Positions 1 to 64,000 of a stretch of DNA of 64,000 nt are shown here, one piece after another. Source of the stretch: an uncultured Bdellovibrionales bacterium (GTDB lineage Bacteria > Patescibacteriota > Minisyncoccia > Moranbacterales > UBA1568); NCBI GenBank assembly GCA_964451495.1, contig CAYVHS010000003.1:24826-88825 (forward strand), given 5' to 3'. How positions within the stretch are numbered: position 1 is the first letter of the stretch; each line of letters starts with the position of its first letter. The notes beneath the pieces were generated by a model, which was given only the letters and a program-made list of their open reading frames with translations, was not told the origin of the DNA and searched no databases. The position numbers were made by a program, and so were the translations under genes.

Positions 1-663
1 TTCGGGCGGCAATTTCACGATATCATGCAAAACACCATCGATACGGAAACGTACGAGCATATCTTTCTCTCGGGGCTCCAGATGTATATCAGAGGCACGA
101 TTTTGATACGCATACGAAATGAGCGTATCGACAATGCGAATAATCTGAGGATCACCCGCTACATCTTTTGTGTCCCCCGTATCTTTGAAACCGGATAATA
201 TGATATCCTCAAATGCCTGTGAAACCTCTTTCTTATAAAGCGCTAATGCGTTTTCCAAATCACGTTCCGAAGCCAAAGCGACCACAACTGGTAATCCGGT
301 CTTTTTCTCAAGAAAATTACGAATCTCCAAATCGTGAGGATTGGTCATGGCCACACGCAAGCCAGACGCATCTCTAGCAAAAGCGACGATTCGATGCTTC
401 TTCGCGACAACCTCGGGAACAATCTGCAATATTTCTTCGGGTATAGATTGCTGATTCAGTACGACAAAGGGCACCTGGAGAGCATCCGCCACAAGCTTCC
501 CGAGCTCTTCATCGGTCACCAGATTGTACCAGAGTACCGCCTGCGAAAACGATCCTCCTTCGGAACGAAAACGTTCATCGGCCATTTCGAGATCTTTTTC
601 CTCGACAACACCCGCGTCCAGCAGCAACGCTCTCAATTCGTCATGAGTGAGGACATCTTTCAT
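1..663 (-). CDS. Type II secretion / type IV pilus assembly ATPase (GspE/PilB family), N-terminal part; the gene continues beyond the window start
   Basis: Reverse-strand reading from ATG at 663 stays open to position 1: MKDVLTHDELRALLLDAGVVEEKDLEMADERF...ASDIHLEPREKDMLVRFRIDGVLHDIVKLPPE. A GSPII_E N-terminal-type domain is followed by the 'ASDIH(L/I)EP...RIDGVL' entry into the ATPase core. The same motif occurs in the 39219..42245 protein. It is missing from the supplied ORF track because its stop lies outside the window. Confidence 0.75.
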   Translation of the reverse strand, partial: MKDVLTHDELRALLLDAGVVEEKDLEMADERFRSEGGSFSQAVLWYNLVTDEELGKLVADALQVPFVVLNQQSIPEEILQIVPEVVAKKHRIVAFARDASGLRVAMTNPHDLEIRNFLEKKTGLPVVVALASERDLENALALYKKEVSQAFEDIILSGFKDTGDTKDVAGDPQIIRIVDTLISYAYQNRASDIHLEPREKDMLVRFRIDGVLHDIVKLPPE

Positions 664-675
664 ACAAAAAGGGCT

Positions 676-1053
676 CTATGCCGGGAGATTACTCTTCACT
701 TTATTGATAACTTCCTGAATTGGGATATTCGCCTTGACGAGATATTCTGCAGCTCCGAGATGGAGAACTCTCTTAATATCCTCTTCTTGGCTCAGATTGG
801 ACAATACGATGACTTTAATATCTTTCAAAACTGGATCAGACTTGAGTTCGGCCAGGGTCTCAAATCCATCCTTGCCAGGCATAATCAAATCGAGTAAAAC
901 AAGTGCTGGCTTGCGAATCCGGGCTAATTTTATAGCTTCATTGCCGTTGCCCACTATCTCGGCATGAATATTTTCTTTGGCAAGTTTTGTCTTGTAAATC
1001 TTGGAATAAAACGGGTCATCCTCCACTACCAAGACAAATTTTTCTTCGATCAT
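676..1053 (-). CDS. Single-domain response regulator (CheY-like receiver)
   Basis: 125 aa. VLVVEDDPFY..., LVLLDLIMPGKDGFETL (phospho-acceptor Asp), KVIVLSNL and a Lys near the C-terminus are canonical receiver-domain landmarks. Confidence 0.85.
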   Translation of the reverse strand: MIEEKFVLVVEDDPFYSKIYKTKLAKENIHAEIVGNGNEAIKLARIRKPALVLLDLIMPGKDGFETLAELKSDPVLKDIKVIVLSNLSQEEDIKRVLHLGAAEYLVKANIPIQEVINKVKSNLPA

Positions 1054-1106
1054 ACCAAATTAAAATTAGATATTATCAATTGTTTCTACTATAGACACGC
1101 TTCTGA

Positions 1107-3167
1107 CTAAGAGTCCGTAGACCGGAAAGGAAAGGAAATGAAAAATTTTGTACCAACATTTTCTTCGCTTTCAAACCACACTCGCGCACCCGCTTCTTCT
1201 AGATATGATTTTACCACGGAAAGCCCGAGACCACTACCGCTTGTGTCCTTACGAACAGCATTGGAAGAACGGAAAAATTTAGAAAATATCTTCGATTGAT
1301 CTTCTTTCGGAATACCTATGCCTTTATCAGCAATTGTCACCAAGACAGCCTTATCTGTCGTCTCTACGGTAATAATCACCTGTCCATCTTTTTTGTTGTA
1401 TTTGATACTATTTGCTATGAGATTCTCAAATGATTCATACAAATGTTTCGGAGGAACCATGATGGCAGCAATTGACTCTTTCGGAATATTGAGCACGATC
1501 TCGACAGACCGCTGCTCGGCCTCCGCCGACATCACCTTGATGATCTCCTGTAGAGTATATATCACATCTGTCGGCTTCTTCTCCTCTTTTCCTCTATTTT
1601 GATCAATACGAGAAACGTCCAAGAGGTCATTTACAAGAGCGACCATACGCAAGCTATTGTCATAAATCTGGCTGACTACCTGTACGGCTTCTTTGGGAAG
1701 CTTGCCGAGGTCCCCATTTAAAAGAAGTTCCATACTCCAGCGCATGCTACCAAGTGGCGTCCGCAACTGATGCGCGGCGACAGAAAGAAAGCTATCCTTC
1801 ATCTGGTCCAGCTCATGCTTTTTTGTTATGTCTTGGAAAACCGTAATAGTTCCAATAATTACATCTGATGCATCACGAATGAGAGAGCAAGTTCCAGATA
1901 CGGGAATCTTTTTATCGCCATGAATCAGGAAGGTTTTGTCAGAAAAAATACTCGCCCGTTTCTTCTTCAAAGTTTGGTCGACAAGGAAAACTCGTTGTTC
2001 ATCCGCTACAGTTTCCTGAACAAAAGAAAAGGCTTCTTTGGATAATTGATACTCAACGTCCTGAAACATTTTTCCCGATAAGACCTCGGCTGATTCATTC
2101 ATAAAAATAATCTTGCCATCAATATCAGTCGCAAACACGCCTTCACCGATAGACTTAAGGAAACGAAGGATGCTTTCTGCGCGGTTTTTTTGCTCCTCGA
2201 TACGTCCATTGGCGGCAAATAACTCGTCCGCATGTTGTATGATACGCCTCTGCACCGCCCGTTCCTCAGTGATATCCCGCTCGATCCCGACGAAGAATTT
2301 GACCTCACCCATATTGTCGAAAATCGGCGAAATACGGATATTTGCGAGATAGGTCTTTCCATCTTTCCTCTTATTCGTGAGCTCACCGGTATATCGCAGT
2401 TTTTCGACCTTAATGGTTTTCCACAGTGTTTCATAAAATGATTTGGGCATCTGCCCGCCCCACAGGGATGGTCGGAGTCCAATCATCTCCTCTTTCGAAT
2501 ACCCCGTCAATACTTCCGCGGCATGATTCGCATGCAAAATGATGCCGTGGGAATCCGTAATAATCGTATGATCGAAACTGGCGTCAACAGCTTGCTGAAA
2601 CTTCGTCAAATCTTCGGTCTTCCTTTCCAATTGCTTCGCCGATGCGCCGACATCATCAAGAATATTGAGAATAGCCGCTTTTGACCTTTCCCCTTCGACA
2701 ATTTTTTCATGCAACTCTTTCGTATGAGTTGTAATTTCATTTTCGAGGTCAGTAGTGTATTGATTGAGGTATCCGACCATGTCATTAAAAGATCGGGCTA
2801 TATCGCCAATCTCATCCGCTGAACTAATATCTGTCCTCACTGTAAAATCGCCACCCTTTATTTTCAAGGCGAAATCGCGAAGCTCCCGCAAGAGCCTTAT
2901 AACCGACCCTCCAAAAACATATCCGACTATACCAGCCAACAGACTGATACATCCAACAAGAGACCAGAATCCCACCAGGGCCATTCGTAACTGAGCGTCA
3001 GTCAAAGGTACTAAAAACTTTTCTTGAAATATCAAAACCAAGGCGGTGGTCGATAGAACGACAACAACTATGACCATCTCAATAACCAAAATGACTTTGC
3101 CTCGTAATCCTAATTTCATACTTCCCTCTAAATATCTACTTAGCCTCCATAGGTACGTTATGTTCAC
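1107..3167 (-). CDS. Sensor histidine kinase (TM - HAMP-like - 2x PAS - HisKA - HATPase_c)
   Basis: 686 aa. N-terminal TM segments, PAS-like blocks, an H-box AAHQLRTPLGSM, and a C-terminal G-box region SGSGLGLSVVKSYLEEAGARVWFESEENVGTKF. Confidence 0.85.
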   Translation of the reverse strand: MNITYLWRLSRYLEGSMKLGLRGKVILVIEMVIVVVVLSTTALVLIFQEKFLVPLTDAQLRMALVGFWSLVGCISLLAGIVGYVFGGSVIRLLRELRDFALKIKGGDFTVRTDISSADEIGDIARSFNDMVGYLNQYTTDLENEITTHTKELHEKIVEGERSKAAILNILDDVGASAKQLERKTEDLTKFQQAVDASFDHTIITDSHGIILHANHAAEVLTGYSKEEMIGLRPSLWGGQMPKSFYETLWKTIKVEKLRYTGELTNKRKDGKTYLANIRISPIFDNMGEVKFFVGIERDITEERAVQRRIIQHADELFAANGRIEEQKNRAESILRFLKSIGEGVFATDIDGKIIFMNESAEVLSGKMFQDVEYQLSKEAFSFVQETVADEQRVFLVDQTLKKKRASIFSDKTFLIHGDKKIPVSGTCSLIRDASDVIIGTITVFQDITKKHELDQMKDSFLSVAAHQLRTPLGSMRWSMELLLNGDLGKLPKEAVQVVSQIYDNSLRMVALVNDLLDVSRIDQNRGKEEKKPTDVIYTLQEIIKVMSAEAEQRSVEIVLNIPKESIAAIMVPPKHLYESFENLIANSIKYNKKDGQVIITVETTDKAVLVTIADKGIGIPKEDQSKIFSKFFRSSNAVRKDTSGSGLGLSVVKSYLEEAGARVWFESEENVGTKFFISFPFRSTDS

Positions 3168-4708
3168 TCAACCGTTCCTGTAATTTCAGATTCTGCTTCT
3201 TTAATTCAATCATTCTCAGCTCACGATCTATCATAATCTTGTTAATTTTTTCAATCTGATCAATATACTTCTGTTTCTTTTCTTCTACCAACTTGATTTC
3301 CGTGATATCGAGACAAGAACACAAGTAACCGAGGAAAGTACCTTCTGGGGAATAATGAGGAACGTTCTGCGAAAATACCCACACATATACACCATCAACA
3401 CGACGCAAACGGTATTCGCTTTTGTATGACTCATGCTTATTAAATGCCTCTTCGAATGCCCGTCGCTGACCTTTGGCATCATCTGGATGAATACTTTCCA
3501 TCCATCCCATACTCAATTGATTTTCCAGTGTCTGCCCCGTAAAATCGAGCCAAACTTTATTGAAATAAATACACTTCTTTTCCTCATCCATCACCCAAAT
3601 CATAACTGGTGCCGAATCGGCGATTGCATAGAACAATTTCTCACTTTCACGTTTCTTCGCTTCCATGTCTCGCAATGAGATGAGCATCGCATCGATACGA
3701 TTGGCGAGGCGAGAGAATTCGTCCTTTCCCGGTAGTGTAATCCGCGATTGATGTCCCGTCTCTTTACTAACTCTCTCGACCGATTCCCCAAGAGAAAAAA
3801 GTCTCCGCAATACCAGCACTTCAAAAAGACCCAGTATGACGATAACAATAAGTATGCCCACTCCGAGCAATATCTTTGTAAAAAATGCAATACTATCCTG
3901 ACCCCGTTGATAAATCGCTCGATCAAATTCTACTCGCATAACAAGAGTCTTCCCCCCATCCATATCATCCTTGATGGTATACCCTGAAACAGTCGTATCA
4001 CTTTCGCTTCTCTCTGCAATGAAAACAGTCTGGTCCTCCCCTATATACCGAGCAGCAGCAAAAGATGGGTACTGCGCAATCTCACGAAAGGGCCTCATAG
4101 TTACTGCGAAATGCGTCAGATTGGCGATTTTTGATGCCATTTCATCATCGACAAAAGTAGCAAACATGATTGTCCCTGCGCTTGGAGAGAGTCCATCGCT
4201 TGAAGTAATACTGTGAGTCACATTAATAATCACTCCATCAGAAAGAGCAATGATGCCCGAATGAGCATCCTCTCCCTCGTCATGTACCGTAAGCGCGGGA
4301 TGTGTCTGTATATAATTTTCGAAACTCTCCGAAAAAACGACTTCTTTCCCTGATCCATCGATCTGCTTCTTAAACAGAATGTCACCATTCAAATCGATAA
4401 TAACTATAAACTGTATATGGAGAAGCTCGAGCGAGATATCTTGGAGATTCACATCAATATAACTCTGATTGTGATCCTGCGCGAAAATATACGTATCGTC
4501 CCACTGTCCCCAGTCAGAAATCTTTACCGAGAGACTGTCAATCTCGTTTTGGAGGGCATCAGAAACGCGCGTCACATTCTCCTCAGCCACCTGTCGCTCT
4601 AAATCACGATAATCACTCCTCAGAACACGCGAGAGTACACCGTAGACGACGAAAAACAATATGGAAAGAATTCCAACAACAGAAAAAAGTACCTTGATGC
4701 GAAGATTC
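3136..4708 (-). CDS. Membrane PAS-domain sensor protein without a kinase domain; C-terminal coiled coil ends in a RELRMIELKK motif
   Basis: ORF 3136..4794 trimmed to ATG at 4708 (MNLRIKVLFSVVGILSILFFVV...). A TM helix, a large extracytoplasmic region, a second TM, then a PAS block (KKCIYFNKVWLDFTG...HPDD...YRLRRVDGVYVWV) and the coiled-coil tail ...IMIDRELRMIELKKQNLKLQERLSEH. It overlaps the histidine-kinase gene by 32 nt. The start codon choice is uncertain because no strong RBS is present. Confidence 0.6.
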
Positions 4709-4819
4709 ATAGTATTTTTATGTGTTTTACTTTCCCTACTCTCCTTGGCATACAGGACGAACGACATAATTATATCACAGAACCAGAAACACACTGATCA
4801 AGAGTCCGAAGCTCAGCCC

Positions 4820-4847
4820 TTAACCCTGACACACTTTATGCTATAAT
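4820..4847 (+). promoter_or_regulatory. Candidate sigma70-type promoter (TTAACC - 16/17 nt - TGcTATAAT extended -10) for the plus-strand small-ORF/symporter unit
   Basis: An extended -10 'TGcTATAAT' at 4839..4847 with a weak -35 at 4820..4825, about 70 nt upstream of the 4915 ATG. Confidence 0.35.
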
Positions 4848-4914
4848 ATACGATATATGCAGATGCGTATTTCTAAAAATACACAGAATAGGCAGTAGAC
4901 CTATTACTTACCTT

Positions 4915-5112
4915 ATGAAAAATCTTTTTCGTGCGCCAGCGATACTTGGTGTTGTTGGGTGTATATTTTTCCTCCTCATCCAATGGCCGTATTTGTCTTT
5001 TATCAGCCATAATCTCCTCGAGGAGCCGTATATGTATTGGTTAACTGTTTGGGGAATACTTATTGTGTTCCTCTTTTTATTCGCCTTTTTTATCGAACGC
5101 AATGATTCCTAG
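4915..5112 (+). CDS. Small two-TM membrane protein translationally coupled to the downstream symporter gene (accessory-subunit-like)
   Basis: 65 aa with two hydrophobic helices. Its stop codon TAG (5110..5112) overlaps the symporter start ATG (5102) in 'ATGATTCCTAG'. Small DUF4212/DUF485-type proteins commonly precede SSS-family permeases. Confidence 0.4.
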   Translation: MKNLFRAPAILGVVGCIFFLLIQWPYLSFISHNLLEEPYMYWLTVWGILIVFLFLFAFFIERNDS

Positions 5113-7252
5113 CACTATTGTACTCACTGTAGCATTGATATATTTCATCGCGCTCTTTGCTATCGCGCTCTTCGTGGAAAAAAAGAGTAGCAAAGGATTT
5201 CTTTTCACCCACAACTCTATTATTTATACGCTCACCCTGGGAATATACGCGACCGCATGGACATTTTATGGATCGATTGGCTCTGCAGCAAGCTCGAGCT
5301 TTCTCTTCCTTAGTGTGTATATCGGTCCAACACTCATGATGATTTTGGCTTATGCGATGCTTAAACGACTTGTCCAGATTAAAAGCAAATATGGCATAAC
5401 GAGTATTGCAGGCTACCTTTCCAATCGTTACGGAAAATCACAGGCGGTCGGGGTGATAGCCACACTTATCGCCCTCATCGGAGGCGTCCCTTACTTTGCG
5501 CTCCAAATCAAAGCCGTAGTGTCTTCATATACCTTTATCACCATCGGTACAACGACCGCGGTACATGGCTCTATCGAACTCCTTATCCTTTTCACCATTA
5601 TTATTTTTACCATTTTCTTTGGTTTTCGCACGCTCAGCCAAGATGAGACACATTCCGGACTCGTAATGGTTGTGGCAATACAGTCAATCGTGAAACTGAT
5701 AGCACTAGTCGGAGTCGGATTACTTGCCGTCTATTTTGTCTTCCATGGATTCGGAGACATTTTCGATACCGTTCGACAAAATGCCGACCTCCTCGAAAAA
5801 ATTAATAAATCAAAACCCTCCTATTCACTCTTCCTCTCATACTTCATCCTCTCGATGGGCGCTATCGTCCTTCTGCCACACATGTTTCATGTCATGATTG
5901 TGGAAAATACCTCAGAAAAACACATTCGAAGCAGCGTATGGATGCTCCCTATCTATCTTATCGCAATGACCATCTTTACCTTTCCTATCGCCATGGTAGG
6001 CATACTTCTCACAAAAGACGTTACGCTCACGGATATATTTACCCTGGCTATACCAGCAATACGGGGAAATGCTTGGCTCACACTCCTCGTCTTTATCGGC
6101 GGACTTTCTGCCGCATTTAGCATGATTATGATCTCGACCATTGCCATTACCACCATGGTGACCAATCATCTCGTGATTCCCATTATCAACTCAATCAAAC
6201 CGCTTACATGGATACAAAAGTTTATCCTTCAAATTCGCTGGCTCATTGTCACTCTCATCCTCGGCATCGCCTATCTTTTCGTCATTTCTATCGGGGATTC
6301 ATATATTCTCGTCCAAATAGGCATTATATCTTTCGCTGCGGCATTTCAATTCGGACCCGCTCTTATCGGCGGAATTTTTTGGCAACGAGGGAGTCGTATC
6401 GGCGCATTGGTCGGTCTGTGGAGCGGATTTGCAGTCTGGATATATACATCACTCGTCCCTGCCTTTGTACGAAGCGGTTGGATAGGACAATCTCTGCTCG
6501 ATAATGGCCCCCTAGGCATAAGCTTCCTTCGACCAGAAAATCTTTTTGGTATCACTACGATTCACCCCCTCGCAGTCACGGTACTCTTCTCTCTTCTCCT
6601 CAATGCCGGCCTCTACATCATATGCTCATACTTCTATCCCAATAATGAGACCGAACAAAAAATCGCCGATGATTTCGTTCATATTCTCGAAGAAAAGGCT
6701 TTCACTCTCGAAAACGCAGGCTACCAGAAATCGACCATACTAGTTGCACATAAAAAAGAAATTATTCAGAACATATTCAAAACGTATTTGAGCAAAGATG
6801 AAGCCCCTAGACAAGCACAAGATTGCCTGCGAGAGCTCAATCTCGATAGCGCTGAAACAATGACGCTGAGCCAACTCATACAACTGAACCGCGTGATAGA
6901 GAAAAGGATTGCTAGCTTCGTCGGCACCCCAACCGCGAGTACCATCCTCTCTCAAAACAGCCTTTTTAGCGAGAATGAGAACGCGCAACTCTCAGATATG
7001 TATACGAGGATTGCGACAGACCTAAAAATCACCCCTGAAGAATTCACACAAAAAATAAATTATTTCCTCGACAAAGAAAAAATTCTCATCGATGGAAGCA
7101 AAGCGCTGGAAGAAAAAGTGAAAGAACGCACCATGAAACTCGAAGAAGCTAACAATCAACTACAAGAATTCAATACGCTGATGGTTGGACGTGAACTCAA
7201 AATGATTGAGCTCAAGAAAGAAATCGATGATTTGAAGGCTCAAAAACAATAA
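5102..7252 (+). CDS. Solute:sodium symporter (SSS) family membrane domain fused to a ~230-aa cytoplasmic tail with an S-helix-like coiled coil; no kinase domain
   Basis: ORF 5063..7252 trimmed to ATG 5102 (MIPSTIVLTV...). About 13 TM helices follow, with SSS-like composition (GSIGSAASSSFLFLSVYIGPTLMM...). The C-terminus reads ...KVKERTMKLEEANNQLQEFNTLMVGRELKMIELKKEIDDLKAQKQ, where ERT..L..AN..LQ is an S-helix-type motif. Confidence 0.75.
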   Translation: MIPSTIVLTVALIYFIALFAIALFVEKKSSKGFLFTHNSIIYTLTLGIYATAWTFYGSIGSAASSSFLFLSVYIGPTLMMILAYAMLKRLVQIKSKYGITSIAGYLSNRYGKSQAVGVIATLIALIGGVPYFALQIKAVVSSYTFITIGTTTAVHGSIELLILFTIIIFTIFFGFRTLSQDETHSGLVMVVAIQSIVKLIALVGVGLLAVYFVFHGFGDIFDTVRQNADLLEKINKSKPSYSLFLSYFILSMGAIVLLPHMFHVMIVENTSEKHIRSSVWMLPIYLIAMTIFTFPIAMVGILLTKDVTLTDIFTLAIPAIRGNAWLTLLVFIGGLSAAFSMIMISTIAITTMVTNHLVIPIINSIKPLTWIQKFILQIRWLIVTLILGIAYLFVISIGDSYILVQIGIISFAAAFQFGPALIGGIFWQRGSRIGALVGLWSGFAVWIYTSLVPAFVRSGWIGQSLLDNGPLGISFLRPENLFGITTIHPLAVTVLFSLLLNAGLYIICSYFYPNNETEQKIADDFVHILEEKAFTLENAGYQKSTILVAHKKEIIQNIFKTYLSKDEAPRQAQDCLRELNLDSAETMTLSQLIQLNRVIEKRIASFVGTPTASTILSQNSLFSENENAQLSDMYTRIATDLKITPEEFTQKINYFLDKEKILIDGSKALEEKVKERTMKLEEANNQLQEFNTLMVGRELKMIELKKEIDDLKAQKQ

Positions 7253-7294
7253 ACCTTATTCTTGTTATAAATATTTGGGCTACTTCTCAAATAT

Positions 7295-7894
7295 CTATTT
7301 CCCAAGAATCACCGTGATAGGAGAAGCAGTGGTTTCTTTATTGCCTGGTAACGCTGCTTTTATAGTCACGTTTGGATATTTTTTTATTAGGGCTTCCTTG
7401 ATGATAACTGCTGGTTGTTCTAGTCCCGTGGCATAATACACTGCTACACCAACATAATCACCCGTCGCGTTGCCAGCAACGGATTTACTATAGCCTTCTT
7501 TTTTCAGAAGGTCAGTCACAACGGCTGCGCTTCCTTTGATGGCACCTCCATTGAGGACACTTATAGCCATTGCCTTAAGCTTTACTATGGTTTCATCTTG
7601 CGACGCATTCGTAGCTGTATCAGGCTCTTGTTTCTCTTCGGTCATCTCCGAACTCTCTACGCTATCCGGTGTTTTTTCTCCATTTTTTTCTTGTTCAGTA
7701 ACGAGCGCCACGATAGAGGGGCGCGCAGACTCTTGTTTGCTCATCTGCCACTTGGTATATGCCACAAACCCCACTCCGACGATTGAAGTAATGGTGCACA
7801 CAATCAACGCTACAAACAGAAGCGTTCCAAAAACAGACTCTTTCGAACGTTTTTTCTCTGGAATTTTTTCAGCAGGATTCTCTGTATTTTTCAT
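7295..7894 (-). CDS. LytR_C (LytR/CpsA/Psr C-terminal) domain membrane-anchored protein
   Basis: 199 aa. An N-terminal TM anchor is followed by VKLKAMAISVLNGGAIKGSAAVVTDLLKKEGY...TIKAAL, typical of the LytR C-terminal domain. Confidence 0.6.
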   Translation of the reverse strand: MKNTENPAEKIPEKKRSKESVFGTLLFVALIVCTITSIVGVGFVAYTKWQMSKQESARPSIVALVTEQEKNGEKTPDSVESSEMTEEKQEPDTATNASQDETIVKLKAMAISVLNGGAIKGSAAVVTDLLKKEGYSKSVAGNATGDYVGVAVYYATGLEQPAVIIKEALIKKYPNVTIKAALPGNKETTASPITVILGK

Positions 7895-7900
7895 ATTTTT

Positions 7901-8521
7901 TCAAATGGTCTCCTCATCTCGAAATTTTTTCCAAGCCACAAAAATAAGCGCGATCAAAGCAAAACCAAGAATAACAACACGCAAGATATCTTCCATATCA
8001 GACCAGTACGTCGTCGAACCAATAATAAGCGCTAACACTCCTCCGAACGAAAGGCCCAGAGATACTGCCTCTGCCCCCGCGAGAAACACGCTTCCGCCCA
8101 GAAGGATAATACCAGCTATCACAAAAACGATGAAAACATTGCGATTATACACCTTATTCACATCATCAAATTGTTTCTGGCAGGTAAAGGTCGTATTACA
8201 GTAGCCATTCGGTTCGAAGACATCGCCGCGCTGTACCACGGGCATACTCTTTACATTGTTCTCATTCCATTGCCCACCGATTTCGATGCAAGCTTCTTTG
8301 GTTTCAATAACCTCGTTCACCTGTTTTTCCAAGCAAAAATCTTCAAAAAGTGGCTCATGGTAGACCACGCGTACCAGATAGGTCAGAAACAAATTGATAA
8401 CGATAGCGATACCAATCACTAGAGCCCATTTGATAACGCTCGAGCGATTCTTTGCGACTCCTACTGCTGGTACGGCTTCCATAAAAAATATGTTTAATGA
8501 TATCTTATTATACCATACCAA
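7901..8521 (-). CDS. Hypothetical integral membrane protein
   Basis: 206 aa with 3-4 predicted TM helices and no recognisable catalytic motif. The start may lie at an internal Met (MEAVPAVG...). Confidence 0.5.
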   Translation of the reverse strand: MVWYNKISLNIFFMEAVPAVGVAKNRSSVIKWALVIGIAIVINLFLTYLVRVVYHEPLFEDFCLEKQVNEVIETKEACIEIGGQWNENNVKSMPVVQRGDVFEPNGYCNTTFTCQKQFDDVNKVYNRNVFIVFVIAGIILLGGSVFLAGAEAVSLGLSFGGVLALIIGSTTYWSDMEDILRVVILGFALIALIFVAWKKFRDEETI

Positions 8522-8543
8522 AAACGAAATTCTTATGACGCAT

Positions 8544-9686
8544 CTAGCGAATCGCTTTTGCTACTGCCTTTACGACACCCGTATCGAAAGTACTCGGAAT
8601 AATATTCTGCGCAGAAGGCTTTTTCACCAAAGCAGCGATATTTTTAGCAGCCCGAAGCAACATATCATCCGTAATGATTTTTACTCTATTATCGAGCGCG
8701 CCTCGGAAAATTCCTGGGAACCCGAGCGAATTATTGATCTGATTGGGAAAATCCGACCGCCCTGTCGCGACAACGAAAGCGCCTGCCTTTTTGGCAATAT
8801 CGGGCATAATCTCTGGTATAGGGTTGGCTAAGGCAAAAATAATAGCTTTTGTATTCATGCTTTTTACATGTTCCGCGGTTACGGTACCTCCCTTAGATAC
8901 GCCGATGAGTACATCAGCCCCACGGAGCGCATCGGCAAGCGTCCCGGAAAGTCTTCGCTTATTACTCACTCCGGCAATGACATGTTTGAAAGGATTCATA
9001 TCCTTACGATCAAGACTGATGATGCCCTTGCTGTCTACCATAATGAGATCTCCCACGCCGAATTTGAGGAGCAATTTAGCGATAGCATTGCCAGCAGCAC
9101 CAGCTCCCGAGACGACCACAGTGCTCTTTTTCGCCTGTTTGCCGACTACTTTGAAAGCGCTGATCAGCCCCGCCAAGACAACCATCGCTGTTCCATGCTG
9201 ATCGTCGTGCAGCACAGGGATATCTAGCTCTGCCTGGAGTCGACGCTCAATCTCGAAACACTGCGGCGCAGCGATATCTTCGAGATTAATGCCGCCGAAT
9301 ACCGGCGCGATATTTTTGATAGTCCGGATAGTCTCTTCCATATCCTGTGAGGCAAGCACTATAGGAAACGCATCGACTCCAGCCAGAGTCTTGAAAAGCA
9401 TCGCTTTGCCCTCCATGACCGGCAGCGCTCCCTCTGGACCGATATTACCCAGACCCAAAACAGCCGAACCATCTGAAATAACAGCTACCGTATTTCCTTT
9501 TATGGTATACTCCCTCAGTTTATCCTTATGCTTGGCAAGGTACGTCGAGACCGCTCCGACTCCAGGCGTGTAATACAGGGACAAATCAGACTTACCTAAG
9601 ACCTTTGCCTTGGGACGCATCTCTATTTTACCGCGTAATTTCTTGTGGACTGCTAGTGCTTTTGCTCCAAAATTTTCTTGTGCCAT
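8544..9686 (-). CDS. NAD(P)-dependent malic enzyme (short form)
   Basis: 380 aa. LSLYYTPGVGAVSTYLAKHKDKLREYTIKGNTVAVISDGSAVLGLGNIGPEGALPVMEGKAMLFK plus the dinucleotide-binding motif VVSGAGAAGNAIAKLL are malic-enzyme signatures. Confidence 0.85.
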   Translation of the reverse strand: MAQENFGAKALAVHKKLRGKIEMRPKAKVLGKSDLSLYYTPGVGAVSTYLAKHKDKLREYTIKGNTVAVISDGSAVLGLGNIGPEGALPVMEGKAMLFKTLAGVDAFPIVLASQDMEETIRTIKNIAPVFGGINLEDIAAPQCFEIERRLQAELDIPVLHDDQHGTAMVVLAGLISAFKVVGKQAKKSTVVVSGAGAAGNAIAKLLLKFGVGDLIMVDSKGIISLDRKDMNPFKHVIAGVSNKRRLSGTLADALRGADVLIGVSKGGTVTAEHVKSMNTKAIIFALANPIPEIMPDIAKKAGAFVVATGRSDFPNQINNSLGFPGIFRGALDNRVKIITDDMLLRAAKNIAALVKKPSAQNIIPSTFDTGVVKAVAKAIR

Positions 9687-9791
9687 ACAGTTTTTTTAGG
9701 GAATTACTCCTTCTCTCTTGCCTCTTCATTGTAGCACAAAACAAAAAATATACCGCCTAGGGGTATATAAAAACGCCTCCTTGAGCACAGT

Positions 9792-10595
9792 CTACCTGAA
9801 CTCCTTGTAGAGAAAGGTTATCCCAAACACAGCCAGCATAATCAGCACGATGGTGCCTCCCGTTGACAGATTGAGGAAAAACGAGACGAAAATTCCTGAA
9901 AGAACAGAAAAAAATGAGATTGCTTCTGCCACTATGATTGTTTTTGCAAAACTCGTCCGCCACTGGAGCGCCGTCACCACTGGAATCACGATAAGCGCCG
10001 CGATGAGTAGTACGCCCACTATCGGAATAGCCAGAGACACAGTCAGCGCGGACAAAACGATGAGCACGGTATTCACGAGACGAGTCGGGATACCACTCAC
10101 ACGAGCCGCTTCTTCATCAAAAGTCACATACACGAGCTCTTTATAGAACAAGGAGAGGAGTACTGCCACTATTATTGCAAGCGTACTAATCACATACACG
10201 TCAGTCATCGTAACCGTCACGATACTCCCGAACAGATAATTGAAGAGATTTGTATTAAATCCATGTGCAAGAGAAAGAAGGACAACAGCGAGGGCGAGAC
10301 TCCCCGAAAGGAAAAGCGCGAGGGCTGATTCTCCATAAATTTTCTTTGAATTCCGGAGTCGCTCGATACCGAGCGAGGCGAGCACTGTCGTAGCGAGAGC
10401 AGCAAACACTGGCGGAATCCCAAGTAAAATGCCTATAGCAATACCAGCTAAAGACACGTGGGAAAGCGTATCAGCAATCAGCGAGTATCTGCGTAGCACA
10501 AGAAACATACCGATAAGCGGCGCGATAAAGGCGACGATAGCCCCTGCTTCGAGTCCTCGAATGATGAATCCGTATTGAAAAATATCCGTAAGCAT
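9792..10595 (-). CDS. ABC-3 family metal (Zn/Mn) ABC transporter permease (ZnuB-like)
   Basis: 267 aa with 8-9 TM helices and composition typical of ZnuB/MntB permeases. It sits in an operon with an ABC ATPase, a TroA/ZnuA-like binding protein and a Fur-family regulator. Confidence 0.8.
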   Translation of the reverse strand: MLTDIFQYGFIIRGLEAGAIVAFIAPLIGMFLVLRRYSLIADTLSHVSLAGIAIGILLGIPPVFAALATTVLASLGIERLRNSKKIYGESALALFLSGSLALAVVLLSLAHGFNTNLFNYLFGSIVTVTMTDVYVISTLAIIVAVLLSLFYKELVYVTFDEEAARVSGIPTRLVNTVLIVLSALTVSLAIPIVGVLLIAALIVIPVVTALQWRTSFAKTIIVAEAISFFSVLSGIFVSFFLNLSTGGTIVLIMLAVFGITFLYKEFR

Positions 10596-10598
10596 ATG

Positions 10599-11345
10599 TT
10601 ATTCGTTATACCCGCTACCTTTTTTCGCCACCTGAGTCTTGAGATATTCTCCTGGCTCTGTGTAACACGTCAGTGTCCGATCGACACAGATGATATGCAT
10701 CACCTCACGCGTCACCCGGGCGATATCATGAGACACGAGAATCAGCGTCAGATCGAGATCACTATTTAACTTCCGGAGCAACGCATAAAAATCATCCTGC
10801 GTCTCGCGGTCAACACCCGTCGTCGGCTCATCCATGAAAATAACTTCGGGCTGACTCGCAAGTGCGCGTGCGATAAATACCCGTTGTTGTTGTCCTCCCG
10901 AAAGATCTCCGATCAATCGGTCGGCGAATGAGAGCATATCCACTTGACGCAGCGCTTTTTCTGCTTCTTCTCTATCTTCACTCGTGATACGACGAAACAA
11001 TCCTCTCTTGCCGTATCTCCCCATGAGCACTACCCCGCTTACCGTCACAGGAAAATTCACATCGAAACTGGTGGCCTTCTGTGGCACATATCCGATCTTG
11101 TCCCAATCCTTGAAATCCTTGATGTCTTTTCCGAAAAGTCGTATCAAACCTGTACTGGGCGCGAGCAACCCGAGCATGATTTTGAGCAGTGTTGTTTTGC
11201 CTGCGCCATTGGGTCCGATGAGACCGATATAATCCCCCCGATGAATCCCTAGGGTGATATCAGATAACACTTCATTTTTCCCATCATAAGAAAATGATAT
11301 CCCCTCGGCTTCAATGATATTCTTGGTATGGTCTATGCGTTGCAT
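10599..11345 (-). CDS. Metal ABC transporter ATP-binding protein (ZnuC-like)
   Basis: Walker A GPNGAGKTT, ABC signature LSGGQQQRV, Walker B IFMDEPTTGVD. Confidence 0.85.
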   Translation of the reverse strand: MQRIDHTKNIIEAEGISFSYDGKNEVLSDITLGIHRGDYIGLIGPNGAGKTTLLKIMLGLLAPSTGLIRLFGKDIKDFKDWDKIGYVPQKATSFDVNFPVTVSGVVLMGRYGKRGLFRRITSEDREEAEKALRQVDMLSFADRLIGDLSGGQQQRVFIARALASQPEVIFMDEPTTGVDRETQDDFYALLRKLNSDLDLTLILVSHDIARVTREVMHIICVDRTLTCYTEPGEYLKTQVAKKGSGYNE

Positions 11346-12274
11346 TGTAGTGCTGTTTCCAAATGAGTAAGATTCGTCATCATTTCTGTGAAATAGTCCT
11401 TGCCCTGAGATACCTCTTCATCCGTCAGTCCTTCGAGTGGATTGAGGACGAGGGTTTCAGCGCCAATTTCTTGTGCGATAGTTTCTGCAAGTTTCGGACT
11501 TACTAAAGTCTCAAAAAAAATATACTTCACCCCATTCTCCTTCGCAAACGAAGCGACGTTCGTCAGCGCCTTGGCGGATGGTTCTGTATCTGGAGAAATC
11601 CCCGCGATAGACACTTGCTCTAACCCATATGCCACTGCCAAGTGCCCAAAAGCCGCATGCGATGTGACAATCTTTCGACTTTTACAATCTGCCAAACCCT
11701 TCATATAAGCCACATCCAAATCGTGTAGTCGCTCCTGTAGCTTGGCGGCATTGTTCTCATAGTACTCTTTGTTTGCAGGATCAGCCGACGCGAATCCTTC
11801 TGCTATTTTCTCGGTCATTTTTATTACCAAAACAGGCGCGAGCCAGACATGTGGATCAGTGACAGTTTCGCCGTCCTCCATCATCTGTTCTGTCCCTAAT
11901 CCCTCGCTCGCCACGACAAGCACTGTATGCGATGAATCCATATTTTTTTTCAACGCATCTCCCCATGCTTCCAGACCCGCTCCATTCAAAATAATAAGTC
12001 GACTCTTCTCGATGTTCATCATGTCTTGTGGCGTCGGTTCGTACTCATGCGGCTCCGCCCCGGCAGGCGTCAGATTAGATACTATTGCTTTCTGCCCTCC
12101 TATCTCTCCAGCCAAAAAAGCGAGCGGATAAAAACTTGTCACTACTTCGAGCTTCTTATTGTCTGGTAAGATCTCGGTTGATTGCTGTACCGATTTACCT
12201 CGATACACAAAACCCGCTCCGATAATCCCTACCAATATCACCACTCCCACAATGAACACAAAAAATTTCTTCAT
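11333..12274 (-). CDS. Metal-binding lipoprotein/substrate-binding protein of the ZnuA/TroA family
   Basis: 313 aa with an N-terminal signal/TM. Metal-coordinating context (...DPHVWL...HAAFGHLAVAYGL...) typical of cluster-9 solute-binding proteins. It overlaps the ATPase gene by 13 nt. Confidence 0.8.
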   Translation of the reverse strand: MKKFFVFIVGVVILVGIIGAGFVYRGKSVQQSTEILPDNKKLEVVTSFYPLAFLAGEIGGQKAIVSNLTPAGAEPHEYEPTPQDMMNIEKSRLIILNGAGLEAWGDALKKNMDSSHTVLVVASEGLGTEQMMEDGETVTDPHVWLAPVLVIKMTEKIAEGFASADPANKEYYENNAAKLQERLHDLDVAYMKGLADCKSRKIVTSHAAFGHLAVAYGLEQVSIAGISPDTEPSAKALTNVASFAKENGVKYIFFETLVSPKLAETIAQEIGAETLVLNPLEGLTDEEVSQGKDYFTEMMTNLTHLETALQCNA

Positions 12275-12302
12275 ACTTTTCCTTTCTTATCAAATGATCT
12301 AC

Positions 12303-12722
12303 CTACGCACATTTTCTGCAGAGACCGAAAAACTCAAACGAATGTTCGAGGATTTTGAACCCCTCCTTTTTCGCAATCTTCTTTTCCTCGCCACAGAGAG
12401 ATGCCCCGAGATGAACGTCTCTCATATCTCCGCACGAGACACATGTCACATGGTGATGATGTGTCCCTGCCAGCTCGTAGAACGTCGCATCATTCCGAAG
12501 CATTAACTCCTTTATATAACCGCCCTTTTTGAGCGTCTCGATCTCACGATAAATGGTTGTTTTGTTGAATATTTTTTTCTTGACATCCAGTCTCATCTTT
12601 ATCTCCTGCGCCGATACCGGCCGTGAAACGACAAAAAGAAACTTGAGAATCGCTTCTCGTGCGGCTGATTTTCGGAAACCCTTTTCTTGTAATTCACGCA
12701 AAATTGTCTCTATGGTTTTCAT
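12303..12722 (-). CDS. Fur-family transcriptional regulator (Zur-like)
   Basis: 139 aa. A winged-helix N-terminus; HHHHVTCVSCGDMRDVH ... C-terminal CRKCA gives Fur-family metal-site motifs including two CxxC pairs. It is the first gene of the znu-like operon. Confidence 0.8.
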   Translation of the reverse strand: MKTIETILRELQEKGFRKSAAREAILKFLFVVSRPVSAQEIKMRLDVKKKIFNKTTIYREIETLKKGGYIKELMLRNDATFYELAGTHHHHVTCVSCGDMRDVHLGASLCGEEKKIAKKEGFKILEHSFEFFGLCRKCA

Positions 12723-12730
12723 ATTTCATC

Positions 12731-12793
12731 ACGCAACTAAGTTGCATCAAAATCTACCTCTCTATACTAACGCAACTGTGTTGCATGAGTCAA
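12731..12793 (-). promoter_or_regulatory. Promoter of the zur-znu operon with two copies of a 17-bp palindromic operator (ACGCAACTnnGTTGCAT)
   Basis: On the minus strand: -35 TTGACT (12793..12788), a 17-nt spacer containing box 2 (12770..12786, core GCAACtgtGTTGC), -10 TAGTAT near 12769..12764, then box 1 (12731..12747, core GCAACTaAGTTGC) just upstream of the ATG at 12722. Confidence 0.5.
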
Positions 12794-12930
12794 GGGCTTG
12801 TCTCATAGCGATTACACTCTTCTTTATCTACCAATAAGTAGAACGTGACAATCAAAAAAACAGCTCCCTCGATAGGAAGCTGTTTTTGATATAAGAGATA
12901 CCGTTCCACTCTCTGCAACACTCACATATC

Positions 12931-13638
12931 CTAATACCCGACGTAGCGCTCAATCGTAGCTTCTGCCCGGAGAGATTCCACAAACGCCTGGGCTTCTGTA
13001 CTGAATTTCTGTGATTCGAGCTGCTGACGAATTCGCCCACGGAAATCAGCCATATCCACTCCCTTGGTGGGTACTGTTTTGTTGTCTTTGAGATATTGAT
13101 CGATATCTTCTTCGCTCACCTTCACTTTATCGGCCAGTATCTGCTCCAATTGTTTGTTAATCAGAATCTGATCGGTTAAATCCTGTCTCGTCATATTCTG
13201 CTGGAGTAAAGCCGCATCAAGAGATGACCCCTGAGCCACCATCTGATCTTCTACTTTCTTAATTTCCGCAGCGATATCTTCGTTCTTTATTACGATCTGG
13301 AGGCTTTTGGTTTTATCAGCCAACAACTTTTTGGTAATCATGGCATCAAGAACATCTTTTCCGCCCCGTTTTTCCAATTCCTCTACAATACTCAGACGAC
13401 TTATCGGCGTGCCGTTGACGACCGCGGCCACGAACCATCCTTTTTTATTGGAAATGATATACGTACCGAGCAAAACAATGGCCGCTACAAAAAGGAAAAT
13501 CAGCCATGCATTCGTGCTCATTTTTGACTTTCGTGGTTTCGATGCCTGACGAACAGATTGGTTTTCTGGCTTATCCAGAGATACAACTTCTGACTGCTTC
13601 GCCACCACTTCTTCTTTTTTTGGCATTTCATTTTCCAT
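12931..13638 (-). CDS. SurA N-terminal-domain-like periplasmic chaperone-type protein, membrane anchored
   Basis: ORF trimmed to MENEMPKKEE... A single TM anchor, then VAAVVNGTPISRLSIVEELEKRGGKDVLDAMITKKLLADKTK..., typical of the SurA_N / PpiD N-terminal chaperone domain. No PPIase motif was seen. Confidence 0.6.
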   Translation of the reverse strand: MENEMPKKEEVVAKQSEVVSLDKPENQSVRQASKPRKSKMSTNAWLIFLFVAAIVLLGTYIISNKKGWFVAAVVNGTPISRLSIVEELEKRGGKDVLDAMITKKLLADKTKSLQIVIKNEDIAAEIKKVEDQMVAQGSSLDAALLQQNMTRQDLTDQILINKQLEQILADKVKVSEEDIDQYLKDNKTVPTKGVDMADFRGRIRQQLESQKFSTEAQAFVESLRAEATIERYVGY

Positions 13639-13843
13639 ACACGTATGCTTACATATGAATAATTTTATACTATCCCACCCAGTATATCGCAAAATCAAAG
13701 CCTGGGGAAGGGCTTTTACACGAATAAACGCGAATTATTGTCCGCTTAGGGCATAGAAATGACCTCAGAACATATCAAAAAATAAAGGGCTCCACTCACG
13801 ATTTCTCGTAGGGAGCCCTAAAATGGCGACGACAGGCCATCGA

Positions 13844-14254
13844 TTAAGCAAACACTGGATCGCGTACCAGCTGATGTGACCATTGGAATAGTCCTGGCGC
13901 CCAACGTACCGATCCCCTCTCCTGACAAAGAATGTCGATGTCCTCCGTCGCAAAAATGCGAAGCGGCTCATAATCGCCATCCATAGAGCCCTCAAGACTA
14001 AACGCAACCCCGCTTGCAAGATGTACGACAGCCATACGACTCGTTACCATGGCAGAGCGTCGCTCCAGCTGATTCCAGATTTTCTCGAGCATACGCTTGT
14101 CGAGCGTGGCGACAATATCCCCGTTCGTATCAATGGCGGGGAAATGACCGAGGCCGCCACCCTCGAGTTCGAGGAAATGAAACTGCGTGATATGCCAGCC
14201 AGCCAGGTCGTGACCGAACAGATCAGCCAATTTCTTCAGTTGCTTTGGGTCCAT
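13844..14254 (-). CDS. Hypothetical protein
   Basis: 136 aa. A perfect RBS (AGGAGG, 7 nt spacing) precedes the ATG. No recognisable motif. The overlapping plus-strand ORF 14021..14368 has no RBS and is considered spurious. Confidence 0.5.
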   Translation of the reverse strand: MDPKQLKKLADLFGHDLAGWHITQFHFLELEGGGLGHFPAIDTNGDIVATLDKRMLEKIWNQLERRSAMVTSRMAVVHLASGVAFSLEGSMDGDYEPLRIFATEDIDILCQERGSVRWAPGLFQWSHQLVRDPVFA

Positions 14255-14405
14255 GATGGATTACCTCCTTTTGGTTTGCGGTTTGGAAACGTACTATACA
14301 ACGAGAGCACCTTAACATTATGTTTCAAGAAATGTCAATTCCTGCCTACTGATGTAGGCAGGAATTGATTCTTTCTCTGTTCTCCGCCAGCTGGCGAATT
14401 CACTG

Positions 14406-14490
14406 AGGAAAGAGCGGGATTCGAACCCGCGATACCTTGCGGTATGCACGCTTTCCAAGCGTGTGCCTTCGACCACTCGGCCATCTTTCC
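14406..14490 (-). tRNA. tRNA-Ser (anticodon GGA)
   Basis: Reverse complement GGAAAGATGGCCGAGTGGTCGAAGGCACACGCTTGGAAAGCGTGCATACCGCAAGGTATCGCGGGTTCGAATCCCGCTCTTTCCT. A 7-bp acceptor stem, D-arm, anticodon stem CACGC/GCGTG with loop TTGGAAA (anticodon GGA), a long variable arm, and a T-arm GCGGG-TTCGAAT-CCCGC. Confidence 0.8.
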
Positions 14491-14493
14491 TTA

Positions 14494-14754
14494 TTATTCA
14501 ATACTCCCCAGAACGCTCTTTAATAACCACCCTATTCGTTCGCGACCCTTTCCGCTTTTCAAAAATTTCTCTTCCCTGGTCGCATCCTCTTTGCTTGAAA
14601 AGGCCTCATAATATACCAACTTCCAGGGAATGAGATTTTTTGTGAAAGACACTGTACCACTATTATGCTCTTTTAATCTTCTTTTGAGATTATTCGTTAC
14701 ACCCTTGTATAGTCGCTTATTTTTTTCACTTTGAAGAATATAAACATAATACAT
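14494..14754 (-). CDS. GIY-YIG nuclease-domain protein (small, stand-alone)
   Basis: 86 aa. YYVYILQSEKNKRLYKGVTNNLKRRLKEHN is the GIY-YIG signature. It lies immediately beside the tRNA-Ser, a common arrangement. Confidence 0.75.
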   Translation of the reverse strand: MYYVYILQSEKNKRLYKGVTNNLKRRLKEHNSGTVSFTKNLIPWKLVYYEAFSSKEDATREEKFLKSGKGRERIGWLLKSVLGSIE

Positions 14755-14856
14755 AAGGTTCTTTTAAGCCACTCTCCGCCCAAGGCGGACCAGCCTTGGG
14801 CTGGGGCCATCTTTCCTGCTGCGCGCCCAAGAAACAATTCTGGGGCACGAAGTATC

Positions 14857-16284
14857 TTAGCGTATCTCGCGGATTCCGACAAGCTTGAGCGTCTCGTGAT
14901 TCGGCGTCCTGCCATAGAACACGACGGTCTGATCACCAGGAGCGAGTTTGTCGTCTTTCTTGGTGTCCTGCATGAGTCGATCGACGAAACTTTCTGGGGA
15001 TTGATCATTCTCGTAGAGATACGGTGTGACTCCCCAAACAAGCGCGAGTTCACGCCATGTCTGACGACTATTCGTCGCGACAAAAATCTTGCTCTCCGGA
15101 CGGAAGTGCGACAAAAGACGTGCGGTCACTCCGCTGATCGAAACAACGAGCGCAGCCTTGGCATGGAAACTCTGCGCGAGCTCATAGACGCTCCGGATCA
15201 TCGTCGCATACTCGTTCTTAAAATTGAGATCGAGCGCTTTGTAGAGATTATCAAACGGAGATTCTTCCGTCTTCCTAATAATTTCAGCCATCATAGCCAC
15301 CGCCTCTACTGGGTACTTACCCATGGCGGATTCTTCGGAGAGCATCACAGCGTCTGCATGGTCAATCACAGCATTGGACACATCGCTCACCTCGGCGCGG
15401 GTCGGACGAGGATTCTCTGTCATACTCTTGAGCATCTGGGTAGCAACGATGACTGGCTTGGCTGACCGGAGACTCTCGGCGATGATATGCTTCTGGAGAA
15501 TAGCCACTTCACTCGCTGGCATCTCGATACCGAGATCCCCGCGAGCTACCATCACCGCATCCGTCGCTTTCACGATTGATTCGAGATTCTTGATAGCTTC
15601 TTTGCGCTCTATTTTTGCGACGATCTGGGGCAAACGAGCATCTGCACCGAGTACCGCGCGCATCTCTGCCCGAGCCTCTTCGATATCGCTGGCCGATCCG
15701 ACGAATGATAGGCCGACGAAGTCCACACCCTCTTCCAATACGAAATGTAAATCCTTCATGTCTTTTTCCGAAAGAATCGACAGGTCGATTTTCGAATCCG
15801 GCAAAATAACACCTTTGCGATTTTTGATAGTGCCATCATTTTTCGCGACTGCAATGACGAACGTGTCTTGCTTTTCGATAACTGTCAATTCGATCAGTCC
15901 ATCCTCGATGAGAATAGCGTGCTCTATTTCTACTCCCTTGGTAATACCGACCATATCGAGCAAAATAGTCGGCTCTTCTGATGCTGCCAAAGTATCCTTC
16001 TCAGCAATATCACTGACACGCACGCGATCACCCTTCTTCACTTCGAAAGCCTCAGTGACTTCGGTACGGATACGCGGCCCCTGGAGATCAGCCAAAATGC
16101 CGATTGAAACATTCAATTCATCCGATAATGCACGCACGCGATGGATCACTTCTTTGTGCCAAGCATGTTCTCCATGAGAAAAATTGAGACGCACGACGTT
16201 TACCCCGGCCGCGACGAGTTTCGCGAGCATTTCCTTGCTTTCTGATGCCGGACCGACAGTCGCGACGATCTTTGTCTGTTTCAT
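14857..16284 (-). CDS. pyk: Pyruvate kinase
   Basis: 475 aa. MKQTKIVATVGPASE...VVRLNFSHGEH...LADLQGPRIRT are canonical pyruvate kinase motifs. Confidence 0.9.
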   Translation of the reverse strand: MKQTKIVATVGPASESKEMLAKLVAAGVNVVRLNFSHGEHAWHKEVIHRVRALSDELNVSIGILADLQGPRIRTEVTEAFEVKKGDRVRVSDIAEKDTLAASEEPTILLDMVGITKGVEIEHAILIEDGLIELTVIEKQDTFVIAVAKNDGTIKNRKGVILPDSKIDLSILSEKDMKDLHFVLEEGVDFVGLSFVGSASDIEEARAEMRAVLGADARLPQIVAKIERKEAIKNLESIVKATDAVMVARGDLGIEMPASEVAILQKHIIAESLRSAKPVIVATQMLKSMTENPRPTRAEVSDVSNAVIDHADAVMLSEESAMGKYPVEAVAMMAEIIRKTEESPFDNLYKALDLNFKNEYATMIRSVYELAQSFHAKAALVVSISGVTARLLSHFRPESKIFVATNSRQTWRELALVWGVTPYLYENDQSPESFVDRLMQDTKKDDKLAPGDQTVVFYGRTPNHETLKLVGIREIR

Positions 16285-16417
16285 ATCTTCTATGATTTTT
16301 TTAGTTACCGTATAAGTATACTCGAAAAATCGTATATGAGGAAGAAAAAACGGCCGATCTCGCAGAAGAATGATTCTCTTCTTTGAAATCGACCGTGGTT
16401 ATTTGCTGCGGTGGCTA

Positions 16418-16810
16418 TTATTGACAGACCCGAACGGGCTGCATCGCTGGGCGGCCATATACATCGTAGACCAGGCGGCCATAACGATCAGTCGCTTGTT
16501 GTGATGCGATCCAGCACTGCGGCCGCACTACCACTGGTGGTGACGGGGCAATCGCATCGAGTATGGCTAGAGCGGCCACTCCTCCCACTATCGCAGCAGC
16601 AGCATTGTTGCTGTGACCACGATGGTGGTGCGACGACTGATAACCCTGGCCCGTGTAGCTGCCATGGCCATCGCGTCCCGGCGGGCCCGGATAGACATCT
16701 CGCCCATGAGCATGGGCCTTGGTTACGCCGATGATGCTAGCTATCAGCAAAACTGATCCGAACATCGCCATCTTGATAACACGTGCTACATTTATTTTCT
16801 TGGCTTGCAT
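16418..16810 (-). CDS. Small secreted His/Gly/Pro-rich protein (hypothetical)
   Basis: 130 aa with a signal peptide, then HAHGRDVYPGPPGRDGHGSYTGQGYQSSHHHRGH... and two Cys near the C-terminus. The locus (about 16.38-16.81 kb) is conspicuously GC-richer than its flanks. Confidence 0.4.
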   Translation of the reverse strand: MQAKKINVARVIKMAMFGSVLLIASIIGVTKAHAHGRDVYPGPPGRDGHGSYTGQGYQSSHHHRGHSNNAAAAIVGGVAALAILDAIAPSPPVVVRPQCWIASQQATDRYGRLVYDVYGRPAMQPVRVCQ

Positions 16811-16962
16811 GATTGTCTCCTGAAAAAATGGCAGCGTATGTGCCGGACTGAAATTGAATAGGTTGTCAAAAAACTACTCGACCCTATATTATACACCCAA
16901 AAACACCAACTGTCAAGGATAAATTGTTATTTTTGGCTTGAATGAAGTGTTTTGAGCAAAAA

Positions 16963-16991
16963 GAAAACAAGCCCCGCAAGGCTTGTTTTTG
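16963..16991 (-). terminator. Intrinsic terminator (hairpin ACAAGCC-ccgca-GGCTTGT with flanking A/T runs), downstream of the 17008..17550 gene
   Basis: aaaacaagccccgcaaggcttgttttt. On the minus strand a T-run follows the stem. Confidence 0.55.
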
Positions 16992-17007
16992 GCTATCTCC
17001 AAAAAAA

Positions 17008-17550
17008 CTAATTCTTGTAGACTTCCTTGATCTGGAACATGATGTATCCGCCGATGATAGCACCGATGATAGCATTCACAAGATGAATCCCGACGATACT
17101 TCCGACGATACTCACAATCATCGCATAAAACATCAAGCGCCATGCACCGCGAGTCCGTTTGAATAGCCCTGGGAGAGCGATAGCCTGCAAAACAAGCGCC
17201 GCCAAAGAGAACAAAAGACTGATAATAGCCGTGGCGCCGCCACCCAAAACGAGCAATGGAGAAACAACCAGCACGAGAATAGTCGCCGGGATAGCAAAAA
17301 TAATACCGAGAATGACCAAATATGGAGAAATCTTTGCAATAAGCTCCTTGCCTCCCATTGGAATCTGAAACGGAGCCTTCTTGATCATGTACTCATCGAG
17401 AAATGTTTCGAGTTGTCCGAGAAGTCCTTTCACATCAGAAACGGTCTTATTTTCTGCTTCCGATGCTGGAGCAGCTGGTGCCGGCTCTGGGTTCGACTGG
17501 TTGTTATGCGTCTCTTCCATAGTGTTTTCTCGCTCCCTCTCCGTTTGCAA
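17008..17550 (-). CDS. Hypothetical membrane protein (Pro/Ala-rich N-terminus, 3-4 TM helices)
   Basis: 180 aa with hydrophobic helices in the C-terminal two thirds. No motif recognised. Confidence 0.5.
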   Translation of the reverse strand: MQTERERENTMEETHNNQSNPEPAPAAPASEAENKTVSDVKGLLGQLETFLDEYMIKKAPFQIPMGGKELIAKISPYLVILGIIFAIPATILVLVVSPLLVLGGGATAIISLLFSLAALVLQAIALPGLFKRTRGAWRLMFYAMIVSIVGSIVGIHLVNAIIGAIIGGYIMFQIKEVYKN

Positions 17551-17599
17551 ACGAATTCGGACGCGAAACGTATTATTAATAATGACTTTACCTTCTTAT

Positions 17600-18100
17600 C
17601 TATAGTATATCCCCCTCTTCGAGTTCGCGCAAAATCTCTTCTGGTATCGGACTACGCTTGGGGCTCACTCCGGGATAACGCCAGGCGCTGATAATCTTCA
17701 AACCACCATTAGCAGATAACAAGTAATGGGGATTTTTACCCTCTTTTATTATCTCTTGTTGTCTGTCTATCTGTCCGGTAGACTGGTTTTTTGTTATCTG
17801 TGTTTGAAACATCACCCAGATCTCCTGTTTCCAAACCTCTTTACCGTTTACGATTTTGGATGATACCGGCTGCATCACCGCGACGGTATGTTTCACGATG
17901 CCTTCTTCGCGACGCCTAGGATTACGTATCACGCCGCGCACTTTCTGTGCCGATAGACCGTACTGTTTCATCTTGTACTCTGCATGTACCGTAAACCTAC
18001 ACACGCCACCCGCACCGGACGCTTTCTTTTTTTGTTTTTCGAGAAATCGTTCTCGGGCCTTCTTTGCAAATTCCTGGTAGGGTGAGGGCATAAAGCACAA
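17600..18100 (-). CDS. Hypothetical protein
   Basis: 166 aa, basic and non-membrane, with no recognisable motif. Confidence 0.4.
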   Translation of the reverse strand: MCFMPSPYQEFAKKARERFLEKQKKKASGAGGVCRFTVHAEYKMKQYGLSAQKVRGVIRNPRRREEGIVKHTVAVMQPVSSKIVNGKEVWKQEIWVMFQTQITKNQSTGQIDRQQEIIKEGKNPHYLLSANGGLKIISAWRYPGVSPKRSPIPEEILRELEEGDIL

Positions 18101-18166
18101 AAATCAAAACACAAAGAAAAAAACTCCAAAGCACGTGTATTTTTTGTATTCTGTGTTTTGTGTTTT

Positions 18167-19063
18167 TTAAGAAAGATTCATTCCTCGAAGCGCAGCCACG
18201 CGATCCTCAATGGGTGGATGCGTCATGAACAACCTTGAGACTTTTTTGCCCTTGAAGGGGTTCGAGATATACAGCGAGGCCGTAGCGCGGTTGGCCGCTT
18301 CGAGCGGTTCCGTATCACCGGAAATCTTTTCCAAAGCACGAGCGAGTCCCTCAGGATAACGCGTTAGTAGAGCCCCGGAAGCATCAGCGAGAAACTCACG
18401 CTTGCGAGAAATCGCCATCTGCATGAGCATCGTCGCTAGTGGCGCCAAGATCGAAAGCACTATGGCAGCAATGAAGAAAAGCATCTGGGCCTGACCACTC
18501 CGATTGTCATCATTATTCCGCCCACCGAAAAACGCAAAGTGTCGGAACCAATCCGCCAAAAGAGCTACAAAACCCACAAGGATGACCACGACAGTCGAAA
18601 CAAGCGTGTCGCGGTTGCCGATATGCGAAAGCTCATGAGCTATCACGCCTTCAAGCTCGCTTTTTTCCAAACGCGCGATGATGCCCGTCGTGAGACAAAT
18701 GACCCCGTGCTCTGGATCACGCCCTGTAGCAAATGCATTGAGCGCCGTGTCCTCAATCGTATAAATTTTCGGTACGGGCAGTCCGGCGGTGATAGCCAGA
18801 TTCTCCACGAGACGATAGAGCTCTTTGTTGCTTTCAAATTCCACCGGTTTAGCATCACTCATCGAAAGCACGATGCGGTCGCTCCACCAATACGACGCGA
18901 TGCTCATGATAGTCGAAAAGGCGACCGCCACATAAAGAACGGTGCTCGACCCCATCGCCCCAGCAAAGACATAGCCAACGCCGATGACGAAAACCAAAAA
19001 CCCAGTCAGGTAGACCCACGTCAGCCGGCTATTTTTATCATAACTTGTATAGAGTGTTGTCAT
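18167..19063 (-). CDS. htpX: Zinc metalloprotease HtpX (M48 family)
   Basis: 298 aa. TM helices plus HELSHIGNRD (HExxH) and a downstream Glu motif. Confidence 0.85.
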   Translation of the reverse strand: MTTLYTSYDKNSRLTWVYLTGFLVFVIGVGYVFAGAMGSSTVLYVAVAFSTIMSIASYWWSDRIVLSMSDAKPVEFESNKELYRLVENLAITAGLPVPKIYTIEDTALNAFATGRDPEHGVICLTTGIIARLEKSELEGVIAHELSHIGNRDTLVSTVVVILVGFVALLADWFRHFAFFGGRNNDDNRSGQAQMLFFIAAIVLSILAPLATMLMQMAISRKREFLADASGALLTRYPEGLARALEKISGDTEPLEAANRATASLYISNPFKGKKVSRLFMTHPPIEDRVAALRGMNLS

Positions 19064-19109
19064 ATATTTGATTCAGATGGATTGCTCCTCTATTCTAAGA
19101 TACAAACGG

Positions 19110-19143
19110 AAGAAAAGAAAACAGGCGCTAAAAAGCGCCTGTT
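19110..19143 (-). terminator. Intrinsic terminator after lemA (ACAGGCGCT-aaaa-AGCGCCTGT plus T-run on the minus strand)
   Basis: aaaacaggcgctaaaaagcgcctgtt, preceded on the plus strand by a tttcttttct run. Confidence 0.6.
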
Positions 19144-19156
19144 ACAAAGAAAATAT

Positions 19157-19708
19157 CTAGAATTCCACTTTGACTGGCTCCTTTTGCTCTTCTTCGACTT
19201 CAAAGAATTCGCGCTTTGCAAAATTGAACATGCCGGCGATGATATTGGATGGGAACATCTCGATCTTCGTATTGAGTTCCATCACATTGCCATTGTAGAA
19301 TCGGCGAGCAGCCTGAATCTTGTTTTCTGTATCGGAAAGCTCGCGCTGCAACTCAAGGAAATTCTGATTGGCCTTGAGATCTGGATAGGCCTCTGCGATG
19401 GCAAAGACAGACTTGAGAGCGTCTGTCAGCATATTCTCTGCCTGACCCTTGTCGGCTACACCCGTCGCAGACATGGCTTTGGCACGAGCTTCAGTCACTT
19501 TCTCGAATACGCCGCTCTCGTGAGCTGCATACCCCTTCACCGCACTGACGAGATTGGGGATGAGATCGTAGCGACGCTTGAGCTGGACATCGATATCACT
19601 CCAGGCTTCACTCGCACGATTTTTGAAACGAACGAGACTGTTATAAGCAGCAATCACATACACAACAAAGGCGGCGAGCACCCCCAGTAGAATCAATCCT
19701 ATACCCAT
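19157..19708 (-). CDS. lemA: LemA family protein
   Basis: 183 aa. An N-terminal TM, then AYNSLVRFKNRASEAWSDIDVQLKRRYDLIPNLV... is the LemA signature. LemA and HtpX are a frequently conserved pair. Confidence 0.85.
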   Translation of the reverse strand: MGIGLILLGVLAAFVVYVIAAYNSLVRFKNRASEAWSDIDVQLKRRYDLIPNLVSAVKGYAAHESGVFEKVTEARAKAMSATGVADKGQAENMLTDALKSVFAIAEAYPDLKANQNFLELQRELSDTENKIQAARRFYNGNVMELNTKIEMFPSNIIAGMFNFAKREFFEVEEEQKEPVKVEF

Positions 19709-19867
19709 AAAAGTATGTATTAAAATTAAAGGTAACCCTATTATAGCACAAAAAAAGTGGTATAATGGAGTTATAAAAACTCAAGTTTTTCAAGTTCATA
19801 AAACAGACTACGAAAAGCTGCTGATTTATAACTTTACAAACGTGATTAACTTTATAACTTAGATCTT

Positions 19868-20308
19868 ATGGAGTGGTTCCAACCGTATCTGATATTTATT
19901 ATACCCATTGTCGTCGGCATTGTGACTCAGATACTCAAATTCGTACTCTACACCCTGAAACATGGCTGGGATCCAGAATACATCTTCACGCATGGCCATA
20001 TGCCGAGTGCTCATACTGCCCTCGTCGTCTCGCTCCTCACTTCCGTCGGCTATTACGAAGGCGCTCATTCCGGAGCCTTCGCCCTCTCGGCTGTCCTCGC
20101 CTTTATCGTCATCGATGATGCCGCCCGTATCCGCATGCATTTGGGTGATCAGGGTCGCTATCTCAACATGCTCATAGAACAGCTCCATCTCAATCAGGAT
20201 GAATTCCCGCGACTAAAAGAGCGTGTCGGTCATCGCGTCAGTGAAGTGGTCGGTGGCGCTATCGTCGGATTCTTCATGACACTCCTCTTTATTGCAGTCA
20301 CTCTCTAA
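19868..20308 (+). CDS. Divergent PAP2-family (acid phosphatase/vanadium-haloperoxidase-related) membrane protein
   Basis: 146 aa. GHMPSAHTALVVSLLTSVG ... IDDAARIRMHLG matches the 'divergent PAP2' family. Confidence 0.7.
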   Translation: MEWFQPYLIFIIPIVVGIVTQILKFVLYTLKHGWDPEYIFTHGHMPSAHTALVVSLLTSVGYYEGAHSGAFALSAVLAFIVIDDAARIRMHLGDQGRYLNMLIEQLHLNQDEFPRLKERVGHRVSEVVGGAIVGFFMTLLFIAVTL

Positions 20309-20330
20309 AGACAGCCTCTCTCGCATATAC

Positions 20331-20367
20331 AAACCAGCCTATCAAAAAATACTTGGCTGGTTTTTTT
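20331..20367 (+). terminator. Intrinsic terminator after the PAP2-like gene
   Basis: aaccagcc...ggctggttttttt, a stem followed by a T-run. Confidence 0.5.
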
Positions 20368-20418
20368 CTTTCGCTCAGGAGGATGGTACACTAACACTAT
20401 AAAAATCCTATAAGAAAC

Positions 20419-22287
20419 ATGTTCAGAGAAATACCTCAAAATGTCGTTCGTCCAGAAAAAAGCCGAGATGAACTTCGGTCATTTCTTTCGGAGCGAACCA
20501 GAAAGGATTACGAAAAGACAGTTGGCCATGAAATGGCTCCGAAAGATTTCAATGTATGGGTCGTGCAGACCGAAGCGACACGGTCTCAATCTTTACATTC
20601 CGCTGATGCTCTCACCAAAGAATTTCAATTATCACTGAGTACAAATCAACAAACACTTTCTGACAATCGGGATGTGGCAGTCTCCATAGTCCCCCAAGAT
20701 GAACTTCGACATGCGCTTCCCAATGCTTTCCCGGGCTATGGTGAAGTAACCCCCAATCTTCTGCCGGACCTCGTTATCGTTTCTGGCGACGTCGGCTATC
20801 ATGACACACAGCCTGAGAGCAGTTTGACTCGTGCGTATATTAACTTTGAGATGCAGGCTATTCGTGATATCCGCCATGCCGCAGACGCAACACTTCACCA
20901 TTTCTTTCCGACCGGAGAAAAACTCACGAGCGACTGGGATCAAGAATTCCTCCAAGCACACGTCCTCGGAAAAAACTATCATGAGCTTTTTCTGAGAAAA
21001 CATGAGATTACCGAAGAAATCGCCCTCGAACTTATCGCCAGCTCGCTTTTCAATGACACCGATTACGAGTGGGAAATTTCCGGCCGAGCATTTGATACCT
21101 ATGCTCGCACCAATGATGAACACTCCCTCAGAAAAATCACCACTGACGGACGCATCCGGAAAGCGGTCAAGCAGATGCGGAGATCTTTCGTTTTGACACA
21201 CCTGGTCGAACAATATCGATCAGAAAAGAAAAAGGAATCAGGCTCAGGAGAATTTCAAAACGAGGAAGAGTATATCGCCTATGTACAAGCGCTGGTCCGA
21301 AAAACCGAGTCCACCGCAAAAGACATTGACCCCGAACAATTACAGACCGCGGTCTATGCCTCGCTGAAAAAATTGATCGATGCAAAAAAACAAGACTATC
21401 TCACGGATGTCGAAAGCGAAACCATGGAAGAGCGGCTCTTGCAGCCAATCATCGTCTCTGTCGGAAAAAGCAAGAAATACCAGGAAGCATCATTCGAAGC
21501 TGGCGCCGACGCCGTCCTTCCCGAACTCACCCCTGCAGGTATGAAAAAGGTAGTGGAGCTCGCAAAGCGTATTCGCACCAGCCCCGCCTCCATGGCGACC
21601 GAACGCCTCCGCAGAAACAAATCCGAATTCTATCATTCGGTCGTCGACCAGATCGAAGATCGATCCAAAGAGACTGCTGATACTGAAAAGGAATTGGGAA
21701 TCCTCTCATCGCTCTTCAAGAAAATTGACGCAAAAACGATCCTCGATGTCGGCTGTGGATACGGTCGTCTCGCCAAACCCTTGGCCAAAGAGGGTTTTGA
21801 TGTGACCGGCATCGATGCGAGTCAAGCGCTCCTCACGAAAGCAAAAGAAATGAAAGGGAAAACAAAAAATCTCCACTACGCCAAGGGAGATATTATCGAC
21901 TACACAGGTTCCGTTCCGAAAGAAAGTTTTGATGCTGTGTATTATGGTTGGCATTCTTTCCTCGAAGCATACGGGCTCGGCAATGCCCTTGCCTCCCTTC
22001 GATCAGCGCGCCACGCGTTGAAACCAAACGGTGTCATCACCTTTGACCAACCAGCACGCACCAACCCTGAACTGGAAGAGGGATGGTATGGCGACGCGGA
22101 ACACGGCTACCTCGCCTATCTCATGGATGAAGAGGAATTGAAATTCATGCTTCGTCTCGCGGGCTTTGAAGACGTACATATTCTTCACTGGACCACCAAG
22201 CCCAGTACCCTCTACCCCGAGGGCATGCAGAAAATATCGGTCGCCGCCCGAAAACCATCAATGCTGAAAATTAAAGAAGGATCTTGA
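20419..22287 (+). CDS. Large fusion protein: ~400-aa uncharacterised N-terminal region plus C-terminal class-I SAM-dependent methyltransferase domain
   Basis: 622 aa. The C-terminus has ILDVGCGYGRLAKPLAKEGFDVTGIDASQALL (motif I, GxGxG), DAVYYGWHSF and LKPNGVITF. The N-terminal 400 aa carry no motif I recognise. The gene looks GC-richer than the surrounding chromosome. Confidence 0.7.
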   Translation: MFREIPQNVVRPEKSRDELRSFLSERTRKDYEKTVGHEMAPKDFNVWVVQTEATRSQSLHSADALTKEFQLSLSTNQQTLSDNRDVAVSIVPQDELRHALPNAFPGYGEVTPNLLPDLVIVSGDVGYHDTQPESSLTRAYINFEMQAIRDIRHAADATLHHFFPTGEKLTSDWDQEFLQAHVLGKNYHELFLRKHEITEEIALELIASSLFNDTDYEWEISGRAFDTYARTNDEHSLRKITTDGRIRKAVKQMRRSFVLTHLVEQYRSEKKKESGSGEFQNEEEYIAYVQALVRKTESTAKDIDPEQLQTAVYASLKKLIDAKKQDYLTDVESETMEERLLQPIIVSVGKSKKYQEASFEAGADAVLPELTPAGMKKVVELAKRIRTSPASMATERLRRNKSEFYHSVVDQIEDRSKETADTEKELGILSSLFKKIDAKTILDVGCGYGRLAKPLAKEGFDVTGIDASQALLTKAKEMKGKTKNLHYAKGDIIDYTGSVPKESFDAVYYGWHSFLEAYGLGNALASLRSARHALKPNGVITFDQPARTNPELEEGWYGDAEHGYLAYLMDEEELKFMLRLAGFEDVHILHWTTKPSTLYPEGMQKISVAARKPSMLKIKEGS

Positions 22288-22315
22288 ATCCCCTCTTCCT
22301 TTTCCAAAAGACAGG

Positions 22316-22349
22316 CCAAAAAAATGAGTCTTACCATTATAGTAAGACT
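22316..22349 (-). terminator. Intrinsic terminator (perfect 9-bp stem GAGTCTTAC/GTAAGACTC), effective on the minus strand
   Basis: ccaaaaaaatgagtcttaccattatagtaagactca. The A-run on plus equals a T-run after the hairpin on minus. Confidence 0.55.
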
Positions 22350-22366
22350 CAGATACTTCACCAGCA

Positions 22367-22756
22367 TCACTCCGGACTTTTCAACAAAGCCATCGACTCA
22401 TTGATCTGGCTTTCAAGTACTCGCATTGCTTCGAGACCTCTGGTCAATTCATCGAGATGCGGACGTACCTGCTCACGCAGACAATGCTCGCCCTCGCGAA
22501 TTCCTGCTTGAAATCCGGCCAAGAAGAATTTGGCAAACATACCACGATACAATCGCGTCGAGGCAGGTCGAGTTTCAAACTTTTCCATCTCAGTCATTCC
22601 AAATGCCATGGGAAATATTCCGAGAAGCATCTCGCCTTCGCGGCAAAGTTGACGCACTTCATCTTCTTCGGATACCGTTGCAAAACACCGAACACCTTCC
22701 CTGGTAGCGCTGTCCACGACGACAGCAAAACTAAAAGCAATCGGTACATCTTTCAT
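22367..22756 (-). CDS. Small hypothetical protein (first gene of the leader-repeat cluster)
   Basis: ORF 22367..22804 trimmed to ATG 22756 (MKDVPIAFSF...), preceded by GGAGA. Leader-repeat copy 1 lies directly upstream. Confidence 0.45.
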   Translation of the reverse strand: MKDVPIAFSFAVVVDSATREGVRCFATVSEEDEVRQLCREGEMLLGIFPMAFGMTEMEKFETRPASTRLYRGMFAKFFLAGFQAGIREGEHCLREQVRPHLDELTRGLEAMRVLESQINESMALLKSPE

Positions 22757-22810
22757 GATTCTCTCCTCTGGTTGGTAAAAAACTTTTTCGATCCGAACAT
22801 TCACGATATC

Positions 22811-22884
22811 ATTTCCCTTTCACAAACTTCTTATACAAGAAATTTCTGAAAGGGAGGCGAGAGGAAATGATATTCCATCTCGCC
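22811..22884 (-). repeat. Leader-repeat copy 1: conserved two-hairpin element 5' of a minus-strand gene
   Basis: atttccctttcacaaacttcttatacaagaaatttctgaaagggaggcgagaggaaatgatattccatctcgcc. Hairpin A = CCCTTTCACAAACTTCTT / AAGAAATTTCTGAAAGGG (18-bp stem with 2 mismatches). Hairpin B = GGCGAGA...TCTCGCC. Confidence 0.7.
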
Positions 22885-23187
22885 AATAGAGTGGCTCTTT
22901 GCCGAATGTGCCCAGAATAGCAACACATCCGGCATAACATTGTGGTTCCCACAACGCTCTCCTCGGGTTTTTGTTAGCACTTCCCCAAACAGAGTCATTC
23001 ACCCACTTTAAGATCCTCAAAATATTTGAGGAGTCAAAGTAAGTGTTTGTTCATCACCACGTGTGCATCACAACGTTTCCGCTATGTGCCTCTCAACGCA
23101 GACGAACTCCCGAGGATGTGATCAAGCACCCCCTCATGCACCGGTACTACATCATTCAATAATGCTAACCCGGCATATCTCAAACTC

Positions 23188-23382
23188 TCAATAGAACCGC
23201 GGACACCCCCTATCTTTGGAAAGAAAATGCTTGATTCTCCTATGAACCGACTGAAGCTCCCCGCTCTTGAACGGCTTCCCCATCAAAATCGAGAATCTTC
23301 CAGCCGTTCCGGCATTTCCATGCCGGGTCCACACAACGATTCTCCGTCCTCGTACCGTGAGGCTCTTGTAGATATCTGGCAT
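23188..23382 (-). CDS. Small basic hypothetical protein (65 aa)
   Basis: ORF trimmed to ATG 23382 (MPDIYKSLTVRGRR...), preceded by GAGGAGAGAGAA. The longer ORF-track version begins inside the repeat at a GTG. Confidence 0.35.
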   Translation of the reverse strand: MPDIYKSLTVRGRRIVVWTRHGNAGTAGRFSILMGKPFKSGELQSVHRRIKHFLSKDRGCPRFY

Positions 23383-23390
23383 TTCTCTCT

Positions 23391-23523
23391 CCTCGTATAG
23401 ATACGGCGAAATTGCCGCGACGGTTTTCTCAAAGAACATCGGGAACCATTTCCCTTTCACAAACTTCTTACGTAAGAAATTTCTGAAAGGGAGGCGAGAG
23501 AGGAAATATTATTCCGTCTCGCC
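23391..23523 (-). repeat. Leader-repeat copy 2 (long form, shares an extra ~50-bp 5'-proximal block with copy 4)
   Basis: ...gatacggcgaaattgccgcgacggttttctcaaagaacatcgggaaccatttccctttcacaaacttcttacgtaagaaatttctgaaagggaggcgagagaggaaatattattccgtctcgcc. The same two hairpins are present; the hairpin-A loop differs (acgtaag). Confidence 0.7.
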
Positions 23524-23533
23524 AAAAACTACT

Positions 23534-23998
23534 TCACGATTTGTTTACAATGTCGAGGAGCCGACCCAGAACGACTGGCCAATCTTTCACCCACGCGCCG
23601 TCAATCTCTTTCATCGGCGCATACATGAAGCATACGCGATGACCATTGATGTTGATTTCCTTACCGATAAGCCAATCCATCATGGCACAGGCCGGGTGAT
23701 GGTGATGATTGGTATCGGTCGCCACTGCGACTCGGATCCCCTCTGTCGCGAGATATACTGCGAGCGGATATCCGACCGCGAATGCCTCGCCGAGGTGATT
23801 CATCCCCTCACCGCCGAGCATCATCTCTTCGGCTGGCATCAGGAGATCGATCAGTGCGACATCGAACGACTCCTGCTGCACAGCCATCGCGACATCCGAA
23901 TAATCTCGAAGAACGATGACTTCATGCCCAAGAGCTGTGAGATCAGCGAGGCCAGTCTGGCAATGTCGCTTTGAGTCGTCCACCAAAAGAATCTTCAT
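23534..23998 (-). CDS. Divergent receiver (REC)-like protein with TDTNHHHHP motif
   Basis: ORF trimmed to ATG 23998 (RBS GAGGAGG). MKILLVDDSKRH...FDVALIDLLMPAEEMMLGGEG...RVAVATDTNHHHHPACAMMDW...KDWPVVLGRLL. DD, the D in LIDLLMP and a T before the His run map onto receiver-fold positions. Confidence 0.55.
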   Translation of the reverse strand: MKILLVDDSKRHCQTGLADLTALGHEVIVLRDYSDVAMAVQQESFDVALIDLLMPAEEMMLGGEGMNHLGEAFAVGYPLAVYLATEGIRVAVATDTNHHHHPACAMMDWLIGKEININGHRVCFMYAPMKEIDGAWVKDWPVVLGRLLDIVNKS

Positions 23999-24378
23999 TT
24001 CATTTCCTCCTCTACGTTGAGCAAAAAGAATACGATGTTCTGTTCTCCTGAACCTTCTACGAGCGGTCGAGTATACACACGACCAGCAAACGCTTTCGCG
24101 AGTGAGCTCGCGCCCAATCGAGTCGACTCCCCCTGCCATCCTGGCATAATCGCAATGAGCACCTTCGTCTCATCACCATCCTTCAGAAAGCGGAGTGCCT
24201 GGGACGTATCGTCCGTCAGCAGAAGCTCGGCCTCATCCGACGAATTCACAATCTGAATCATGGAATTCATTTCCATGATCGCCTTCAGCGCGATCTCGAT
24301 CGGATTCTTCAGCACGATCTCAATCGGATTGGTCGAACGACGCTCCGAACCCCCTATACTCACAAAAATCTTCATCAT
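23995..24378 (-). CDS. Small hypothetical protein with an in-frame 24-bp tandem duplication; translationally coupled to the downstream REC-like gene
   Basis: 127 aa (MMKIFVSIGG...NPIEIVLKNPIEIALKAI...). Its stop TGA overlaps the next gene's ATG (ATGA at 23995..23998). RBS AAGGAG. Confidence 0.5.
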   Translation of the reverse strand: MMKIFVSIGGSERRSTNPIEIVLKNPIEIALKAIMEMNSMIQIVNSSDEAELLLTDDTSQALRFLKDGDETKVLIAIMPGWQGESTRLGASSLAKAFAGRVYTRPLVEGSGEQNIVFFLLNVEEEMK

Positions 24379-24403
24379 CTACTCCTTTGTCAAATGAACT
24401 CAA

Positions 24404-24481
24404 GGGAAATCCCCTTTCACAAACTTCTTACATAAGAAATTTCTGAAAGGGAGGCGAGAGGAAATGATATTCCGTCTCGCC
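24404..24481 (-). repeat. Leader-repeat copy 3
   Basis: gggaaatcccctttcacaaacttcttacataagaaatttctgaaagggaggcgagaggaaatgatattccgtctcgcc. Confidence 0.7.
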
Positions 24482-24488
24482 ATGAACG

Positions 24489-24887
24489 CTACTCCTGAAG
24501 CTTGGCGATGATCGCGGCGAATTGCTCCGGCTTTTTGTTAGTCAATTCCGGCTCCATCGGCTCCACCACACCAGCTGCCTCGAAGTTTTTCAACCCCGAA
24601 GATGAGTGCGAATAGATTGGGCCAATGTAGCCAAATGACCGGAGAACCGAGACAATCAGAGCGCCCGTGATTCCCTGCGGGATCGGGTACTCCGCATCGT
24701 CAAACTGCCAATCGACAAAGATCGCGTCCGGCGTGATTTCAAGTGCTTGCTCGACTGCTTGCGAGACACTGTCGATCTGCCAAACAATATTCACTTCGTG
24801 GGCAGTCGGATCGAAACCGCATTGTCTTGCTAAAAACAACATAATATCGACTTCGCCTTTTTGATCATCGATTATTGCGATTTTCAT
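24489..24887 (-). CDS. Small divergent REC-like/unknown protein
   Basis: ORF trimmed to ATG 24887 (RBS AAGGAGAGAG). MKIAIIDDQKGEV...PDAIFVDWQF...IYSHSS gives a weak receiver-fold pattern. Confidence 0.45.
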   Translation of the reverse strand: MKIAIIDDQKGEVDIMLFLARQCGFDPTAHEVNIVWQIDSVSQAVEQALEITPDAIFVDWQFDDAEYPIPQGITGALIVSVLRSFGYIGPIYSHSSSGLKNFEAAGVVEPMEPELTNKKPEQFAAIIAKLQE

Positions 24888-24992
24888 TTCTCTCTCCTTG
24901 ATTAAAAGAACTTCATCTCGATGAAAATTCAAACTATTTTGAATCCTCAATAGAGAGGAGAAGCGGTGTGTTCACGACTTCTCCGAATTACC

Positions 24993-25373
24993 TTACTCCA
25001 ACCTTTTGGCAAGCAGCTCGCGCAAGACGAGGGTCGGACAACTCTCGAGGACGCCTTCCCAATCTGGGATATCCATCCAAGAGTCGCCATCGTCGCCAGA
25101 GTCGAAGTGGTAAAGGAATGTAAGTGAGATTTTCCCGTCCCTGATCAGATTCCTCATCAATGTCATGAAGATCATGTGGGACTTCTCATCACTATTGTAG
25201 TCACACTCTTCAAATGCTTCCCATTCTTCTTCGTATCCTTCCACCTTGAACGTTACGCCCTCCCGAGACCATTCTAGATCCTTCCCAAAACAGAAGTGCA
25301 GAATGTCTTTACCGACTTCCAACACAACACTGGCTGGGATGAAAGCTACATATTGATTGTATGAGGTGCTCAT
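24993..25373 (-). CDS. Small acidic hypothetical protein
   Basis: ORF trimmed to ATG 25373 (MSTSYNQYVAF...), RBS AAGGAGAGAGAA. Leader-repeat copy 4 lies immediately upstream. Confidence 0.45.
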   Translation of the reverse strand: MSTSYNQYVAFIPASVVLEVGKDILHFCFGKDLEWSREGVTFKVEGYEEEWEAFEECDYNSDEKSHMIFMTLMRNLIRDGKISLTFLYHFDSGDDGDSWMDIPDWEGVLESCPTLVLRELLAKRLE

Positions 25374-25387
25374 TTCTCTCTCCTTTG

Positions 25388-25520
25388 GTAGATACGGCGA
25401 AATTGCCACGACGGTTTTGTCAAAGAACTAGGGAAACTATTTCCCTTTCACAAACTTCTTGCGTAAGAAATTTCTGAAAAGGAGGTGTGTACAGTAACTG
25501 CCTGTACACACCAAACCATT
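25388..25520 (-). repeat. Leader-repeat copy 4 (long form); hairpin B replaced by a covarying perfect 11-bp stem
   Basis: gtagatacggcgaaattgccacgacggttttgtcaaagaactagggaaactatttccctttcacaaacttcttgcgtaagaaatttctgaaaaggaggtgtgtacagtaactgcctgtacacacc. Hairpin A is conserved. Hairpin B is GGTGTGTACAG/CTGTACACACC instead of GGCGAGA/TCTCGCC. Confidence 0.7.
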
Positions 25521-25575
25521 AAAGAACAACTCAAGGACTAGGGTAGAAAAATTCTTCTACCCCAGCCGAGAAACA

Positions 25576-26247
25576 TTACTCGGCTTCTTCTTCTGGGTTG
25601 AGGAGCCGGCCCAAAATCTTGAGCCAGTCCTTGCCCTTAGAACGGAAGTCAGTCCCAGAGCCTTTGCAGGGCCAACAATTGGCCGTCAGCCCGTTTATAT
25701 TTCTTTTTCCGGCCCCATTACACTCCGCACACGGCCCCTCAGTTCCGACAATACCAACCTTTTGAACACTGTTGGTCATGAGCACCTGAGCGCCGTCGAT
25801 AGAGAAGACATGCCCGTCGAAAGCATCAAGCATGGCCGACGCGGGGTGATGATGGTGATTCATATCCGTCACCACCGCCACATGTTTTGCACCCATTTTT
25901 GCTGCATGAAGTGCAAGCGACCAGCCAACCGCCATTTCCTGACCGACATACTTCCTCCCTGCACCGCCTTGAGACATGGAACCAGCGGGCATCAGGAGGT
26001 CTGTGAGAACTACGTCCCAGTAGGGAAGTTCAGACTCATCTCGTGCCTTAATGTATGCCTCCCGAGCTTTCATTCCATCCCGCTCGTACTGCTCTTCGAG
26101 GGCCTTCCGATTGGGGGCGTACTGCGTACCAAGCAGCTGATATGCCTCATCATGGCTCGAGCAAACGGTAAGGTCATGCTCTTTGCCCAGGAGCTGAATC
26201 GCTGCATCAAGATGGACTTGCGTGTCGTCGATGACAAGAACCTTCAT
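25576..26247 (-). CDS. Divergent REC-like protein with TDMNHHHHP motif and a C-terminal DnaJ-type CxxCxGxG zinc-ribbon insert
   Basis: ORF trimmed to ATG 26247 (MKVLVIDDTQVHL...DVVLTDLLMPAGSMSQGGAG...HVAVVTDMNHHHHPASAMLDAF...CAECNGAGKRNINGLTANCWPCKGSG...KDWLKILGRLL). It is a paralog of 23534..23998. Confidence 0.55.
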   Translation of the reverse strand: MKVLVIDDTQVHLDAAIQLLGKEHDLTVCSSHDEAYQLLGTQYAPNRKALEEQYERDGMKAREAYIKARDESELPYWDVVLTDLLMPAGSMSQGGAGRKYVGQEMAVGWSLALHAAKMGAKHVAVVTDMNHHHHPASAMLDAFDGHVFSIDGAQVLMTNSVQKVGIVGTEGPCAECNGAGKRNINGLTANCWPCKGSGTDFRSKGKDWLKILGRLLNPEEEAE

Positions 26248-26306
26248 TTTCTTCTCCAACCCCAGTGCCCGAGGTGCGGTTGCCAGTATTGGCAGATTTC
26301 TCAAAG

Positions 26307-26320
26307 AACTTGTACAAGTT
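26307..26320. promoter_or_regulatory. Perfect 14-bp palindrome AACTTGTACAAGTT in the divergent region between the REC-like cluster and the TrmB-family regulator (operator candidate)
   Basis: tctcaaagaacttgtacaagttgttttg. The upstream half, tctcaaagaac, also occurs in the long leader repeats 2 and 4. Confidence 0.35.
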
Positions 26321-26452
26321 GTTTTGTGTCTCTGCTCTTCAACTTGACTGCGTAGTATACCTTGTTTTGAGTAAAGTGTCAATAATAAGGTCAATATATC
26401 GTCAATAGTAAACGCGATACGAACCGAGTACTTTCATTTTTTGGCTTTATTA

Positions 26453-26481
26453 TTGACTTTTATTTCATTTTCTGATATACT
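26453..26481 (+). promoter_or_regulatory. Candidate sigma70 promoter for the TrmB-family gene: TTGACT - 17 nt - TATACT
   Basis: ttattgacttttatttcattttctgatatactcat. Ideal 17-nt spacing, 50 nt upstream of ATG 26531. Confidence 0.45.
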
Positions 26482-26530
26482 CATATTATCGACCTTTTTA
26501 CCGACATATTTAAAATATCACTGAAAAAAC

Positions 26531-27262
26531 ATGCTTTTTCAAGACTTACAGCAATTTGGATTGAGCGAAAAGGAGGCTCGGGTCTATATGGCCCTGCTTG
26601 AGATTGGCGAAGCCTCTGTGGGACACATAACCCAGAAATCCGGCGTAAAACGCACCACCGTCTATGATGTAATAGAAGATTTGAAAGCATCCGGCCTCGT
26701 CGGTATGATAAAAAAAGAAAAGAAGACCCTGTATTTCGCCGAAGACCCCCGCTCTCTCGAAGGAAAGCTCGAAGAAAAAAAGGAAAGCCTAAAACGAATG
26801 CTTCCCGAACTCCTTTCTATTGCCAACTTCCTTGATAAAAAGCCAAAAATTCGATTTTACGAAGGCAAGGAAGGTATCAAGGAGGTGTACAAAGATACGC
26901 TCCAATATCCCGATCAAGAACTCCTGGCTTGGGTAGCGGAAGAAGCTATCGAGGCATTCGACGAGGCATTTCTCAACGCATACTATCTCCCCCGTCGTGT
27001 GGAAAAAAAGATTTGGGTCCGCGCTATCGCCCCCGATGTCCCACTCATGCAGCAGTATAAGGGTCAAGATGTCCCCTCGCTCCGGAAAACCCGTCTCATC
27101 GATGCCAAGCGCTTCCCCCTCGATGCCGAAATCAATCTCTACGGGAGAAACAAAATCGCCATCATGTCCTTTTCCGAACAGACCAGCCTCATCATCGAGA
27201 GCGAAAAAATATTTCGTACTCTCAAAAGTATTTTCGAGTGCCAATGGGAAAGCCTGGCATAA
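26531..27262 (+). CDS. TrmB-family transcriptional regulator
   Basis: 243 aa. LQQFGLSEKEARVYMALLEIGEASVGHITQKSGVKRTTVYDVIEDLKASGLV is the TrmB N-terminal wHTH, with a C-terminal sensing domain. Confidence 0.75.
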   Translation: MLFQDLQQFGLSEKEARVYMALLEIGEASVGHITQKSGVKRTTVYDVIEDLKASGLVGMIKKEKKTLYFAEDPRSLEGKLEEKKESLKRMLPELLSIANFLDKKPKIRFYEGKEGIKEVYKDTLQYPDQELLAWVAEEAIEAFDEAFLNAYYLPRRVEKKIWVRAIAPDVPLMQQYKGQDVPSLRKTRLIDAKRFPLDAEINLYGRNKIAIMSFSEQTSLIIESEKIFRTLKSIFECQWESLA

Positions 27263-27393
27263 GATTTACATTTTCATCAAACACCAAACACGCTACATCT
27301 GATACCTTTCTCGCCGTACACGTAGTCTCTCTCCTTGCACATAAAAACTCCCATCAAGGGAGTTTTTCATGTCTCGTTTTTGTATCGAACACA

Positions 27394-28662
27394 TCAAAGC
27401 TTGCTGAGCTCTTCTTCTATGACCTGCCGCTCATTCCAGGGCAGACGCTGATCACCGAGAGCCATCGTCTCCTCGGCGCCCTTGCCCGTGATGAGCACGA
27501 TATCGCCGATTTCAGCCAACTCTAGTGCTTGGTGGATTGCTTCGCGCCGATCAAATATCCGGTAATAACTTTTTGCTCCACTTGCTGTCTGCATGCGTTT
27601 CTTCTGCGTGATTCCCTTCTCTATATCATCGATAATCTGCTCGGGGTCTTCATGATACGGATCTTCGTTTGTGAGGATGACGATATCAGCATTCGATGAA
27701 ACTATCTCCCCCATCATAGGACGCTTGCCTCGATCACGCTCTCCACAAGCACCCAGGACATGAATAATTTTCGAACCAGGGATTTTGAGCGGGATGATAG
27801 ATCCATACAATTTCTCGAGTGCATCCGGAGTCACGGCGTAATCGATGAGGATATCAGCATTGATAGAATTAGGTACGAGCTCCATACGTCCTGGTACTCC
27901 CGTGATACTTTCGAGTGCTTCTTTGGCAATAGAGAAATCAATAGCGAGAAGCCGTGCGACACCGAGAGCTGCCAAAGCATTTTCGATATTGAAAAGACCT
28001 GGCAAATGTATATGGAACACTATACCCTCGACGACAAATTCCGTTCCATTGAAATCGAGCTCGATATTCTGCGCATAGAGATGCGCACTGACATCTTTGA
28101 CACTATAGGCGATGGCTTCTTTGCCCGTGATACGGAAAAACTCTGGCTCTTCCATATCAGCGTTAATCACAGCTTTGTTGGCCACTTCGAACAGCTTTTT
28201 CTTTGCATCGCGATATCCATCCATGGTCTTGTGATAATCGAGATGCTCGCGTGTGACATTGGTCATCACAGCGATCTCATAAGAAATACCCCAGACGCGA
28301 TTTTGATCGAGCGCGTGCGATGATGTTTCGATCACAGTATATTCGCATCCTTCGGCGACGGCTTCATAGAGAAACTTCTGTAGCTTCCATGGCGAAAGCG
28401 TCGTGAATTTCGAGGCATTGGTCCAATGTCTCTCGCCAATCTCGAAATTAATGGTGGATGCGAGCGCGATTTTTTTACCAGCCTGTTTCAAAATTCGAGC
28501 GATCATCTGCGTCGTCGTCGTCTTGCCGTTGGTCCCCGTCACACCGATCACTTTTATTTTTTTGCCAGGAAAACCGAAATACAAACAGGCCAGAACTGCC
28601 TGCGCAAGATGATACCGATTCTTGAGTGCCTGTGGCACGAATTGAGAGACGAAACGTTTCAT
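27394..28662 (-). CDS. Mur ligase family protein (MurE/MurF-like, short N-terminus)
   Basis: 422 aa. P-loop GVTGTNGKTTTTQMI, DYHKTMDGYRDAKKKLF, and a C-terminal Mur-ligase domain (...GKGAEETMALGD...). It lacks the ~100-aa N-terminal domain of canonical MurE, so the exact paralog is uncertain. Confidence 0.7.
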   Translation of the reverse strand: MKRFVSQFVPQALKNRYHLAQAVLACLYFGFPGKKIKVIGVTGTNGKTTTTQMIARILKQAGKKIALASTINFEIGERHWTNASKFTTLSPWKLQKFLYEAVAEGCEYTVIETSSHALDQNRVWGISYEIAVMTNVTREHLDYHKTMDGYRDAKKKLFEVANKAVINADMEEPEFFRITGKEAIAYSVKDVSAHLYAQNIELDFNGTEFVVEGIVFHIHLPGLFNIENALAALGVARLLAIDFSIAKEALESITGVPGRMELVPNSINADILIDYAVTPDALEKLYGSIIPLKIPGSKIIHVLGACGERDRGKRPMMGEIVSSNADIVILTNEDPYHEDPEQIIDDIEKGITQKKRMQTASGAKSYYRIFDRREAIHQALELAEIGDIVLITGKGAEETMALGDQRLPWNERQVIEEELSKL

Positions 28663-29588
28663 TTTTTTCGGAGAGAGCTGATAAATTTCTTGCCGTACCC
28701 GATACTCCTATAGAGGAAATATGCATGAGAATCGATAACGATATCATAGCATCCCGGGAAAATTATCGGCAGCGTCTTGGGCGAAAACCCCACCTTGAAA
28801 CGCGTGATACCTGCCCAGGTAGATGCCCTATCTTCGGTCTTGATACCACCGAAATCATACCGCGTGCACCCACGCGTTTTCGCAAATTTCATCTGCTCCC
28901 ACTGGAGGAGCATGGGTGCCATAACATCACGGTGTTCATCCGACGTCCCGCCGTGGAGATAAATAGCCGTCCCTTCATAGACGATGACGATATTGGCTGC
29001 CACTACTTTCCCCGCATATTCCGCTACAAACAAAAAACAAACATCTTCCGGCAGCACGGAGAAAAAATATTCATAATAGCTCCTCGGATGCGGCACGATG
29101 TCTTTGCGGAGAGCGGTAGCTAGGATGAGATCGAGAAACGCATCCTGATATTTCTTTTCTCGTGTCGCGAATACTTTCACACCCTTCTTTTCTGCCAGCC
29201 GTATATTATATCGGGTCTTCGACTTCATCGCTGCAAAAAGCACTTCTTCTGAAGGAGAGATATCGACGACGAACAATTCTTTCGGCTGCATATCATGCGG
29301 CGCCCGCACGAGCCTTACTCCTTGGCTCGCGAGCACACTCACTATCTCCTCTGTTTCCGGCTCGATCCGCAGCCACTTCGCCCCCGCTTTTTTTGCCTCC
29401 GCGAGAATATCCGCTATCTGAAATTTTTCGTTGACGGGTGCCATCGGAAAACGTGGTGTATACAGATACTTCCCGACGAAAGGAAGCTCATGCACGAAAC
29501 CATACATATCGTTTCCGATACGTACTTTGGTATGCCCGGCTACCTCTTGGAGATTAGCCCAGGCCTCTGATTGGAGAAACTCTTTCAT
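28659..29588 (-). CDS. FemAB/FemX-family peptidoglycan peptide-bridge aminoacyltransferase
   Basis: 309 aa with FemAB-type composition. It overlaps the Mur ligase gene by 4 nt, a peptidoglycan context. Confidence 0.7.
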   Translation of the reverse strand: MKEFLQSEAWANLQEVAGHTKVRIGNDMYGFVHELPFVGKYLYTPRFPMAPVNEKFQIADILAEAKKAGAKWLRIEPETEEIVSVLASQGVRLVRAPHDMQPKELFVVDISPSEEVLFAAMKSKTRYNIRLAEKKGVKVFATREKKYQDAFLDLILATALRKDIVPHPRSYYEYFFSVLPEDVCFLFVAEYAGKVVAANIVIVYEGTAIYLHGGTSDEHRDVMAPMLLQWEQMKFAKTRGCTRYDFGGIKTEDRASTWAGITRFKVGFSPKTLPIIFPGCYDIVIDSHAYFLYRSIGYGKKFISSLRKK

Positions 29589-30154
29589 TTGCCTAGATTT
29601 TTGAGCGCTTGACGGATACGGACACTGACATCGGTGATATCAGCCGGCACGAGTTTGAGAGCCTCGCGGGCTTCGGTGACAGAGTACCCGAGCGAAACCA
29701 ACGCCTCGATAGCGTCTTGGCCCGCGAGCGCGGTCGCCTGATCATCGATACCGATGGCGTCGACTTTGTTCTCGAGTTCGATGATGACCCGCTCAGCGGT
29801 TTTCTTGCCCACGCCCGAGACGCGAGTCAGGATACTCGGATCCTTGTTCACGATGGCTGTGCAGATAGTCCGAGGATCCGCTATAGACAGTATAGAAAGT
29901 GCTACCTTAGGCCCAATGCCAGAAATAGAAATGAGGAGTTCGAACATCGTCCGCTCTTCCTCGCTCAGAAACCCAAAGAGGGCGAATTGATCCTCGCGGA
30001 CATGCGTATGAATATGGAGTAATACCTGGTCTTTGCCCGCAAGCTTGCCGAGCGTATACGCGGAAAGCGCCACCAAATATCCCACGCCTCCCACCATGAG
30101 AATAATAGAATTTCCTTTGATTCCGGCAATTTTCCCTTCCAGCTGTGCGCTCAT
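29585..30154 (-). CDS. ruvA: Holliday junction branch-migration complex subunit RuvA
   Basis: 189 aa. MSAQLEGKIAGIKGNSIILMVGGVGYLV...HVREDQFALFGF...GIGPKVALSIL. Confidence 0.85.
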   Translation of the reverse strand: MSAQLEGKIAGIKGNSIILMVGGVGYLVALSAYTLGKLAGKDQVLLHIHTHVREDQFALFGFLSEEERTMFELLISISGIGPKVALSILSIADPRTICTAIVNKDPSILTRVSGVGKKTAERVIIELENKVDAIGIDDQATALAGQDAIEALVSLGYSVTEAREALKLVPADITDVSVRIRQALKNLGK

Positions 30155-30355
30155 ACAAATAGATTTCTAGACTCTTTTCTAATAATCCTGATAAAGTGGG
30201 CAAACAAAATACCTGCCTTCAGAGTACTTTGCCATTGTAACACGCTGTTTTCCAGATACAAAAGCTTGCCAAAAGGCTTTATGCATGCTACAAATGGTAT
30301 GTCTCAACCAATGCTCATTGTATCATTAATTATAAAGCTTCAAGCTTAAAAGAAT

Positions 30356-30628
30356 ATGCCGATCAAAAAAGCAGCCATCAAGTACATGCGCGTTACTGCG
30401 AAAAATACGCTCCGCAACAAGATCGTGACGGGTGTCGTGAAAAGCGCCGTCAAGAAGACTCGTGAAGCCGTTGCTACCGGAAAAATTGCTGATGCCCAAG
30501 ACGAACTGAAAAAGGCCATCAAAGCGATCGACAAAGCAGCCCAGAAAAAGGTCATCAAGAAAAACACCGCTGCTCGCAAGAAGTCCCGCCTAAACGCTCT
30601 CGTCAAGAAAGCCGCAGCAAAGAAATAG
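30356..30628 (+). CDS. rpsT: 30S ribosomal protein S20
   Basis: 90 aa. MPIKKAAIKYMRVTAKNTLRNK..., Lys/Ala-rich and typical of S20. Confidence 0.9.
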   Translation: MPIKKAAIKYMRVTAKNTLRNKIVTGVVKSAVKKTREAVATGKIADAQDELKKAIKAIDKAAQKKVIKKNTAARKKSRLNALVKKAAAKK

Positions 30629-30650
30629 TCTTCGCCTACTGTATACAATA

Positions 30651-30679
30651 AAACCTCCCACAAGGGAGGTTTTTGTTTT
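30651..30679 (+). terminator. Intrinsic terminator after rpsT (CCTCCC-acaa-GGGAGG + TTTTTGTTTT)
   Basis: aaaacctcccacaagggaggtttttgtttt. Confidence 0.7.
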
Positions 30680-30729
30680 GAAAATTCTGTTTTTATTTCT
30701 CCAAAAAAGGAAAGGGGCTCAAAAATATT

Positions 30730-31704
30730 TTAGAACTTGCAGACAAACAGGTCTAGCACGACTAGCGGATCCATACCGCCGGTTTTGAGCTTGGTGTCGA
30801 AACCGGAAAGCATCTCTAGCCCTTTTTTCAGACGCGAGAGCGGGAAACCCTCGATGATACCGAGCATCTTCTGTACGGCAAATGGCGGGAGTTTCGTTTG
30901 CGATGCGATATCGCCCGCTCGTCTCATCCCCTGATCATAGGCTTCACGCACGACGAGGAGCCGTCTCGTCTGCCACGCACACATCGCGAGAATAGGGAAG
31001 GCACTTTCTGTATTGCTCACTTCCTGACGAAACAACATGAGCGCTCTCTTCCGATCACTCCGCCCGAGTGCATCGAGCGCTTCAAACAGCACGTTCTCTG
31101 GTGTGCCCTCAATAAACAGAGCGATATCCTCTATAATGATTTCTTTCCTTTCTCCCTTGTATGCTACCAATTTTTCCAATTCAGAAACCGCCCGAGCCGT
31201 ATCACCGCCAACTGCCGATACAAACATCCGTAGCGCTTCTCGTGAAAAACTCGATGCTGCATCGATACGAGCGAGTTCTCCTTCTATAGTTTTCGTGATA
31301 GACCCCAGGTCCTTCTCACTTTGCTTGGGAAAATTTTCTTCTTTGTCAGCCTGCTTGAGGAGGAGACTCGTCACAGGATGTGTCTTTTTGATTTTTCCTG
31401 GATGGATAAAAACAAGCGTCGTATCAGTCTGATTTTCTTTCTGACTCTTCATGAATTGCACGAGCATCTTTTCTGGGCCTTCTCCAAGCTCGAAAGGATG
31501 CAGAATGATCACCATTTTTCGCGACGCGAACAACCCGCCCTCACAGGCATCGAGAGCTCGTCTGACATGTTCCGGTGTCCCCTGATCTTCGAAATCAAAC
31601 GTAAAAATATCTGCTTCCGGATATTTCTCCGCAAACGCTTTTTGGAGATCTCTCCTACGTCGAGACAAGAGAAACTGGTCTTCACCATGGAGAAAGAGAA
31701 TCAT
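30730..31704 (-). CDS. holA: DNA polymerase III delta subunit
   Basis: ORF trimmed to MILFLHGEDQFLL... Length and composition fit HolA. Confidence 0.7.
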   Translation of the reverse strand: MILFLHGEDQFLLSRRRRDLQKAFAEKYPEADIFTFDFEDQGTPEHVRRALDACEGGLFASRKMVIILHPFELGEGPEKMLVQFMKSQKENQTDTTLVFIHPGKIKKTHPVTSLLLKQADKEENFPKQSEKDLGSITKTIEGELARIDAASSFSREALRMFVSAVGGDTARAVSELEKLVAYKGERKEIIIEDIALFIEGTPENVLFEALDALGRSDRKRALMLFRQEVSNTESAFPILAMCAWQTRRLLVVREAYDQGMRRAGDIASQTKLPPFAVQKMLGIIEGFPLSRLKKGLEMLSGFDTKLKTGGMDPLVVLDLFVCKF

Positions 31705-31804
31705 AAGACAGTCAACAGATAACAAATACCATATTCCTCATTATACACTCCAAAACAAAAGCGGGCACCTGCCCGCTTTAACATCCTCTTTTTGTTCTAT
31801 TTTA

Positions 31805-32932
31805 CTAAACCGGCTCCCATTTCAGGGCCTGGCCTGGCTCGAGCACCTCGACCCACATCTGCCCCGGGACAAAGTTTATCTCATTGCCCGACTCATCGAA
31901 GAAAAAAAGCTTGCTCGAGATATTCGACTTATCTTTCTTCCATGTTCCCCTCTGCTGTTGTCCGTTCATATAGTAGAACGCGTCACCGCTATCCTGAGTA
32001 TCGTACCATGGGTCACCAAGCTGCACGTTGTTGTACTGTCCTTCGATCTGCTCGGACTGTGCCATGAGAACGATGACGTTCTTGGGTGCATTGCGTTTTT
32101 TATTGTTGCGATCGATGTCCGGCACGTTCCCCCATGTACGGAGATAGCTATTGGTAGTGCGATCATAATCGTATTCGACTGCGAAAGGCCCGGCAAAGGC
32201 TACGCGTAGATGGCCTCCTTGTGGACGCTGATCGAGAGCTACTTCGGGAGCATGTTTGTACCCGACGAATTTGTTTTCCAGACGATACCCGAAATCTTTG
32301 GCACACTGGAAAAATCCTTCTCCCTTGCCATAGCCACTATCGACACCGCGAGCCATACCTTCTTTGCGGAAACAAGGGTTCTCCGGACAAGCGTTGGCTG
32401 ATTTGCCGGCGTCACCGTTACAGTTGATATTTTCTATCTCACCACGATCGAGGATACCCTTGGCAAGCCCGGTCGGATCGGATTCAGAATGTGATTCAGA
32501 CCGTCCCCAAGAAACAAAGATAGCATCGATGCCTTTGGCAAGATCGATGAAGTCATGCCGTGCGCTCCGCATCGATCCGACTTCGGTCGGTGTATTGCAG
32601 AGGTATACCCCCATGAGCCGTGTAATACTCGAAGTAATGACCGGGATTTCGAAAACCATGTCCGCCTCAGAAAATCCTGCTGTGGGTCGAGCCGTCACGT
32701 CGCCTGGCTGCATCACAGCGATCGGGCGTCGATTCCAATTATCACATGGGAGACCGGAAATTGGGCTGACGTTACCCTCATTGACTGGCGCCGTCTGTAC
32801 GGCAGCCTGGTTTTTAGTATTATTGATTTCTATTGGCTTACGAGCCTCCTGCTTACCAAAAACAAAGTAACCGATTATCGCGGTCACTACAACGGCGAGC
32901 AGGGCGATGATAACCCTCTGACGTTTGTCCAT
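31805..32932 (-). CDS. DUF3048-domain protein (YerB-like), membrane anchored
   Basis: ORF trimmed to MDKRQRVIIALLAVVV... The ...NWNRRPIAVMQPGDVTARPTAGFSEADMVFEIPV... region is characteristic of DUF3048. Confidence 0.65.
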   Translation of the reverse strand: MDKRQRVIIALLAVVVTAIIGYFVFGKQEARKPIEINNTKNQAAVQTAPVNEGNVSPISGLPCDNWNRRPIAVMQPGDVTARPTAGFSEADMVFEIPVITSSITRLMGVYLCNTPTEVGSMRSARHDFIDLAKGIDAIFVSWGRSESHSESDPTGLAKGILDRGEIENINCNGDAGKSANACPENPCFRKEGMARGVDSGYGKGEGFFQCAKDFGYRLENKFVGYKHAPEVALDQRPQGGHLRVAFAGPFAVEYDYDRTTNSYLRTWGNVPDIDRNNKKRNAPKNVIVLMAQSEQIEGQYNNVQLGDPWYDTQDSGDAFYYMNGQQQRGTWKKDKSNISSKLFFFDESGNEINFVPGQMWVEVLEPGQALKWEPV

Positions 32933-32981
32933 AGAATAGATGGTTTTAAAAAATTTAACATGACTCCTCAGAAACAGGGAG

Positions 32982-33833
32982 TCACTTCTGACAACCGAGA
33001 CAGTAGAAAACACTTCTCTGCCCGATTTTTTTTCGCTCTATTATTGTATCACATTTCTTGCAAGGCTCATGCTCGCGATTGTAGACATAGAGGGTACGCT
33101 GAAACCGCCCCTGCAAACCATCTGTATCACGGAAGTCTCCATCACTCGTACCACGGAGCTTCACTGCTTTGCGGAGTACCGTTTTTATTCCGAGGAGCAG
33201 CTCTTTTCTCTCTCGTTCCGAGAGTGTAGCGATTCGTCGTATTGGCAAAATACCAGCGAGGAAAAGCGCTTCGCTCCGATAGATATTGCCGATACCAGCA
33301 ATGAGATTCTGATCAAGCATGGCGACACTCACCATCGCTGTCTTTTTTTTCTCTAGGAGCGCATCAAAAGTTTTCTGGTTGAGTGCTGGCGAGAGCGCGT
33401 CGATACCGAGGACGGCAATACTTTTCAGTGTTTCTACTTCTTCTGTTTCTATGACTCGCAACCAGCCGAATTTTCGCATGTCAGAAAATTCGACAGTCGT
33501 ACCGCTAGACAACGTGAAGATATGATGGATATAGCCATTCATAGGATCACTGACAAAGGCCTTTCCATTCCGATTTTTTTCGTTTTTCACGAGCAAATGC
33601 CCCGTCATCTTGAGATGAATCACGATAGAAGAGCCATTACCTAAATCGATGACTACATGTTTGCCGAAACGCCGCGTACCGAGAATCGTCGCGCCTTTCA
33701 CGCGCTTCACGAATACTGCATATGATGGATAAACGCTCTTTTTCCAGTCACTCCAAAAACCAGCAATCGCTTCCCCGACCACTTTTGCTCCCAGCTGCGA
33801 CACGACCGTTTGGACTTCTGGTAATTCCGGCAT
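32982..33833 (-). CDS. mutM: Formamidopyrimidine-DNA glycosylase (Fpg/MutM)
   Basis: ORF trimmed to MPELPEVQTV (N-terminal catalytic Pro). The C-terminal zinc finger is CKKCDTIIERKKIGQRSVFYCLGCQK. Confidence 0.85.
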   Translation of the reverse strand: MPELPEVQTVVSQLGAKVVGEAIAGFWSDWKKSVYPSYAVFVKRVKGATILGTRRFGKHVVIDLGNGSSIVIHLKMTGHLLVKNEKNRNGKAFVSDPMNGYIHHIFTLSSGTTVEFSDMRKFGWLRVIETEEVETLKSIAVLGIDALSPALNQKTFDALLEKKKTAMVSVAMLDQNLIAGIGNIYRSEALFLAGILPIRRIATLSERERKELLLGIKTVLRKAVKLRGTSDGDFRDTDGLQGRFQRTLYVYNREHEPCKKCDTIIERKKIGQRSVFYCLGCQK

Positions 33834-33925
33834 ACAGACCTTCTTTAAAGCAATAATAAAGCCATCTATTGACAAAACGATATAAGTATGCTATCCTATA
33901 ATCCCAAAAAGATTGGAGTATACTC

Positions 33926-34159
33926 ATGTCGCCAGAGCAGGTAACAGAGACTCTCCGAAACAGAATCGTAGAATTCGGAGATAGATCATCCTATGTGCTT
34001 TTTGAGGAAGAGTTCCTTGTTGGAAAAGCACATGGCCTATTCACTGCAATCCAAGAGCCTGAGAATCGCAATGATGGAACCATCATCACCGCTGTGATTT
34101 TCGAAGGGAAAAAATTCCTCTGCGTGGAAGAAGATGGTACTACCTCTTTTTTCCATTGA
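33926..34159 (+). CDS. Small hypothetical protein
   Basis: 77 aa. GGAG lies 8 nt upstream of the ATG. No motif. Confidence 0.35.
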   Translation: MSPEQVTETLRNRIVEFGDRSSYVLFEEEFLVGKAHGLFTAIQEPENRNDGTIITAVIFEGKKFLCVEEDGTTSFFH

Positions 34160-34187
34160 ACGCCTACCTTACCAGTAGTCGTTTTTT

Positions 34188-34571
34188 TTACACCTCGACA
34201 ATAAGCTGCTCGCGCCCGCTTATAGAGTGAGCCATATTGGCAACTCGTTGCAAATCATCAGGGTCTTTTTTACTAACCGCTTCATGATCAAGCCCAAAAA
34301 CCATAATGCACAGCTGATTGTGCAACCGCCTTCTTCTTGTTTGACTATTCTCTAATCTTCCCATATCAACCCTATGTGAAGTATTTTCATTAAACACCTC
34401 TCTCGAATATTCACCACATATCACCCTTAGTCTTTTGTATGCTTCCGTCCCTACTTTTGGAAAAACAACATTCCGAAGACCAAAATCCAGTGCCGCTTCT
34501 TCAAACACATTTTCTGTATCAGGAACTTCGGCTGTATTGCTAGGCATCATATTTTCTGCAGACATACTCAA
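34188..34571 (-). CDS. Hypothetical protein in an AT-rich segment
   Basis: 127 aa with a weak RBS. The local AT-richness (34.16-34.63 kb) differs from the flanks. Confidence 0.3.
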   Translation of the reverse strand: MSMSAENMMPSNTAEVPDTENVFEEAALDFGLRNVVFPKVGTEAYKRLRVICGEYSREVFNENTSHRVDMGRLENSQTRRRRLHNQLCIMVFGLDHEAVSKKDPDDLQRVANMAHSISGREQLIVEV

Positions 34572-34633
34572 AAATATTCATTGATTACTAGATACGTTCC
34601 TCAATATATCATGAATTTTCTCCTTAGGAAGGA

Positions 34634-37258
34634 TCAAATTTCCCCCCAATTTTTACCAATGAGCACTTCGGCGATGAGGGGCACGCGCAGAGGGTAAGCT
34701 GTCTCCATTGCCCGCTTCACTTCCTTGGCAAATACTTCCGCGATAGACTCCTTCACTTCGAAAATAAGTTCGTCATGTACTTGGAGTACCATCTTGGCAT
34801 CCTGGCCATATGCATGTACCACTTCTTCTGCGCGCAGCATAGAGAGTTTCATGATGTCAGCTGCCAGGCCCTGGATCGGCATGTTGATAGCGGTCCGTTC
34901 GGCTGCATGCGCTATCTGCACGTTGCCACTCTCGATTTCTGGGATGTAGCGGCGACGGCCGAGTTCAGTCTCTACGAAATGATTTTTTCTCGCACCCGCT
35001 TTCATCTCTTCGATGAACTTCGTGACTCCCGCAAATTTTTTGAAATACTCGGCGATAAACTCGGCCGCGGTTTTCGTATCGATTCCTGCGGCCTGCGAAA
35101 GTCCAAAACTCCCCATGCCGTACATGATGCCGAAATTGAATACTTTTGCTTGCCTTCGCATGTCCGTCGTCACTTCTTCTGGCTTGACTTTAAACACTAC
35201 CGAAGCCGTCTTAGTATGGACATCTTCGCCATTTTTGAACGATTCCGCGAGCGACTCATCGCCGCTCAAATGAGCCATGACACGGAGTTCGATCTGAGAA
35301 TAATCCGCCCCCACAAAGACACATCCTTCACTCGCTTCGAACGCGCCACGGATACGCTCGCTCCAGGAATTACGCGCCGGGATATTCTGCAGATTCGGAT
35401 CAGATGACGAGAGTCGTCCCGTCGCCGCTACCGCCTGATGGAACGTCGTATGCAATCGTCCGTCTGTACCGACGAGCACGGGTAATGCATCGAGATAGGT
35501 CGTCTTTAGTTTGAACAGTTCTCGATAACTTTCGATTTTCGCTACGATCGGATACGCCTGCAATTTTTGCAATTCTCCCGAGGCAGTCGAGATGCCTGTC
35601 TTGGTTTTTTTGATATTCGTCGTCGGAATCTGCAACTCTTGAAAGAGGATTTCTGAAAGTTGTTTGGGTGAATTGATATTGAACTCCTTTCCGGAAAGCG
35701 TATAAATATCTTGCTCGAGTGTTGCAAGCTCTGCTTTTAGTTGATCAGAAAGCATCTTGAATTTTTCCGTATTGAGAAAGATGCCGTTTCGCTCTATCTC
35801 AAACAGCACCGAAATGAGTGGGAGCTCGATACTCCCATAGACATCGAGTAGCGTATGCCCAACAGTCTGCTCGGCTGATATTTCCTTCATCTGATTACCG
35901 AGCCGAGCATTGATCGTATAGAGTGCCGCGGCTTTGGTTTCTGTATTCTCAAGCCCGAGTTCCTTGATGAGTAGCTGATCAAATTCCACATTGCCACCAG
36001 AATCGAGGAGATAGGCGATGAGCTTCACGTCACGTGCCACCCCAGCAAGTGCTATGTTCTCTTTAACGAGAAGGTGCATCGCTTCTTTGGCATCATAAAA
36101 AATCTTGGGCCGCTTGGCATGTTCGAAAAATTCTTTCAACGTTTTTTTGGTCACTTCATCCCATGTGATAGACACCTGCGCGCCTTCCTCTATCGCGAGC
36201 ATTACTTGCGCTATGCCATCACCGCCGAAAAGCGACGCTTCACTTTTTTCGATCCATACTGCTACGCCCTTGCCTTCATATGTCTTGAACCACATTTCCA
36301 ATTCTTCCACATTTTTCAGTTTCTTGTTCTTGATTTTCTGCCCGCCCTGCTCTTTCGCAAGTGAACTGCCTGTTGTCTGATCATTTTCCGATCCCGGTAG
36401 TCTCTTGACCAGACTAAAAAATCCGAACTCTTGAAAAATATTTTTCACGACATCACGATCATACTCGCGTGCTACGGCAGCGAGAAGATCGAGCTCGACC
36501 GGCGCCGTCGTATCGATAGTGCCGAGTGTCCGCGACAAAAATGCATTCTCCTTATCAGCCTCGAGCTTGGCTTTGACAGCTGGTTTGAGACTTTCTAGGG
36601 CCGCATAGACACCCTCGAGATTGCTGTATTGTTTGAGTAGATCCGTAGCTGTCTTTTCTCCAATACCCTTTACTCCTGGGATATTATCTGACTGATCCCC
36701 GCACAGTCCTTTGTAGTCGACGAGTTGTCCTGGTTTGAATCCATATTTCGCTTCCACTGCCGCCTCATCGAAAAGCACGAGATCCTTGATTCCCTTGCGA
36801 ATCGAGAACACTTTGACGAGCGGCGTCACGAGCTGGAGCGCATCGTTGTCCCCCGTCACGATGATGACCTCGACGCCCTCGGCTTCTGCCTGCCTCGCGA
36901 TTGTCCCTACACAGTCATCTGCTTCATATCCTGCCTTTTCATAGATTGGAATATTGAAAGCCCTCGTGACATCTTTGACGAGCGGTATCTGAGCATAGAG
37001 ATCATCCGGTGCCTTTTGTCTCGTAGCTTTGTATTTGTCATAAAGCTCATCGCGGAACGTTCCTCCCGGGAGATCAAACGACGCTGCGATATATTCGGGT
37101 TTGAACTTCTCGAGCACGGCGAGGAGTGTCATCGAGAATCCATAGACAGCGTTCACTACCTCGCCCGACTTGGTCGTGAGCGGAGGAAGCGCATGATAGG
37201 CCCGATGAATGAGTGCGTTCCCATCGAGCAAAACCAGTTTTTTCGGCTTCTTTTCCAT
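34634..37258 (-). CDS. polA: DNA polymerase I
   Basis: 874 aa. An N-terminal 5'-3' exonuclease (LVLLDGNALIHRAYHAL), and C-terminal pol-A motifs (RRQAKVFNFGIMYGM, LQVHDELIFE). Confidence 0.9.
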   Translation of the reverse strand: MEKKPKKLVLLDGNALIHRAYHALPPLTTKSGEVVNAVYGFSMTLLAVLEKFKPEYIAASFDLPGGTFRDELYDKYKATRQKAPDDLYAQIPLVKDVTRAFNIPIYEKAGYEADDCVGTIARQAEAEGVEVIIVTGDNDALQLVTPLVKVFSIRKGIKDLVLFDEAAVEAKYGFKPGQLVDYKGLCGDQSDNIPGVKGIGEKTATDLLKQYSNLEGVYAALESLKPAVKAKLEADKENAFLSRTLGTIDTTAPVELDLLAAVAREYDRDVVKNIFQEFGFFSLVKRLPGSENDQTTGSSLAKEQGGQKIKNKKLKNVEELEMWFKTYEGKGVAVWIEKSEASLFGGDGIAQVMLAIEEGAQVSITWDEVTKKTLKEFFEHAKRPKIFYDAKEAMHLLVKENIALAGVARDVKLIAYLLDSGGNVEFDQLLIKELGLENTETKAAALYTINARLGNQMKEISAEQTVGHTLLDVYGSIELPLISVLFEIERNGIFLNTEKFKMLSDQLKAELATLEQDIYTLSGKEFNINSPKQLSEILFQELQIPTTNIKKTKTGISTASGELQKLQAYPIVAKIESYRELFKLKTTYLDALPVLVGTDGRLHTTFHQAVAATGRLSSSDPNLQNIPARNSWSERIRGAFEASEGCVFVGADYSQIELRVMAHLSGDESLAESFKNGEDVHTKTASVVFKVKPEEVTTDMRRQAKVFNFGIMYGMGSFGLSQAAGIDTKTAAEFIAEYFKKFAGVTKFIEEMKAGARKNHFVETELGRRRYIPEIESGNVQIAHAAERTAINMPIQGLAADIMKLSMLRAEEVVHAYGQDAKMVLQVHDELIFEVKESIAEVFAKEVKRAMETAYPLRVPLIAEVLIGKNWGEI

Positions 37259-37313
37259 GTTTTCAGTATACGTCTGAGCCAGAGGAAAAGCAAAATCCGC
37301 CCCACAACAGCCG

Positions 37314-37754
37314 CTATTGTTTTTTTACTGTAATTTTCCGTTCATTTTCCGAAAAAGACTCGAGAGATATTTCCGTCCTCTGTCCCGGGAGAATCTCCAC
37401 GATACGCTCCGGCCATTCGAGGATGACGATGCCTCTAGGGTCATCGCACCATTCGGCAAAACCCAACTCTTTAAAGTCTTTGGACTCTATGCGATACGCA
37501 TCCGCATGATAGATGCGCTCAATACCAGTTTCAGACGGCGCACGCAATTCATACTGCTTCATAATGACAAACGTCGGGCTCGTATAGGGCCTTTCTGCTC
37601 CTAGGCCCTGGAGAAGTCCTTGTGTCAGTGTCGTTTTGCCCGCACCCAAATCACCTCGGAGACATATCAGAGTGCCCGGCGTGATCTCTTGTGCCAGTTT
37701 CTCGCCCAACTCTCTCGTTTCCTTGTCTGAATGAGTAGTATAGATGTTTTTCAT
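37314..37754 (-). CDS. tsaE: tRNA threonylcarbamoyladenosine biosynthesis ATPase TsaE
   Basis: 146 aa. P-loop GDLGAGKTTLTQGLLQGLG, typical YjeE/TsaE. Confidence 0.8.
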   Translation of the reverse strand: MKNIYTTHSDKETRELGEKLAQEITPGTLICLRGDLGAGKTTLTQGLLQGLGAERPYTSPTFVIMKQYELRAPSETGIERIYHADAYRIESKDFKELGFAEWCDDPRGIVILEWPERIVEILPGQRTEISLESFSENERKITVKKQ

Positions 37755-37940
37755 ATCCTCATCCTAATGCAAAACATCATTTTTGGCTAGAGAAAAGCCT
37801 CAAAACCAGACGGAAGGGTAACTCACGCTACACACCTCTATTTGACACTCTATTTTTTCTCTGCTATTTTTGACTATCTCTCTCCCGTTATATTCCACCT
37901 TTCCGGTCCGAGATATTACCCTATTAGAAATTCTCCCGTT

Positions 37941-39092
37941 ATGTCATTTTCTCCTGTCCAGCAATTCCAAGAACTTCTCAAAAAAACCGTAGCCCCAATC
38001 ATTCTTTTACCGGCTTATCCGAGCCGAGATACCCTCGCCTCAGCTTTTGCGCTGGCGTTCTCGTTCAAGCAAATGGGCAAAGAGGCTCACATCGCTGGCG
38101 AGAATATCCTCAAAGACAAAGAGCTCGTTTCTTTCCTCGGCGAACCCGAAAACCTCCTCCCGACTATTACGGGAGCACGAGACTTTGTTCTCTCTTTCAA
38201 TACTGAACGCAACAAGATTACCAATGTCCGTTCTGAAACGATAGATAACGAGCTACGCATCTACCTCACACCAGAGCGCGGGTCTATCGACCCACGTGAT
38301 TTCTCTTTCATTCCCGCTCAATTCAAATTTGACCTCGCTATCATCATCGGAGCATCAGATAAAGAGTCTCTCGGGAAAATCTACGAGGACAACCCGGATA
38401 TCTTTTATGAAATCCCCATCATCAACATCGACAACCATCCCGATAACGAACTCTACGGGCAGATCAATCTCGTCGATATTACCGCTTCATCCAACGCAGA
38501 GATTCTCTCTGAAACATTCGAAAAAACTTTCCCAAATGTTCTCGATGAACGCGTCAGCGAAAGCCTGCTCACTGGCATCATCGCCGCAACCGAAAGTTTC
38601 CAGAAAAAAAATACGACTCCACAAGCACTTCAAATAGCCTCTCGGCTCATGGATCATGGTGCCGACCAACAGAAAATTGTTCGCTCTCTCTACAAAACAC
38701 AACCACTCCACCTTCTCAAACTCTGGGGACGCGTCATGGCCCAAGCCAAATGGAACGAAGAACTCAAGCTCATCTGGGCGCTTGTTTCTCTCGAGGATCT
38801 CATCCAGTCCCGTGCCCGCGTCGAGGATCTACCAGCTGTCCTAGAAAAAATCCACAGCAATTATTCCTCGGCCAACTACTTCATGATTCTTTCTCCAGAA
38901 ACTAATTCTCAGATAGGCGGTATCATCAAGTCTACATCAGCAGACAATCTTTCCCGTGTCTCCGAACGCATTGGTCATGGGGAAATCCAAGGAGATATCT
39001 TCCGATTCTCTCTGTCAGCCAATAGTCTCGACGAAGCAGAAGAACACGTCATCGCTCTGCTACAAAAAACCACTCCCCTAGTCTCAAAGTAA
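37941..39092 (+). CDS. DHH/DHHA1-like (NrnA-like) protein with degenerate catalytic motifs
   Basis: ORF trimmed to MSFSPVQQ... It has an overall NrnA-like layout, but the DHH motif appears as IDNHPDN and the N-terminal DxD motif as PSRD. Confidence 0.55.
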   Translation: MSFSPVQQFQELLKKTVAPIILLPAYPSRDTLASAFALAFSFKQMGKEAHIAGENILKDKELVSFLGEPENLLPTITGARDFVLSFNTERNKITNVRSETIDNELRIYLTPERGSIDPRDFSFIPAQFKFDLAIIIGASDKESLGKIYEDNPDIFYEIPIINIDNHPDNELYGQINLVDITASSNAEILSETFEKTFPNVLDERVSESLLTGIIAATESFQKKNTTPQALQIASRLMDHGADQQKIVRSLYKTQPLHLLKLWGRVMAQAKWNEELKLIWALVSLEDLIQSRARVEDLPAVLEKIHSNYSSANYFMILSPETNSQIGGIIKSTSADNLSRVSERIGHGEIQGDIFRFSLSANSLDEAEEHVIALLQKTTPLVSK

Positions 39093-39218
39093 TCTCTTCA
39101 AAAAAGACATCTCCACCCCGAAACAAGGGTGGTTTTTCTTTGCTCAGAAAGAGCTCTTTGGAGTACAATGATGGAGTAAGAAGAAAAACGGAACCCCGTA
39201 AACAAAAACATCACTCGT

Positions 39219-42200
39219 ATGGTCAAGATTACTCACGGAGACATATCGCCCTCTGATGAAAAAAACAAACAAGCAGATGATCTCCTCCAAAAAATGCGCT
39301 CCGTCTCTATCGAAGAGACGGCTTCACGGTTGGCAGGCATGTGCGGTCTCCCTTATATTGATCTCGCTCTTTTCCCCGTTGAAGAAGAAAGCCTTTCGCT
39401 TATCAACGAGGCCGATGCGAGGCATCTAGGATTGGCTCTTTTCCAAAAAAAATCTACCAGGGCGAGCTTTGCCATCCTTGATCCAAACAACAAGGAAACT
39501 CTAGAATTTATCACAAAAGTCGCCCAAGAAAGGGGCTGGGAAGTAGAACTCTATGTCGTTTCGATACCGGCTCTCGAGGCAGCGTGGAAGACTTATTCCA
39601 AACATACGTTTATTGATAGCCTCGATCTCGTCCGCGTTTCACTCAAAGGCGATGATCTCGAAACATTTGATAAAAATTTTGGAGAACTTCTAGAATTAAA
39701 AGAAAATCATCGACTTAATACTTCTCGAGCCACAGAAATTATTCTCGCTGGAGCCAAGAAGCTTGACGCGAGTGATATTCATATCGAACCAGAAGAAGAG
39801 AGGGCTCGCCTGCGCTATCGTATCGATGGCGTACTCCAAGATATCGGCATGCTCCCGCTCGCCGTGTACCGACTCCTCCTGTCTCGTATCAAAATGATAG
39901 GCAAGATGCGCCTCAACGTCAGAGATAGAGCTCAGGATGGTCACTTCTTCGTCAATCTCGATGAAAAGCGCATCGATATCCGCGTCAACAGCATCCCCGG
40001 CAAATACGGCGAAAGCATCAACATGCGTCTTCTCTCAAGCGATGATGTTATTGCTGATATCGACAGTCTCGGTCTACGTGGTCTGGCCCGTGAAGAAATC
40101 CTCAAAGAAGTCGAGCGGCCTCACGGCATGATCCTCAATACCGGCCCGACCGGGTCTGGAAAAACAACTACTCTCTACACGCTCCTCCATCACATCAATC
40201 GTCCCGGGACAAAGATTATTACGGTCGAGGATCCAATCGAATATTCATTGCCCGGTATCGTCCAGACAGAAGTGTCCAAAGACAAATCATACACATTTGC
40301 TACCGCGCTCCGTGCCATCGTCCGTCAAGATCCAGATGTTCTCCTCGTCGGAGAAATCCGTGATGACGAAACTGCTGATATTGCCGTCAATGCCGCCCTC
40401 ACTGGGCATCTCGTCCTCTCAACGCTCCATGCTAATGGCGCTCCCGCTGCTGTTCCACGACTTATCGAGCTCGGTGTCAAACCATCGCTCATCACCGCCT
40501 CACTCAATATCATCATCGCTCAGCGCCTCGTCCGCGTGCTGTGTAAAAAATGTCGCACATCATACGAGCCAGCCAAATCGACATTCGATGTCATCACCAA
40601 GCTCATCACTATCATCTCTCCGAAAGCAAACGTGACACTGCCCAAAAAGATCGATGTCCTCTGGAAGGCCACGGGGTGCGCGGAATGCCACTTTACCGGC
40701 TACAAAGGACGTATCGGCATCTTCGAGATATTCTCTCTCTCCAAAGAAATCATCGAGATCATCAACAACATGGGTAATGAGCGTGAGATTCTCAAGGCCG
40801 CTCTCGAAGGCGGTATGGTCACCATGACACAAGACGGAATCCTCAAAACACTCGAGGGAATTACGACGCTCGATGAAATCTGGCGCGTCACCGACCAAGT
40901 AGATATGCTCAAAGAAATCTTCCTCGAACTCATGTCTGGTGATCTGCAGCGCACGCTCTTCATTCCAGAGAATCTCTCTTCTGATGTAGCGAAACACCTC
41001 TCTTCGCTCACCGAATTCTCACGCTATGCCAATACTATCGATTCACAGTTACGGTTTCAATCGATTTTCTCTGCGGCTATCGTCTCACGCGCTGGCGATA
41101 TCCATATCGAACCAGGAAACGAAACGTTCAGCGTCCGATTCCGCATCGATGGCATTCTTCAGAACGCTGCCACGTTTCCGATAAATGACTACCCGAGTCT
41201 CATCAGTGAGATAAAGACGCTCGTCGGACTCAAGATCGGTGAACGAGCTGGGGTGACCGATAAGCGTTTCTCTGTCACTCTCGAAAAGTCTCCCGATGCC
41301 GGCGTAAGCGAGAGGATAGATATCCGCCTCTCCCTTATCCCTGGAGGATTCGGCGAGACCATCGTTATGCGACTCCTCAATCAATCAGCCACAACGCTTG
41401 ATCTAGAAACACTCGATATCCGCAAACAAAACATCGAAAAAATTCTCGCCTCTATAAAAAAACCACACGGTATCATCCTTAATACTGGTCCTACTGGATC
41501 TGGAAAAACGACGACGCTCTACAGCACTCTCTCGCTACTCAATAAACCTGAAGTGAAAATCATCACCGTCGAAGATCCAATCGAATATCAGATGCAAGGT
41601 GTCCTCCAGACTCAAGTAAACGAAGCCGAGGGGTACACGTTCTCGACTGCTCTCCGCTCTCTCCTCCGTCAAAACCCAGATATCCTCATGATTGGCGAAA
41701 TCCGCGATGATGAGACAGCACAAATCGCCATCCAATCCGCCAATACGGGGCACCTCGTCCTCTCGACGCTCCATACCAATTCTGCAGCCGGCACCATTCC
41801 TCGTCTCATGAAAATGGGCGTTTCTGGTGATGACCTCGCCAATGCCGGAGGATCACTCATCGCGCAGCGACTCGTCCGCAGACTCTGCAAAGAATGCAAG
41901 GAATTGGCGCCTCTATCAGATGAGGATGCCCAGAAGATTACACAAACCCTCGCATCTCTTTCAGAAAAAGCAGGTGTCACTCTACCCACAGACAAACAGA
42001 CAGCATGGATACACAAAGGCTGCCCTGTCTGCCATGGCACCGGCTATTCCGGCCAACTAGTCCTCTCCGAAGTGATTCCGCTCGATAATGATATCAAAGA
42101 CCTCATCGCCAGAGGAGCCCTCACTCACGAGATCGAAGAAAAAGCTCTCGAAAATGGGATGATCACCATCGCGCAAGATGGTGTGCTCGCAGTACTCGAG

Positions 42201-42245
42201 GGACGCACCACTCTCGAGGAAGTAAAGCGCGTAACTGATTTCTAA
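39219..42245 (+). CDS. GspE/PilB-family secretion ATPase with two tandem complete ATPase cores (1008 aa)
   Basis: An N-terminal GSPII_E_N-like domain, then two repeats each with ASDIHIEP...RIDGVLQ, Walker A LNTGPTGSGKTTTLY, Asp box, Walker B/His box (LVGEIRD...LVLSTLH) and a tetra-Cys motif (CKKC...CAEC and CKEC...CPVC). Confidence 0.85.
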   Translation: MVKITHGDISPSDEKNKQADDLLQKMRSVSIEETASRLAGMCGLPYIDLALFPVEEESLSLINEADARHLGLALFQKKSTRASFAILDPNNKETLEFITKVAQERGWEVELYVVSIPALEAAWKTYSKHTFIDSLDLVRVSLKGDDLETFDKNFGELLELKENHRLNTSRATEIILAGAKKLDASDIHIEPEEERARLRYRIDGVLQDIGMLPLAVYRLLLSRIKMIGKMRLNVRDRAQDGHFFVNLDEKRIDIRVNSIPGKYGESINMRLLSSDDVIADIDSLGLRGLAREEILKEVERPHGMILNTGPTGSGKTTTLYTLLHHINRPGTKIITVEDPIEYSLPGIVQTEVSKDKSYTFATALRAIVRQDPDVLLVGEIRDDETADIAVNAALTGHLVLSTLHANGAPAAVPRLIELGVKPSLITASLNIIIAQRLVRVLCKKCRTSYEPAKSTFDVITKLITIISPKANVTLPKKIDVLWKATGCAECHFTGYKGRIGIFEIFSLSKEIIEIINNMGNEREILKAALEGGMVTMTQDGILKTLEGITTLDEIWRVTDQVDMLKEIFLELMSGDLQRTLFIPENLSSDVAKHLSSLTEFSRYANTIDSQLRFQSIFSAAIVSRAGDIHIEPGNETFSVRFRIDGILQNAATFPINDYPSLISEIKTLVGLKIGERAGVTDKRFSVTLEKSPDAGVSERIDIRLSLIPGGFGETIVMRLLNQSATTLDLETLDIRKQNIEKILASIKKPHGIILNTGPTGSGKTTTLYSTLSLLNKPEVKIITVEDPIEYQMQGVLQTQVNEAEGYTFSTALRSLLRQNPDILMIGEIRDDETAQIAIQSANTGHLVLSTLHTNSAAGTIPRLMKMGVSGDDLANAGGSLIAQRLVRRLCKECKELAPLSDEDAQKITQTLASLSEKAGVTLPTDKQTAWIHKGCPVCHGTGYSGQLVLSEVIPLDNDIKDLIARGALTHEIEEKALENGMITIAQDGVLAVLEGRTTLEEVKRVTDF

Positions 42246-42260
42246 ACTACTATAAAAAAC

Positions 42261-42290
42261 AAAAAAAGACTTCCTAGGAAGTCTTTTTTC
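42261..42290 (+). terminator. Intrinsic (bidirectional-capable) terminator after the GspE gene
   Basis: aaaaaaagacttcctaggaagtcttttttc, a 20-nt self-complementary core with flanking A- and T-runs. Confidence 0.7.
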
Positions 42291-42299
42291 TCATCTTTC

Positions 42300-42480
42300 T
42301 GCTTCACCTGTAGACAAACCTCAAGCATAGGAGCTCGCGGAAAGGAACAGCGTCGAGGTATAGCGCAGCCGAAACCACCCTACCCGATCTTGACAGACAG
42401 TTCCCGTGATTGAGGACAAAAGATAGGAGTCCCCAATTGTCTACATGTGAAGCAGCCCTAAAAGCTAGGGGTTCTTTTTT
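42300..42480 (+). ncRNA. Candidate structured small RNA (~180 nt) closed by a 17-bp terminal stem and ending in an intrinsic terminator; identity unresolved (SRP-RNA-like or 6S-like long hairpin)
   Basis: The 5' arm gcttcacctgtagacaa (42301..42317) pairs with ttgtctacatgtgaagc (42436..42452) with 1 mismatch. Nested internal pairings exist (cctcaa/ttgagg, ggaac/gttcc). The 3' end has ccctaaaagctaggg + gttctttttt (42453..42480). The element is wedged between two terminators and 150 nt upstream of ruvB, so it is not a simple 5'UTR. Confidence 0.35.
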
Positions 42481-42635
42481 AAAACGACCCTTGATAATAG
42501 CATGGCTTTGTTTATTTGTCAAGAGGTGTTACAATATAGATACAGAGGTCTTACTTCTTCCTTTATTTGAGCCTATAATAACACAAGGACCGCTGTGTCT
42601 ATGTGACCGTATAACCGAAACTTTCACCCACTTGT

Positions 42636-43646
42636 ATGATCAATTCTGATATCCAACCACTCGATGAACAAACCTTCGACAACACTCTCCGTCCCCAGGT
42701 TTTCGGCGAATACATCGGGCAAGAAAAAATCAAGCGCCATCTGGATATATTCATCCGAGCCGCCAAAAAACGAGAGGAGAGTATCGACCATGTACTCCTC
42801 TATGGACCGGCGGGTCTCGGCAAGACAACACTGGCTCATATCATCGCTAAAGAAATGGGCGTGAACATCAAAGTGACATCGGGCCCAGCCATCGAACGCG
42901 TCGGTGATCTCGGATCTATCCTGACCAATCTAGAAAACGGCGATGTCCTCTTCATCGATGAGATTCACCGACTCAATAAGATGATCGAGGAAGTCCTCTA
43001 TCCAGCGATGGAAGACTACAAGCTCGATATCATCATCGGCAAAGGGCCCGCCGCACGGACCATCCAGCTCGATCTCCCCCACTTCACCCTCATCGGTGCT
43101 ACGACGCGCCTCGGTTCGCTCTCCAATCCACTCCGCAACCGTTTCGGGTCAACTCACCGTCTCGAATTTTATACCCCTGAAGAAATCGAAAAAATAGTGA
43201 AGCGCTCCTCTGGTATCCTCGATATCGGTCTCGATGAGAGCGGCGCTCAAAAGATAGCCCGCTCAAGTCGTCAAACCCCCCGTGTCGCCAATAGGATCCT
43301 CAAACGCGTCCGCGATTACGCCCAAATCAAGAACGCCTCCACTATCACCGGAGGAATAGCCGGGGAAGCCCTTTCTCTCTACGACATCGACATGCTCGGC
43401 CTCGAGCCGACCGACCGACACATTCTCCGCACCATCATCGAGAAATTCCGTGGTGGGCCGGCGGGCATCCAGGCTATAGCCGCCGTCACGGGAGAAGAAA
43501 TCCAAACCATCGAAGATGTCTACGAGCCATACCTCATCCAACTCGGGTTCCTCGCCCGTACCCCCCGTGGACGAGTGGTCACAGAAGCAGGATTTGTTCA
43601 CCTCGGCCTCGACATTCCCGATGGCCATCAGAATAAACTCCTCTAG
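42636..43646 (+). CDS. ruvB: Holliday junction branch-migration ATPase RuvB
   Basis: 336 aa. [16 protein letters not shown], Walker [25 protein letters not shown]. Confidence 0.9.
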
Positions 43647-43743
43647 TACACCTCTCTCTAGCTGCCTTTCAAGAAGCATGCTTTTCTTTGGATTTCAGAA
43701 TGCGTAATGCTAGAATAAAAATACAAGAAACCATATACAAACT

Positions 43744-43965
43744 ATGCGTCCTTTCCTTGGCCTGATCTACACCGTTCTTTTCTTCAGCTATGTCGCGACG
43801 AGTGTCTTCATCGTGTATCATATCGTTCGCTATTCGCTCAGTCGTCAAGCGGCTATTTTTGGCGTGGCCTTGTTTGTCACGGTACTAACGGTCCTCCTCT
43901 TTACCAACGCAATTCTCTTTTTCTCCCTTCCCATTGATACGCTCATACCATCTGTTTATCGCTAA
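43744..43965 (+). CDS. Small two-TM membrane protein
   Basis: 73 aa with two hydrophobic helices, upstream of a bacterial-PH-domain membrane protein. Confidence 0.4.
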   Translation: MRPFLGLIYTVLFFSYVATSVFIVYHIVRYSLSRQAAIFGVALFVTVLTVLLFTNAILFFSLPIDTLIPSVYR

Positions 43966-43976
43966 TACCCTCTCGT

Positions 43977-44555
43977 ATGTTTCCAAATAAAAATCAACGC
44001 CACTTCCAAGGGCAACACGAAAATGAACAGATCCTCCGGGTTATTCATCGTCATTGGTTCAATCTTTTTTCTCACCTTTTCGCTGTAATTTTCTTTTCCT
44101 TTTTGCTTATCAGTAGCTTGCTCGTTCTCCCTATTCTTTTTCCTGACATAGTCAGCGAGGATAACTGGCGATTTTTTGTTTTTGTTGAGAATACCTTTTT
44201 CATTTTCATGTGGATTTTTGGGTTTCTTGTTTGGATTGATTATTATTTCGACGTCTGGATCATCACGAGCGAACGTATCGTCAATATTGAACAGCGCGGT
44301 CTATTTGTGAGAGAGATTAGCGAACTTAACTTCGCTAGAGTGCAAGATGTCACGGCCGAGGTTAAGGGAATTATCCCCACCATTCTCAATTATGGTGATG
44401 TTTTCATCCAAACAGCTGGAGAGACCGAACGGTTTGTTTTCCGTCAAGTAGGCGATCCATACAAAATCAAAGACATGATTATTCAACTTTCCAGGAATAG
44501 TAGTCGCCAAGATCTCCAAAATGCCGTCTCGGCCATCAAAAGTCAACTTTCATAA
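43977..44555 (+). CDS. Bacterial PH-domain (bPH_2, YdbS/YdbT-like) membrane protein
   Basis: 192 aa. Two N-terminal TM helices, then a ...WIITSERIVNIEQRGLFVREISELNFARVQDV... PH-like domain. Confidence 0.6.
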   Translation: MFPNKNQRHFQGQHENEQILRVIHRHWFNLFSHLFAVIFFSFLLISSLLVLPILFPDIVSEDNWRFFVFVENTFFIFMWIFGFLVWIDYYFDVWIITSERIVNIEQRGLFVREISELNFARVQDVTAEVKGIIPTILNYGDVFIQTAGETERFVFRQVGDPYKIKDMIIQLSRNSSRQDLQNAVSAIKSQLS

Positions 44556-44720
44556 ATACACCTGCTCGGGGTTTCCTTTTTTCGTTTACTCCGCTAGAAT
44601 AGCTTTGTTTTAACTATCCATGAGAGGCCCTGGCCGACTAGATGTGGCTCACAGAAAAGCGCTTGCGCGCTATGATACTGTGAAAACACGCTAGATAGCG
44701 CGGGGCGAACTATACTACCT

Positions 44721-45437
44721 ATGTCTGGACACTCACACTGGGCTACCACTCATCGCGCCAAAGATCTAAACGACGCCAAACGCGGTGCCGTCTTCACCAA
44801 GTACGGCCGCCTCATCACTATCGCGGCGCGGGAAGGTGGGGATCCAGACATGAATTACAAGCTCCGTCTCGCCATCGACAACGCCAAAGGTGTCAATATG
44901 CCGAAAGATAATATCGAGCGAGCTATCAAGGCTGGCACTGGAGAAAACAAAGACGGAGCCATCATCGAAGAGGTACTGTACGAAGCCTACGGACCAAATC
45001 AGGCGGCGCTTCTCATCGAAGGCCTCACTGACAACAAAAACCGCGCTGTAAGCGAAGTAAAAACTATTCTCACGAAGAATAATGGAAAATTTGTTCCCGC
45101 AGGATCCGTCTCATTTATGTTCAAACGCTGTGGCATGATTGTTTTCTCCTTAGAAAAATACAAAGCTGAAGACCTCGAAATGGAAACGATCGAGTCCGGT
45201 GCCGAAGACTTCAAAATTGAAGATGAAGTATTTCTCGTCATTACCAAAGTCGAGGATCTCCAGGCCGTTAAAACCTATTTCGAAAACAAAGACTACACCC
45301 CGCAGGCCTCAGAGCTCGGCTATTTCCCAACCCAAACCGTCACTCTCTCTGGCGCTGACCTGGAGAAATACCTCAAACTCAAGGAACTCCTCGAAGACAA
45401 CGCCGACGTCCAGACCGTGTGGAGCAATGTAAATTAG
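44721..45437 (+). CDS. yebC: YebC/PmpR-family transcriptional regulatory protein
   Basis: 238 aa. MSGHSHWATTHRAKDLNDAKRGAVFTKYGRLITIAAREGGDPDMNYKLRLAID is the canonical family N-terminus. Confidence 0.9.
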   Translation: MSGHSHWATTHRAKDLNDAKRGAVFTKYGRLITIAAREGGDPDMNYKLRLAIDNAKGVNMPKDNIERAIKAGTGENKDGAIIEEVLYEAYGPNQAALLIEGLTDNKNRAVSEVKTILTKNNGKFVPAGSVSFMFKRCGMIVFSLEKYKAEDLEMETIESGAEDFKIEDEVFLVITKVEDLQAVKTYFENKDYTPQASELGYFPTQTVTLSGADLEKYLKLKELLEDNADVQTVWSNVN

Positions 45438-45507
45438 CCCATAGCTGGTGGCTTAGAGTTTTTAAAGGCGATACTATCTTTTCTCTCTACAAGCTGCGGT
45501 TTAAAAT

Positions 45508-46008
45508 TTGGAAACTATGCGAATTTTAGGTATTGACCCGGGTACAGCTACTGTCGGCTGGGGAGTCATCGAAATCTCCGGTGGGGACTACTCCCCTATC
45601 GCATACGGGCATATCAGTACGTCGAAAGAGCTCTCGATGCCAGAGCGTTTGCGCGAGATAGCTGATGATCTCGAATCACTCATCCGTACTCATGAACCAA
45701 CTGAGGCAGCTGTCGAAGAACTTTTCTTTTTCAACAACCAAAAAACGGTTATTTCAGTAGCGCAAGCTCGCGGAGTTATCCTCTTGACTTTAGAGCGTTT
45801 TGGTGTTAGAATATCCGGTTATACTCCGCTTGAAGTAAAACAAGCCCTCACTAATTATGGCCGGGCCGACAAGACTCAGGTGCAGCTCATGACCAAAAAC
45901 ATCCTCAAACTCAAAACTATACCCAAGCCAGATGACGCGGCTGATGCACTCGCTCTGGCTATCTGCCATGCCAATCGAAGGAAGATGGAGCTCATCAAAA
46001 ACTCCTAG
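45508..46008 (+). CDS. ruvC: Holliday junction resolvase RuvC
   Basis: 166 aa. MRILGIDPGTATVGWGVIE...EELFFFNNQKTV...DAADALALAICHA. Confidence 0.9.
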   Translation: METMRILGIDPGTATVGWGVIEISGGDYSPIAYGHISTSKELSMPERLREIADDLESLIRTHEPTEAAVEELFFFNNQKTVISVAQARGVILLTLERFGVRISGYTPLEVKQALTNYGRADKTQVQLMTKNILKLKTIPKPDDAADALALAICHANRRKMELIKNS

Positions 46009-46127
46009 CCTCAATATTTTATTACCACCAACAAGTAGGAGTGCAGACTTCAACCCGCACCGGGTAGCCACACCTACCATCGAACGGATACCTATTATAA
46101 GAAGGTTTTAATTAGCTATTTTATTCT

Positions 46128-46784
46128 ATGCAATACCATCCGCTTATCACTTTTTTTGTCGAGCAAGGACTCCCGCTCCAGACGGTCACTCTTCTCCTCA
46201 TGCTGCCTATAGTCGCGACCTTAGTGGCATTCTTCCGTCAGGTGATCGGCATCAAAGCCTTTGGGATCTATACCCCCTCCATCATCACGTTCGCGCTCGT
46301 CGCTTTTGACCCGAATGGCCTCAAATACGGCATCACAATTTTTATTAGTGTTATTTTGGTGGGGATGGTGTCGCGTTTCATCCTTCAAAAGTTTCGTTTG
46401 CTCTATCTACCACGGGTGGCCATCACTCTTTCTATTGTCTCATTAGCTGTGCTCGGTATCTTGGCAATCGGGGGGGTTTTCCATCGGACAGGACTGGCTG
46501 GCATCGATATTTTCCCGCTCCTTATCATGATTACTTTGGTTGAAAAATTTGTAGCGACTCAAATCGAAAAAGGGAGTCGCGTTGCATTCATACTCGCTAT
46601 CGAAACATTGGTTATTTCTATCGCGGGCTACTTTCTGATACGATGGACTGCCCTAACGTCTCTTATCCTTCACTACCCCTGGGCTATTCTTCCTACCTTC
46701 CTCATCAATTTTTCCCTCGGAAAATGGGACGGTCTCCGTGTCACAGAATATATTCGTTTCCGAAAAATTTTTCGCTACATGTAG
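46128..46784 (+). CDS. Polytopic (6-7 TM) membrane protein, first gene of the ATP-grasp module
   Basis: 218 aa, essentially all TM helices. It sits immediately upstream of two ATP-grasp genes on the same strand. Confidence 0.55.
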   Translation: MQYHPLITFFVEQGLPLQTVTLLLMLPIVATLVAFFRQVIGIKAFGIYTPSIITFALVAFDPNGLKYGITIFISVILVGMVSRFILQKFRLLYLPRVAITLSIVSLAVLGILAIGGVFHRTGLAGIDIFPLLIMITLVEKFVATQIEKGSRVAFILAIETLVISIAGYFLIRWTALTSLILHYPWAILPTFLINFSLGKWDGLRVTEYIRFRKIFRYM

Positions 46785-46815
46785 GCCTCTTCTCTTTGTT
46801 TTTTGACTCTTCCTT

Positions 46816-48213
46816 ATGTTTGAATTTTTCAGGAAAAGCAGTGGGTTGCTCGGCATGAATGCGAGGAATCTCAATTATATTCGCCCCTACAACCGCACGC
46901 GCAGCCGTGAAATAGCGGATAACAAACTTCTCTGTAAACGAATTTTACAGAAAAATGGCCTCGGTGTATCAGCACTGGTGGCCAAAATCCGCACCTACGA
47001 AGAGCTTGACCACTTTGACTGGGCCAGTCTCCCTGATAGCTTTGCACTCAAACCCAATCGTGGTTTTGGAGGCGAAGGCATCCTGGTTGTGTATGCTCGA
47101 AAAAAAAATCGTCCTGATGCTTGGGTCAAGGCCGATGGTTCTATCATAACTATCGAAGATATCAGAAACCATATTCGTAACATCATCGATGGCTCTTTCT
47201 CTCTCAATAACACTCCGGATATCGCTTTTTTTGAAGAACGTCTCAAACTCTCTAAATTTCTCAAGCCCTACACATACAAGGGCATTCCTGATATCCGTGT
47301 TATTATTTTCAATCGTGTCCCTGTCATGGCTATGCTTCGTCTCCCCACGCGTGCTTCTGATGGCAAGGCCAATCTCCAGCAAGGGGCTATCGGCGTAGGT
47401 ATTGATATGGCTACCGGCACGACTACCACCGCCATCTTGGGCAAGGGTCATATCATCGAATATGTTCCCGATACGCGCCTCATTCTCTCTGGTATTAAAA
47501 TTCCCTACTGGAAAGATATCCTCCGCATGTCCATTCAAGCCCAAGAACTTTCTGGATTGGGCTTTCTCGGGGCGGATATTGCTATCGATCGCGAACGAGG
47601 GCCAGTCATCCTCGAGCTCAATGCCAGGCCAGGACTCTCGATCCAGCTCGCCAACCTCTCTGGACTCAAAGAAAGACTCAAGCGTGTCTCTGGGCTCAAA
47701 ATAAAGACATCTGAACGGGGCATGCGAGTCGGCATGAATCTCTTCGGTGGTGAAATCGAAGAAGAAATCGAGGGACTCTCCGGGAAACGAGTCATCGGTA
47801 CTATCGAAAAAGTAAAACTTATCGGCAAAGACGGTGTAGAAATTGAAGTTAACGCCAAAATTGATACCGGCGCCGACTCAACATCTATCGATACCGAACT
47901 CGCCAAAGCACTCGGGTTTGAAAAAACTTTGGAACTTTTTTCCGAAAGAATTACGCCTTATGAAGATATCCTTAGTGAGCTTGTCAAAGAAAAACGAGAA
48001 CGCTTGTTCTCCGATATCCCTGACTTAGCAGACACCGTACCCGTCAAATCCTCCCATGGATATTCCTACCGGCCAAAAATCCTTGTCACGCTCACGATGG
48101 ACATGATAACCTTGCCAGCAAAAGTATCGGTTATCGATCGATCCCATCTCGAATATCAAGTAATTATCGGCCGCAAACATCTCAGAAAATTTCTTGTTGA
48201 TGTAAGTAAATAA
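46816..48213 (+). CDS. ATP-grasp amidoligase (alpha-L-glutamate-ligase-related type) fused to a C-terminal retropepsin-like aspartyl peptidase domain
   Basis: 465 aa. The N-terminus has GMNARNLNYIRPYNR ... ALKPNRGFGGEGILVVY ... VILELNARPGLSIQLAN (ATP-grasp). The C-terminus has VIGTIEKVKLIGKDGVEIEVNAKIDTGADSTSID (DTGA active-site motif of the RimK-associated retropepsin-like fold). Confidence 0.7.
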   Translation: MFEFFRKSSGLLGMNARNLNYIRPYNRTRSREIADNKLLCKRILQKNGLGVSALVAKIRTYEELDHFDWASLPDSFALKPNRGFGGEGILVVYARKKNRPDAWVKADGSIITIEDIRNHIRNIIDGSFSLNNTPDIAFFEERLKLSKFLKPYTYKGIPDIRVIIFNRVPVMAMLRLPTRASDGKANLQQGAIGVGIDMATGTTTTAILGKGHIIEYVPDTRLILSGIKIPYWKDILRMSIQAQELSGLGFLGADIAIDRERGPVILELNARPGLSIQLANLSGLKERLKRVSGLKIKTSERGMRVGMNLFGGEIEEEIEGLSGKRVIGTIEKVKLIGKDGVEIEVNAKIDTGADSTSIDTELAKALGFEKTLELFSERITPYEDILSELVKEKRERLFSDIPDLADTVPVKSSHGYSYRPKILVTLTMDMITLPAKVSVIDRSHLEYQVIIGRKHLRKFLVDVSK

Positions 48214-48225
48214 CTCTACCCTACT

Positions 48226-49230
48226 ATGAACATAAGCGACATTCACGAATACACGCAACACGGGGGGGTCCGCTCTCTTTTGAAACGCGCCATCGAGTGT
48301 GGCATCCGCGTCTCCGCTCTTCCTGGAGCAACTCGTCTCACGCGATTCGACTACGCAGATAAGATTTTTTTTCTCAAAGGCGCCAATGCTCCCGTCATGC
48401 GAAGGATGGGCAATTTTACCAGAGACAAAAACCTCACTAAAACTCTTCTCGAGGCTATCGGGGTCCGAACACCACGCGGCATCGTCGCGAGCTCTGTAAA
48501 AGATGCTTTGGAGCTGATTAAAACACAAGAGCTCTCATTCCCTCTTATCCTAAAACCGACGCATGGGTCGAGGGCACTGGGGGTAACATGGGATATACGT
48601 TCTGAAAAAAACCTTCGGGGAGCTTTTGCTCATTTTCAAGTTATCAGCAAAAAAAATGATTTTAAGAAAATTACCTTTCTGGTCGAAGAAATGTTCATTG
48701 GCAATGAATACCGCGTACTCGTTCTAAATGACAAAGTCATCTCCTGCGTGGAAAAGGTGCCAGCAACCGTCATCGGCGATGGAGAATCATCAACACAAGC
48801 CCTCATCGATGCATTCAACAAGACTCGCCTTTTAGGATTCAAAATCCGTGTCGATGCCATCGTTAAAAACACTCTCAAAGCGAAGGGGTTAACACTCAAA
48901 TCAATCCTTCCTCATAATTATGTTCTGCGGCTCAGAAATAATCTCAACATGTCTGATGGAGGCCGATCCATCGACAGGACAGCGGCTATCCACCAGTCAT
49001 TCAAAGACCTCTGTGTCAAAGCGACAGAGATTACCGGCCTTACTTTTGCTGGTGTTGATGTTATCGCAAAAGATATTTCTACATCAGCCAAGCAAGGCTC
49101 TTATGTTATCCTCGAACTCAATCCAAATCCATATTACAACATGAATGAAAAACCCCTCGTAGAAGGCAAAGGGGTCGATGTCTCACTCCTCCTCCTGAAA
49201 AATATCTTTCCGTCGCTCAAGAAGAATTAG
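48226..49230 (+). CDS. ATP-grasp family ligase (RimK / cyanophycin-synthetase-N-terminal-like)
   Basis: 334 aa. LTKTLLEAIGVRTPRG...FPLILKPTHGSRALGV...YRVLVLNDKVISCVEK...YVILELNPNPYYNMNE fits an ATP-grasp fold. Confidence 0.7.
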   Translation: MNISDIHEYTQHGGVRSLLKRAIECGIRVSALPGATRLTRFDYADKIFFLKGANAPVMRRMGNFTRDKNLTKTLLEAIGVRTPRGIVASSVKDALELIKTQELSFPLILKPTHGSRALGVTWDIRSEKNLRGAFAHFQVISKKNDFKKITFLVEEMFIGNEYRVLVLNDKVISCVEKVPATVIGDGESSTQALIDAFNKTRLLGFKIRVDAIVKNTLKAKGLTLKSILPHNYVLRLRNNLNMSDGGRSIDRTAAIHQSFKDLCVKATEITGLTFAGVDVIAKDISTSAKQGSYVILELNPNPYYNMNEKPLVEGKGVDVSLLLLKNIFPSLKKN

Positions 49231-49293
49231 CCACGCAATTACAACCAAGAAAATGGTAGGCTCTAGCAGCTGATTGAAACGTTAACAGCATAC

Positions 49294-49330
49294 AAAAAAC
49301 CACCCTTCGATAGACTCTAGGTGGTTTTTA
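49294..49330. terminator. Bidirectional intrinsic terminator between the ATP-grasp module (+) and the PBP gene (-)
   Basis: aaaaaaccacccttcgatagactctaggtggttttta, stem ACCACC/GGTGGT with an A-run upstream and a T-run downstream. Confidence 0.6.
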
Positions 49331-49344
49331 TTTCAAACATCTCC

Positions 49345-52008
49345 TTAGGGGGTGGTCACAGTAATGCTCTTCTGGTCGCTCACTTTGTTCCCATTATCAT
49401 CTTCCACTTCCACTTTAACCGAAAGAGAAGACTTGTCCGATGGAACGGAGTAACTCACAGAATATGATTCTGATTCGCCTGAACCAACCTCGGATCCCTC
49501 GACAGAGTACTTCACACTTTTTACTCCATAGGGGGCATCAATATTAGCACGGAGAGTAATAGAGGATGATGCCTCCGCGCTCCCTGGCACAGAGAGACTC
49601 ACTTCTGGCATATTCCCCTTAAAATCACTTGCCTTACAATCATCCCTCGGTGGAGCCGCCATGGTTTTAGACCCTTTCTTCTGACTCTTATACCAATCCT
49701 TTACCCCCTCTTCCCAATTTTTATACTGGGAATTACTCTCTGGCTTATCTGGAATTGGCCCGCGCGGATCGTCTGTCGACACATAATGCAAGATATCATG
49801 CGGGCTGATAAAATCTTTCTTTTCCGTATCGCTATCCGAACAATATTTATTAGCGAGACAATAGGTATTTTTTTCGCCAGGAATTTTACAAACTTTCAAA
49901 TTCTCCTCTTTCTCAAGTTTTCCAGCGAGCATAGGTTTATTGGTTTTACCATCACCGTCACCGATCTCATCATCAGGATTATATTTCGGAAATTCTTCAA
50001 CCGCATAATTTGCTAACGCCTTATCAAGAAACGCCCGCCAGATGGGCGCGGCAACATTCACACCATCCGCTCCCGCTATCATAGACGAGTTATCATTATT
50101 CCCCGCCCACACACCAACAGCGAGTGATGGAGTATACCCAATAGTCCATCCGTCTCGGAATTCATTTGTGGTGCCCGTCTTCGCTGCCACAGGACGATTG
50201 TCGAATCGAAGTGGACTATTCTCACCAAATACCCACGCACGATTATCATTGTTCGAAAGAATTGAATCGAGCATTGCTACATACTTTTCATCCACAACAC
50301 GCTCACCAGCATCTACCTTGAACTCTTCGAGCACTCCACCCTTAGCATCCTCAATCTTAAGAACAGAGGCTCCACTCCGTTTAATTCCACCTGTCGCAAG
50401 TGTACTAAAGGCGTTTACATGATCGAGAAGCTTCACATCCCCACCACCGAGCACAAGTGAGAGCCCTAATTGATCCAAATTATTCAAACCAGAAATTCCC
50501 AGGTTCTTAGCTAGAGTGACGGCGTCTTTTACACCGACAAGGTACAACATCTTCACAGCGGGTACATTAAGCGATCCACCGAGCGCCTTCATCACTGATA
50601 CGGGCCCATGAAACTCCCCCGTATAGTTCTGGGGTTCATAGCTTTTTCCTTCTGCGGTCTCAAACTGCGTCTTCACATCATAGAGCATCGTTTCTGGTAA
50701 ATACCCTTTCGTAAAAGCCGATAGATACACATATGGCTTAAATGATGATCCTGGTTGCTGAAGAGATGTGGCCACATTGAAGTTTGGTTCAAATACACAA
50801 GATTTTCCAGAAACACAATTGGCTGGCTCTGGTGTACCAAAATAATCCTTGGATCCAACCATAGCGAGGATCTGTCCAGTTTTCGGATCCATCGCGACCA
50901 GCGCAGCATTCGCTGATTTCCACTTCTTATTTTTTTCCACTCCTTCACGCACTGCCTGCTCAGCAGCCTGCTGTTTATCCCAATCAAGCGTAGTCGTCAC
51001 TTTGAAACCACTCTGTTCCACCGCCTGGTCTCCATACTTCTGCTGTAAATAATCCTTAATAAACATGACAAAATGCGGCGCAGCAATGATATTTTTTTGT
51101 GGTTGAATCTTGTCGAGTGTATTAGTATCCAAAGCCTCATTTGCTTGATCTTCAGAGATATACCCCAGACTCTTCATTTGCTTCAAAGCAAAGGCTTTGC
51201 GACCAATAAGGGCATCGCGATGAGACCCATAGGGAGAATAATACGCCGTGGCCTGAGGAAGGGCCGCGATAAGGGCCGCTTCATCTAGAGAGAGTTCCCG
51301 AGCTGGCTTACCAAAAAAAGTCTGTGCAGCAGCTTCTACACCATATGCATTTGACCCATAAGGAATTTCATTGAGATACATTGCCAAGATTTCATCTTTG
51401 GAAAACTTTGTTTCCATCTCGAGCGAAAGAATTACTTCTTTGATTTTTCTCGTCAAAGTCTTTTCATTCGAGAGAAGTGAGTTTTTCACAAACTGCTGAG
51501 TAATAGTCGATCCACCCTGCGCTTTACCAAATTGTGTAATATCTTTGAATATAGAACGAGCGATTGAGGTGAGTTTAATACCATGATGTGAATAAAAATC
51601 CTGGTCCTCGAGACTAATTGTGGCATATTTCACAACATCAGGCATATCTGAAAACGGTATAATAGTGCGCTTCTCCTCTCCATGTACTTCATATAGAAGA
51701 TGCACTCCAGTTCGATCGTATATTTTCGTTGATTCTGGTATGAAACGAGTATTGACACTCCCTGGACTTGGAAGATCTTTAGCAAAAAATGCAAAAACAC
51801 CAATAATTACAATAATACCCACAAAAGAAAGACTAAGCATCCCTTTCCAAAGAAGGGGCCAAATTTTATTTTTCTGCTTTGTTTCCGGAAGAAATCTCCG
51901 CTTTTTAAGAAGAAATGCCATAAAAATACCAAAAGGATACACACTCATTATACACCATACAAAAGCCACCTCACACAAAACACCCCCTTCCCTTGTTTTT
52001 ATTATCAA
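49345..52008 (-). CDS. Class A penicillin-binding protein (transglycosylase + transpeptidase) with a C-terminal Ser-rich repeat extension
   Basis: 887 aa. GT51 motifs (EDQDFYSHHGI, GGSTITQQ), a transpeptidase SxxK (SSFKPYVYL) and KTGT. The start may be an internal Met. Confidence 0.85.
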   Translation of the reverse strand: MIIKTREGGVLCEVAFVWCIMSVYPFGIFMAFLLKKRRFLPETKQKNKIWPLLWKGMLSLSFVGIIVIIGVFAFFAKDLPSPGSVNTRFIPESTKIYDRTGVHLLYEVHGEEKRTIIPFSDMPDVVKYATISLEDQDFYSHHGIKLTSIARSIFKDITQFGKAQGGSTITQQFVKNSLLSNEKTLTRKIKEVILSLEMETKFSKDEILAMYLNEIPYGSNAYGVEAAAQTFFGKPARELSLDEAALIAALPQATAYYSPYGSHRDALIGRKAFALKQMKSLGYISEDQANEALDTNTLDKIQPQKNIIAAPHFVMFIKDYLQQKYGDQAVEQSGFKVTTTLDWDKQQAAEQAVREGVEKNKKWKSANAALVAMDPKTGQILAMVGSKDYFGTPEPANCVSGKSCVFEPNFNVATSLQQPGSSFKPYVYLSAFTKGYLPETMLYDVKTQFETAEGKSYEPQNYTGEFHGPVSVMKALGGSLNVPAVKMLYLVGVKDAVTLAKNLGISGLNNLDQLGLSLVLGGGDVKLLDHVNAFSTLATGGIKRSGASVLKIEDAKGGVLEEFKVDAGERVVDEKYVAMLDSILSNNDNRAWVFGENSPLRFDNRPVAAKTGTTNEFRDGWTIGYTPSLAVGVWAGNNDNSSMIAGADGVNVAAPIWRAFLDKALANYAVEEFPKYNPDDEIGDGDGKTNKPMLAGKLEKEENLKVCKIPGEKNTYCLANKYCSDSDTEKKDFISPHDILHYVSTDDPRGPIPDKPESNSQYKNWEEGVKDWYKSQKKGSKTMAAPPRDDCKASDFKGNMPEVSLSVPGSAEASSSITLRANIDAPYGVKSVKYSVEGSEVGSGESESYSVSYSVPSDKSSLSVKVEVEDDNGNKVSDQKSITVTTP

Positions 52009-52074
52009 ACCCTACCTAATCATGCGAAGGAGGGTGGATAATGACCACCATCTCAACTCGAGGTGTATACCGTG

Positions 52075-52362
52075 CTATTGAGAAATTTTCACCTCCACCA
52101 CACCTTCACATCCCAGTACAGTATTAATTCTTTCTCGTATACGGTCTCTTTGGAGCCAGACTTCACTCGACCACAAAGAACTCCTCGGTGTTAAAAACAG
52201 TTTTTTCTCTTTATAGAAGCTCGGTATAATATTTTCTCCTCCACGCACACCATATTCCTCAATCAAAACCCGCTTACAGACATAAAAAACTGTCTTCTCA
52301 TCAAGAACTTCTGGGTTAAGAACTGTTTTCTTTAGAGGAAGGAGCTCTTTTAATGTCCGCAT
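52075..52362 (-). CDS. DUF721 (DciA-like) protein
   Basis: 95 aa. ...LFLTPRSSLWSSEVWLQRDRIRERINTVLG...VVEVKI matches the DUF721 pattern. It is positioned next to dnaN as in many genomes. Confidence 0.6.
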   Translation of the reverse strand: MRTLKELLPLKKTVLNPEVLDEKTVFYVCKRVLIEEYGVRGGENIIPSFYKEKKLFLTPRSSLWSSEVWLQRDRIRERINTVLGCEGVVEVKISQ

Positions 52363-52559
52363 ACCCAGTAATGAAACTTCGACAATATTCTCTTTGTTAT
52401 TGTCGATAATTAAGCTAATATATTATTTATCAACTTCTTTTTTCATATCACTCAAGCACTCATCAAAGTTCTACTACTGGACATATTTCTATTACTACAC
52501 AAAGTGAAAATATATATTCACTTTTGAGCAAATACTTGTAAAATCAGTTAAACAAACCA

Positions 52560-53708
52560 TTATTTCTTGATTGGCATTATAATATAAAGATATTCATTTT
52601 GAACACTATTATTTTTACTAACCATTTTCAGCGCGGCGGGAGTTGTCCCTGTATTCGCACAAAAAAGCATCTTTTCACTTGAAAGAGCATTCACCCCCTC
52701 TAAAACATACCGTGGATTAAATACTATTCTAAGCGGCGTCGCTTCTTGTAAAAATTCTCCCTCAAGCACAGTTTTATTCTCACCTATCTCTTGTGATGAA
52801 GAGGTGACTGTACAGGATTTTGCTTGTGGATCAAAAGAAAGAGTGATTTCATTAGCATCATACGAAGAAAAAGCACTCGCTATTTTTATTGCTCGCTGAA
52901 AGGCCTCTTTATTAAAAACACATTGCAAAGAAAAAGATTGTGGAATTATCTGCTTATAATCAGGATATTTTCCATTAATTACACGTGAAATTATCTGCAC
53001 TCCATCAATTTCAAAAAAAATCTGATTTTCTTCAAGCGCAATCTTTACCTCATTACTCTCAGGGGTAATAACACGATTAATCTCCTGTAATGTACCACTT
53101 GGAAGAATAAGTGATGGATTCTGCTCTAAAAAGTCTTCATATCGGCTCTTATGTTCTAAAAATGGAATCACTTCTTCCGCAAGACGAAAACTATCTGTTG
53201 CTGCTAAATGAAGAGCATCTTTTAAAAAGAATATATTTACTCCAGTTAATTCAAGACGAGCCTCATTTAAACTCACACAAAATAAAAGCCTAGAAAGAGC
53301 GCTTTTTAATTCTTGAGCTGGGAAAGAAAATAAATATTCCTTTTTATATTGTGGAATAATAGGAAAATCCTTTCCATCTAAGCCTTTTATCCTCATTTGA
53401 TGAGAAGTGCTTGATATTTTTAATGTTTGATTATCAGATTCAAGCTCTAAAACATCACCACTAGGAAGATTATGGATAAAATTACTCAATAATTTAGCTG
53501 GGATAGCAATTTTCCCTTCCTTTTCTATTTTTGCCCCTATATATGATATAACACCAATTTCTAGATTTGTTGCAGAAAGTTTTAATCTTCCATTTTCTGT
53601 TTCTAGAAGAAAGTTACTTAGAATAGGTAGTGTAGATTGTTTTCCTACTACTCGCTCGAGATATGTGAGGGATTTTGCAAGATTTTCTTGGGTACAAATA
53701 AGTTTCAT
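52560..53708 (-). CDS. dnaN: DNA polymerase III beta sliding clamp
   Basis: 382 aa. MKLICTQENLAKSLTYLERVVGKQSTLPILSNFLLETENGRLKLSATNLEIGV. Confidence 0.9.
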   Translation of the reverse strand: MKLICTQENLAKSLTYLERVVGKQSTLPILSNFLLETENGRLKLSATNLEIGVISYIGAKIEKEGKIAIPAKLLSNFIHNLPSGDVLELESDNQTLKISSTSHQMRIKGLDGKDFPIIPQYKKEYLFSFPAQELKSALSRLLFCVSLNEARLELTGVNIFFLKDALHLAATDSFRLAEEVIPFLEHKSRYEDFLEQNPSLILPSGTLQEINRVITPESNEVKIALEENQIFFEIDGVQIISRVINGKYPDYKQIIPQSFSLQCVFNKEAFQRAIKIASAFSSYDANEITLSFDPQAKSCTVTSSSQEIGENKTVLEGEFLQEATPLRIVFNPRYVLEGVNALSSEKMLFCANTGTTPAALKMVSKNNSVQNEYLYIIMPIKK

Positions 53709-53992
53709 AGAAATATAGTGATGAATAAACCCACTCTTAGTAATAGAATCTTTTTTTTAAAAAATATAAATACTTTTATTATGATTAGTGTGGTGGATAT
53801 CTGGATAAGTTCTATTTTTGTTTTAGGAGGGGCCTTAAAAGAGAATAAGCTTTTGTATAAAAAAGAGCAAATGTGTTTATTTTGAGTATAATTTTAAAGG
53901 AGAATTTTTGTTTGGGGTTTTATTCACTAAATATGTTTTTCTATACAGTGTTTATTAACCATATTTCTCGACTTATACAGACTTATACAGGG
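53709..53992. other. dnaA-dnaN intergenic AT-rich region with DnaA-box-like sites and a 10-bp tandem repeat (candidate oriC element/DUE)
   Basis: gtgtggtggatatctggataagttc contains two TGGATA(A)-core boxes. acttatacag occurs twice in tandem at 53961..53980. The region is very AT-rich. Confidence 0.4.
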
Positions 53993-55399
53993 TTAGTTGT
54001 AATAGAGACGCTCTTTTAATGTAGAGAGCTCTTCTTTGAGTCGTATATTTGTTTCTTTCCCCTTATTTATTTTTTCAAAAGCATGGAGGGTGGTGGTGTG
54101 ATCGCGGCCGCCGAGAATTTCTCCGATAGTAGAAAATGGAGTTTGAAGTTCGCTACGGAGTATAAACATCATTACTTGGCGGGGATGGGAAATTTCCTTT
54201 TTCCGACCCTTTTTGAGGAGATCTTCTCTTGTCACGGTATAAAACTCCATAATAACTCGGAATATATCATCTACCTGGAGTGTTTTTTTGTTGTTTTCAA
54301 TGAGTTGAGAAAGAATTTTTTCAGTATTTTCAATTGTGGGAGGTATTTTATGGAATTCACAAAAGGCAATAACTCTATTAAGGGCCCCTTCAAGTTCGCG
54401 AATATTTTGTGAGATATTTTCTGCGATATAGCGAATGGACGGGGTGTCTATATGAAAACCCTTTTCAGTAATTTTTGCCTCAAGGATGGCGATTCTTGTT
54501 TCAACATTAGGACGGCTAATGTCGGTGATCATACCCCCTTCAAAACGTGAACGGAGACGTTCTTCTAGGGTGGGAATCGCTTTGGGAGGGCGGTCGCTTG
54601 ATATAACTATTTGTTTATTGAGCTGGTAGAGAGCGTTAAATATGTGGAAGAATTCGTTTTGGGTCTTTTCTCGGCCAGAAAGAAATTGAATATCATCAAT
54701 AATGAGGAGATCCATCTGTTGGTAGTATTCTTTAAATTTATCAATCTTCTGATTTTTAATAGAATCAACCAGTTCTGTGGTAAATCGCTCAGAATTAATA
54801 TATTTTATGCGTTTTTCTGGGGAGTTCTTCATCACTTCATTCCCAATAGATTGGAGGAGATGAGTTTTTCCGAGGCCTACTCCTCCATAAATAAAGAGTG
54901 GGTTATAAGCCATTCCAAGATTTTGTGAAACAGCAAAGCAGGCAGCTTTCGCTAACTCGTTATTTTCAGCAACGATAAAATTTTCAAATGTGTAGCGATT
55001 GTTAAGGTTTGTTTCATGGAAAATAGGTGTAGAGGGAGCCGCTGCGGTAAAAAATGGCTTTTCTATAATCTTTTTTCTAACAAAACCGTTTGTTGATGGG
55101 GCTTGGACGGCGTCAATATTTTTTATAGAATCAACTGTTTGAGTGGTGGGTTTTTCTGGAGAAATGATGCATCGAATCTCTTGAATTTCTGGATGAAAGC
55201 CCTTGAGTGCTTTAAGAATATAGATATTATACTTGTTTTCAAGCCACTCTTTGGCAAATCCATTTGGTACTCCAATAGTGACACTATTGTCTTGGTTACT
55301 CAAAATACTGGTATTTTTAAACCAGGTAATGAAGTTTGCTTTGGAGATAGAGAGTTCGATTTGGCCCAAAACAGCCCTCCATAACTCGTCGTTTGTCAT
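53993..55399 (-). CDS. dnaA: Chromosomal replication initiator DnaA
   Basis: 468 aa. Walker A GGVGLGKTHLLQ, LLIDDIQFLSG (box VII region), and a C-terminal DNA-binding domain ...HTTTLHAFEKI. Confidence 0.95.
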   Translation of the reverse strand: MTNDELWRAVLGQIELSISKANFITWFKNTSILSNQDNSVTIGVPNGFAKEWLENKYNIYILKALKGFHPEIQEIRCIISPEKPTTQTVDSIKNIDAVQAPSTNGFVRKKIIEKPFFTAAAPSTPIFHETNLNNRYTFENFIVAENNELAKAACFAVSQNLGMAYNPLFIYGGVGLGKTHLLQSIGNEVMKNSPEKRIKYINSERFTTELVDSIKNQKIDKFKEYYQQMDLLIIDDIQFLSGREKTQNEFFHIFNALYQLNKQIVISSDRPPKAIPTLEERLRSRFEGGMITDISRPNVETRIAILEAKITEKGFHIDTPSIRYIAENISQNIRELEGALNRVIAFCEFHKIPPTIENTEKILSQLIENNKKTLQVDDIFRVIMEFYTVTREDLLKKGRKKEISHPRQVMMFILRSELQTPFSTIGEILGGRDHTTTLHAFEKINKGKETNIRLKEELSTLKERLYYN

Positions 55400-55741
55400 A
55401 AGGGGAGAAAGGTTATCAACAATGAAACTTATTATAGCACGTGAAAAAAGAAGATACGAGTAAAAAAAGAAACAAAGTGGATAAATGGTGTATAAGTATC
55501 GAATATCCTTTAAAAACTAACTGTTACTCTTGCTAAAAACAAAGAAGTCGGCTATACTACTCTAAAGCTTCAAAGGGTTAATTGGATAACACAATTGAAT
55601 AGGGGATGTTATAATTCCTTTTCTGTTCTCTGTTTTTCCAAAACACCTTTTAAAACGGTGTTTTTCTTTATTTGAAGCCAAAAACAGTGCCACTCTAATT
55701 TATTAAACGCGGATAGGCATGGCCGCAGAATAGTATATATT
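55400..55741. other. dnaA/rpsA divergent intergenic region with DnaA-box-like sequences (candidate oriC / dnaA promoter region)
   Basis: TTATCAACA (55403..55411), TTATCCACT as reverse complement (55467..55475), TGGATAA core at 55574..55581. A hairpin aaaacaccttttaaaacggtgttttt lies at 55630..55656. Confidence 0.4.
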
Positions 55742-56923
55742 ATGACAAAAATAGCTCAGGAGATCGAAGAACAAGCCAATATGTCCCCTATGGATGAGTT
55801 GCTCGCTCAGCACGTTGTTGAGATTCCGGAAGTAGGTGATGTTATACAAGGAACAGTGGTTTTTGTAGCTTCAAGCTCAGCGCTTATTGACCTGGGGCCG
55901 CTTGGAACAGGTATTGTGCTTGGCAAAGAAATGCGGGATGGTCTTGGTCCGCAAGGAAAACTGAAGGTTGGAACAGCGGTTACCGCGACACTCATGAGTT
56001 ATGAAAACGAAGATGGTTATATTGAGCTGTCTATCCGCGAAGCTTCTTACGAGAAGTCTTGGGAAGATATTGAGCATAAGCTTACTAACCGAGAAGTGGT
56101 CCTTACGAAGGTGACAGAGGCTAATAAAGGCGGACTCATGGTAGAAATCAACGGTATTGTTGGTTTTATCCCCGTTTCTCAGCTTTCGAGCGAGCACTAT
56201 CCTCGTGTTGAAGATGGCGATAAAAATAAAATCCTTGATTTGCTCAAGAAACTTATTGGACAAGAGATCCATGTCCGTATTTTGGATGCTGATCGTGAAA
56301 GCGAAAAATTGATTGTGAGCGAAAAAGCAGCACAAAGCGAAAAAGAAAAAGAGCTTATCAATCTTCTTAAGGTAGGAGATGTTATTGAAGGAGAAGTGAG
56401 TGGCGTGGTTGATTTCGGTGCTTTCGTTAAATTTGCGCCTCCAGTACAAGAGGATGGTAAAAAAAGAGGGGAAAAACTTGAGGGTCTGGTGCATATTTCT
56501 GAACTAGCCTGGCAACTTATTGATGATCCACGTGAGATGATTAAGACAGGAGATCAGGTAGAGGCCAAGATTATTGGTATTGAAGAAAGTCGTATCTCGC
56601 TTTCTATGAAGGCGCTGAAGCGAGATCCTTGGGAGAGTGTACTCGAAAAGTACAAGGTGGGAGATGTGGTACCAGGCAAGGTGGATAAAATTAATCACTT
56701 CGGAGCTTTTGTTTATCTCGATAAAGATATCCATGGGCTGGCACACGTGAGTGAATTCCAGGAAGTATACCCAAACAAGAAGATCGAAGAGGTTTTCAAA
56801 GAAGGCGAAACATATACCTGGAATATCCTTTCTATTGAGCCAAAAAGCCATCGTATGGGACTTTTGCCGGTAAAGGAAGGTACAAAGAAGAAAGAAGAAA
56901 AAGAAGAGAAGGAAGAAAAATAG
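55742..56923 (+). CDS. rpsA: 30S ribosomal protein S1 (four S1 domains, KE-rich tail)
   Basis: 393 aa with repeated S1-domain pattern (GDVIQGTVV..., GDVIEGEVSGVVDFGAFVKF..., GDVVPGKVDKINHFGAFVYL) and a ...KKKEEKEEKEEK C-terminus. Confidence 0.85.
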   Translation: MTKIAQEIEEQANMSPMDELLAQHVVEIPEVGDVIQGTVVFVASSSALIDLGPLGTGIVLGKEMRDGLGPQGKLKVGTAVTATLMSYENEDGYIELSIREASYEKSWEDIEHKLTNREVVLTKVTEANKGGLMVEINGIVGFIPVSQLSSEHYPRVEDGDKNKILDLLKKLIGQEIHVRILDADRESEKLIVSEKAAQSEKEKELINLLKVGDVIEGEVSGVVDFGAFVKFAPPVQEDGKKRGEKLEGLVHISELAWQLIDDPREMIKTGDQVEAKIIGIEESRISLSMKALKRDPWESVLEKYKVGDVVPGKVDKINHFGAFVYLDKDIHGLAHVSEFQEVYPNKKIEEVFKEGETYTWNILSIEPKSHRMGLLPVKEGTKKKEEKEEKEEK

Positions 56924-56979
56924 ACTTGATTTGGAGACATCCTGCCTTGCGCAGGATGTTTTCATGAAAAACCAATGGT

Positions 56980-57543
56980 ATGAAAAATATTTTTATTCTT
57001 TCCGGGCCTTCTGGGGCAGGAGAAGACTCTATTATAGATGGTCTCGAGAAGCATTTCCCTATAGAACGGGTTATCACAACAACGACTCGTGCTATGCGCC
57101 CAGGGGAAAGTGATGGACACCCCTATTATTTCATCACCAAAGAAGACTTTATACAAAGGATCGCTGATGGTGAGTTTATTGAGTATGCCGATCAGTATAA
57201 TAGCAATCTTTATGGCGTAACGAAAAAAGAGCTTGATCGACTGGAAAACTCTGGGAAAATAGGTATTTGGAAAATTGATTATCAGGGGGTGGCGACTGCA
57301 AAACGTCTTTTCCCTGACGTGGTTGCTATTTTTATTACGGCTCCACTGGAAATTTTGGAACAGCGTATACGGATGAGAGACAATCCATCTGAAACATTTA
57401 TTCAGGAGCGCATGAGCTATACAAAAGAATGGCTCAAACATACGGATATTTATGACTACGCCATCGAAAACGAACAAGGAAAGCTCGGTGAAGCAATCCA
57501 AAAAGTTGGTGAAATTATTAAGCGGCACAGTGCTCTCGCCTAA
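56980..57543 (+). CDS. gmk: Guanylate kinase
   Basis: 187 aa. ILSGPSGAGEDSI (P-loop), TTTRAMRPGE...GHPYYF. Confidence 0.9.
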   Translation: MKNIFILSGPSGAGEDSIIDGLEKHFPIERVITTTTRAMRPGESDGHPYYFITKEDFIQRIADGEFIEYADQYNSNLYGVTKKELDRLENSGKIGIWKIDYQGVATAKRLFPDVVAIFITAPLEILEQRIRMRDNPSETFIQERMSYTKEWLKHTDIYDYAIENEQGKLGEAIQKVGEIIKRHSALA

Positions 57544-57583
57544 AGATAGCCTGTCCCCATTCGCACGGAGCTTTATCAAGAGG

Positions 57584-58552
57584 ATGCAAAATACTGCTTC
57601 CCTGCACAGTCTTTGGAGTCCAAAGCAGAGTTTTATTGTGGCTGTTTCTGGCGGACCAGATAGCATGTGTTTGCTTGATGTCCTTGTGCATCTTTCGAAA
57701 AAATATTCTTTTCTTTTACATGTTGCGCATGTGAATTATCGTTTGCGCGGGGAAGCATCAGATCTTGATGAGCAGCTTGTGACGGAGCAGGCTCTTCGTT
57801 ATGGTTTAGATTACACTGTTTTTAAGCCAAAAAAAAGCACCCATGCAAATCTCGAAGAGCGTCTTCGCGAAGAGAGATACGGTTTTTTTGAAAAAATACG
57901 TCAAGAGAAGCAAGCCGATGCTATTATGGTTGCGCATAATGAGGATGACCAAGCTGAGACTTTTCTCTTGCGTCTCTTGCGTGGCACTGGGCTAGCAGGT
58001 TTGGCGGGGATTCGCTCTAAGAACGGTTTTATTCGGCGCCCACTGCTCCAGATGGACCGATCGGATATCTTGAGATATCTCCGAGAACAAAAAATCCCCT
58101 TTCGAGAGGATACAAGCAATGAAAATCCAAGCTTTATGCGAAATCGTGTTCGCCATGAACTCCTCCCCCTTATCGAAAAGAGGTTTCAGCCAAAAATCAA
58201 GAAACTTCTTGCAAAAAATGCCCTGCTTATCGCTGATGACTACGCACTTCTCCAGGAGTTATCCGGACTTTATACTGAAATGGGCGTGCCAGATTCCGCT
58301 CAAAAGCAATATATTTTTTCATGTTCCAAACTCATGGCTTATCCTAGGCCCGTTTTACGTTTTAAGCTCCGATCTCTTCTGAAACCATTTTTTTCTGGAA
58401 AGGCCAAAGAAAGCGGTTTTATCAATGAAATTATCAAAAGTTTGGAGAGTGGTAAGGGGAAAACACAAACTGTTTCGTGTGATGGATTGAAATTCATCCG
58501 AAAAGGTGATACAGTAACTCTGCTCTTTTCAGAGAGCAAGAAGAAGAAATAG
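57584..58552 (+). CDS. tilS: tRNA(Ile)-lysidine synthetase
   Basis: ORF trimmed to MQNTASLH... so it does not overlap gmk. PP-loop SGGPDSMCLLDVL; tilS-ftsH synteny. Confidence 0.8.
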   Translation: MQNTASLHSLWSPKQSFIVAVSGGPDSMCLLDVLVHLSKKYSFLLHVAHVNYRLRGEASDLDEQLVTEQALRYGLDYTVFKPKKSTHANLEERLREERYGFFEKIRQEKQADAIMVAHNEDDQAETFLLRLLRGTGLAGLAGIRSKNGFIRRPLLQMDRSDILRYLREQKIPFREDTSNENPSFMRNRVRHELLPLIEKRFQPKIKKLLAKNALLIADDYALLQELSGLYTEMGVPDSAQKQYIFSCSKLMAYPRPVLRFKLRSLLKPFFSGKAKESGFINEIIKSLESGKGKTQTVSCDGLKFIRKGDTVTLLFSESKKKK

Positions 58553-58626
58553 CTCAAAACAAAGCGTTGTTTTGAGTTAGGGACCTATTAATTCATGGGT
58601 GTAGTATCCAATATACGTTATTATTT

Positions 58627-60465
58627 ATGGAAAAAATACTTAAAAATCTCTCAACGGTAATTTTACTCTTCCTGCTTATTTCGGGGATATTCATTTTGTA
58701 CCAGTCTCCAGAGAAAAAGCCGACCACAGTATCGCTTTCCGAATTGGTAGCGGAAATTAATCAGGATAAAGTCAAGAATATTTCGGTTCAGGCAAATACG
58801 CTCAGTATCGAAATGAAAGATGGAGCCAAGCAGACAGCAAGCAAGGAATCAGAGAGCTCACTTTCCGATAGTTTGAATAATTACGGAATTGATAAGGAAA
58901 AGCTCAAGGATGTTTCTATTAGTGTCAAAGAGGATTCTGGGGCTAGTTTTTGGTTAGCGACGATTCTCCCCTTCCTCCTCCCCTTCCTCCTCATAGCGGC
59001 TTTTATCTGGTTTATGATGCGGCAGGCCCAAAGAGGTAACGCCCAAGCACTTTCTTTCGGAACGAGTCGAGCGCGCATGATTGACCCCAAAGACAAGAAG
59101 AAACGTACGATGTTTGCCGATGTGGCTGGTGCAGTAGAAGCCAAAACCGAGCTTCAAGAAGTAGTCGATTTTTTGAAGTATCCAAAAAAGTTCCTCAATA
59201 TGGGCGCAAAGATTCCAAAAGGAGTCTTGCTTCTCGGTCCTCCAGGAACCGGCAAGACGCTCATGGCTAAAGCGGTGGCTGGCGAGGCAGGCGTCCCCTT
59301 CTTTAATATCAGTGGATCAGAATTTGTCGAGATGTTTGTGGGCGTCGGAGCGAGCCGCGTTCGTGACCTTTTCAAACAGGCCAAGAAAAATGCTCCGGCT
59401 ATTGTTTTTATCGATGAAATTGATGCTGTTGGTCGTCATCGTGGCGCTGGCCTCGGTGGTGGGCACGATGAACGAGAACAGACGCTCAATCAGATTTTGG
59501 TGGAAATGGATGGGTTTGAGACTGACATAAGTGTTATCGTGATGGCCTCTACGAATCGTCCAGATGTCCTCGACCCTGCCCTGCTTCGCCCTGGTCGTTT
59601 CGACCGTCGTGTGACGATGGATTTGCCAGATATTAATGAGCGCGAACAGATTCTCGCTATTCATGTGAAAAACAAACCGCTCGCTCCGGATGTGAAGATG
59701 CGACAGATCGCTGAGCGCACCCCTGGTTTCTCTGGAGCTGATCTTGCGAATCTCGTGAATGAAGGTGCGATTTTGGCCACGCGTCGAGATATGAAGACTA
59801 TTGGTATGCGTGAATTGGCTGAGTCTATAGAGAAGGTCATCCTTGGTCCAGAACGTCGTAGCCGCGCTATCAACCAAAAGGAAAAAGAAATTATCGCCTA
59901 TCATGAGGGTGGCCACGCCCTCGTCGGAGCGAGTCTCCCTCATGCTGACCCTGTACAGAAGATATCGATTATTTCTCGTGGCCATGCAGGCGGATACACC
60001 CTTGCAGTGCCTCAAGAAGACAAAATGCTGCATTCCCATGATTATTTCCGAGATGAGCTCGCCGTTCTTCTTGGTGGGTATGCGAGTGAGAAGCTTATTT
60101 TCAAAGATACGACAACAGGGCCCTCTAATGATTTGGAGCGCGCAACACAGATGGCGCGTAATATGGTGACGCGTTATGGAATGAGTCGCCTGGGCGCTCG
60201 CACGTTTGGCAAAAAAGAAGAGCTCGTATTTCTCGGTCGAGAGATGCATGAAGAAAGGAATTATTCTGAGAAAACTGCCCAGGATATTGACGCCGAGGTA
60301 ACATATCTTATCGACGAGGCTTTCAAGTGCGCGACAAAAATTTTAACTGATAAGAAGATTCTTTTAGAAACAATCGCAAAGAGGCTTCTTGAGAAAGAAA
60401 CTATCGAAAAGGATGAGTTTGATGAGATTATAGTAGGAGGGAAAACAGCGACGGCTTCAATCTAG
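58627..60465 (+). CDS. ftsH: ATP-dependent zinc metalloprotease FtsH
   Basis: 612 aa. Two TM helices, the AAA module ([35 protein letters not shown]) and HEGGHALV (HExxH). Confidence 0.95.
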
Positions 60466-60506
60466 ATAGGTGGCAAAGAAGAAAGGGTATCAAGAGAAAC
60501 CACATC

Positions 60507-61385
60507 GTGTATATGAAAACCTCTTTCCAGGAGCTTCTTATTCTCGCTTGGAAATCAACTTTTTCTTGTAGGAAGAGCTGGATTTTTGGGTTGATAATTT
60601 CTTTTGTGGCTATGAAGGAGAGAGCTCTCCTCTCCCCATCTCATGAAGCACTTTCATTTCAAGAGGCTATTATTTCTGTTCTGCAGAAGTATGACTCCGT
60701 TTCTTTCTTTATTGCGGTTATCTTTTTGCTTTTCGTCGTCAGAATTTTTGGGAGGAGCAATCTGGTAGTTGTTTTGGATATGGCCTCAAGGAATCCCACG
60801 CAGAGAAAAAAGCTAACTACCACAAGAGTGATACGTATTTTTTTTCGAGCAGCTTTTTTCGAACTGTTTTCTCTTGGGGCGATTTTGCTTACGGCTACTA
60901 CCTTGTGTTTGCCTGTATGGGCCGCCCTTCGGTATAACGACGAGGCCCTGGGTGTGGTCGTAGCTCTCAGCATAGCGACAGCGCTTGTTGTTTTTCCGGT
61001 AGTATTTTTTGTTTTGGAATTTGCGTTTTTCTATTTCCTTTTGGCTCGGATACGCTTTTTCTCTTCGATTGAGAATGGGGCACTACTTTTTTCTCGATAC
61101 GGAGGCAGGAGTATCGCATTTGGATTTTTTTATACTGGCTTATTAGTAGCCTTTACTTTTTCTCTAAATCTCGTTATGCTAACAATTGTCGTGTTTTCTC
61201 GGAAGATTGGTTTGGGATGGGCTGAAGAAATGATATCTTTTTTGGGTAGTTTTTTCTTTATCGCGTGGTTTAGCATCATAGAACAATCACTCCGACTTTT
61301 CTTTTTTAAGGACTTAGCGCGTCCACAAGAAAAAGAAGAGCAGATTTTGGTAAATGAGACATCGCCAGAGGTCCCTCGAGTATAA
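60507..61385 (+). CDS. Hypothetical integral membrane protein
   Basis: 292 aa with 6-7 TM helices. No motif. Confidence 0.5.
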   Translation: MYMKTSFQELLILAWKSTFSCRKSWIFGLIISFVAMKERALLSPSHEALSFQEAIISVLQKYDSVSFFIAVIFLLFVVRIFGRSNLVVVLDMASRNPTQRKKLTTTRVIRIFFRAAFFELFSLGAILLTATTLCLPVWAALRYNDEALGVVVALSIATALVVFPVVFFVLEFAFFYFLLARIRFFSSIENGALLFSRYGGRSIAFGFFYTGLLVAFTFSLNLVMLTIVVFSRKIGLGWAEEMISFLGSFFFIAWFSIIEQSLRLFFFKDLARPQEKEEQILVNETSPEVPRV

Positions 61386-61389
61386 CATT

Positions 61390-61463
61390 GGACAATTAGC
61401 TCAGTTGGTTAGAGCGTCACATTGACATTGTGAAGGTCACTGGTTCGAATCCAGTATTGTCCA
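61390..61463 (+). tRNA. tRNA-Val (anticodon GAC)
   Basis: GGACAATTAGCTCAGTTGGTTAGAGCGTCACATTGACATTGTGAAGGTCACTGGTTCGAATCCAGTATTGTCCA. Cloverleaf with anticodon loop TTGACAT. Confidence 0.85.
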
Positions 61464-61579
61464 CATTGAAGAGTATTATATTCCGACCTCAGTTGCGTGG
61501 AGGATGGAGGCATATACACAATAAAAAAGAGTGCTACCCTAGCACTCTTTTTTTATTGCAGTTTTAAGAGAAAGGTGAT

Positions 61580-62626
61580 TTATGGTACCTGTGTGCTTGA
61601 TCGCACGTTCACGTTTGTTTGTTGGATGACAGAAGGAATAAACTGTGCCCCTGGTCCAAATGATTGGGTGGCTCCTCTGACAGAGCTGTTTACTTGCCCA
61701 GTAACGTTACCGATTTCTCTTTGGATATTGGCCTGTACTTGTCCGATGCCGCGTTGGATGAGTCCATTGATTGTTTTTGTGACCATACCCGTGACTACGC
61801 TAGAAAGAAATTCAGCAGGATTTGATGCGTTTGTGATTATGTTGTTTCCCATGTTTTGTATATTTGATACAAGGGAATCGATAGTAGCTGATGGGGTGAT
61901 CACTTGACCGCCTTTTTCTACTGGTTTGAATCCGGATGACTGAGCTTTCACTGTCTGGATTTCAATTTCTTGTGCGAGTTTATTTTGGTAAGCCTCCTCT
62001 GCGAGGATAGTGTACCCGTAGGGGTTATTCGCTGGATTGGAGAAAAATGCGTTAAAAGCTCGCCAATCCCCTTCGGCAAACATAGCTCTAGGGCTCTCAG
62101 TATATTCTTCCAGGTTTATTTGTGGCTGTTGAGAAGAGCGGTTTATAGTAGCATTCTTTGCTTGGTTGACGAGGTAGCTTGAGTAGTTACCTTCGATATT
62201 TCCGCCGATATTGCCAACGCCGACATAGTTGGCTGAAGCGTATTTTCCTCGGCTGGTCAGAGTAAAAAAATCGTTCATGTAAAGATTGGTTTTTTGTAGA
62301 GGTTCTTCGTAGAGGAAGCTCTCGTAGTTCGTAATAAAGAGCGCCTGCCCTGTAGTTCCGCCGCCTACGAGTTGATTGATTTGAGTATTGATAACCTGAG
62401 TGGCGGCAACCTTGAGCGTTCCCAAAAGAACCCCCTCGATATTTCTGTAAATTATTTCCATCATCTGCTTCAGGCTAGCTGCAGCGAGTGATTCCCCCCA
62501 GACACCAGCATGCGCTGTTGGCATAGAAGAAAAAATCATAGTGACTATAGCGAGAACAGAAAACATAGACCGTACAAGAGTATACCGCACTTTTTGAGGT
62601 GAAGATTTCTGGAAAAGAAGAAACAT
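61580..62626 (-). CDS. Hypothetical secreted protein (signal peptide; Asn/Gln/Gly-rich)
   Basis: 348 aa. N-terminal signal anchor ...SMPTAHAGVW. No catalytic motif. Confidence 0.5.
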   Translation of the reverse strand: MFLLFQKSSPQKVRYTLVRSMFSVLAIVTMIFSSMPTAHAGVWGESLAAASLKQMMEIIYRNIEGVLLGTLKVAATQVINTQINQLVGGGTTGQALFITNYESFLYEEPLQKTNLYMNDFFTLTSRGKYASANYVGVGNIGGNIEGNYSSYLVNQAKNATINRSSQQPQINLEEYTESPRAMFAEGDWRAFNAFFSNPANNPYGYTILAEEAYQNKLAQEIEIQTVKAQSSGFKPVEKGGQVITPSATIDSLVSNIQNMGNNIITNASNPAEFLSSVVTGMVTKTINGLIQRGIGQVQANIQREIGNVTGQVNSSVRGATQSFGPGAQFIPSVIQQTNVNVRSSTQVP

Positions 62627-62636
62627 AGTATCTGTT

Positions 62637-63632
62637 TTAGAGGTCGATTGGAATTTGTTCGATGCCGTATTCTGTAAGTTTTTGACTCACTTCATCAGAG
62701 AACGACATTGCGGCGCCGATGAACCCCTGAGCTTTGGAGAGGGTGGCAATTTGGCTAATCGGATCATCTTGCGTGGGCTTGAGCTCGCTCTTTAGTTGAG
62801 CTGCATACTTAGCCATTTTAAGAGCTTTTACATGAACATCAAGCATGGCTTCGGGTACCTCGATGCTCTTTGTTTCTTCGAGCATCTTCTCCCCTTTAGC
62901 TGAAAGCTCATTGAGATATTGCATATTTCCAGACGCAAGAGCGGAAATAGAATCACTTGAAACGGAAGAGAAAATTTCTGTCAGATCCTCTTCTGTATGA
63001 AATGCTTTTGGAGAATTATTTGCGACTAGATACGACATGACTGTGAGGTATTCCAATACGTCTTTCTTCTCTTCGGCGAGTTGCTTTTTTTCACTGAGGT
63101 TTTTTGAGGGGGCCTTTTTTATTTTGATATCTTTGATTTCAACCTCTGGGAGGACGACTTCCTCGGAGGAGTTGCCACTCAATATTTTTTGGACGGCCGT
63201 ATCTATTTGATCGAGAGTAACAGCCTCGCCGCTAGAGTTCGCATTTTTTAATGCAACTGCGATTTCATTTGTGACTTGCTCTGTCATGTTAGTATCTATC
63301 GGTTCAGATGTTTTTTTCGGGCCCGTTGTTGATGAGGCTGGCGTGAGTTTGTCGCCAGGAGCTTTTTTGAGGGGGTCATAGCCGCTTTCGACTTCGACGC
63401 CATCAGAGTAGCCGTCACCATCAGAATCTTTATTGAACGCATCAGTGCCGTAAAGTTTTTCTTCGTCATTACTCAGTCCATCCTGATCAGAATCTTGGAA
63501 GATATTTTTTCCACTTGAAGAGTCGTCTGCCAAAACAAAAAAAGCCACACTAAAAGAGAGCAGGCTAAAGAAAACAAACATCGAGAGTCGCGCATTCTTT
63601 TCAGAAATACTTCGAAAAAATTCTCGACCCAT
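62637..63632 (-). CDS. Hypothetical secreted protein with thrombospondin-type-3-like Ca-binding repeats
   Basis: 331 aa. A signal peptide, then DSDQDGLSNDEEKLYGTDAFNKDSDGDGYSDGVEVESGYDP (DxDxDG-type calcium-binding repeats), then a Lys/Glu-rich helical region. Confidence 0.5.
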   Translation of the reverse strand: MGREFFRSISEKNARLSMFVFFSLLSFSVAFFVLADDSSSGKNIFQDSDQDGLSNDEEKLYGTDAFNKDSDGDGYSDGVEVESGYDPLKKAPGDKLTPASSTTGPKKTSEPIDTNMTEQVTNEIAVALKNANSSGEAVTLDQIDTAVQKILSGNSSEEVVLPEVEIKDIKIKKAPSKNLSEKKQLAEEKKDVLEYLTVMSYLVANNSPKAFHTEEDLTEIFSSVSSDSISALASGNMQYLNELSAKGEKMLEETKSIEVPEAMLDVHVKALKMAKYAAQLKSELKPTQDDPISQIATLSKAQGFIGAAMSFSDEVSQKLTEYGIEQIPIDL

Positions 63633-64000
63633 ACCAGAAATATTTTGTATTTTTTTACAGAATAATTATAACATTTTTCTTAAGAAGTACAAATACACTG
63701 CGTAGCAAAAAAATAATTTGTGTGTACTTTATAAAGTTATAATTTTTTTATCCAATATAGATTCTATAAAACCCCAGTACTCTATGATGTATTAGAAACC
63801 CTTTGTCGGTTGATGGAGGGTATTGGGTTGCTCCAAATCGAATCGAGATGAGTAAAATTGTGTAGATATTTCTTTGATTGCCTGTCTAGATTTTAGCTGA
63901 AAATAGTCGCAAAAATAAATAAACAAATACTTGTTTATTTGATCTAGAGCCTTATTTAATTGAAAGCCTGGTTTTTTTAATAAAAGTAATATTATGCAAT

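Follow-up and report, generated by a model that had tools for sequence, protein, structure and literature searches.

The tandem PilB-type ATPase gene lies in the 64-kb window (the whole stretch of DNA analysed) as a single open reading frame with an ATG start, encoding 1008 aa followed by a stop codon. The choice of start codon is backed by a methionine at residue 1 that is invariant in a 67-sequence alignment. The protein has the layout N1-[N2-CTD]-linker-[N2-CTD], in which the two bracketed motor modules are hereafter called M1 and M2. The gene, its parts and the neighbouring features are the following.

1 to 672, reverse strand: canonical single-module PilB, N-terminal 224 aa, running off the window (Pfam MshEN and the start of T2SSE).
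37842 to 39092, forward strand: degenerate DHH/NrnA-like upstream neighbour, 416 aa by the longest ORF (NCBIfam NrnA, 38 bits against a cutoff of 350).
39113 to 39132, forward strand: terminator-like hairpin that separates the DHH-like ORF from the ATPase gene (consensus scan only).
39219 to 42245, forward strand: tandem PilB-type ATPase gene (ORF; T2SSE twice plus MshEN; full-length orthologs of 54-99% identity).
39345 to 39572, forward strand: N1/MshEN-like domain, residues 43-118 (PF05157; half 1 aligns to Geobacter PilB from N1 on).
39729 to 40088, forward strand: N2 of M1, residues 171-290, with ASDIHIEP and the RxRIDG arginines (hmmsearch envelopes, motifs).
40089 to 40898, forward strand: CTD ATPase core of M1, residues 291-560 (motifs, invariant residues, Foldseek TM ~0.9 to the PilB/PilF core).
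40143 to 40166, 40350 to 40364 and 40542 to 40688, forward strand: Walker A, Walker B GEIRD and Zn cysteines of M1 (motifs).
40899 to 41051, forward strand: inter-module linker, residues 561-611, ~51 aa (constant spacing in every tandem homolog).
41052 to 41432, forward strand: N2 of M2, residues 612-738, with AGDIHIEP, RxRIDG and a 7-aa insertion (alignments, motifs, hmmsearch envelopes).
41433 to 42242, forward strand: CTD ATPase core of M2, residues 739-1008 (motifs, invariant residues; best PDB matches are PilB).
41487 to 41510, 41694 to 41708 and 41886 to 42032, forward strand: Walker A, Walker B GEIRD and Zn cysteines of M2 (motifs).
42262 to 42289, forward strand: terminator-like hairpin, 17 nt past the ATPase stop codon (consensus scan only).

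The complete internal duplication described in the initial annotation is borne out by self-comparison, which aligns residues ~175-560 with ~616-1007 at 47% identity (392 aa, E=1e-124). Pfam T2SSE (PF00437) matches in two stretches with 743.7 bits (cutoff 24.9), and every motif occurs twice: RxRIDG (199-204, 640-645), Walker A GPTGSGKTTT (309-318, 757-766), the Asp box VEDPIEY (336-342, 784-790), Walker B GEIRDDET (378-385, 826-833), the His box TGHLVLSTLH (395-404, 843-852) and the CxxC...CxxC cysteines (C442/C445/C487/C490 and C890/C893/C935/C938). ASDIHIEP, which had been reported for both halves, is found in half 1 (185-191), whereas half 2 reads AGDIHIEP (626-632). The suspected GSPII_E_N-like N-terminus corresponds to MshEN (PF05157, residues 43-118, 27.1 bits, cutoff 23.1), a match that covers the distal part of the N1 domain only. 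This N1/MshEN-like domain is present once per chain and would be represented three rather than six times in a putative ring. MshE carries at its extreme N-terminus a c-di-GMP motif, a tandem of RLGxx(L/V/I)(L/V/I)xxG(L/V/I)(L/V/I)xxxxLxxxLxxQ, and this MshE-type motif is absent from the family N1 consensus MVKVx10Kx3Tx3LxKMRxxSIEExASxLAxxxGLPYIDL.

The two-module architecture is real, conserved and rare. The same ~1006-aa arrangement recurs in more than 120 independent protein clusters (~1004-1010 aa) from NCBI, JGI, ENA and Logan assemblies, and ~33 GTDB species representatives possess two modules joined by a constant ~51-aa linker with no stop, down to 38% identity. An identical protein is also found on a 99.7-kb NCBI contig and on a 35-kb Logan contig. 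The two module-coding segments are only ~70% identical in DNA sequence, which indicates that the duplication is old. Misassembly is in principle a risk with tandem paralogs, but here no gene pair has been wrongly joined: an artefact in which adjacent pilB-like genes lost an intervening stop by sequencing or assembly error, or in which a repeat was collapsed or expanded, found no support and is effectively refuted by the stop-free linker in four source collections, by a divergence of the modules too large for repeat collapse and by the exact recurrence of the protein. Tandem-length representatives account for ~13 of the 15,089 PilB-like 50%-identity clusters, so that the architecture is as unusual for the family as first supposed, and we found no published description of a tandem or fused PilB/GspE in the open-access literature.

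In a phylogeny of the separate modules, those of the tandem proteins form one clade with 100% bootstrap support, separated from 47 canonical PilBs, and within this clade the M2 modules group together with 72% support. The tree shows that one ancient duplication of the whole motor module (N2 plus RecA-like CTD with Zn insert) lies behind all tandem proteins. The family is conserved in one CPR branch, the Moranbacteria-type Parcubacteria and their relatives.

In Moranbacteria-type Patescibacteria/CPR, the ATPase most likely represents a clade-specific paralog of PilB, which powers type IV pilus extension. T2SSE above its cutoff together with Walker A, Asp box, Walker B and His box in both modules places it in the PilT/VirB11-like superfamily. 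Among PDB sequences each half matches Geobacter and Myxococcus PilB with 289-344 bits, GspE with 280-305 bits and PilT/PilU with ~83-116 bits (PilT by itself ~105-116), and the modules align to solved PilB/PilF cores at 39-43% identity (Foldseek TM 0.88-0.91). The NCBIfam PilB model TIGR02538 (cutoff 675.65) reaches 852 bits summed over two stretches, on average ~426 per module; the PilT model TIGR01420 (cutoff 319) gives 324 bits over two stretches, and its ~160 per module falls short of that cutoff. The ComGA model NF041000 (cutoff 300) scores 471.8 bits over two stretches, ~236 per module, and no com genes are found near the ATPase gene. The NCBIfam TfpB model, at 705 bits in two stretches, stays under its cutoff of 850.

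The Zn-binding insert of the PilB/GspE CTD is absent from PilT, and PilT and PilU are proteins of ~350 aa that lack N1. Both features are present in the tandem ATPase, which argues against its assignment to PilT/PilU: the tetracysteine insert occurs in both CTDs, with all eight cysteines invariant in the 67-sequence alignment. A PilB-PilT fusion was likewise rejected, since both halves contain the insert and both score as PilB. With PilB (Geobacter metallireducens 5TSG/5TSH/6OLJ; Thermus PilF core 5IT5/5OIU) the ATPase shares the N2D and CTD fold, the motifs and the Zn insert, and half 1 aligns to Geobacter PilB over its entire length including N1. It differs from canonical PilB, a protein of ~560 aa with one motor module per polypeptide, in its two modules in 1008 aa (three in one relative) with a single N1, its separate clade, its orphan gene not beside pilC/pilM, and H242 in M1 and N819 in M2. 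GspE/EpsE (1P9R, 4KSR, 4PHT) has the same motifs and Zn site and scores nearly as high as PilB to both halves; the tandem ATPase, by contrast, has two modules, no T2SS context (no GspL/F/D) and a monoderm-like CPR host.

Both modules carry a complete catalytic apparatus under long-term constraint and, judging from these sequences, look active. In the 67-sequence alignment K315, E337, D338, E341, E379, H397, H404, C442, C445, C487 and C490 are invariant in M1, as are K763, E785, D786, E789, E827, H845, H852, C890, C893, C935 and C938 in M2. Among 118 relatives, the Walker A, Asp box, Walker B Glu, His box, N2 arginines and four cysteines are near-invariant in each module, so that the catalytic residues, whose loss from one half had initially been considered, are intact in both. 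The N2 arginines conserved are R199, R201, R255 and R270 in M1 and R640, R642, R683, R703 and R718 in M2. Mean pairwise identity in the 118 sequences is 0.67 for M1 and 0.61 for M2, while the linker sequence is poorly conserved (0.37); N2 is about equally conserved in both modules (mean column conservation 0.70 in M2 vs 0.74 in M1). M1 and M2 have the same residue at 92 of 97 co-conserved aligned positions. Eighteen positions are conserved in M1 only, mostly in the C-terminal/Zn subdomain (residues 449-543), and four in M2 only. Some canonical positions have changed in one module: His242 in M1 replaces the Arg of the QDGR motif, which is present in 47/47 canonical PilBs and 33/33 M2 modules, and in M2 Asn819 replaces the canonical PilB Asp (RQDPD), usually together with Leu708 for a canonical Pro. 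Degeneration of one half was rejected for this clade. It does not hold for every lineage, however, that the modules are equally active: in a few distant tandem lineages M2 shows erosion, either of its N2 arginine motif or of its Zn cysteines.

The ATPase gene is an orphan, transcription-unit-like locus amid replication and repair genes. The terminator-like hairpins on either side suggest a monocistronic unit, and Rfam detects only two tRNAs across the window, none of them near the gene. The immediate neighbours fall into two synteny groups. In group A, to which this locus belongs, the order is RuvA...HolA, Fpg, PolA, TsaE, then the DHH/NrnA-like gene, the ATPase, RuvB, YebC and RuvC; in group B the gene is accompanied by a Translin-family protein, a metallophosphoesterase and UvrA. 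The upstream protein is a degenerate DHH-family member, as initially described, and in place of the canonical DHH motif it reads DNH/DCH/DHR/DHK. Its position is kept in the closer group-A relatives (at least 51% identity) and at the three-module relative. The gene upstream of the ATPase in group A shows no homology to that in group B (hhalign probability ~0), and no dedicated partner gene is shared between the groups.

No pilC, pilM or pilin gene was found in the window by Pfam and prepilin-motif scan, nor in the group B loci, extending the earlier remark that none is adjacent. A type IV pilus operon is nevertheless present on the same replicon, just past the left edge of the window and ~39 kb from the tandem gene. 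The second, single-core PilB that had been placed at 1..663 is real and occupies 1..672 on the reverse strand. It shows three differences in 224 positions (counted by eye, ~99% identity) to the PilB of L091, a genome of the same lineage, in which an intact 566-aa PilB heads a pilB-pilC-prepilin operon without pilT. Lesions in canonical pilB occur in three relatives; a general decay of the gene in the clade was considered and rejected on account of this intact copy in the window's own lineage.

A single relative has three modules, all of them intact. It arose by unequal crossing-over, as can be told from the module in the middle, a chimera that joins a 5' part of M2 to a 3' part of M1 (M2(5')::M1(3')); neighbour joining had shown modules 2 and 3 as simple sisters, a picture refined by the chimeric nature of module 2. 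This one sequence suggests that changes in module number are limited to other divisors of six.

The AlphaFold2 (AF2) model of the full chain has a pTM of 0.53, with a mostly helical linker in which only residues 571-577 have a pLDDT<50. The construct CTD(M1)-linker-N2(M2) reaches a pTM of 0.60; it bears on the idea of a rigid "stapled packing unit" CTD(M1)-N2(M2). Inter-domain confidence is moderate in both predictions. The placement of one module relative to the other is not confidently predicted in these models, and 571-577 appears as a disordered hinge.

We consider it somewhat more probable than the contrary that three chains make up a six-module PilB-like ring that serves as an additional type IV filament motor. 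M1 and M2 would alternate in this ring, which would dock onto a PilC/GspF-type platform, and ATP hydrolysis in both module types would power the assembly of a type IV filament, either an adhesive pilus or a DNA-uptake pseudopilus. The tandem ATPase would act as a second motor beside canonical PilB, comparable to PilB and TfpB of Acinetobacter. In A. baylyi these two extension motors act on one machine (PMC8213720), and there too a canonical PilB and a diverged PilB-type paralog occur in one cell; TfpB, however, is a separate single-module protein, whereas the paralog described here is internally duplicated. The proposed geometry has a parallel in engineered linked Msp1 dimers, which form active pseudohexameric trimers of dimers (PMC12793716), so that a covalent dimer is able to close a six-site ring. 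Those are artificial AAA+ proteins with identical or point-mutated subunits, in contrast to the natural pair of tandem PilB, which diverged long ago (47% identity) and belongs to the PilT/VirB11-like family. Platform considerations speak for the model: in the PulF3:PulE6 model (PMC10790770) six Cyto1/Cyto2 domains alternate and each takes up one N2D, and alternating non-identical N2 domains would suit a trimeric platform of this proposed kind. In the unrelated P0148, a single sequence, two T2SSF Cyto domains are fused to two T2SSE modules. Against the model, pilC, pilM and pilin genes are not adjacent in either synteny group, the neighbours being replication and repair genes; the ~426 bits per module lie below the PilB cutoff; M2 is eroded in a few distant tandem lineages; the AF2 models do not place the modules confidently; and a strict matching of N2 to Cyto1/Cyto2 does not fit a three-module chain.

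A more specific version of this ring is possible, though we regard it as doubtful. Three two-module (or two three-module) chains would close one six-site ring as natural covalently linked PilB motors, the N2 domains of M1 and M2 would alternate and co-evolve, either type being adapted to one of the two cytoplasmic domains that alternate in a trimeric PilC, and the stoichiometry would be hard-wired as 3x(2:2).

Type II AAA+ ATPases (p97, ClpB/Hsp104, NSF) likewise have two cassettes per polypeptide from internal duplication, and their D1-D2 cassettes stack as two rings; they belong to the AAA+ lineage, while tandem PilB is a RecA-type ATPase of the PilT/VirB11-like kind. Six tandem chains might by analogy form an M1 ring with an M2 ring beneath it, of which only the M1 ring contacts the platform, an arrangement that we consider improbable. 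The predicted linker, short in its flexible part and otherwise helical, would suit stacking too, and the excess of M1-only over M2-only conserved positions (18 vs 4) could mark a stacking surface or else M1-specific partner contacts. Yet no arginine motif is missing from the N2 of M2, and this domain is conserved nearly as well as the N2 of M1, which would be unexpected if its platform contact had been lost, and the three-module relative would need three stacked rings. Furthermore, no PilT/VirB11-like ATPase is known to stack, according to the PDB survey of PMC6858323, and by Foldseek the PDB contains no tandem chain.

The genomic neighbourhood raises the question whether the ATPase takes part in DNA transactions (uptake or translocation, or recombination support) instead of serving adhesive pili. 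Its gene stands beside ruv- and polA-type genes in group A and beside Translin-family, metallophosphoesterase and UvrA genes in group B; a T4P locus of Saccharibacteria adjoins recAX (PMC12206443), and in many bacteria DNA uptake is powered by machines of the T4P type (PMC8213720). We nonetheless hold this job to be unlikely, as the terminator-like hairpins that enclose the gene speak against its being transcribed together with others nearby, groups A and B have different flanking genes, and adjacency is weak evidence in compact, housekeeping-dense CPR genomes. All PilB-specific features (N1, Zn insert) are moreover kept, and the motor of a DNA-uptake pseudopilus would still fall under the filament motor proposed above.

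It is quite unlikely that one module has only a regulatory or structural role, as a pseudo-subunit that binds nucleotide without turnover, leaving three working and three allosteric sites in the ring. The fixed module-specific changes (His242 in M1; Asn819 and usually Leu708 in M2) and the erosion of M2 in distant lineages would agree with this, as would the dead P-loop in the first module of an independent tandem protein, P0148. A non-hydrolysing module is, however, not expected, because the Walker A Lys, the Asp-box acids, the Walker B Glu and both His-box His are invariant in M1 and M2 throughout the 118 sequences.

In CPR bacteria, type IV pili play a central part in episymbiotic life and in DNA acquisition, and for this reason an additional filament motor bears on host attachment and feeding of these ultra-small cells. 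If the six-module ring is correct, tandem PilB could be a natural test of how a six-part ring motor works. PilB/GspE/PilT motors are modelled as homohexamers cycling through C2 (CCOCCO) or C3 (OCOCOC) states, and either a dimer or a trimer is proposed for the coupled platform protein (PMC6858323, PMC10790770). Covalently linked, individually diverged pairs or triplets of subunits limit the workable symmetries and subunit registers, and a 3x(2:2) linked motor, if true, would tell whether type IV filament motors follow the C2 rotary or the C3 alternating model. In the tandem motor "every second subunit" can also be mutated at chosen sites with no need for engineering, and the motor may show which N2 surface meets which platform domain.

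The open reading frame that the initial annotation described as a secretion ATPase with a complete internal duplication was recovered exactly, and its start methionine is invariant among aligned relatives.

39219..42245, plus strand: tandem ATPase gene, ORF of 1008 aa with ATG start
Residues 43-118: MshEN/N1 domain, one copy (Pfam)
Residues 171-560 and 612-1008: motor modules M1 and M2 (hmmsearch)

Pfam places two complete T2SSE domains in the protein (743.7 bits over two stretches), and every motif initially listed occurs twice with the expected spacing. The halves are paralogous as proposed, residues 150-580 and 581-1008 being 47% identical over 392 aa (BLASTP, E=1e-124). With DNA identity of just ~70%, the repeat must be ancient, and an assembler could neither have collapsed nor created it.

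The possibility that a misassembly or lost stop had joined two tandem genes, which the initial annotation named as a refutation, is ruled out by recurrence of the architecture across the assemblies of four collections and ~33 GTDB species representatives. Among 5.8 billion proteins, more than 120 clusters from NCBI, JGI, ENA and Logan assemblies match at 54-99% identity, with lengths of 1000-1049 aa in 117 of 120 clusters among the matches listed; their named sources are Candidatus Moranbacteria/Moraniibacteriota or Patescibacteria. The exact protein recurs on two further contigs, one from NCBI (99.7 kb) and one from Logan (35 kb). With each GTDB species represented by one genome, a scan recovered both modules and a constant ~51-aa linker in the ~33 representatives, down to 38% identity. 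The design is nevertheless rare: when 1.84 billion representatives at 50% identity were searched exhaustively with HMMER, ~13 of the 15,089 matches with E<=1e-30 were of tandem length. Several TPA/binchicken MAGs with the gene (loci L004, L005, L014, L016, L026 and L031 among them) bear the names Bdellovibrionales, Pseudobdellovibrionaceae, Gammaproteobacteria or Saccharibacteria; given the Moranbacteria-type synteny common to them, these are probably taxonomic mislabels.

By every testable criterion each module belongs to the PilB/GspE subfamily. The top-scoring matches of each half are the PilBs of Geobacter and Myxococcus (289-344 bits), followed by GspE (280-305 bits) and the Thermus PilF core, and PilT/PilU reach merely ~83-116 bits. 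The first half aligns over complete PilB including N1, the second with N2 and the CTD alone. The NCBIfam PilB and GspE equivalog cutoffs are exceeded only by summing the two modules, which average ~426 bits each. In the AlphaFold2 model (mean pLDDT 81) the modules superpose on PilB/PilF cores with TM 0.88-0.91. What sets the tandem ATPase apart from its family is a second module in each chain, a single N1 for the two modules, a gene placed as a genomic orphan and a separate phylogenetic position. Structure comparison found no tandem arrangement among PDB chains. Public annotation names it only 'GspE/PulE family protein' or 'PilB'. The accessible portions of the full-text literature yielded no description of a tandem PilB/GspE protein, and none is described in the portions available of a 2024 PilB review, a paper on TFF-superfamily evolution, and a Saccharibacteria type IV pilus (T4P) paper surveying 868 Patescibacteria genomes.

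Both modules are under evident constraint. The gene is intact in all 118 aligned tandem relatives, in which the Walker A Lys/Thr, the Asp-box acidic residues, the Walker B GE(I)RD glutamate, both His-box histidines, the N2 arginines of 'RxRIDG' and 'DxRxS...R' and all four cysteines are invariant or nearly so in either module; the catalytic residues whose loss would have marked a degenerate half are thus present in both. Mean pairwise identity is 0.67 in module 1, 0.61 in module 2, 0.37 in the linker and 0.42 in N1. Both modules are conserved at 90% or more at 97 aligned positions, and at 92 of these their residue is identical. The fixed differences fall on canonical positions: M1 has His242 where the tree alignment shows Arg (QDGR motif) in 47/47 canonical PilBs and 33/33 second or third modules, and in M2 Asn819 replaces the canonical Asp of RQDPD and Leu708 is usual in place of the canonical Pro. 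Eighteen positions, mostly in the Zn/C-terminal subdomain (449-543), are conserved in M1 only and four in M2 only, a module-specific pattern that appears to indicate mild subfunctionalisation. Among distant tandem proteins, module 2 lacks the N2 arginine motif in P0132 (partly in P0130 and P0128) and the Zn cysteines in P0129; P-loop, Walker B and His box are still intact in all four.

In a neighbour-joining tree built from 383 columns of 116 modules with 100 bootstraps, the tandem modules and one single-module protein form a clade with 100% support, and 47 canonical PilBs with a single module, drawn from CPR and non-CPR bacteria, fall outside it. Second modules are monophyletic (72%), as are the first modules of group A, the closer tandem relatives (99%). 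We interpret the tandem clade and the monophyly of second modules as indicating one ancient duplication, in a paralog apparently already distinct from canonical PilB. Two loci depart from the two-module form:

L039:3417-5120: single-module member of the tandem clade, 567 aa, with the synteny of group B, the distant tandem relatives (Translin, metallophosphoesterase, UvrA)
L001:10001-14383, on a 77-kb JGI contig: P0005, three T2SSE modules, 1460 aa, TsaE/DHH upstream

The single-module protein clusters with group-B M1 (96%) and, given also its synteny, has probably lost M2 secondarily. In P0005, Walker A, Asp box, Walker B and His box are intact in all three modules, and a simple CxxC search saw both Cys pairs in the middle module only. 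Its modules 2 and 3 share 58% protein and 68% DNA identity, so the three-module gene is no artefact. In sliding windows, the N2 of module 2 is closest to module 3 (0.70-0.75 versus ~0.30 to module 1) and its C-terminal subdomain to module 1 (0.60-0.67 versus ~0.40 to module 3). Module 2 is therefore an M2(5')::M1(3') chimera, as would be expected had M2 and M1 of a two-module ancestor undergone unequal crossing-over.

The second, single-core GspE/PilB noted in part at the window start is real and belongs to a canonical operon, which in the same lineage (L091/L092) was followed leftwards starting at the receiver gene.

1..672, minus strand: canonical PilB, N-terminal fragment, downstream of CHASE4-PAS, PAS-histidine kinase and receiver protein
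1-4794, minus strand, and past the left edge (L091:10391-16474): canonical T4P operon with the CHASE4-PAS/PAS-histidine-kinase/receiver system

The same-lineage pilB is intact (566 aa) and ~99% identical to the fragment (by eye, 3 of 224 residues differ). After it come pilC (350 aa), four prepilin-like ORFs, a 283-aa ORF and a major-pilin-like gene, and Pfam finds neither pilT nor pilM in the operon. From this intact pilB-pilC-pilin operon, the organism appears to possess a regulated canonical T4P operon alongside an orphan tandem motor ~39 kb away. Compared with the tandem modules, the canonical core shows 41-44% identity; by motif search it has one CxxC pair, against two in each tandem module. 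None of the 26 database homologs found for the N-terminal fragment exceeds 382 aa. In three related lineages canonical pilB carries lesions: a single in-frame TGA after Walker A, with pilC frameshifted (L084:8001-10755/L085); a frameshift in a GGGGG tract, where G6 would restore the frame (L087:6617-8298/L088); and a cut-off at 290 aa followed by unrelated sequence (L086:6433-7305). These could be pseudogenisation, phase variation or recoding.

The architecture is solid and conserved; what we infer concerns its function and assembly. In the hexamers of PilT/VirB11-like ATPases, the N2D of chain n and the CTD of chain n+1 pack into a rigid unit, and flexible linkers connect these units; PilB structures are all C2 'CCOCCO', and the proposed model has them turning PilC in 60-degree steps (PMC6858323). 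A later model has a trimeric platform with six alternating Cyto1/Cyto2 domains, one for each ATPase N2D, in 6:3 stoichiometry (PMC10790770). Three tandem chains most likely close a single six-module ring in which M1 alternates with M2, an arrangement in which each of the two N2 domains could become specialised for one kind of platform domain. Hints towards such a ring are that both modules are catalytically intact, that the linker keeps its length, that a three-module variant is viable (two and three both divide six) and that engineered linked-dimer pseudohexamers stay active (PMC12793716), together with an unrelated protein fusing Cyto domains to T2SSE modules:

L089:8001-11144 (GCA_964384625.1), also L090: P0148, two soluble T2SSF (PilC-type cytoplasmic) domains and two T2SSE modules

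P0148 lies downstream of an ECF sigma/anti-sigma pair, is the sole member of its cluster, yet occurs in two assemblies, and has an architecture independent of the tandem ATPase; in its first module the P-loop is dead (GPTGSGTT) and the Asp box altered, its second is intact. Strict Cyto1/Cyto2 matching is incompatible with a three-module chain, which counts against N2 specialisation. AlphaFold gives no confident placement of the modules relative to each other (pTM 0.53 with the full chain and 0.60 with CTD(M1)-linker-N2(M2)), which leaves a slim chance that they form a stacked double ring instead of the three-chain ring.

The surroundings of the tandem gene are as follows:

RuvA, FemAB, Mur ligase, HolA, DUF3048, Fpg, PolA, TsaE, all minus strand, before the ATPase
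DHH-like, tandem ATPase, RuvB, bPH_2, YebC, RuvC, all plus strand
37842-39092, plus strand: DHH/NrnA-like gene directly upstream
39113-39132 and 42262-42289: terminator-like hairpins flanking the ATPase gene, consensus match only
52560-53708, minus strand: dnaN
53993-55399, minus strand: dnaA

The reported absence of adjacent pilC, pilM and pilin genes extends to the whole 64-kb window, in which no prepilin motif, pilC or pilM was found. GC-skew changes sign near 54 kb and GC dips to 33% at 52-54 kb; the dnaA/dnaN region, about 10-13 kb away from the ATPase gene, is the probable origin of replication. The order TsaE(-)/DHH-like(+)/ATPase(+) is retained in relatives of at least 51% identity; the three-module locus has it too, with other genes downstream. 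The upstream protein is degenerate, as initially noted: it matches NrnA weakly (38 bits), has DGD>SRD and DHH>DNH, and the canonical DHH motif is absent from all DHH-like orthologs, motif I being lost in the window's subclade. The protein may be a pseudoenzyme partner, or the gene order may simply be conserved. Relatives' annotated starts give 373-384 aa, so the true start may lie downstream of the TTG at 37842. The ~390-bp gap to ruvB (42246-42635), of similar length in L002, a relative's locus, contains terminator-like hairpins and a minus-strand strong promoter-like match (42522-42494, 11/12), with no Rfam match.

Group-B genes (38-43% identity) lie between an unrelated ~330-aa gene and Translin/metallophosphoesterase/UvrA, and no homology was found between group-A and group-B upstream genes. 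At group-B loci (L024:4770-10814 and others) gaps of 4-92 bp separate the ATPase from the unannotated ~330-aa gene, whose counterpart at the single-module locus L039 weakly matches NIF3/DUF34; downstream are a Translin-family gene and a YfcE-like metallophosphoesterase. Within the window, 46128-49230 (plus strand) holds a conserved cluster, also syntenic in L002, of a 7TM_transglut membrane protein, an ATPgrasp_ST and Zn-protease-like protein and RimK-like ATP-grasp ligases, which suggests a peptide or amino-acid ligation system.

Follow-up and report, generated by a model that had tools for sequence, protein, structure and literature searches.

A predicted structured non-coding RNA gene absent from Rfam and conserved opposite ruvB across Parcubacteria

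The window, by which we mean the whole 64,000-nucleotide stretch of DNA that was analysed, carries a gene for a T2SSE ATPase followed by ruvB, and the spacer between these two genes holds the element described here (Table 1). The ATPase matches Pfam T2SSE along two stretches (E = 3.7e-224), and neighbours at the locus are the T2SSE ATPase gene, ruvB, a bPH_2-domain gene and yebC. An initial annotation, made from this one sequence, had drawn a long hairpin with paired ends in the GspE-ruvB spacer and read it as a discrete structured small RNA, some 150 nt before the next gene. The ruvB ATG lies at 42636, 156 nt past 42480, in agreement with that distance. The hairpin with its paired ends is also real, with arms at 42299-42317 and 42437-42455 that are 19 nt long, 95% complementary and 119 nt apart, and the element itself can now be described as a conserved, covarying four-way junction. 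Both strands fold better than chance (minus strand, -72.5 kcal/mol, z = -4.0; plus strand, -58 kcal/mol, z = -2.8), and the whole predicted minus-strand transcript reaches -89.3 kcal/mol (z = -5.4).

Table 1. Positions in the window of the predicted RNA gene, its structural parts and the flanking genes.
Feature	Position	Strand	Basis or remark
T2SSE ATPase gene (GspE/PilB-like), 1008 aa, two tandem T2SSE domains	39219..42245	+	convergent with the RNA
Intrinsic terminator: 13-bp hairpin (42290-42261), then U-run	42252..42290	-	bidirectional, common to the convergent T2SSE gene
Conserved core, 157 nt; RNA nt n = window position 42456-n	42299..42455	-	nhmmer and covariance-model matches
P1 3' strand, nt 139-157	42299..42317	-	inverted repeat and covariation
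P4 hairpin, nt 116-137: 6-bp stem, 10-nt loop GCUCCUAUGC	42319..42340	-	covariation
P3 arm, nt 51-113	42343..42405	-	P3a to P3d and internal loop
P3a: nt 51-56 with 108-113	within 42343..42405	-	86-95% of cells paired
P3b: nt 62-64 with 102-104	within 42343..42405	-	covaries once re-registered
P3 asymmetric internal loop: AAGAUC, nt 65-70 (5'), opposite UC, nt 100-101 (3')		-	
P3c: nt 71-76 with 93-99, A97 bulged	within 42343..42405	-	P3c/d 96% of cells paired
P3d: nt 78-82 with 87-91, UUCG cap	within 42343..42405	-	P3c/d 96% of cells paired
P2 hairpin, nt 20-46: 8-bp stem, 11-nt loop	42410..42436	-	covariation, loop invariance
P1 5' strand, nt 1-19, pairs with 42299-42317	42437..42455	-	A.G mismatch at nt 10/148
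5' leader: A-rich stretch, then small hairpin CCCUAGCUUUUAGGG (42470-42456)	42456..42485	-	sequence inspection, terminator scan, folding
Predicted transcription start, conserved GUC	42486..42488	-	6-8 nt past the -10 hexamer
Promoter of the RNA gene	42494..42522	-	11/12 consensus positions and TG extension
-10 hexamer TATTAT	42499-42494	-	near-consensus sigma-70 promoter
Extended -10 TGC	42502-42500	-	end of the 17-nt spacer
-35 hexamer TTGACA	42522-42517	-	followed by the 17-nt spacer
ruvB	42636..43646	+	divergent from the RNA; Pfam RuvB_N, AAA_lid_4, RuvB_C

The segment upstream of ruvB is conserved at the nucleotide level in about 40 related genomes. Searches with nhmmer and a covariance model gave complete copies of the core in Moranbacteria-type loci at 79.7-166 bits, a divergent metagenome locus (L190) at 48 bits, and homologues in other Patescibacteria at 28-68 bits. 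The covariance model matched 43 of 43 Moranbacteria-type genome loci, 98 metagenome loci, all eight Staskawiczbacteria loci fetched through RuvB, and loci L043, L044, L047 and L071. Every one of these matches lies on the strand opposite ruvB and, wherever flanking sequence exists, the distance between the RNA and ruvB is about 90-770 nt. Each locus has a single RNA, always between the T2SSE ATPase gene and ruvB, and more than 150 such syntenic loci were seen. The Staskawiczbacteria form is a 125-nt three-way junction of P1, P3 and P4 without P2, in which the 5' side of the junction consists of only 3-4 unpaired nucleotides. There was no convincing covariance-model match among non-CPR ruvB loci, and viral contigs gave no match to the RNA. 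An occurrence of CUAUCUUU in the leader of a Kuenenbacteria-like candidate, L045, was taken as coincidence because it is not kept in the sister locus L046. On these comparisons, the predicted RNA family is vertically inherited at a fixed T2SSE-RNA-ruvB locus across Parcubacteria.

As judged from the aligned homologues, the core folds as a four-way junction of helices P1 to P4. Compensatory changes were present in 26 of 41 predicted pairs when RNAalifold was applied to a plain MAFFT alignment. In the genome set A3, 89.6% of cells were paired against 42-46% in slid controls and double changes occurred in 47 of 52 pairs, values reached by none of 500 shuffles, while in the independent metagenome set A4 the paired fraction was 89.2% against 41-48% and compensatory changes occurred in 36 of 52 pairs, all such figures being read with the bias that alignments fitted to a covariance model have towards the structure of that model. 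Comparison of homologous spacers, a check proposed with the initial annotation, was the right test of the small RNA, and both sets show covariation. P1 has double-sided changes in 18 of 18 pairs of A3, with 90.7% of cells paired; hardly any change is seen in its inner half, UGUAGACAA/UUGUCUACA, and its outer half is variable yet paired. P2 is paired in 99.5% (A3) and 100% (A4) of cells, with double changes in 8/8 and 5/8 pairs respectively. In its loop, nt 30-38 (window 42426-42418) read CUAUCUUUU in nearly all P2-bearing full-length homologues seen, the sole exception being L016, which carries a large insertion in the P2 loop past CUAUCUUU. P4 is paired in 89-90% of cells with double changes in 6/6 pairs, although the copy in the window has one G.A mismatch in the stem, and a UCCYA-like motif of its loop is found also in Staskawiczbacteria (UCCCAGA).

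The three inner helices that had been proposed from the single sequence fared differently. The pairing of ggaac with gttcc is present and corresponds to the conserved helix P3a. That of gtcgag with cttgac is present as well, but relatives keep only its first three pairs, which form P3b. The pairing of cctcaa with ttgagg can form here, but it competes with P2 and, being paired in 62-67% of homologue cells, is not a conserved pairing. P3b itself was paired in 31-42% of cells in a first register, where the covariance-model alignment was off by one position; after re-registering, it covaries through GUC/GAC, AUC/GAU, GCC/GGC and ACC/GGU. P3 also has a conserved G.U/G-C pair step, and its internal loop has the consensus [A/C]AGAYN opposite UC. 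G102 and A103 are covarying Watson-Crick partners in P3b, and a K-turn reading of this internal loop was rejected on that ground. The tetraloop at the apex of P3 is interchangeable between UUCG, UCCG and GCAA, or is replaced by long insertions. Such tetraloop swaps and peripheral insertions are typical of structural RNAs.

Terminal inverted repeats of 19 nt would also suit a feature that acts at the level of DNA only, such as a MITE, an IS remnant or a large bidirectional terminator, and in a variant of this explanation the element is a 72-aa ORF that spans it on the minus strand (42304..42522). The element is present as a single copy in the window, with no P1 arm elsewhere (two matches at up to three mismatches, against 0.01 expected), and it is found at the same place between its neighbours in more than 150 loci. 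Its base pairs undergo compensatory changes and are biased towards G.U. The ORF begins inside the -35 hexamer, core lengths fall into all three residue classes modulo 3, and in 57 of 127 cores the RNA strand lacks any open frame. In our judgement the comparative data already refute both forms of this explanation, whose probability is negligible.

The initial annotation implied that the element is read from the plus strand, and in this respect it has to be reversed, since the promoter and the G.U bias put the RNA on the minus strand. The promoter, of the form TTGACA-17-TGn-TAnnnT, is kept in 14 of 14 close loci, and a promoter of this type lies before the element in 124 of 126 related loci and in 16 of 16 distant homologues; the window contains three pattern-perfect promoters, this one among them. 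Promoter geometry, together with the onset of alignment conservation at (G/U)UC(G/A), places the predicted start. Within conserved pairs there are 1062 G.U cells against 211 A.C cells, and 89.4% of cells are paired when read as the minus (RNA) strand, against 76.6% when read as the plus strand. Read as the plus strand, the conserved G.U pairs would turn into C.A mismatches, and the minus strand also has the better fold of the two (z = -4.0 against -2.8). The RNA is therefore assigned to the minus strand, and the sequence evidence is that it is transcribed opposite ruvB.

An sRNA or a ruvB 5' leader or attenuator on the plus strand, lying between two terminators and ending at the 42453-42480 stem, is very improbable on this evidence. 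It could draw on the long hairpin into which the plus strand also folds, and on the stem and T-run that a terminator scan does detect at 42454-42480 on that strand, upstream of ruvB. However, the stretch from the GspE terminator to the element yielded no plus-strand promoter, the conserved promoter being on the minus strand. The supposed terminator stem is variable and often lacks a T-run in relatives, and an attenuator or leader lies upstream of the gene it regulates and on the same strand, while this RNA lies opposite ruvB. The stem and U-tract described as the 3' end of the RNA are therefore present as drawn, but would be the 5' leader hairpin of a minus-strand RNA. The placement between two terminators likewise falls away, with the bidirectional hairpin at 42261-42290 serving as the 3' terminator of the RNA itself and the other stem belonging to the leader. 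A strand call made from one sequence can thus err even where the hairpin is genuine.

On the minus strand, sequence signals predict a primary transcript of about 235 nt, from about 42488 to about 42252, which would consist of a short variable leader hairpin, the 157-nt conserved core and the bidirectional terminator common with the T2SSE gene. The leader differs between loci in sequence and in length (22-115 nt), and in some clades the leader hairpin abuts P1. Related loci each carry their own, different hairpin and T-run past the core, and a terminator is found within 100 nt past the core on the RNA strand in 104 of 132 loci. As these terminators are mostly bidirectional, they were discarded as evidence of strand. 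A further helix, P0, between the 5' end and the 3' trailer looked convincing by eye in L001, L004, L007, L008 and L123, but was dropped as a general feature, since in the window it gave -5.5 kcal/mol (z = -0.4, not significant).

The element thus has what is expected of a generic stand-alone bacterial ncRNA gene, namely a predicted promoter and terminator of its own, a covarying structure and no coding potential. We consider it highly likely that a structured non-coding RNA, predicted to be expressed from the minus strand, is encoded here by an independent gene present once, and that the segment 42299-42455 is the core of this gene. With Rfam 15 at gathering thresholds, scanning the entire window assigned no family at the element. 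A permissive Rfam 15 scan (E<=10) of 42200-42700, and of the RNA coordinates in 11 homologous loci, matched no family either, its output consisting only of terminator look-alikes and chance matches. ARAGORN detected no tRNA- or tmRNA-like feature at the locus, and a full-text literature search returned no description of the RNA. By these comparisons the predicted RNA gene, conserved beside ruvB across Parcubacteria, is absent from Rfam and has no known family. Its novelty consists in the fact that neither a known family nor a functional class can be assigned to it; if it should be a very diverged 6S-type RNA, it would be a new variant rather than a new family.

The initial annotation had leaned towards an SRP- or 6S-type family, and the Rfam 15 scan, without an SRP, 6S or other match at E<=10, does not bear this out. 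Identity with the SRP (4.5S/ffs) RNA of these bacteria is extremely unlikely. The long-hairpin shape suggested it, as did the string GGAAAGGAACAGCG, loosely like GGAAGCAGC; the string is indeed present at 42341-42354, but lies on the non-transcribed strand. SRP models were unmatched on either strand, the AGCA/GGAA symmetric loop is missing, and the apex may be UUCG, UCCG or GCAA and tolerates long insertions. A divergent 6S-type RNA is improbable; such an RNA would imitate an open promoter and trap sigma-70 RNA polymerase, and pRNA synthesis, for which the P2 loop might be the template, would release it. Several properties would suit it: a size of about 125-235 nt, a strong promoter, ends paired in a long helix, single-copy occurrence with wide conservation in the lineage, and an inner P1 strand in which UAGACA resembles a -35 hexamer. 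In addition, the literature searched contained no description of a 6S RNA for this group. The 6S and 6S-Flavo models nevertheless remained unmatched at E<=10, and the central bubble is missing, its place being taken by stable covarying hairpins, P2 (99.5-100% paired) and P4 (about 90%). The joining strands are 1-4 nt long (3-4 unpaired nucleotides on the 5' side of the Staskawiczbacteria junction), and P1 is an uninterrupted duplex of 19-25 bp, unlike the bulged helices of 6S RNA.

Our proposal for the function is a joint one, which we put forward tentatively, as possible rather than probable: an abundant, stable, compactly folded trans-acting RNA, with docking between P2 and P3 and a role as an RNP scaffold. 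The P2 loop AUCUU would probably dock on AAGAU of the P3 internal loop, and the RNA would probably serve as a protein-binding scaffold, with a recognition surface made up of the P3 internal loop, which is conserved, and the inner half of P1, whose sequence is invariant. The outer part of P1, long and perfect, could protect the RNA ends or act as a stem for RNase III processing, and in the Staskawiczbacteria type P1 may double as the terminator stem. AGA is found in the P3 loop of all P2-bearing RNAs, with AG[C/U] instead in all 12 P2-less RNAs, and L044 has the loop UUCUU alongside AGAUA. The suggested docking rests on this co-occurrence, which amounts to only two or three evolutionary events, and on the invariant nucleotides.

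Two other functional readings have to be weighed against such a scaffold. One is a trans-acting base-pairing sRNA, with the pyrimidine-rich P2 loop CUAUCUUUU as the seed for purine-rich mRNA targets and the anti-Shine-Dalgarno-like P4 loop CUCCUAUG possibly as a second seed. This would agree with a 9-nt hairpin-loop stretch that is identical in nearly all P2-bearing full-length homologues, and with an independent promoter and terminator, both predicted. We nevertheless think it unlikely. The widest conservation is that of P1 and the P3 internal loop and not of the seed, and Staskawiczbacteria-type homologues dispense with P2 while keeping P1, P3 and P4. Genes neighbouring 43 loci have no conserved complementary site, and seven matches to AAAGATAG in the window, against three expected, are no clear enrichment; the elaborate covarying architecture and the peripheral insertions would also be unusual for seed-type sRNAs. 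The other reading is a ribozyme or ligand-sensing RNA, with a compact junction and long-range loop docking as in riboswitch aptamers and small ribozymes. The multi-helix junction, the putative contact between loop and internal loop, and the clustering of invariant nucleotides in loops and junctions are consistent with it. The RNA strand, however, carries no downstream gene that could be regulated, P1 exceeds by far the length and stability of a switching helix, and ribozyme and riboswitch models were unmatched, such that this too appears improbable.

A broader suggestion is that the RNA is a subunit of a new RNP or a catalytic RNA, and as such an extra class of stable 'housekeeping' RNA for the whole Parcubacteria group, as opposed to a regulator particular to one lineage or a diverged 6S RNA. 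We regard this as conceivable but doubtful. If true, a housekeeping RNA of this kind might offset functions lost from the minimal genomes of the CPR. The Parcubacteria are ultra-small bacteria of the candidate phyla radiation (CPR). The CPR/Patescibacteria account for much of bacterial diversity and, to our knowledge, almost nothing is known of their non-coding RNAs. New RNA classes of such size are rare, and comparable RNAs have mostly proved to be basic biochemical players, as RNP scaffolds, ribozymes or polymerase regulators. The present RNA combines about 50 covarying pairs with a junction of several helices, loop nucleotides that do not vary and a class-wide spread. It also gives a handle for study, with a defined gene, promoter and structure model, a covariance model for the annotation of MAGs, and a molecule suited to pull-down or cryo-EM where relatives can be cultivated, which few can. 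Minisyncoccus archaeiphilus is available in co-culture (PMC12281837), and locus L013 carries the label Minisyncoccota.

Among known systems, 6S RNA (ssrS; RF00013, RF01685) resembles the new RNA, of 125-235 nt, in standing alone under a strong promoter, in pairing its 5' and 3' parts in a long closing helix, and in being single-copy and broadly conserved within a lineage. It differs from the new RNA in its central single-stranded bubble, in place of which the new RNA has covarying junction hairpins and an uninterrupted P1, and its covariance models do not match. Bacterial SRP RNA (4.5S, ffs; RF00169, RF01854) is similarly a stable RNA dominated by a hairpin, and RNase III trims the scRNA precursors of B. 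subtilis, a possible analogy for P1. In contrast to SRP RNA, whose helix 8 has a GNAR tetraloop and conserved symmetric and asymmetric loops, the new RNA has no helix-8 motifs on its transcribed strand, no covariance-model match, and an apex tetraloop that is exchangeable and tolerant of insertion. Bacterial Y RNAs (YrlA/Yrn1), whose partners are Rsr/Ro, also have a long terminal stem that closes a cloverleaf-like multi-helix junction, and a protein-scaffold role is presumed for both. The new RNA has no evident T-loop or D-loop mimicry of the Y-RNA T-arm/D-arm kind, as GCAA or insertions can take the place of its apex loop, which resembles GGUUUCGGCU; nor does it have rsr in its locus or an Rfam match, and the likeness is one of topology only. 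Repeats derived from MITEs or insertion sequences have dispersed copies at variable sites, whereas the new RNA has one copy in 64 kb, at the same position in more than 150 loci. Lineage-specific orphan structured RNAs of the Breaker/Weinberg motif collections, such as raiA motif RNA, Bacteroidales-1 and Chloroflexi-1, share with it a promoter and terminator of their own, restriction to one large lineage and a complex covarying junction. All of these are in Rfam and none was matched, the new RNA having no similarity to them in sequence or structure; unlike them, it is an RNA of the CPR/Parcubacteria with a single fixed place in the genome.

The outer helix of the initial annotation, formed by the ends of the segment, is present in the sequence, with arms at 42299-42317 and 42437-42455 (19 nt each, 95% complementary, 119 nt between them). 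Also present are the nested helices, the string GGAAAGGAACAGCG and, at 42454-42480, a stem with a T-run. Elsewhere in the 64-kb window the arm sequence does not recur (2 matches found, 0.01 expected). Folding of the segment gave -58 kcal/mol (z = -2.8) for the plus strand, on which the RNA had been placed, and -72.5 kcal/mol (z = -4.0) for the reverse complement; the clearly better fold of the latter was a first hint that this interpretation was wrong. The strand is settled as minus by base-pair composition: across 129 distinct sequences, G.U cells (a cell being one base-pair position in one aligned sequence) numbered 1062 against 211 A.C cells, with 89.4% of cells paired when read as minus strand and 76.6% as plus strand. 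A promoter on the minus strand (Table) points the same way. Most of the terminators are bidirectional, serving the convergent T2SSE gene as well, and therefore do not discriminate between strands. In a minus-strand transcription unit the stem formerly read as part of a 3' terminator at 42453-42480 becomes a 5' leader hairpin, and the bidirectional terminator formerly taken as the upstream boundary becomes the 3' end. The predicted primary transcript, spanning about 42488-42252, has a folding energy of -89.3 kcal/mol (z = -5.4). The earlier observation is confirmed. Its interpretation was partly right, in that the element is a structured small RNA, and wrong on strand, boundaries and family.

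Features of the RNA. Helix positions are RNA nucleotides, nt 1 being window position 42455 (window position = 42456 - n); other positions are those of the window.
Feature	Position	Strand	Remarks
Promoter	42522-42494	minus	TTGACA-17-TGcTATTAT; 11/12 consensus positions plus TG extension (promoter scan)
5' leader hairpin	42456-42470	minus	stem once read as 3' terminator
Core RNA	42455-42299	minus	CUGCUUCACAUGUAGACAAUUGGGGACUCCUAUCUUUUGUCCUCAAUCACGGGAACUGUCUGUCAAGAUCGGGUAGGGUGGUUUCGGCUGCGCUAUACCUCGACGCUGUUCCUUUCCGCGAGCUCCUAUGCUUGAGGUUUGUCUACAGGUGAAGCAG
P1	nt 1-9/149-157 and 11-19/139-147	minus	closing helix; A.G mismatch at 10/148
P2	nt 20-27/39-46	minus	hairpin; loop UCCUAUCUUUU
P3a	nt 51-56/108-113	minus	long arm
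P3b	nt 62-64/102-104	minus	long arm
P3c	nt 71-76/93-99	minus	long arm; A97 bulged
P3d	nt 78-82/87-91	minus	long arm; UUCG cap
P4	nt 116-121/132-137	minus	hairpin
Bidirectional terminator	42261-42290	minus for the RNA	predicted 3' end of the RNA

When 14 close loci are aligned in minus-strand orientation, the promoter is invariant and a conserved GUCGCUU stands about 7 nt past the -10 hexamer; then come a leader hairpin, which varies in length, the conserved core and, 3' of it, a hairpin and T-run that differ in each locus. TTGACA, exactly 17 nt and TAnnnT precede the core in 124 of 126 genome and metagenome loci, and in all 16 distant homologues this promoter recurs at a distance of 10-71 nt from it. 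The element is a predicted stand-alone gene: it has a top-class promoter, a terminator of its own and a fold of several helices that is conserved. Perfect matches to the promoter pattern number only three in the whole window. The other two matches to TTGACA-N14-TGCTAnnnT, both on the plus strand, lie at 33869-33897, preceding a 77-aa ORF (33926-34159) with a GGAG ribosome-binding site, and at 37842-37870, overlapping the annotated start of ORF 37842-39092; the extended -10 'TGCTA' appears to be the standard strong promoter form in the source organism. Candidate ruvB promoters on the plus strand (TGtTACAAT extended -10 at 42527-42536; TATAAT at 42575-42580) face away from the RNA promoter, and the ruvB ATG at 42636 has no obvious Shine-Dalgarno sequence ahead of it.

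From a plain MAFFT alignment of 35 sequences, RNAalifold recovered P1, P2, P3c/d and part of P4, with compensatory changes at 26 of its 41 predicted pairs. A covariance model built on the hand-drawn structure was used to realign 53 genome-derived matches, in which 89.6% of cells were paired, against 42-46% when pair partners were slid; changes on both sides were seen in 47 of 52 pairs, and none of 500 shuffles reached any of the values observed. For 98 metagenome copies that form an independent set, the figures were 89.2% and 41-48%. P3b scored poorly in the covariance-model register and covaries cleanly in the raw segments (GUC/GAC, AUC/GAU, GCC/GGC and ACC/GGU, plus a recurrent C.A). The cctcaa/ttgagg helix of the initial annotation, in which the P2 3' strand (nt 41-46, 42415-42410) can pair with that of P4 (nt 132-137, 42324-42319), is present in the window and is not the conserved pairing: it forms in 62-67% of homologue cells, P2 in 99.5-100%. 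As this exceeds a background of about 45%, the pairing may represent an alternative conformation.

Invariant throughout the family are the inner half of P1 (UGNAG.../...CUNCA), the GG/CC pairs at the opening of P3c, an asymmetric internal loop with (A/C)AG... opposite UC, a G.U/G-C step beneath the apex, and CCUCG. The outer half of P1, by contrast, varies freely in sequence and keeps its pairing, and the apex tetraloop is exchangeable (UUCG, UCCG or GCAA) and tolerates long insertions, other insertion sites being P4 and the interval between P3a and P3b. A conserved core with a variable periphery is a pattern typical of structural RNAs. Copies of 210-285 nt (L015, L016, L019, L023, L035, L040, L108, L111, L113, L118, L141, L176 and L189 among the homologous loci) carry large insertions in the P3a-P3b interval, the P3d apex, the P4 loop and, once, the P2 loop.

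By blastn and nhmmer, virtually every Moranbacteria-type locus conserves the nucleotide sequence of 42299-42458 and 42498-42531 ahead of ruvB. On one side of the RNA lies a gene for a GspE/PilB-like protein of 1008 aa, in which two T2SSE domains stand in tandem; on the other lies ruvB, with a bPH_2-domain gene and yebC beyond it. The order T2SSE ATPase, RNA (opposite strand), ruvB holds wherever flanks are available. Many Moranbacteria-type loci share the tandem fusion (39219-42245); in Staskawiczbacteria this position is taken by a T2SSE protein of about 440 aa with one domain. In a species-representative genome collection, the closest RuvB relatives come from Candidatus Moranbacteria MAGs (70-87% identity), then from other Patescibacteria and last from unrelated phyla. 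The covariance model matches all Moranbacteria-type loci, complete copies scoring about 80-166 bits and one divergent metagenome locus (L190) 48 bits; L047, L043, L064, L044, L071 and L073 match at 36-68 bits. A pattern scan of metagenome contigs gave 120 loci, about 105 of them with the RNA. All eight further Staskawiczbacteria loci, fetched via RuvB homologues, carry it in a 125-nt form without P2, hence with a three-way junction, and with compensatory changes again at P1, P3c and P4 inside the clade. Their P1 is lengthened to about 25 bp with a U-run directly after it, and so doubles as the terminator stem. Moranbacteria and Staskawiczbacteria are separate candidate phyla inside the Parcubacteria group (NCBI). 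No convincing match was found at ruvB loci outside the CPR, and none in viral contigs. Two Kuenenbacteria-like loci, L045 (2256-2363, -) and L046 (2252-2359, -), give weak matches of 12-16 bits. Each has a matching promoter (TTGACA-17-TGaTATGAT), a P1 helix, a hairpin like P3 (apex GGUUUCGACU) and a terminator, and sits 1.6 kb upstream of ruvB, flanked by genes for a DUF5652 protein and an M18 aminopeptidase; these may be minimal, very distant homologues. Membership of the element in a new, Parcubacteria-wide structured RNA family is well supported, and the element is worth experimental follow-up.

The window includes the replication origin region, as implied by dnaA (53993-55399) and dnaN (52560-53708), both on the minus strand at the cumulative GC skew minimum, and by an AT-rich stretch at 52-54 kb (G+C falling to 0.33 within 52000-55700); the chromosomal origin probably lies in or beside the spacer between dnaA and the S1 protein gene, about 55400-55740. 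The near-consensus promoter, the location of the gene some 13 kb from the origin and its orientation on what cumulative GC skew implies to be the leading strand of this arm suggest that the RNA would be abundant, stable and trans-acting. Compact folding could involve the P2 loop 5'-AUCUU-3', which is complementary to 5'-AAGAU-3' in the P3 internal loop; this internal loop has AGA in every P2-bearing RNA and AGC or AGU in all 12 P2-less ones. Such a contact is only suggestive, as the nucleotides are invariant within clades. The P2 loop CUAUCUUUU is identical in nearly all P2-bearing copies, the exception being L016, with a large insertion after CUAUCUUU; a seed-type sRNA acting through this loop seems unlikely. 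We tentatively prefer a scaffold for a ribonucleoprotein, given that the conserved internal loop, the G.U/G-C step and the sequence-invariant inner P1 resemble a protein-recognition surface; we consider a ribozyme or ligand sensor very improbable. RNase III action and the maturation of B. subtilis scRNA are general precedents for processing at such a stem: P1, uninterrupted over 19-25 bp, would be long enough for an RNase III substrate, and its length and varying yet paired outer half suggest that it may serve in processing or end protection.

Other readings of the locus were rejected. There is no tRNA or tmRNA here; a coding gene is contradicted by core lengths that fall into every residue class modulo 3 and by the lack of an open frame in 57 of 127 cores, and a mobile element by the single copy at a fixed locus. 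Full-text searches on Patescibacteria non-coding RNAs found no description of the RNA. The SRP or 6S identity considered initially found no counterpart in Rfam 15, in which neither these nor any other family matched the element, even in permissive scans. Against SRP RNA stand a GGAA-like string that lies on the wrong strand and an apex with neither a GNAR loop nor the helix-8 loops. A 6S-like RNA is highly doubtful, since the shape differs: the junction strands of the RNA are stable hairpins, and its three-way form leaves only 3-4 unpaired nt on the 5' side.

Follow-up and report, generated by a model that had tools for sequence, protein, structure and literature searches.

Neighbourhoods built around ATP-grasp amidoligases were reportedly predicted by comparative genomics by Iyer, Abhiman, Burroughs and Aravind in 2009. 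That study is said to be the source of PF14397 and PF14402 and to use the domain vocabulary met here, namely ATP-grasp, 7TM, retropepsin-like and DUF1704/MATCAP peptidases, and GNAT, a comparison that follows the Pfam family descriptions. The rlo system of Pseudomonas aeruginosa has been characterized genetically and structurally (Lormand et al., mBio 2025, PMC12239564). Its phenotypes concern hypo-osmotic tolerance, biofilm, antibiotic (beta-lactam) tolerance and cell shape, and a triple protease mutant is suppressed by rloB and rloC deletions (PMC12239564), which implies that the ligase and the 7TM protein make what the protease removes. Proteobacteria account for 96% of the RloB matches, and the paper makes no mention of fusions or of Patescibacteria (PMC12239564). 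An active natural retropepsin-ligase hybrid, RimBK, has also been described, whose protease cuts poly-Glu and stimulates polymer synthesis; in the case of RimB and RimK the stimulation of poly-alpha-L-Glu synthesis is about fourfold (Little et al., JBC 2025, PMC11957791). Our full-text literature searches on CPR ATP-grasp, on MATCAP/DUF1704 combined with ATP-grasp and on the Pfam names returned nothing relevant.

The DNA analysed here (64,000 nucleotides, referred to as the window) belongs to a Moranbacteria (Patescibacteria) genome and lies near oriC. The module consists of three ORFs running in the same direction on the + strand, g1 (46128..46784, 218 aa), g2 (46816..48213, 465 aa) and g3 (48226..49230, 334 aa). 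A first-pass annotation had placed all three with exact coordinates; the gaps, for which it had claimed 10-30 nt, measure 31 nt between g1 and g2 and 12 nt between g2 and g3. The neighbourhood type now has a name, the Rlo system (RloA/B/C). The rlo operon of P. aeruginosa and P. fluorescens combines a PF14402 7TM protein, a TIGR02291/PF14397 ATP-grasp ligase and a PF05618 retropepsin; these families are also combined here in one operon, with the ligase slightly under the TIGR02291 cut-off. Every domain assignment is borne out by profile searches, which supports the original proposal of a putative amidoligase/peptide-modification module, and the accompanying remark that this type of neighbourhood has no firmly established substrate agrees with the rlo literature (PMC12239564). 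Between the convergent g3 and PBP1A genes lies a hairpin (49295..49329, strand not assigned) with a 10-bp stem that includes A-U pairs and a 15-nt loop, bordered by an A-run and a T-run, which is probably a bidirectional terminator. A strong terminator had been announced downstream of the genes; the hairpin is present, but its strength is only moderate (dG -11.7 kcal/mol; z -2.63 against shuffles). It was not flagged by a consensus terminator scan of the window, and the consensus promoter/terminator scan yielded a site count no higher than in shuffles.

The g1 protein matches PF14402 (7TM_transglut) in a profile search (9.6e-26, 91 bits). On the NCBIfam RloB model NF052267 it scores 76 bits, the cut-off being 900, and aligns only at positions 305-506 of 508, that is, with the C-terminal 7TM part. 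It has no extracellular domain, neither transglutaminase nor PKD, and no upstream extension of the ORF is possible; all that g1 has of RloB is the 7TM domain. The AF2 model, built with database homologues (pLDDT 82.8), displays seven long helices followed by a C-terminal amphipathic helix, in line with the all-helical protein of six to seven TM segments recognized at first sight. The 7TM proteins of relatives bear an extracellular PKD domain (in other CPR lineages) or an inactive transglutaminase. Lysines and arginines number 14 inside versus 3 outside, and the predicted topology is N-out/C-in, which is consistent with the fusion of ligase domains to the C-terminal side of the 7TM domain in a related protein (P0242). 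The cytoplasmic face is the most conserved part, its loops being 96-100% conserved. Comparison of the 7TM fold brought up no informative solved relative, so that calling g1 an exporter is a guess.

The g2 protein joins a probable RloC-type ATP-grasp ligase domain (residues 7-293, 46834..47694) through an acidic linker (residues 309-321, LFGGEIEEEIEGL, 47740..47778) to a RimB/RloA-type retropepsin-like domain (residues 324-464, 47785..48207). The ligase domain matches PF14397 (ATPgrasp_ST; 2.2e-69, 234 bits, cut-off 31.4) and TIGR02291 (1.3e-87), where its 293.8 bits stand slightly under the trusted cut-off of 314.2. In contrast, the Ddl and RimK equivalogs give it 11-13 bits, and PRK10446 gives it 13 bits (cut-off 331). 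Identification as Ddl, a carboxylase or RimK proper was rejected, the scores lying far under the cut-offs, and the view that this domain is not a primary-metabolism enzyme holds. K79, D254, E267 and N269 show no variation among 21 diverse ligase-retropepsin fusions. Foldseek searches with the AF2 model (pLDDT 89.5) place the ligase domain nearest to the solved folds of ArgX/LysX, the CphA1 G-domain and RimK. Matches of the whole fusion were dominated by the ATP-grasp half, so the retropepsin was assigned from sequence profiles: PF05618 (7.2e-08; 32.9 bits, cut-off 27), RloA3 (4.3e-08) and the PDB entries 9g58 (2.9e-11), 9g59 and 2pma, then Ddi1, with the RloA1-3 models giving 23-33 bits for cut-offs of 210-280. 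An alpha-L-glutamate-ligase-related ATP-grasp domain joined to a retropepsin, as the middle protein was first read, is what these matches describe.

The peptidase half carries the motifs AKIDTGA and IIGR, and K348, the catalytic D350 (47863-47865), R419 and R442 align with RloA K46, D48, R114 and R137. RloA depends on K46, R114 and R137 both to cleave poly-Glu in vitro and to work in vivo (PMC12239564), and the g2 domain keeps the residues predicted to bind long poly-Glu stretches. Conservation of at least 90% is seen at K348, D350, R419, R442 and G452. The DTGA motif, already reported as intact, is held as K/R-x-D[TS]GA in 120/120 close orthologues and in 28/39 more distant fusions of about 465 aa, and both catalytic sets, that of the ligase and that of the aspartic peptidase, are intact. 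Inspection of the g2 N-terminus, which is the ATP-grasp domain, revealed no hydrophobic leader and no signal peptide, and the retropepsin is predicted to be cytoplasmic, like RimB. The linker, LFGG and then a stretch of acidic character (EIEE.[IVL]E), recurs in 120/120 close homologues and is absent from stand-alone RloC-like proteins; in the AF2 model its block 311-320 has a low pLDDT (66).

How widely is this arrangement shared? In 80 further species-level genomes the module genes are conserved, with amino-acid identities of 57-85%, which is beyond chance. Close homologues of g2 form more than 120 clusters, from Moranbacteria wherever the annotation names the host, and the ligase-retropepsin fusion is also found in Jacksonbacteria and Kerfeldbacteria. 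The g1 and g2 genes adjoin in 80/81 related loci, many with stop/start overlaps of -4 or -26 nt. In about 80 genomes the pair is inseparable, often with translational coupling. This partnership bears on the reading that the C-terminus of one protein (ribosomal S6, the 7TM protein or another membrane protein) is polyglutamylated in the manner of RimK and that the fused protease reverses the modification, as a regulatory switch with no polymer export. It gains credit from RimK/RimB as a precedent and from the activity of the RimBK hybrid, from the cytoplasmic placement of the protease, as in RimB, and from the accessory MATCAP-type carboxypeptidases, whose Pfam family is named after a microtubule-associated tyrosine carboxypeptidase. 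However, g2 falls outside the RimK family (34.5 bits on TIGR00768, cut-off 143.4), ribosome tailing would have no use for an obligatory, translationally coupled 7TM partner, the C-terminus of that partner is basic and its last residues are not conserved, and the neighbourhoods of the related loci hold no conserved acceptor gene. We regard such a switch as unlikely.

Gene fusions elsewhere draw the parts together still further. The 7TM domain is joined to ATPgrasp_ST, with or without a preceding transglutaminase domain (7TM+ATPgrasp_ST; TGase+7TM+ATPgrasp_ST), and the ligase-retropepsin pair is joined to MATCAP, YdjC or a second ATP-grasp domain, which indicates that these components belong to one machine. 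A D[TS]G-type motif is missing in 31/39 long fusions (at least 640 aa), where the usual partner is a MATCAP domain, and in one locus (L084) a stand-alone RimB-like gene follows the core; the pattern suggests peptidase exchange, with a substitute peptidase in those cases whose fused retropepsin no longer has D[TS]G. The same neighbourhoods offer some encouragement to the idea of cell-envelope decoration, according to which amino acids or short peptides are put on a carboxylate of a lipid-linked glycan, a teichuronic-type polymer or a peptidoglycan stem peptide, with the 7TM protein as flippase or acceptor platform and the peptidase as editor. PF14397 is curated as ‘sugar-transfer associated’; GT1, YdjC and GalT occupy some of the variable slots or are fused to the ligase, so that a glycan acceptor would fit equally well, but sugar-related genes occur in a minority of loci only. 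A PBP1A gene is a conserved neighbour in Moranbacteria, one Kerfeldbacteria locus and one uncultured CPR contig, a linkage that may be plain synteny because an opposite-strand tRNA synthetase gene often separates it from the module and because PBP1A is inverted in this window. The cell-shape and beta-lactam phenotypes of Pseudomonas rlo mutants also speak for decoration, and the PKD or inactive transglutaminase domains on the 7TM proteins of relatives suggest contacts with the envelope. Against this, the retropepsin retains the residues that bind long poly-Glu, and the closest ligase folds work on peptide C-termini; decoration of this kind strikes us as doubtful.

The third gene is a different matter. 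The g3 protein has ATP-grasp matches only: TIGR02068 (1.2e-57, over CphA positions 210-474), the GshF C-terminal ATP-grasp of PRK02471 (1.5e-45) and, in the PDB, 8fxh as best match (3.3e-34) with CphA1 7lg5 at 1.2e-33. It aligns over the whole ATP-grasp (G) domain of CphA1/CphA2 and with the C-terminal ATP-grasp of GshF, with which it has in common an S-x-GG-x-S-x-D loop and an E-x-N Mg site. Unlike these enzymes it stands alone, without N-domain, Mur-ligase-like M-domain or GshA domain, and its identification as a true cyanophycin or glutathione synthetase was rejected on the missing domains. The G-domains of CphA1/CphA2 being its best matches, one might picture g3 and the core as makers of a cyanophycin-type reserve, and in a few related loci a Mur-ligase-like gene beside an ATP-grasp gene is reminiscent of a split CphA. 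Yet the window contains neither an M-domain or Mur-ligase partner nor an N-domain, g3 scores 195 bits on the cyanophycin synthetase family where the cut-off is 850, and most related loci lack it but retain the g1-g2 core; we find a storage polymer scarcely credible. Among the 77 loci in which the first slot downstream of the core could be read, 29 hold a g3-type gene (cluster 1) and 38 an unrelated RimK/YheCD-like ATP-grasp, and in many lineages further ligases, MATCAP carboxypeptidases, GNATs and glycosyltransferases follow. The third slot is nearly always filled by an ATP-grasp ligase of interchangeable families, and g3 is a lineage-variable accessory. The RimK/cyanophycin-synthetase-like character first ascribed to the third gene is upheld by TIGR02068, 8fxh and 7lg5, but its place as a fixed member of the module was rejected, as the slot family varies among related loci.

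Based on these observations, we propose that Patescibacteria have in this module their own form of the Rlo-type ‘7TM + ATP-grasp + retropepsin’ amidoligase, made of a two-protein core and an exchangeable helper; taken together with the mechanism that follows, we give this model an even chance of being right. The ligase domain of g2 would extend a C-terminal carboxylate with amino acids in an ATP-dependent manner, as befits a domain whose nearest folds (ArgX/LysX, RimK, the CphA1 G-domain) are ligases that extend C-termini. Its products would most probably be alpha-linked, glutamate-rich chains of the poly-Glu type, a specificity suggested by the partner protease. The fused retropepsin would dimerize and cut long acidic chains, limiting chain length and regenerating primers, and might in this way stimulate synthesis as RimB does for RimK. 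We envisage that g2 docks on the highly conserved cytoplasmic loops and the C-tail of g1, which would receive the product and probably pass it to the cell surface. As the retropepsin is predicted to be cytoplasmic here and is periplasmic in Pseudomonas, the order of trimming and export may differ. The g3 protein and its counterparts would add further residues or make the primer, and the product would then differ between lineages. A bolder version, which we consider a long shot, is that the product forms a surface coat, either of anionic peptide or peptide-decorated, which varies from lineage to lineage, belongs to the core traits of Patescibacteria episymbionts and is diversified by interchangeable ligases and peptidases, and that the linker LFGGEIEEEIE is a pseudo-substrate or self-processing site, which would make the fusion a self-regulated ‘polyprotein’ akin to the retroviral protease in Gag-Pol.

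What would such a module teach us about Rlo-type systems? The natural fusion of a probable RloC-type ligase with a retropepsin indicates that the two function together, and the domain arrangement of the Patescibacteria version points to a ligase working at the cytoplasmic face of the 7TM protein. As a compact single polypeptide of 465 aa with no signal peptide and presumably no need for a disulfide, g2 is a tractable protein with which to find the Rlo-type product. The synteny is conserved in Moranbacteria, where one complete relative has a genome of about 1 Mb (L056), and also in further CPR lineages, which speaks for an important role that may concern the envelope. The hyper-variable accessory ligase/peptidase slot suggests product diversification, which is relevant to surface presentation by these episymbionts.

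Set beside the described systems, the module is both familiar and rearranged. The g2 retropepsin resembles RloA in its K-x-DTGA and in the pair of arginines with which RloA binds poly-Glu. Unlike RloA, which is a secreted, stand-alone protein with a signal peptide and disulfide cysteines, the peptidase forms the C-terminal part of a chain that starts with the ligase, and it is predicted to be cytoplasmic; unlike RloB, which combines a periplasmic inactive transglutaminase with the 7TM domain, g1 has no extracellular part. The ligase-peptidase fusion and the transglutaminase-less 7TM protein were rightly taken at first pass for variations on the amidoligase neighbourhood. One or more extra ATP-grasp ligases follow in the Patescibacteria module, unlike in the rlo operon, and the host is a member of the Patescibacteria whereas most RloB proteins belong to Proteobacteria (PMC12239564). 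With RimK/RimB and RimBK the module shares a putatively cytoplasmic retropepsin coupled to an ATP-grasp ligase, fused in the hybrid, but the domain order is reversed, RimB being N-terminal in RimBK and the retropepsin C-terminal in g2. The ligase is of the ATPgrasp_ST family, probably RloC-type, and not of the RimK type, whose target is the ribosomal protein S6 (RpsF) with a C-terminal Glu, and it has an obligatory 7TM partner. The Patescibacteria module is a compact, deeply conserved variant of the recently named Rlo system.

The module is centred on a bifunctional cytoplasmic ligase-peptidase with both active sites intact, g2 (46816-48213, + strand, 465 aa). It lies between a 7TM protein, g1 (46128-46784, +, 218 aa), and a separate ATP-grasp ligase, g3 (48226-49230, +, 334 aa). 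The three co-directional ORFs match the coordinates of the first-pass annotation exactly, with gaps of 31 nt (g1-g2) and 12 nt (g2-g3). Residues 7-293 of g2 match TIGR02291 ('alpha-L-glutamate ligase-like'; 1.3e-87, 293.8 bits, slightly below the 314.2 cut-off) and PF14397 (2.2e-69), while PF05618 and the RloA1-3 models cover residues 324-464; these matches bear out both the ligase-related ATP-grasp and its fusion to a retropepsin as first read. Across 21 aligned fusions (37-79% identity to g2), ATP-grasp residues K79, D254, E267 and N269 are invariant, and D350, G352, R419, R442 and G452 of the retropepsin domain are at least 90% conserved. A g2-type AlphaFold model is confident (pLDDT 89.5); nearest to its ligase half are the peptide C-terminus-extending ligases ArgX/LysX, RimK and the CphA1 G-domain.

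The peptidase keeps the poly-Glu-binding residues of RloA. The latter cuts runs of at least eight glutamates in a substrate channel lined by K46, R114 and R137, and R114A and R137A abolish its function (PMC12239564). In direct and domain-profile alignments of g2 with PDB 9g58, D350 corresponds to D28, K348 to K26, R419 to R94 and R442 to R117, and the offsets from the catalytic Asp (-2, +66, +89) are those of the three RloA residues. The retropepsin-domain profile next finds 9g59, 2pma, Ddi1 and the Rickettsia retropepsin, which identifies the domain, at the sequence level, as a genuine retropepsin. An intact DTGA motif had been claimed, with its loss in orthologs as the point to check; K/R-x-D[TS]G-A is present in 120/120 close homologues, and among ~465-aa fusions that are further removed, 28 of 39 keep D[TS]G. 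An acidic linker, LFGGEIEEEIE (47740-47778, g2 residues 309-321), part of the stretch LFGGEIEEEIE(E/G)LSGK, is near-invariant in the same 120 close homologues, flexible by AlphaFold prediction and absent from the stand-alone RloC-like ligases compared. It could be a pseudo-substrate or self-processing site for the adjoining poly-Glu-binding protease; cleavage is doubtful, as RloA does not tolerate bulky residues within a Glu run (PMC12239564).

The first protein, described earlier as helical with 6-7 TM segments, matches PF14402 (7TM_transglut, Pfam; 9.6e-26), and in a g1-type AlphaFold model (pLDDT 82.8) seven long helices are joined by an amphipathic C-terminal one. Because g1 aligns to the 508-position NCBIfam RloB model at positions 305-506 only, its sequence identifies it as the 7TM half of RloB without the inactive transglutaminase domain; a check of the upstream ORF found no longer reading frame to be possible. 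The 7TM protein carries 14 K+R on the predicted cytoplasmic side versus 3 outside. Its cytoplasmic loops (GIKAFGIY, RLL-YLPR, EKFVATQIEKG) are 96-100% conserved and its outer face is variable.

How constant is this arrangement? With one genome scanned for each species, 80 fusion loci were obtained (57-81% identity), 81 with the window's contig. The 7TM gene lies directly upstream of the fusion in 80/81, the sole exception being truncated by a contig end; g2 always comes with a 7TM partner. Many loci have the start of g2 inside the end of g1, with 4 or 26 nt shared, an overlap that suggests translational coupling. The third gene was correctly read as cyanophycin-synthetase-like: it aligns with cyanophycin synthetase over the G-domain region (1.2e-57), with GshF over the C-terminal ATP-grasp (1.5e-45) and with solved CphA2/CphA1 structures (3e-34), and the profile and structure matches of g3 include none of the other domains of cyanophycin synthetase or GshF. 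Of 77 readable loci, 67 have an ATP-grasp ligase as the first gene after g2: in 29 it comes from the g3 (CphA-G-like) cluster and in 38 from an unrelated RimK/YheCD/GSH-S-like cluster, whose genes often stand two or three in tandem. The three-gene reading therefore holds for g1 and g2, which form the constant core, but not for g3, an exchangeable accessory, since the slot family varies among loci. Other slot genes in some loci are MATCAP/DUF1704 metallocarboxypeptidases, Mur-ligase-like proteins, GNAT acetyltransferases, GT1 glycosyltransferases, YdjC and DUF3541. Mur-ligase-like genes (PF08245/PF02875) that adjoin an ATP-grasp gene in the slot of three loci (L043:8359-9618, L056:8392-9663, L080:3412-4686) recall a split cyanophycin-synthetase G+M arrangement.

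An exhaustive profile-free search returned 2115 relatives at E <= 1e-3. Their architectures comprise ligase + retropepsin (~465 aa, also in Jacksonbacteria and Kerfeldbacteria), this pair with YdjC or a second ATP-grasp, ligase + retropepsin-like + MATCAP (~790-916 aa), 7TM + ligase, transglutaminase + 7TM + ligase, and stand-alone ligases (~310 aa). Among long fusions (at least 640 aa; P0135, P0148-P0217; L085:3474-5876), mostly of the ~790-aa class and in several cases verified as ligase + retropepsin-like + MATCAP, 31/39 have a truncated retropepsin-like domain from which D[TS]G is gone, suggesting that the metallocarboxypeptidase has replaced the retropepsin as active peptidase. In a Kerfeldbacteria locus (L084:8001-9883) the fusion has a degenerate motif, ALIDTGL, with no Pfam match, and a separate 158-aa RimB-like gene comes directly after it. 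From these two cases, peptidase activity appears to be kept while the domain supplying it can change.

Nearly all source-named close homologues bear the annotation Candidatus Moranbacteria/Moraniibacteriota, a lineage of the Patescibacteria (CPR). Many TPA metagenome bins with a Moranbacteria-type locus (62-81% identity; L009, L013, L015, L017, L051, L063 and others) go under the names 'uncultured Bdellovibrionales', 'Bathyarchaeia archaeon' or 'Fimivivens', probably through taxonomic mislabelling or bin contamination. A public metagenome contig with the same sequence (Logan SRR27639470) reads RuvB, two small membrane proteins, YebC, RuvC, g1, g2, g3, convergent PBP1A, dnaN and dnaA, and the order YebC-RuvC-7TM-ligase...PBP1A also holds in one Kerfeldbacteria locus and one uncultured CPR contig. 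PBP1A (49345-52008, -) is convergent with the module here and in L003, L025 and L028 and co-directional downstream of it in most Moranbacteria, hence a local inversion. Of the 'strong terminator' placed downstream of g3, an A-run/hairpin/T-run element is present (49295-49329), but its strength is only moderate (dG -11.7 kcal/mol, z -2.6) and a consensus terminator scan did not flag it. The chromosomal origin probably lies near 55.4-55.7 kb of the window, given dnaN (52560-53708, -) and dnaA (53993-55399, -) ~3-6 kb downstream of the module, a GC-skew sign change at ~54-56 kb and a GC drop to 0.33 at 52-54 kb. Upstream of ruvB, a T2SSE/PilB-type secretion ATPase (39219-42245, +) is unusually long (1008 aa), with two T2SSE matches and an MshEN domain.

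What might the module do? We propose that the g2 ligase builds alpha-linked acidic chains, which the fused, dimerising retropepsin would trim while stimulating the ligase, by analogy with RimB and RimK. g2 may dock where g1 is conserved, on its cytoplasmic side, with g1 as the putative receiver or exporter of the product, and g3 could prime synthesis or add further residues. A free peptide might be the acceptor, as might the C-terminus of a protein or a glycan of the envelope. Envelope decoration is a live alternative, favoured by sugar-related genes in some variable slots and by the conserved PBP1A neighbour.

The amidoligase-neighbourhood interpretation has held up, with domains as read and Rlo-type relatives. 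The P. aeruginosa operon was named rloABC by Lormand et al. in 2025. It encodes a secreted retropepsin (RloA), an inactive transglutaminase joined to a 7TM domain (RloB) and a cytoplasmic ATP-grasp protein (RloC); when all three RloA paralogues are missing, hypo-osmotic conditions become lethal and biofilm formation, antibiotic tolerance and cell shape are impaired, effects that deletion of rloB or rloC suppresses (PMC12239564). The module is a fused, minimal, CPR version of this named system, and no description of such a variant was found in the searchable literature. It is of use chiefly as a tractable route to the Rlo product, and as a conserved, possibly envelope-related Patescibacteria trait. 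Whereas proteobacterial RloB carries the inactive transglutaminase N-terminally, 7TM partners in other CPR lineages have a PKD domain there (516-550 aa; L082:6390-7991, L084:6418-8001, L085:1870-3420) and the Moranbacteria protein has no extra domain. RimB, the cytoplasmic homologue, trims poly-Glu tails and boosts the making of poly-alpha-L-Glu by RimK about fourfold, and proteolytic activity has been shown for a natural hybrid of RimB and RimK (Little et al. 2025, PMC11957791). RimBK is likewise a ligase-retropepsin fusion, but its domain order is opposite to that of g2 and its ligase family is different.
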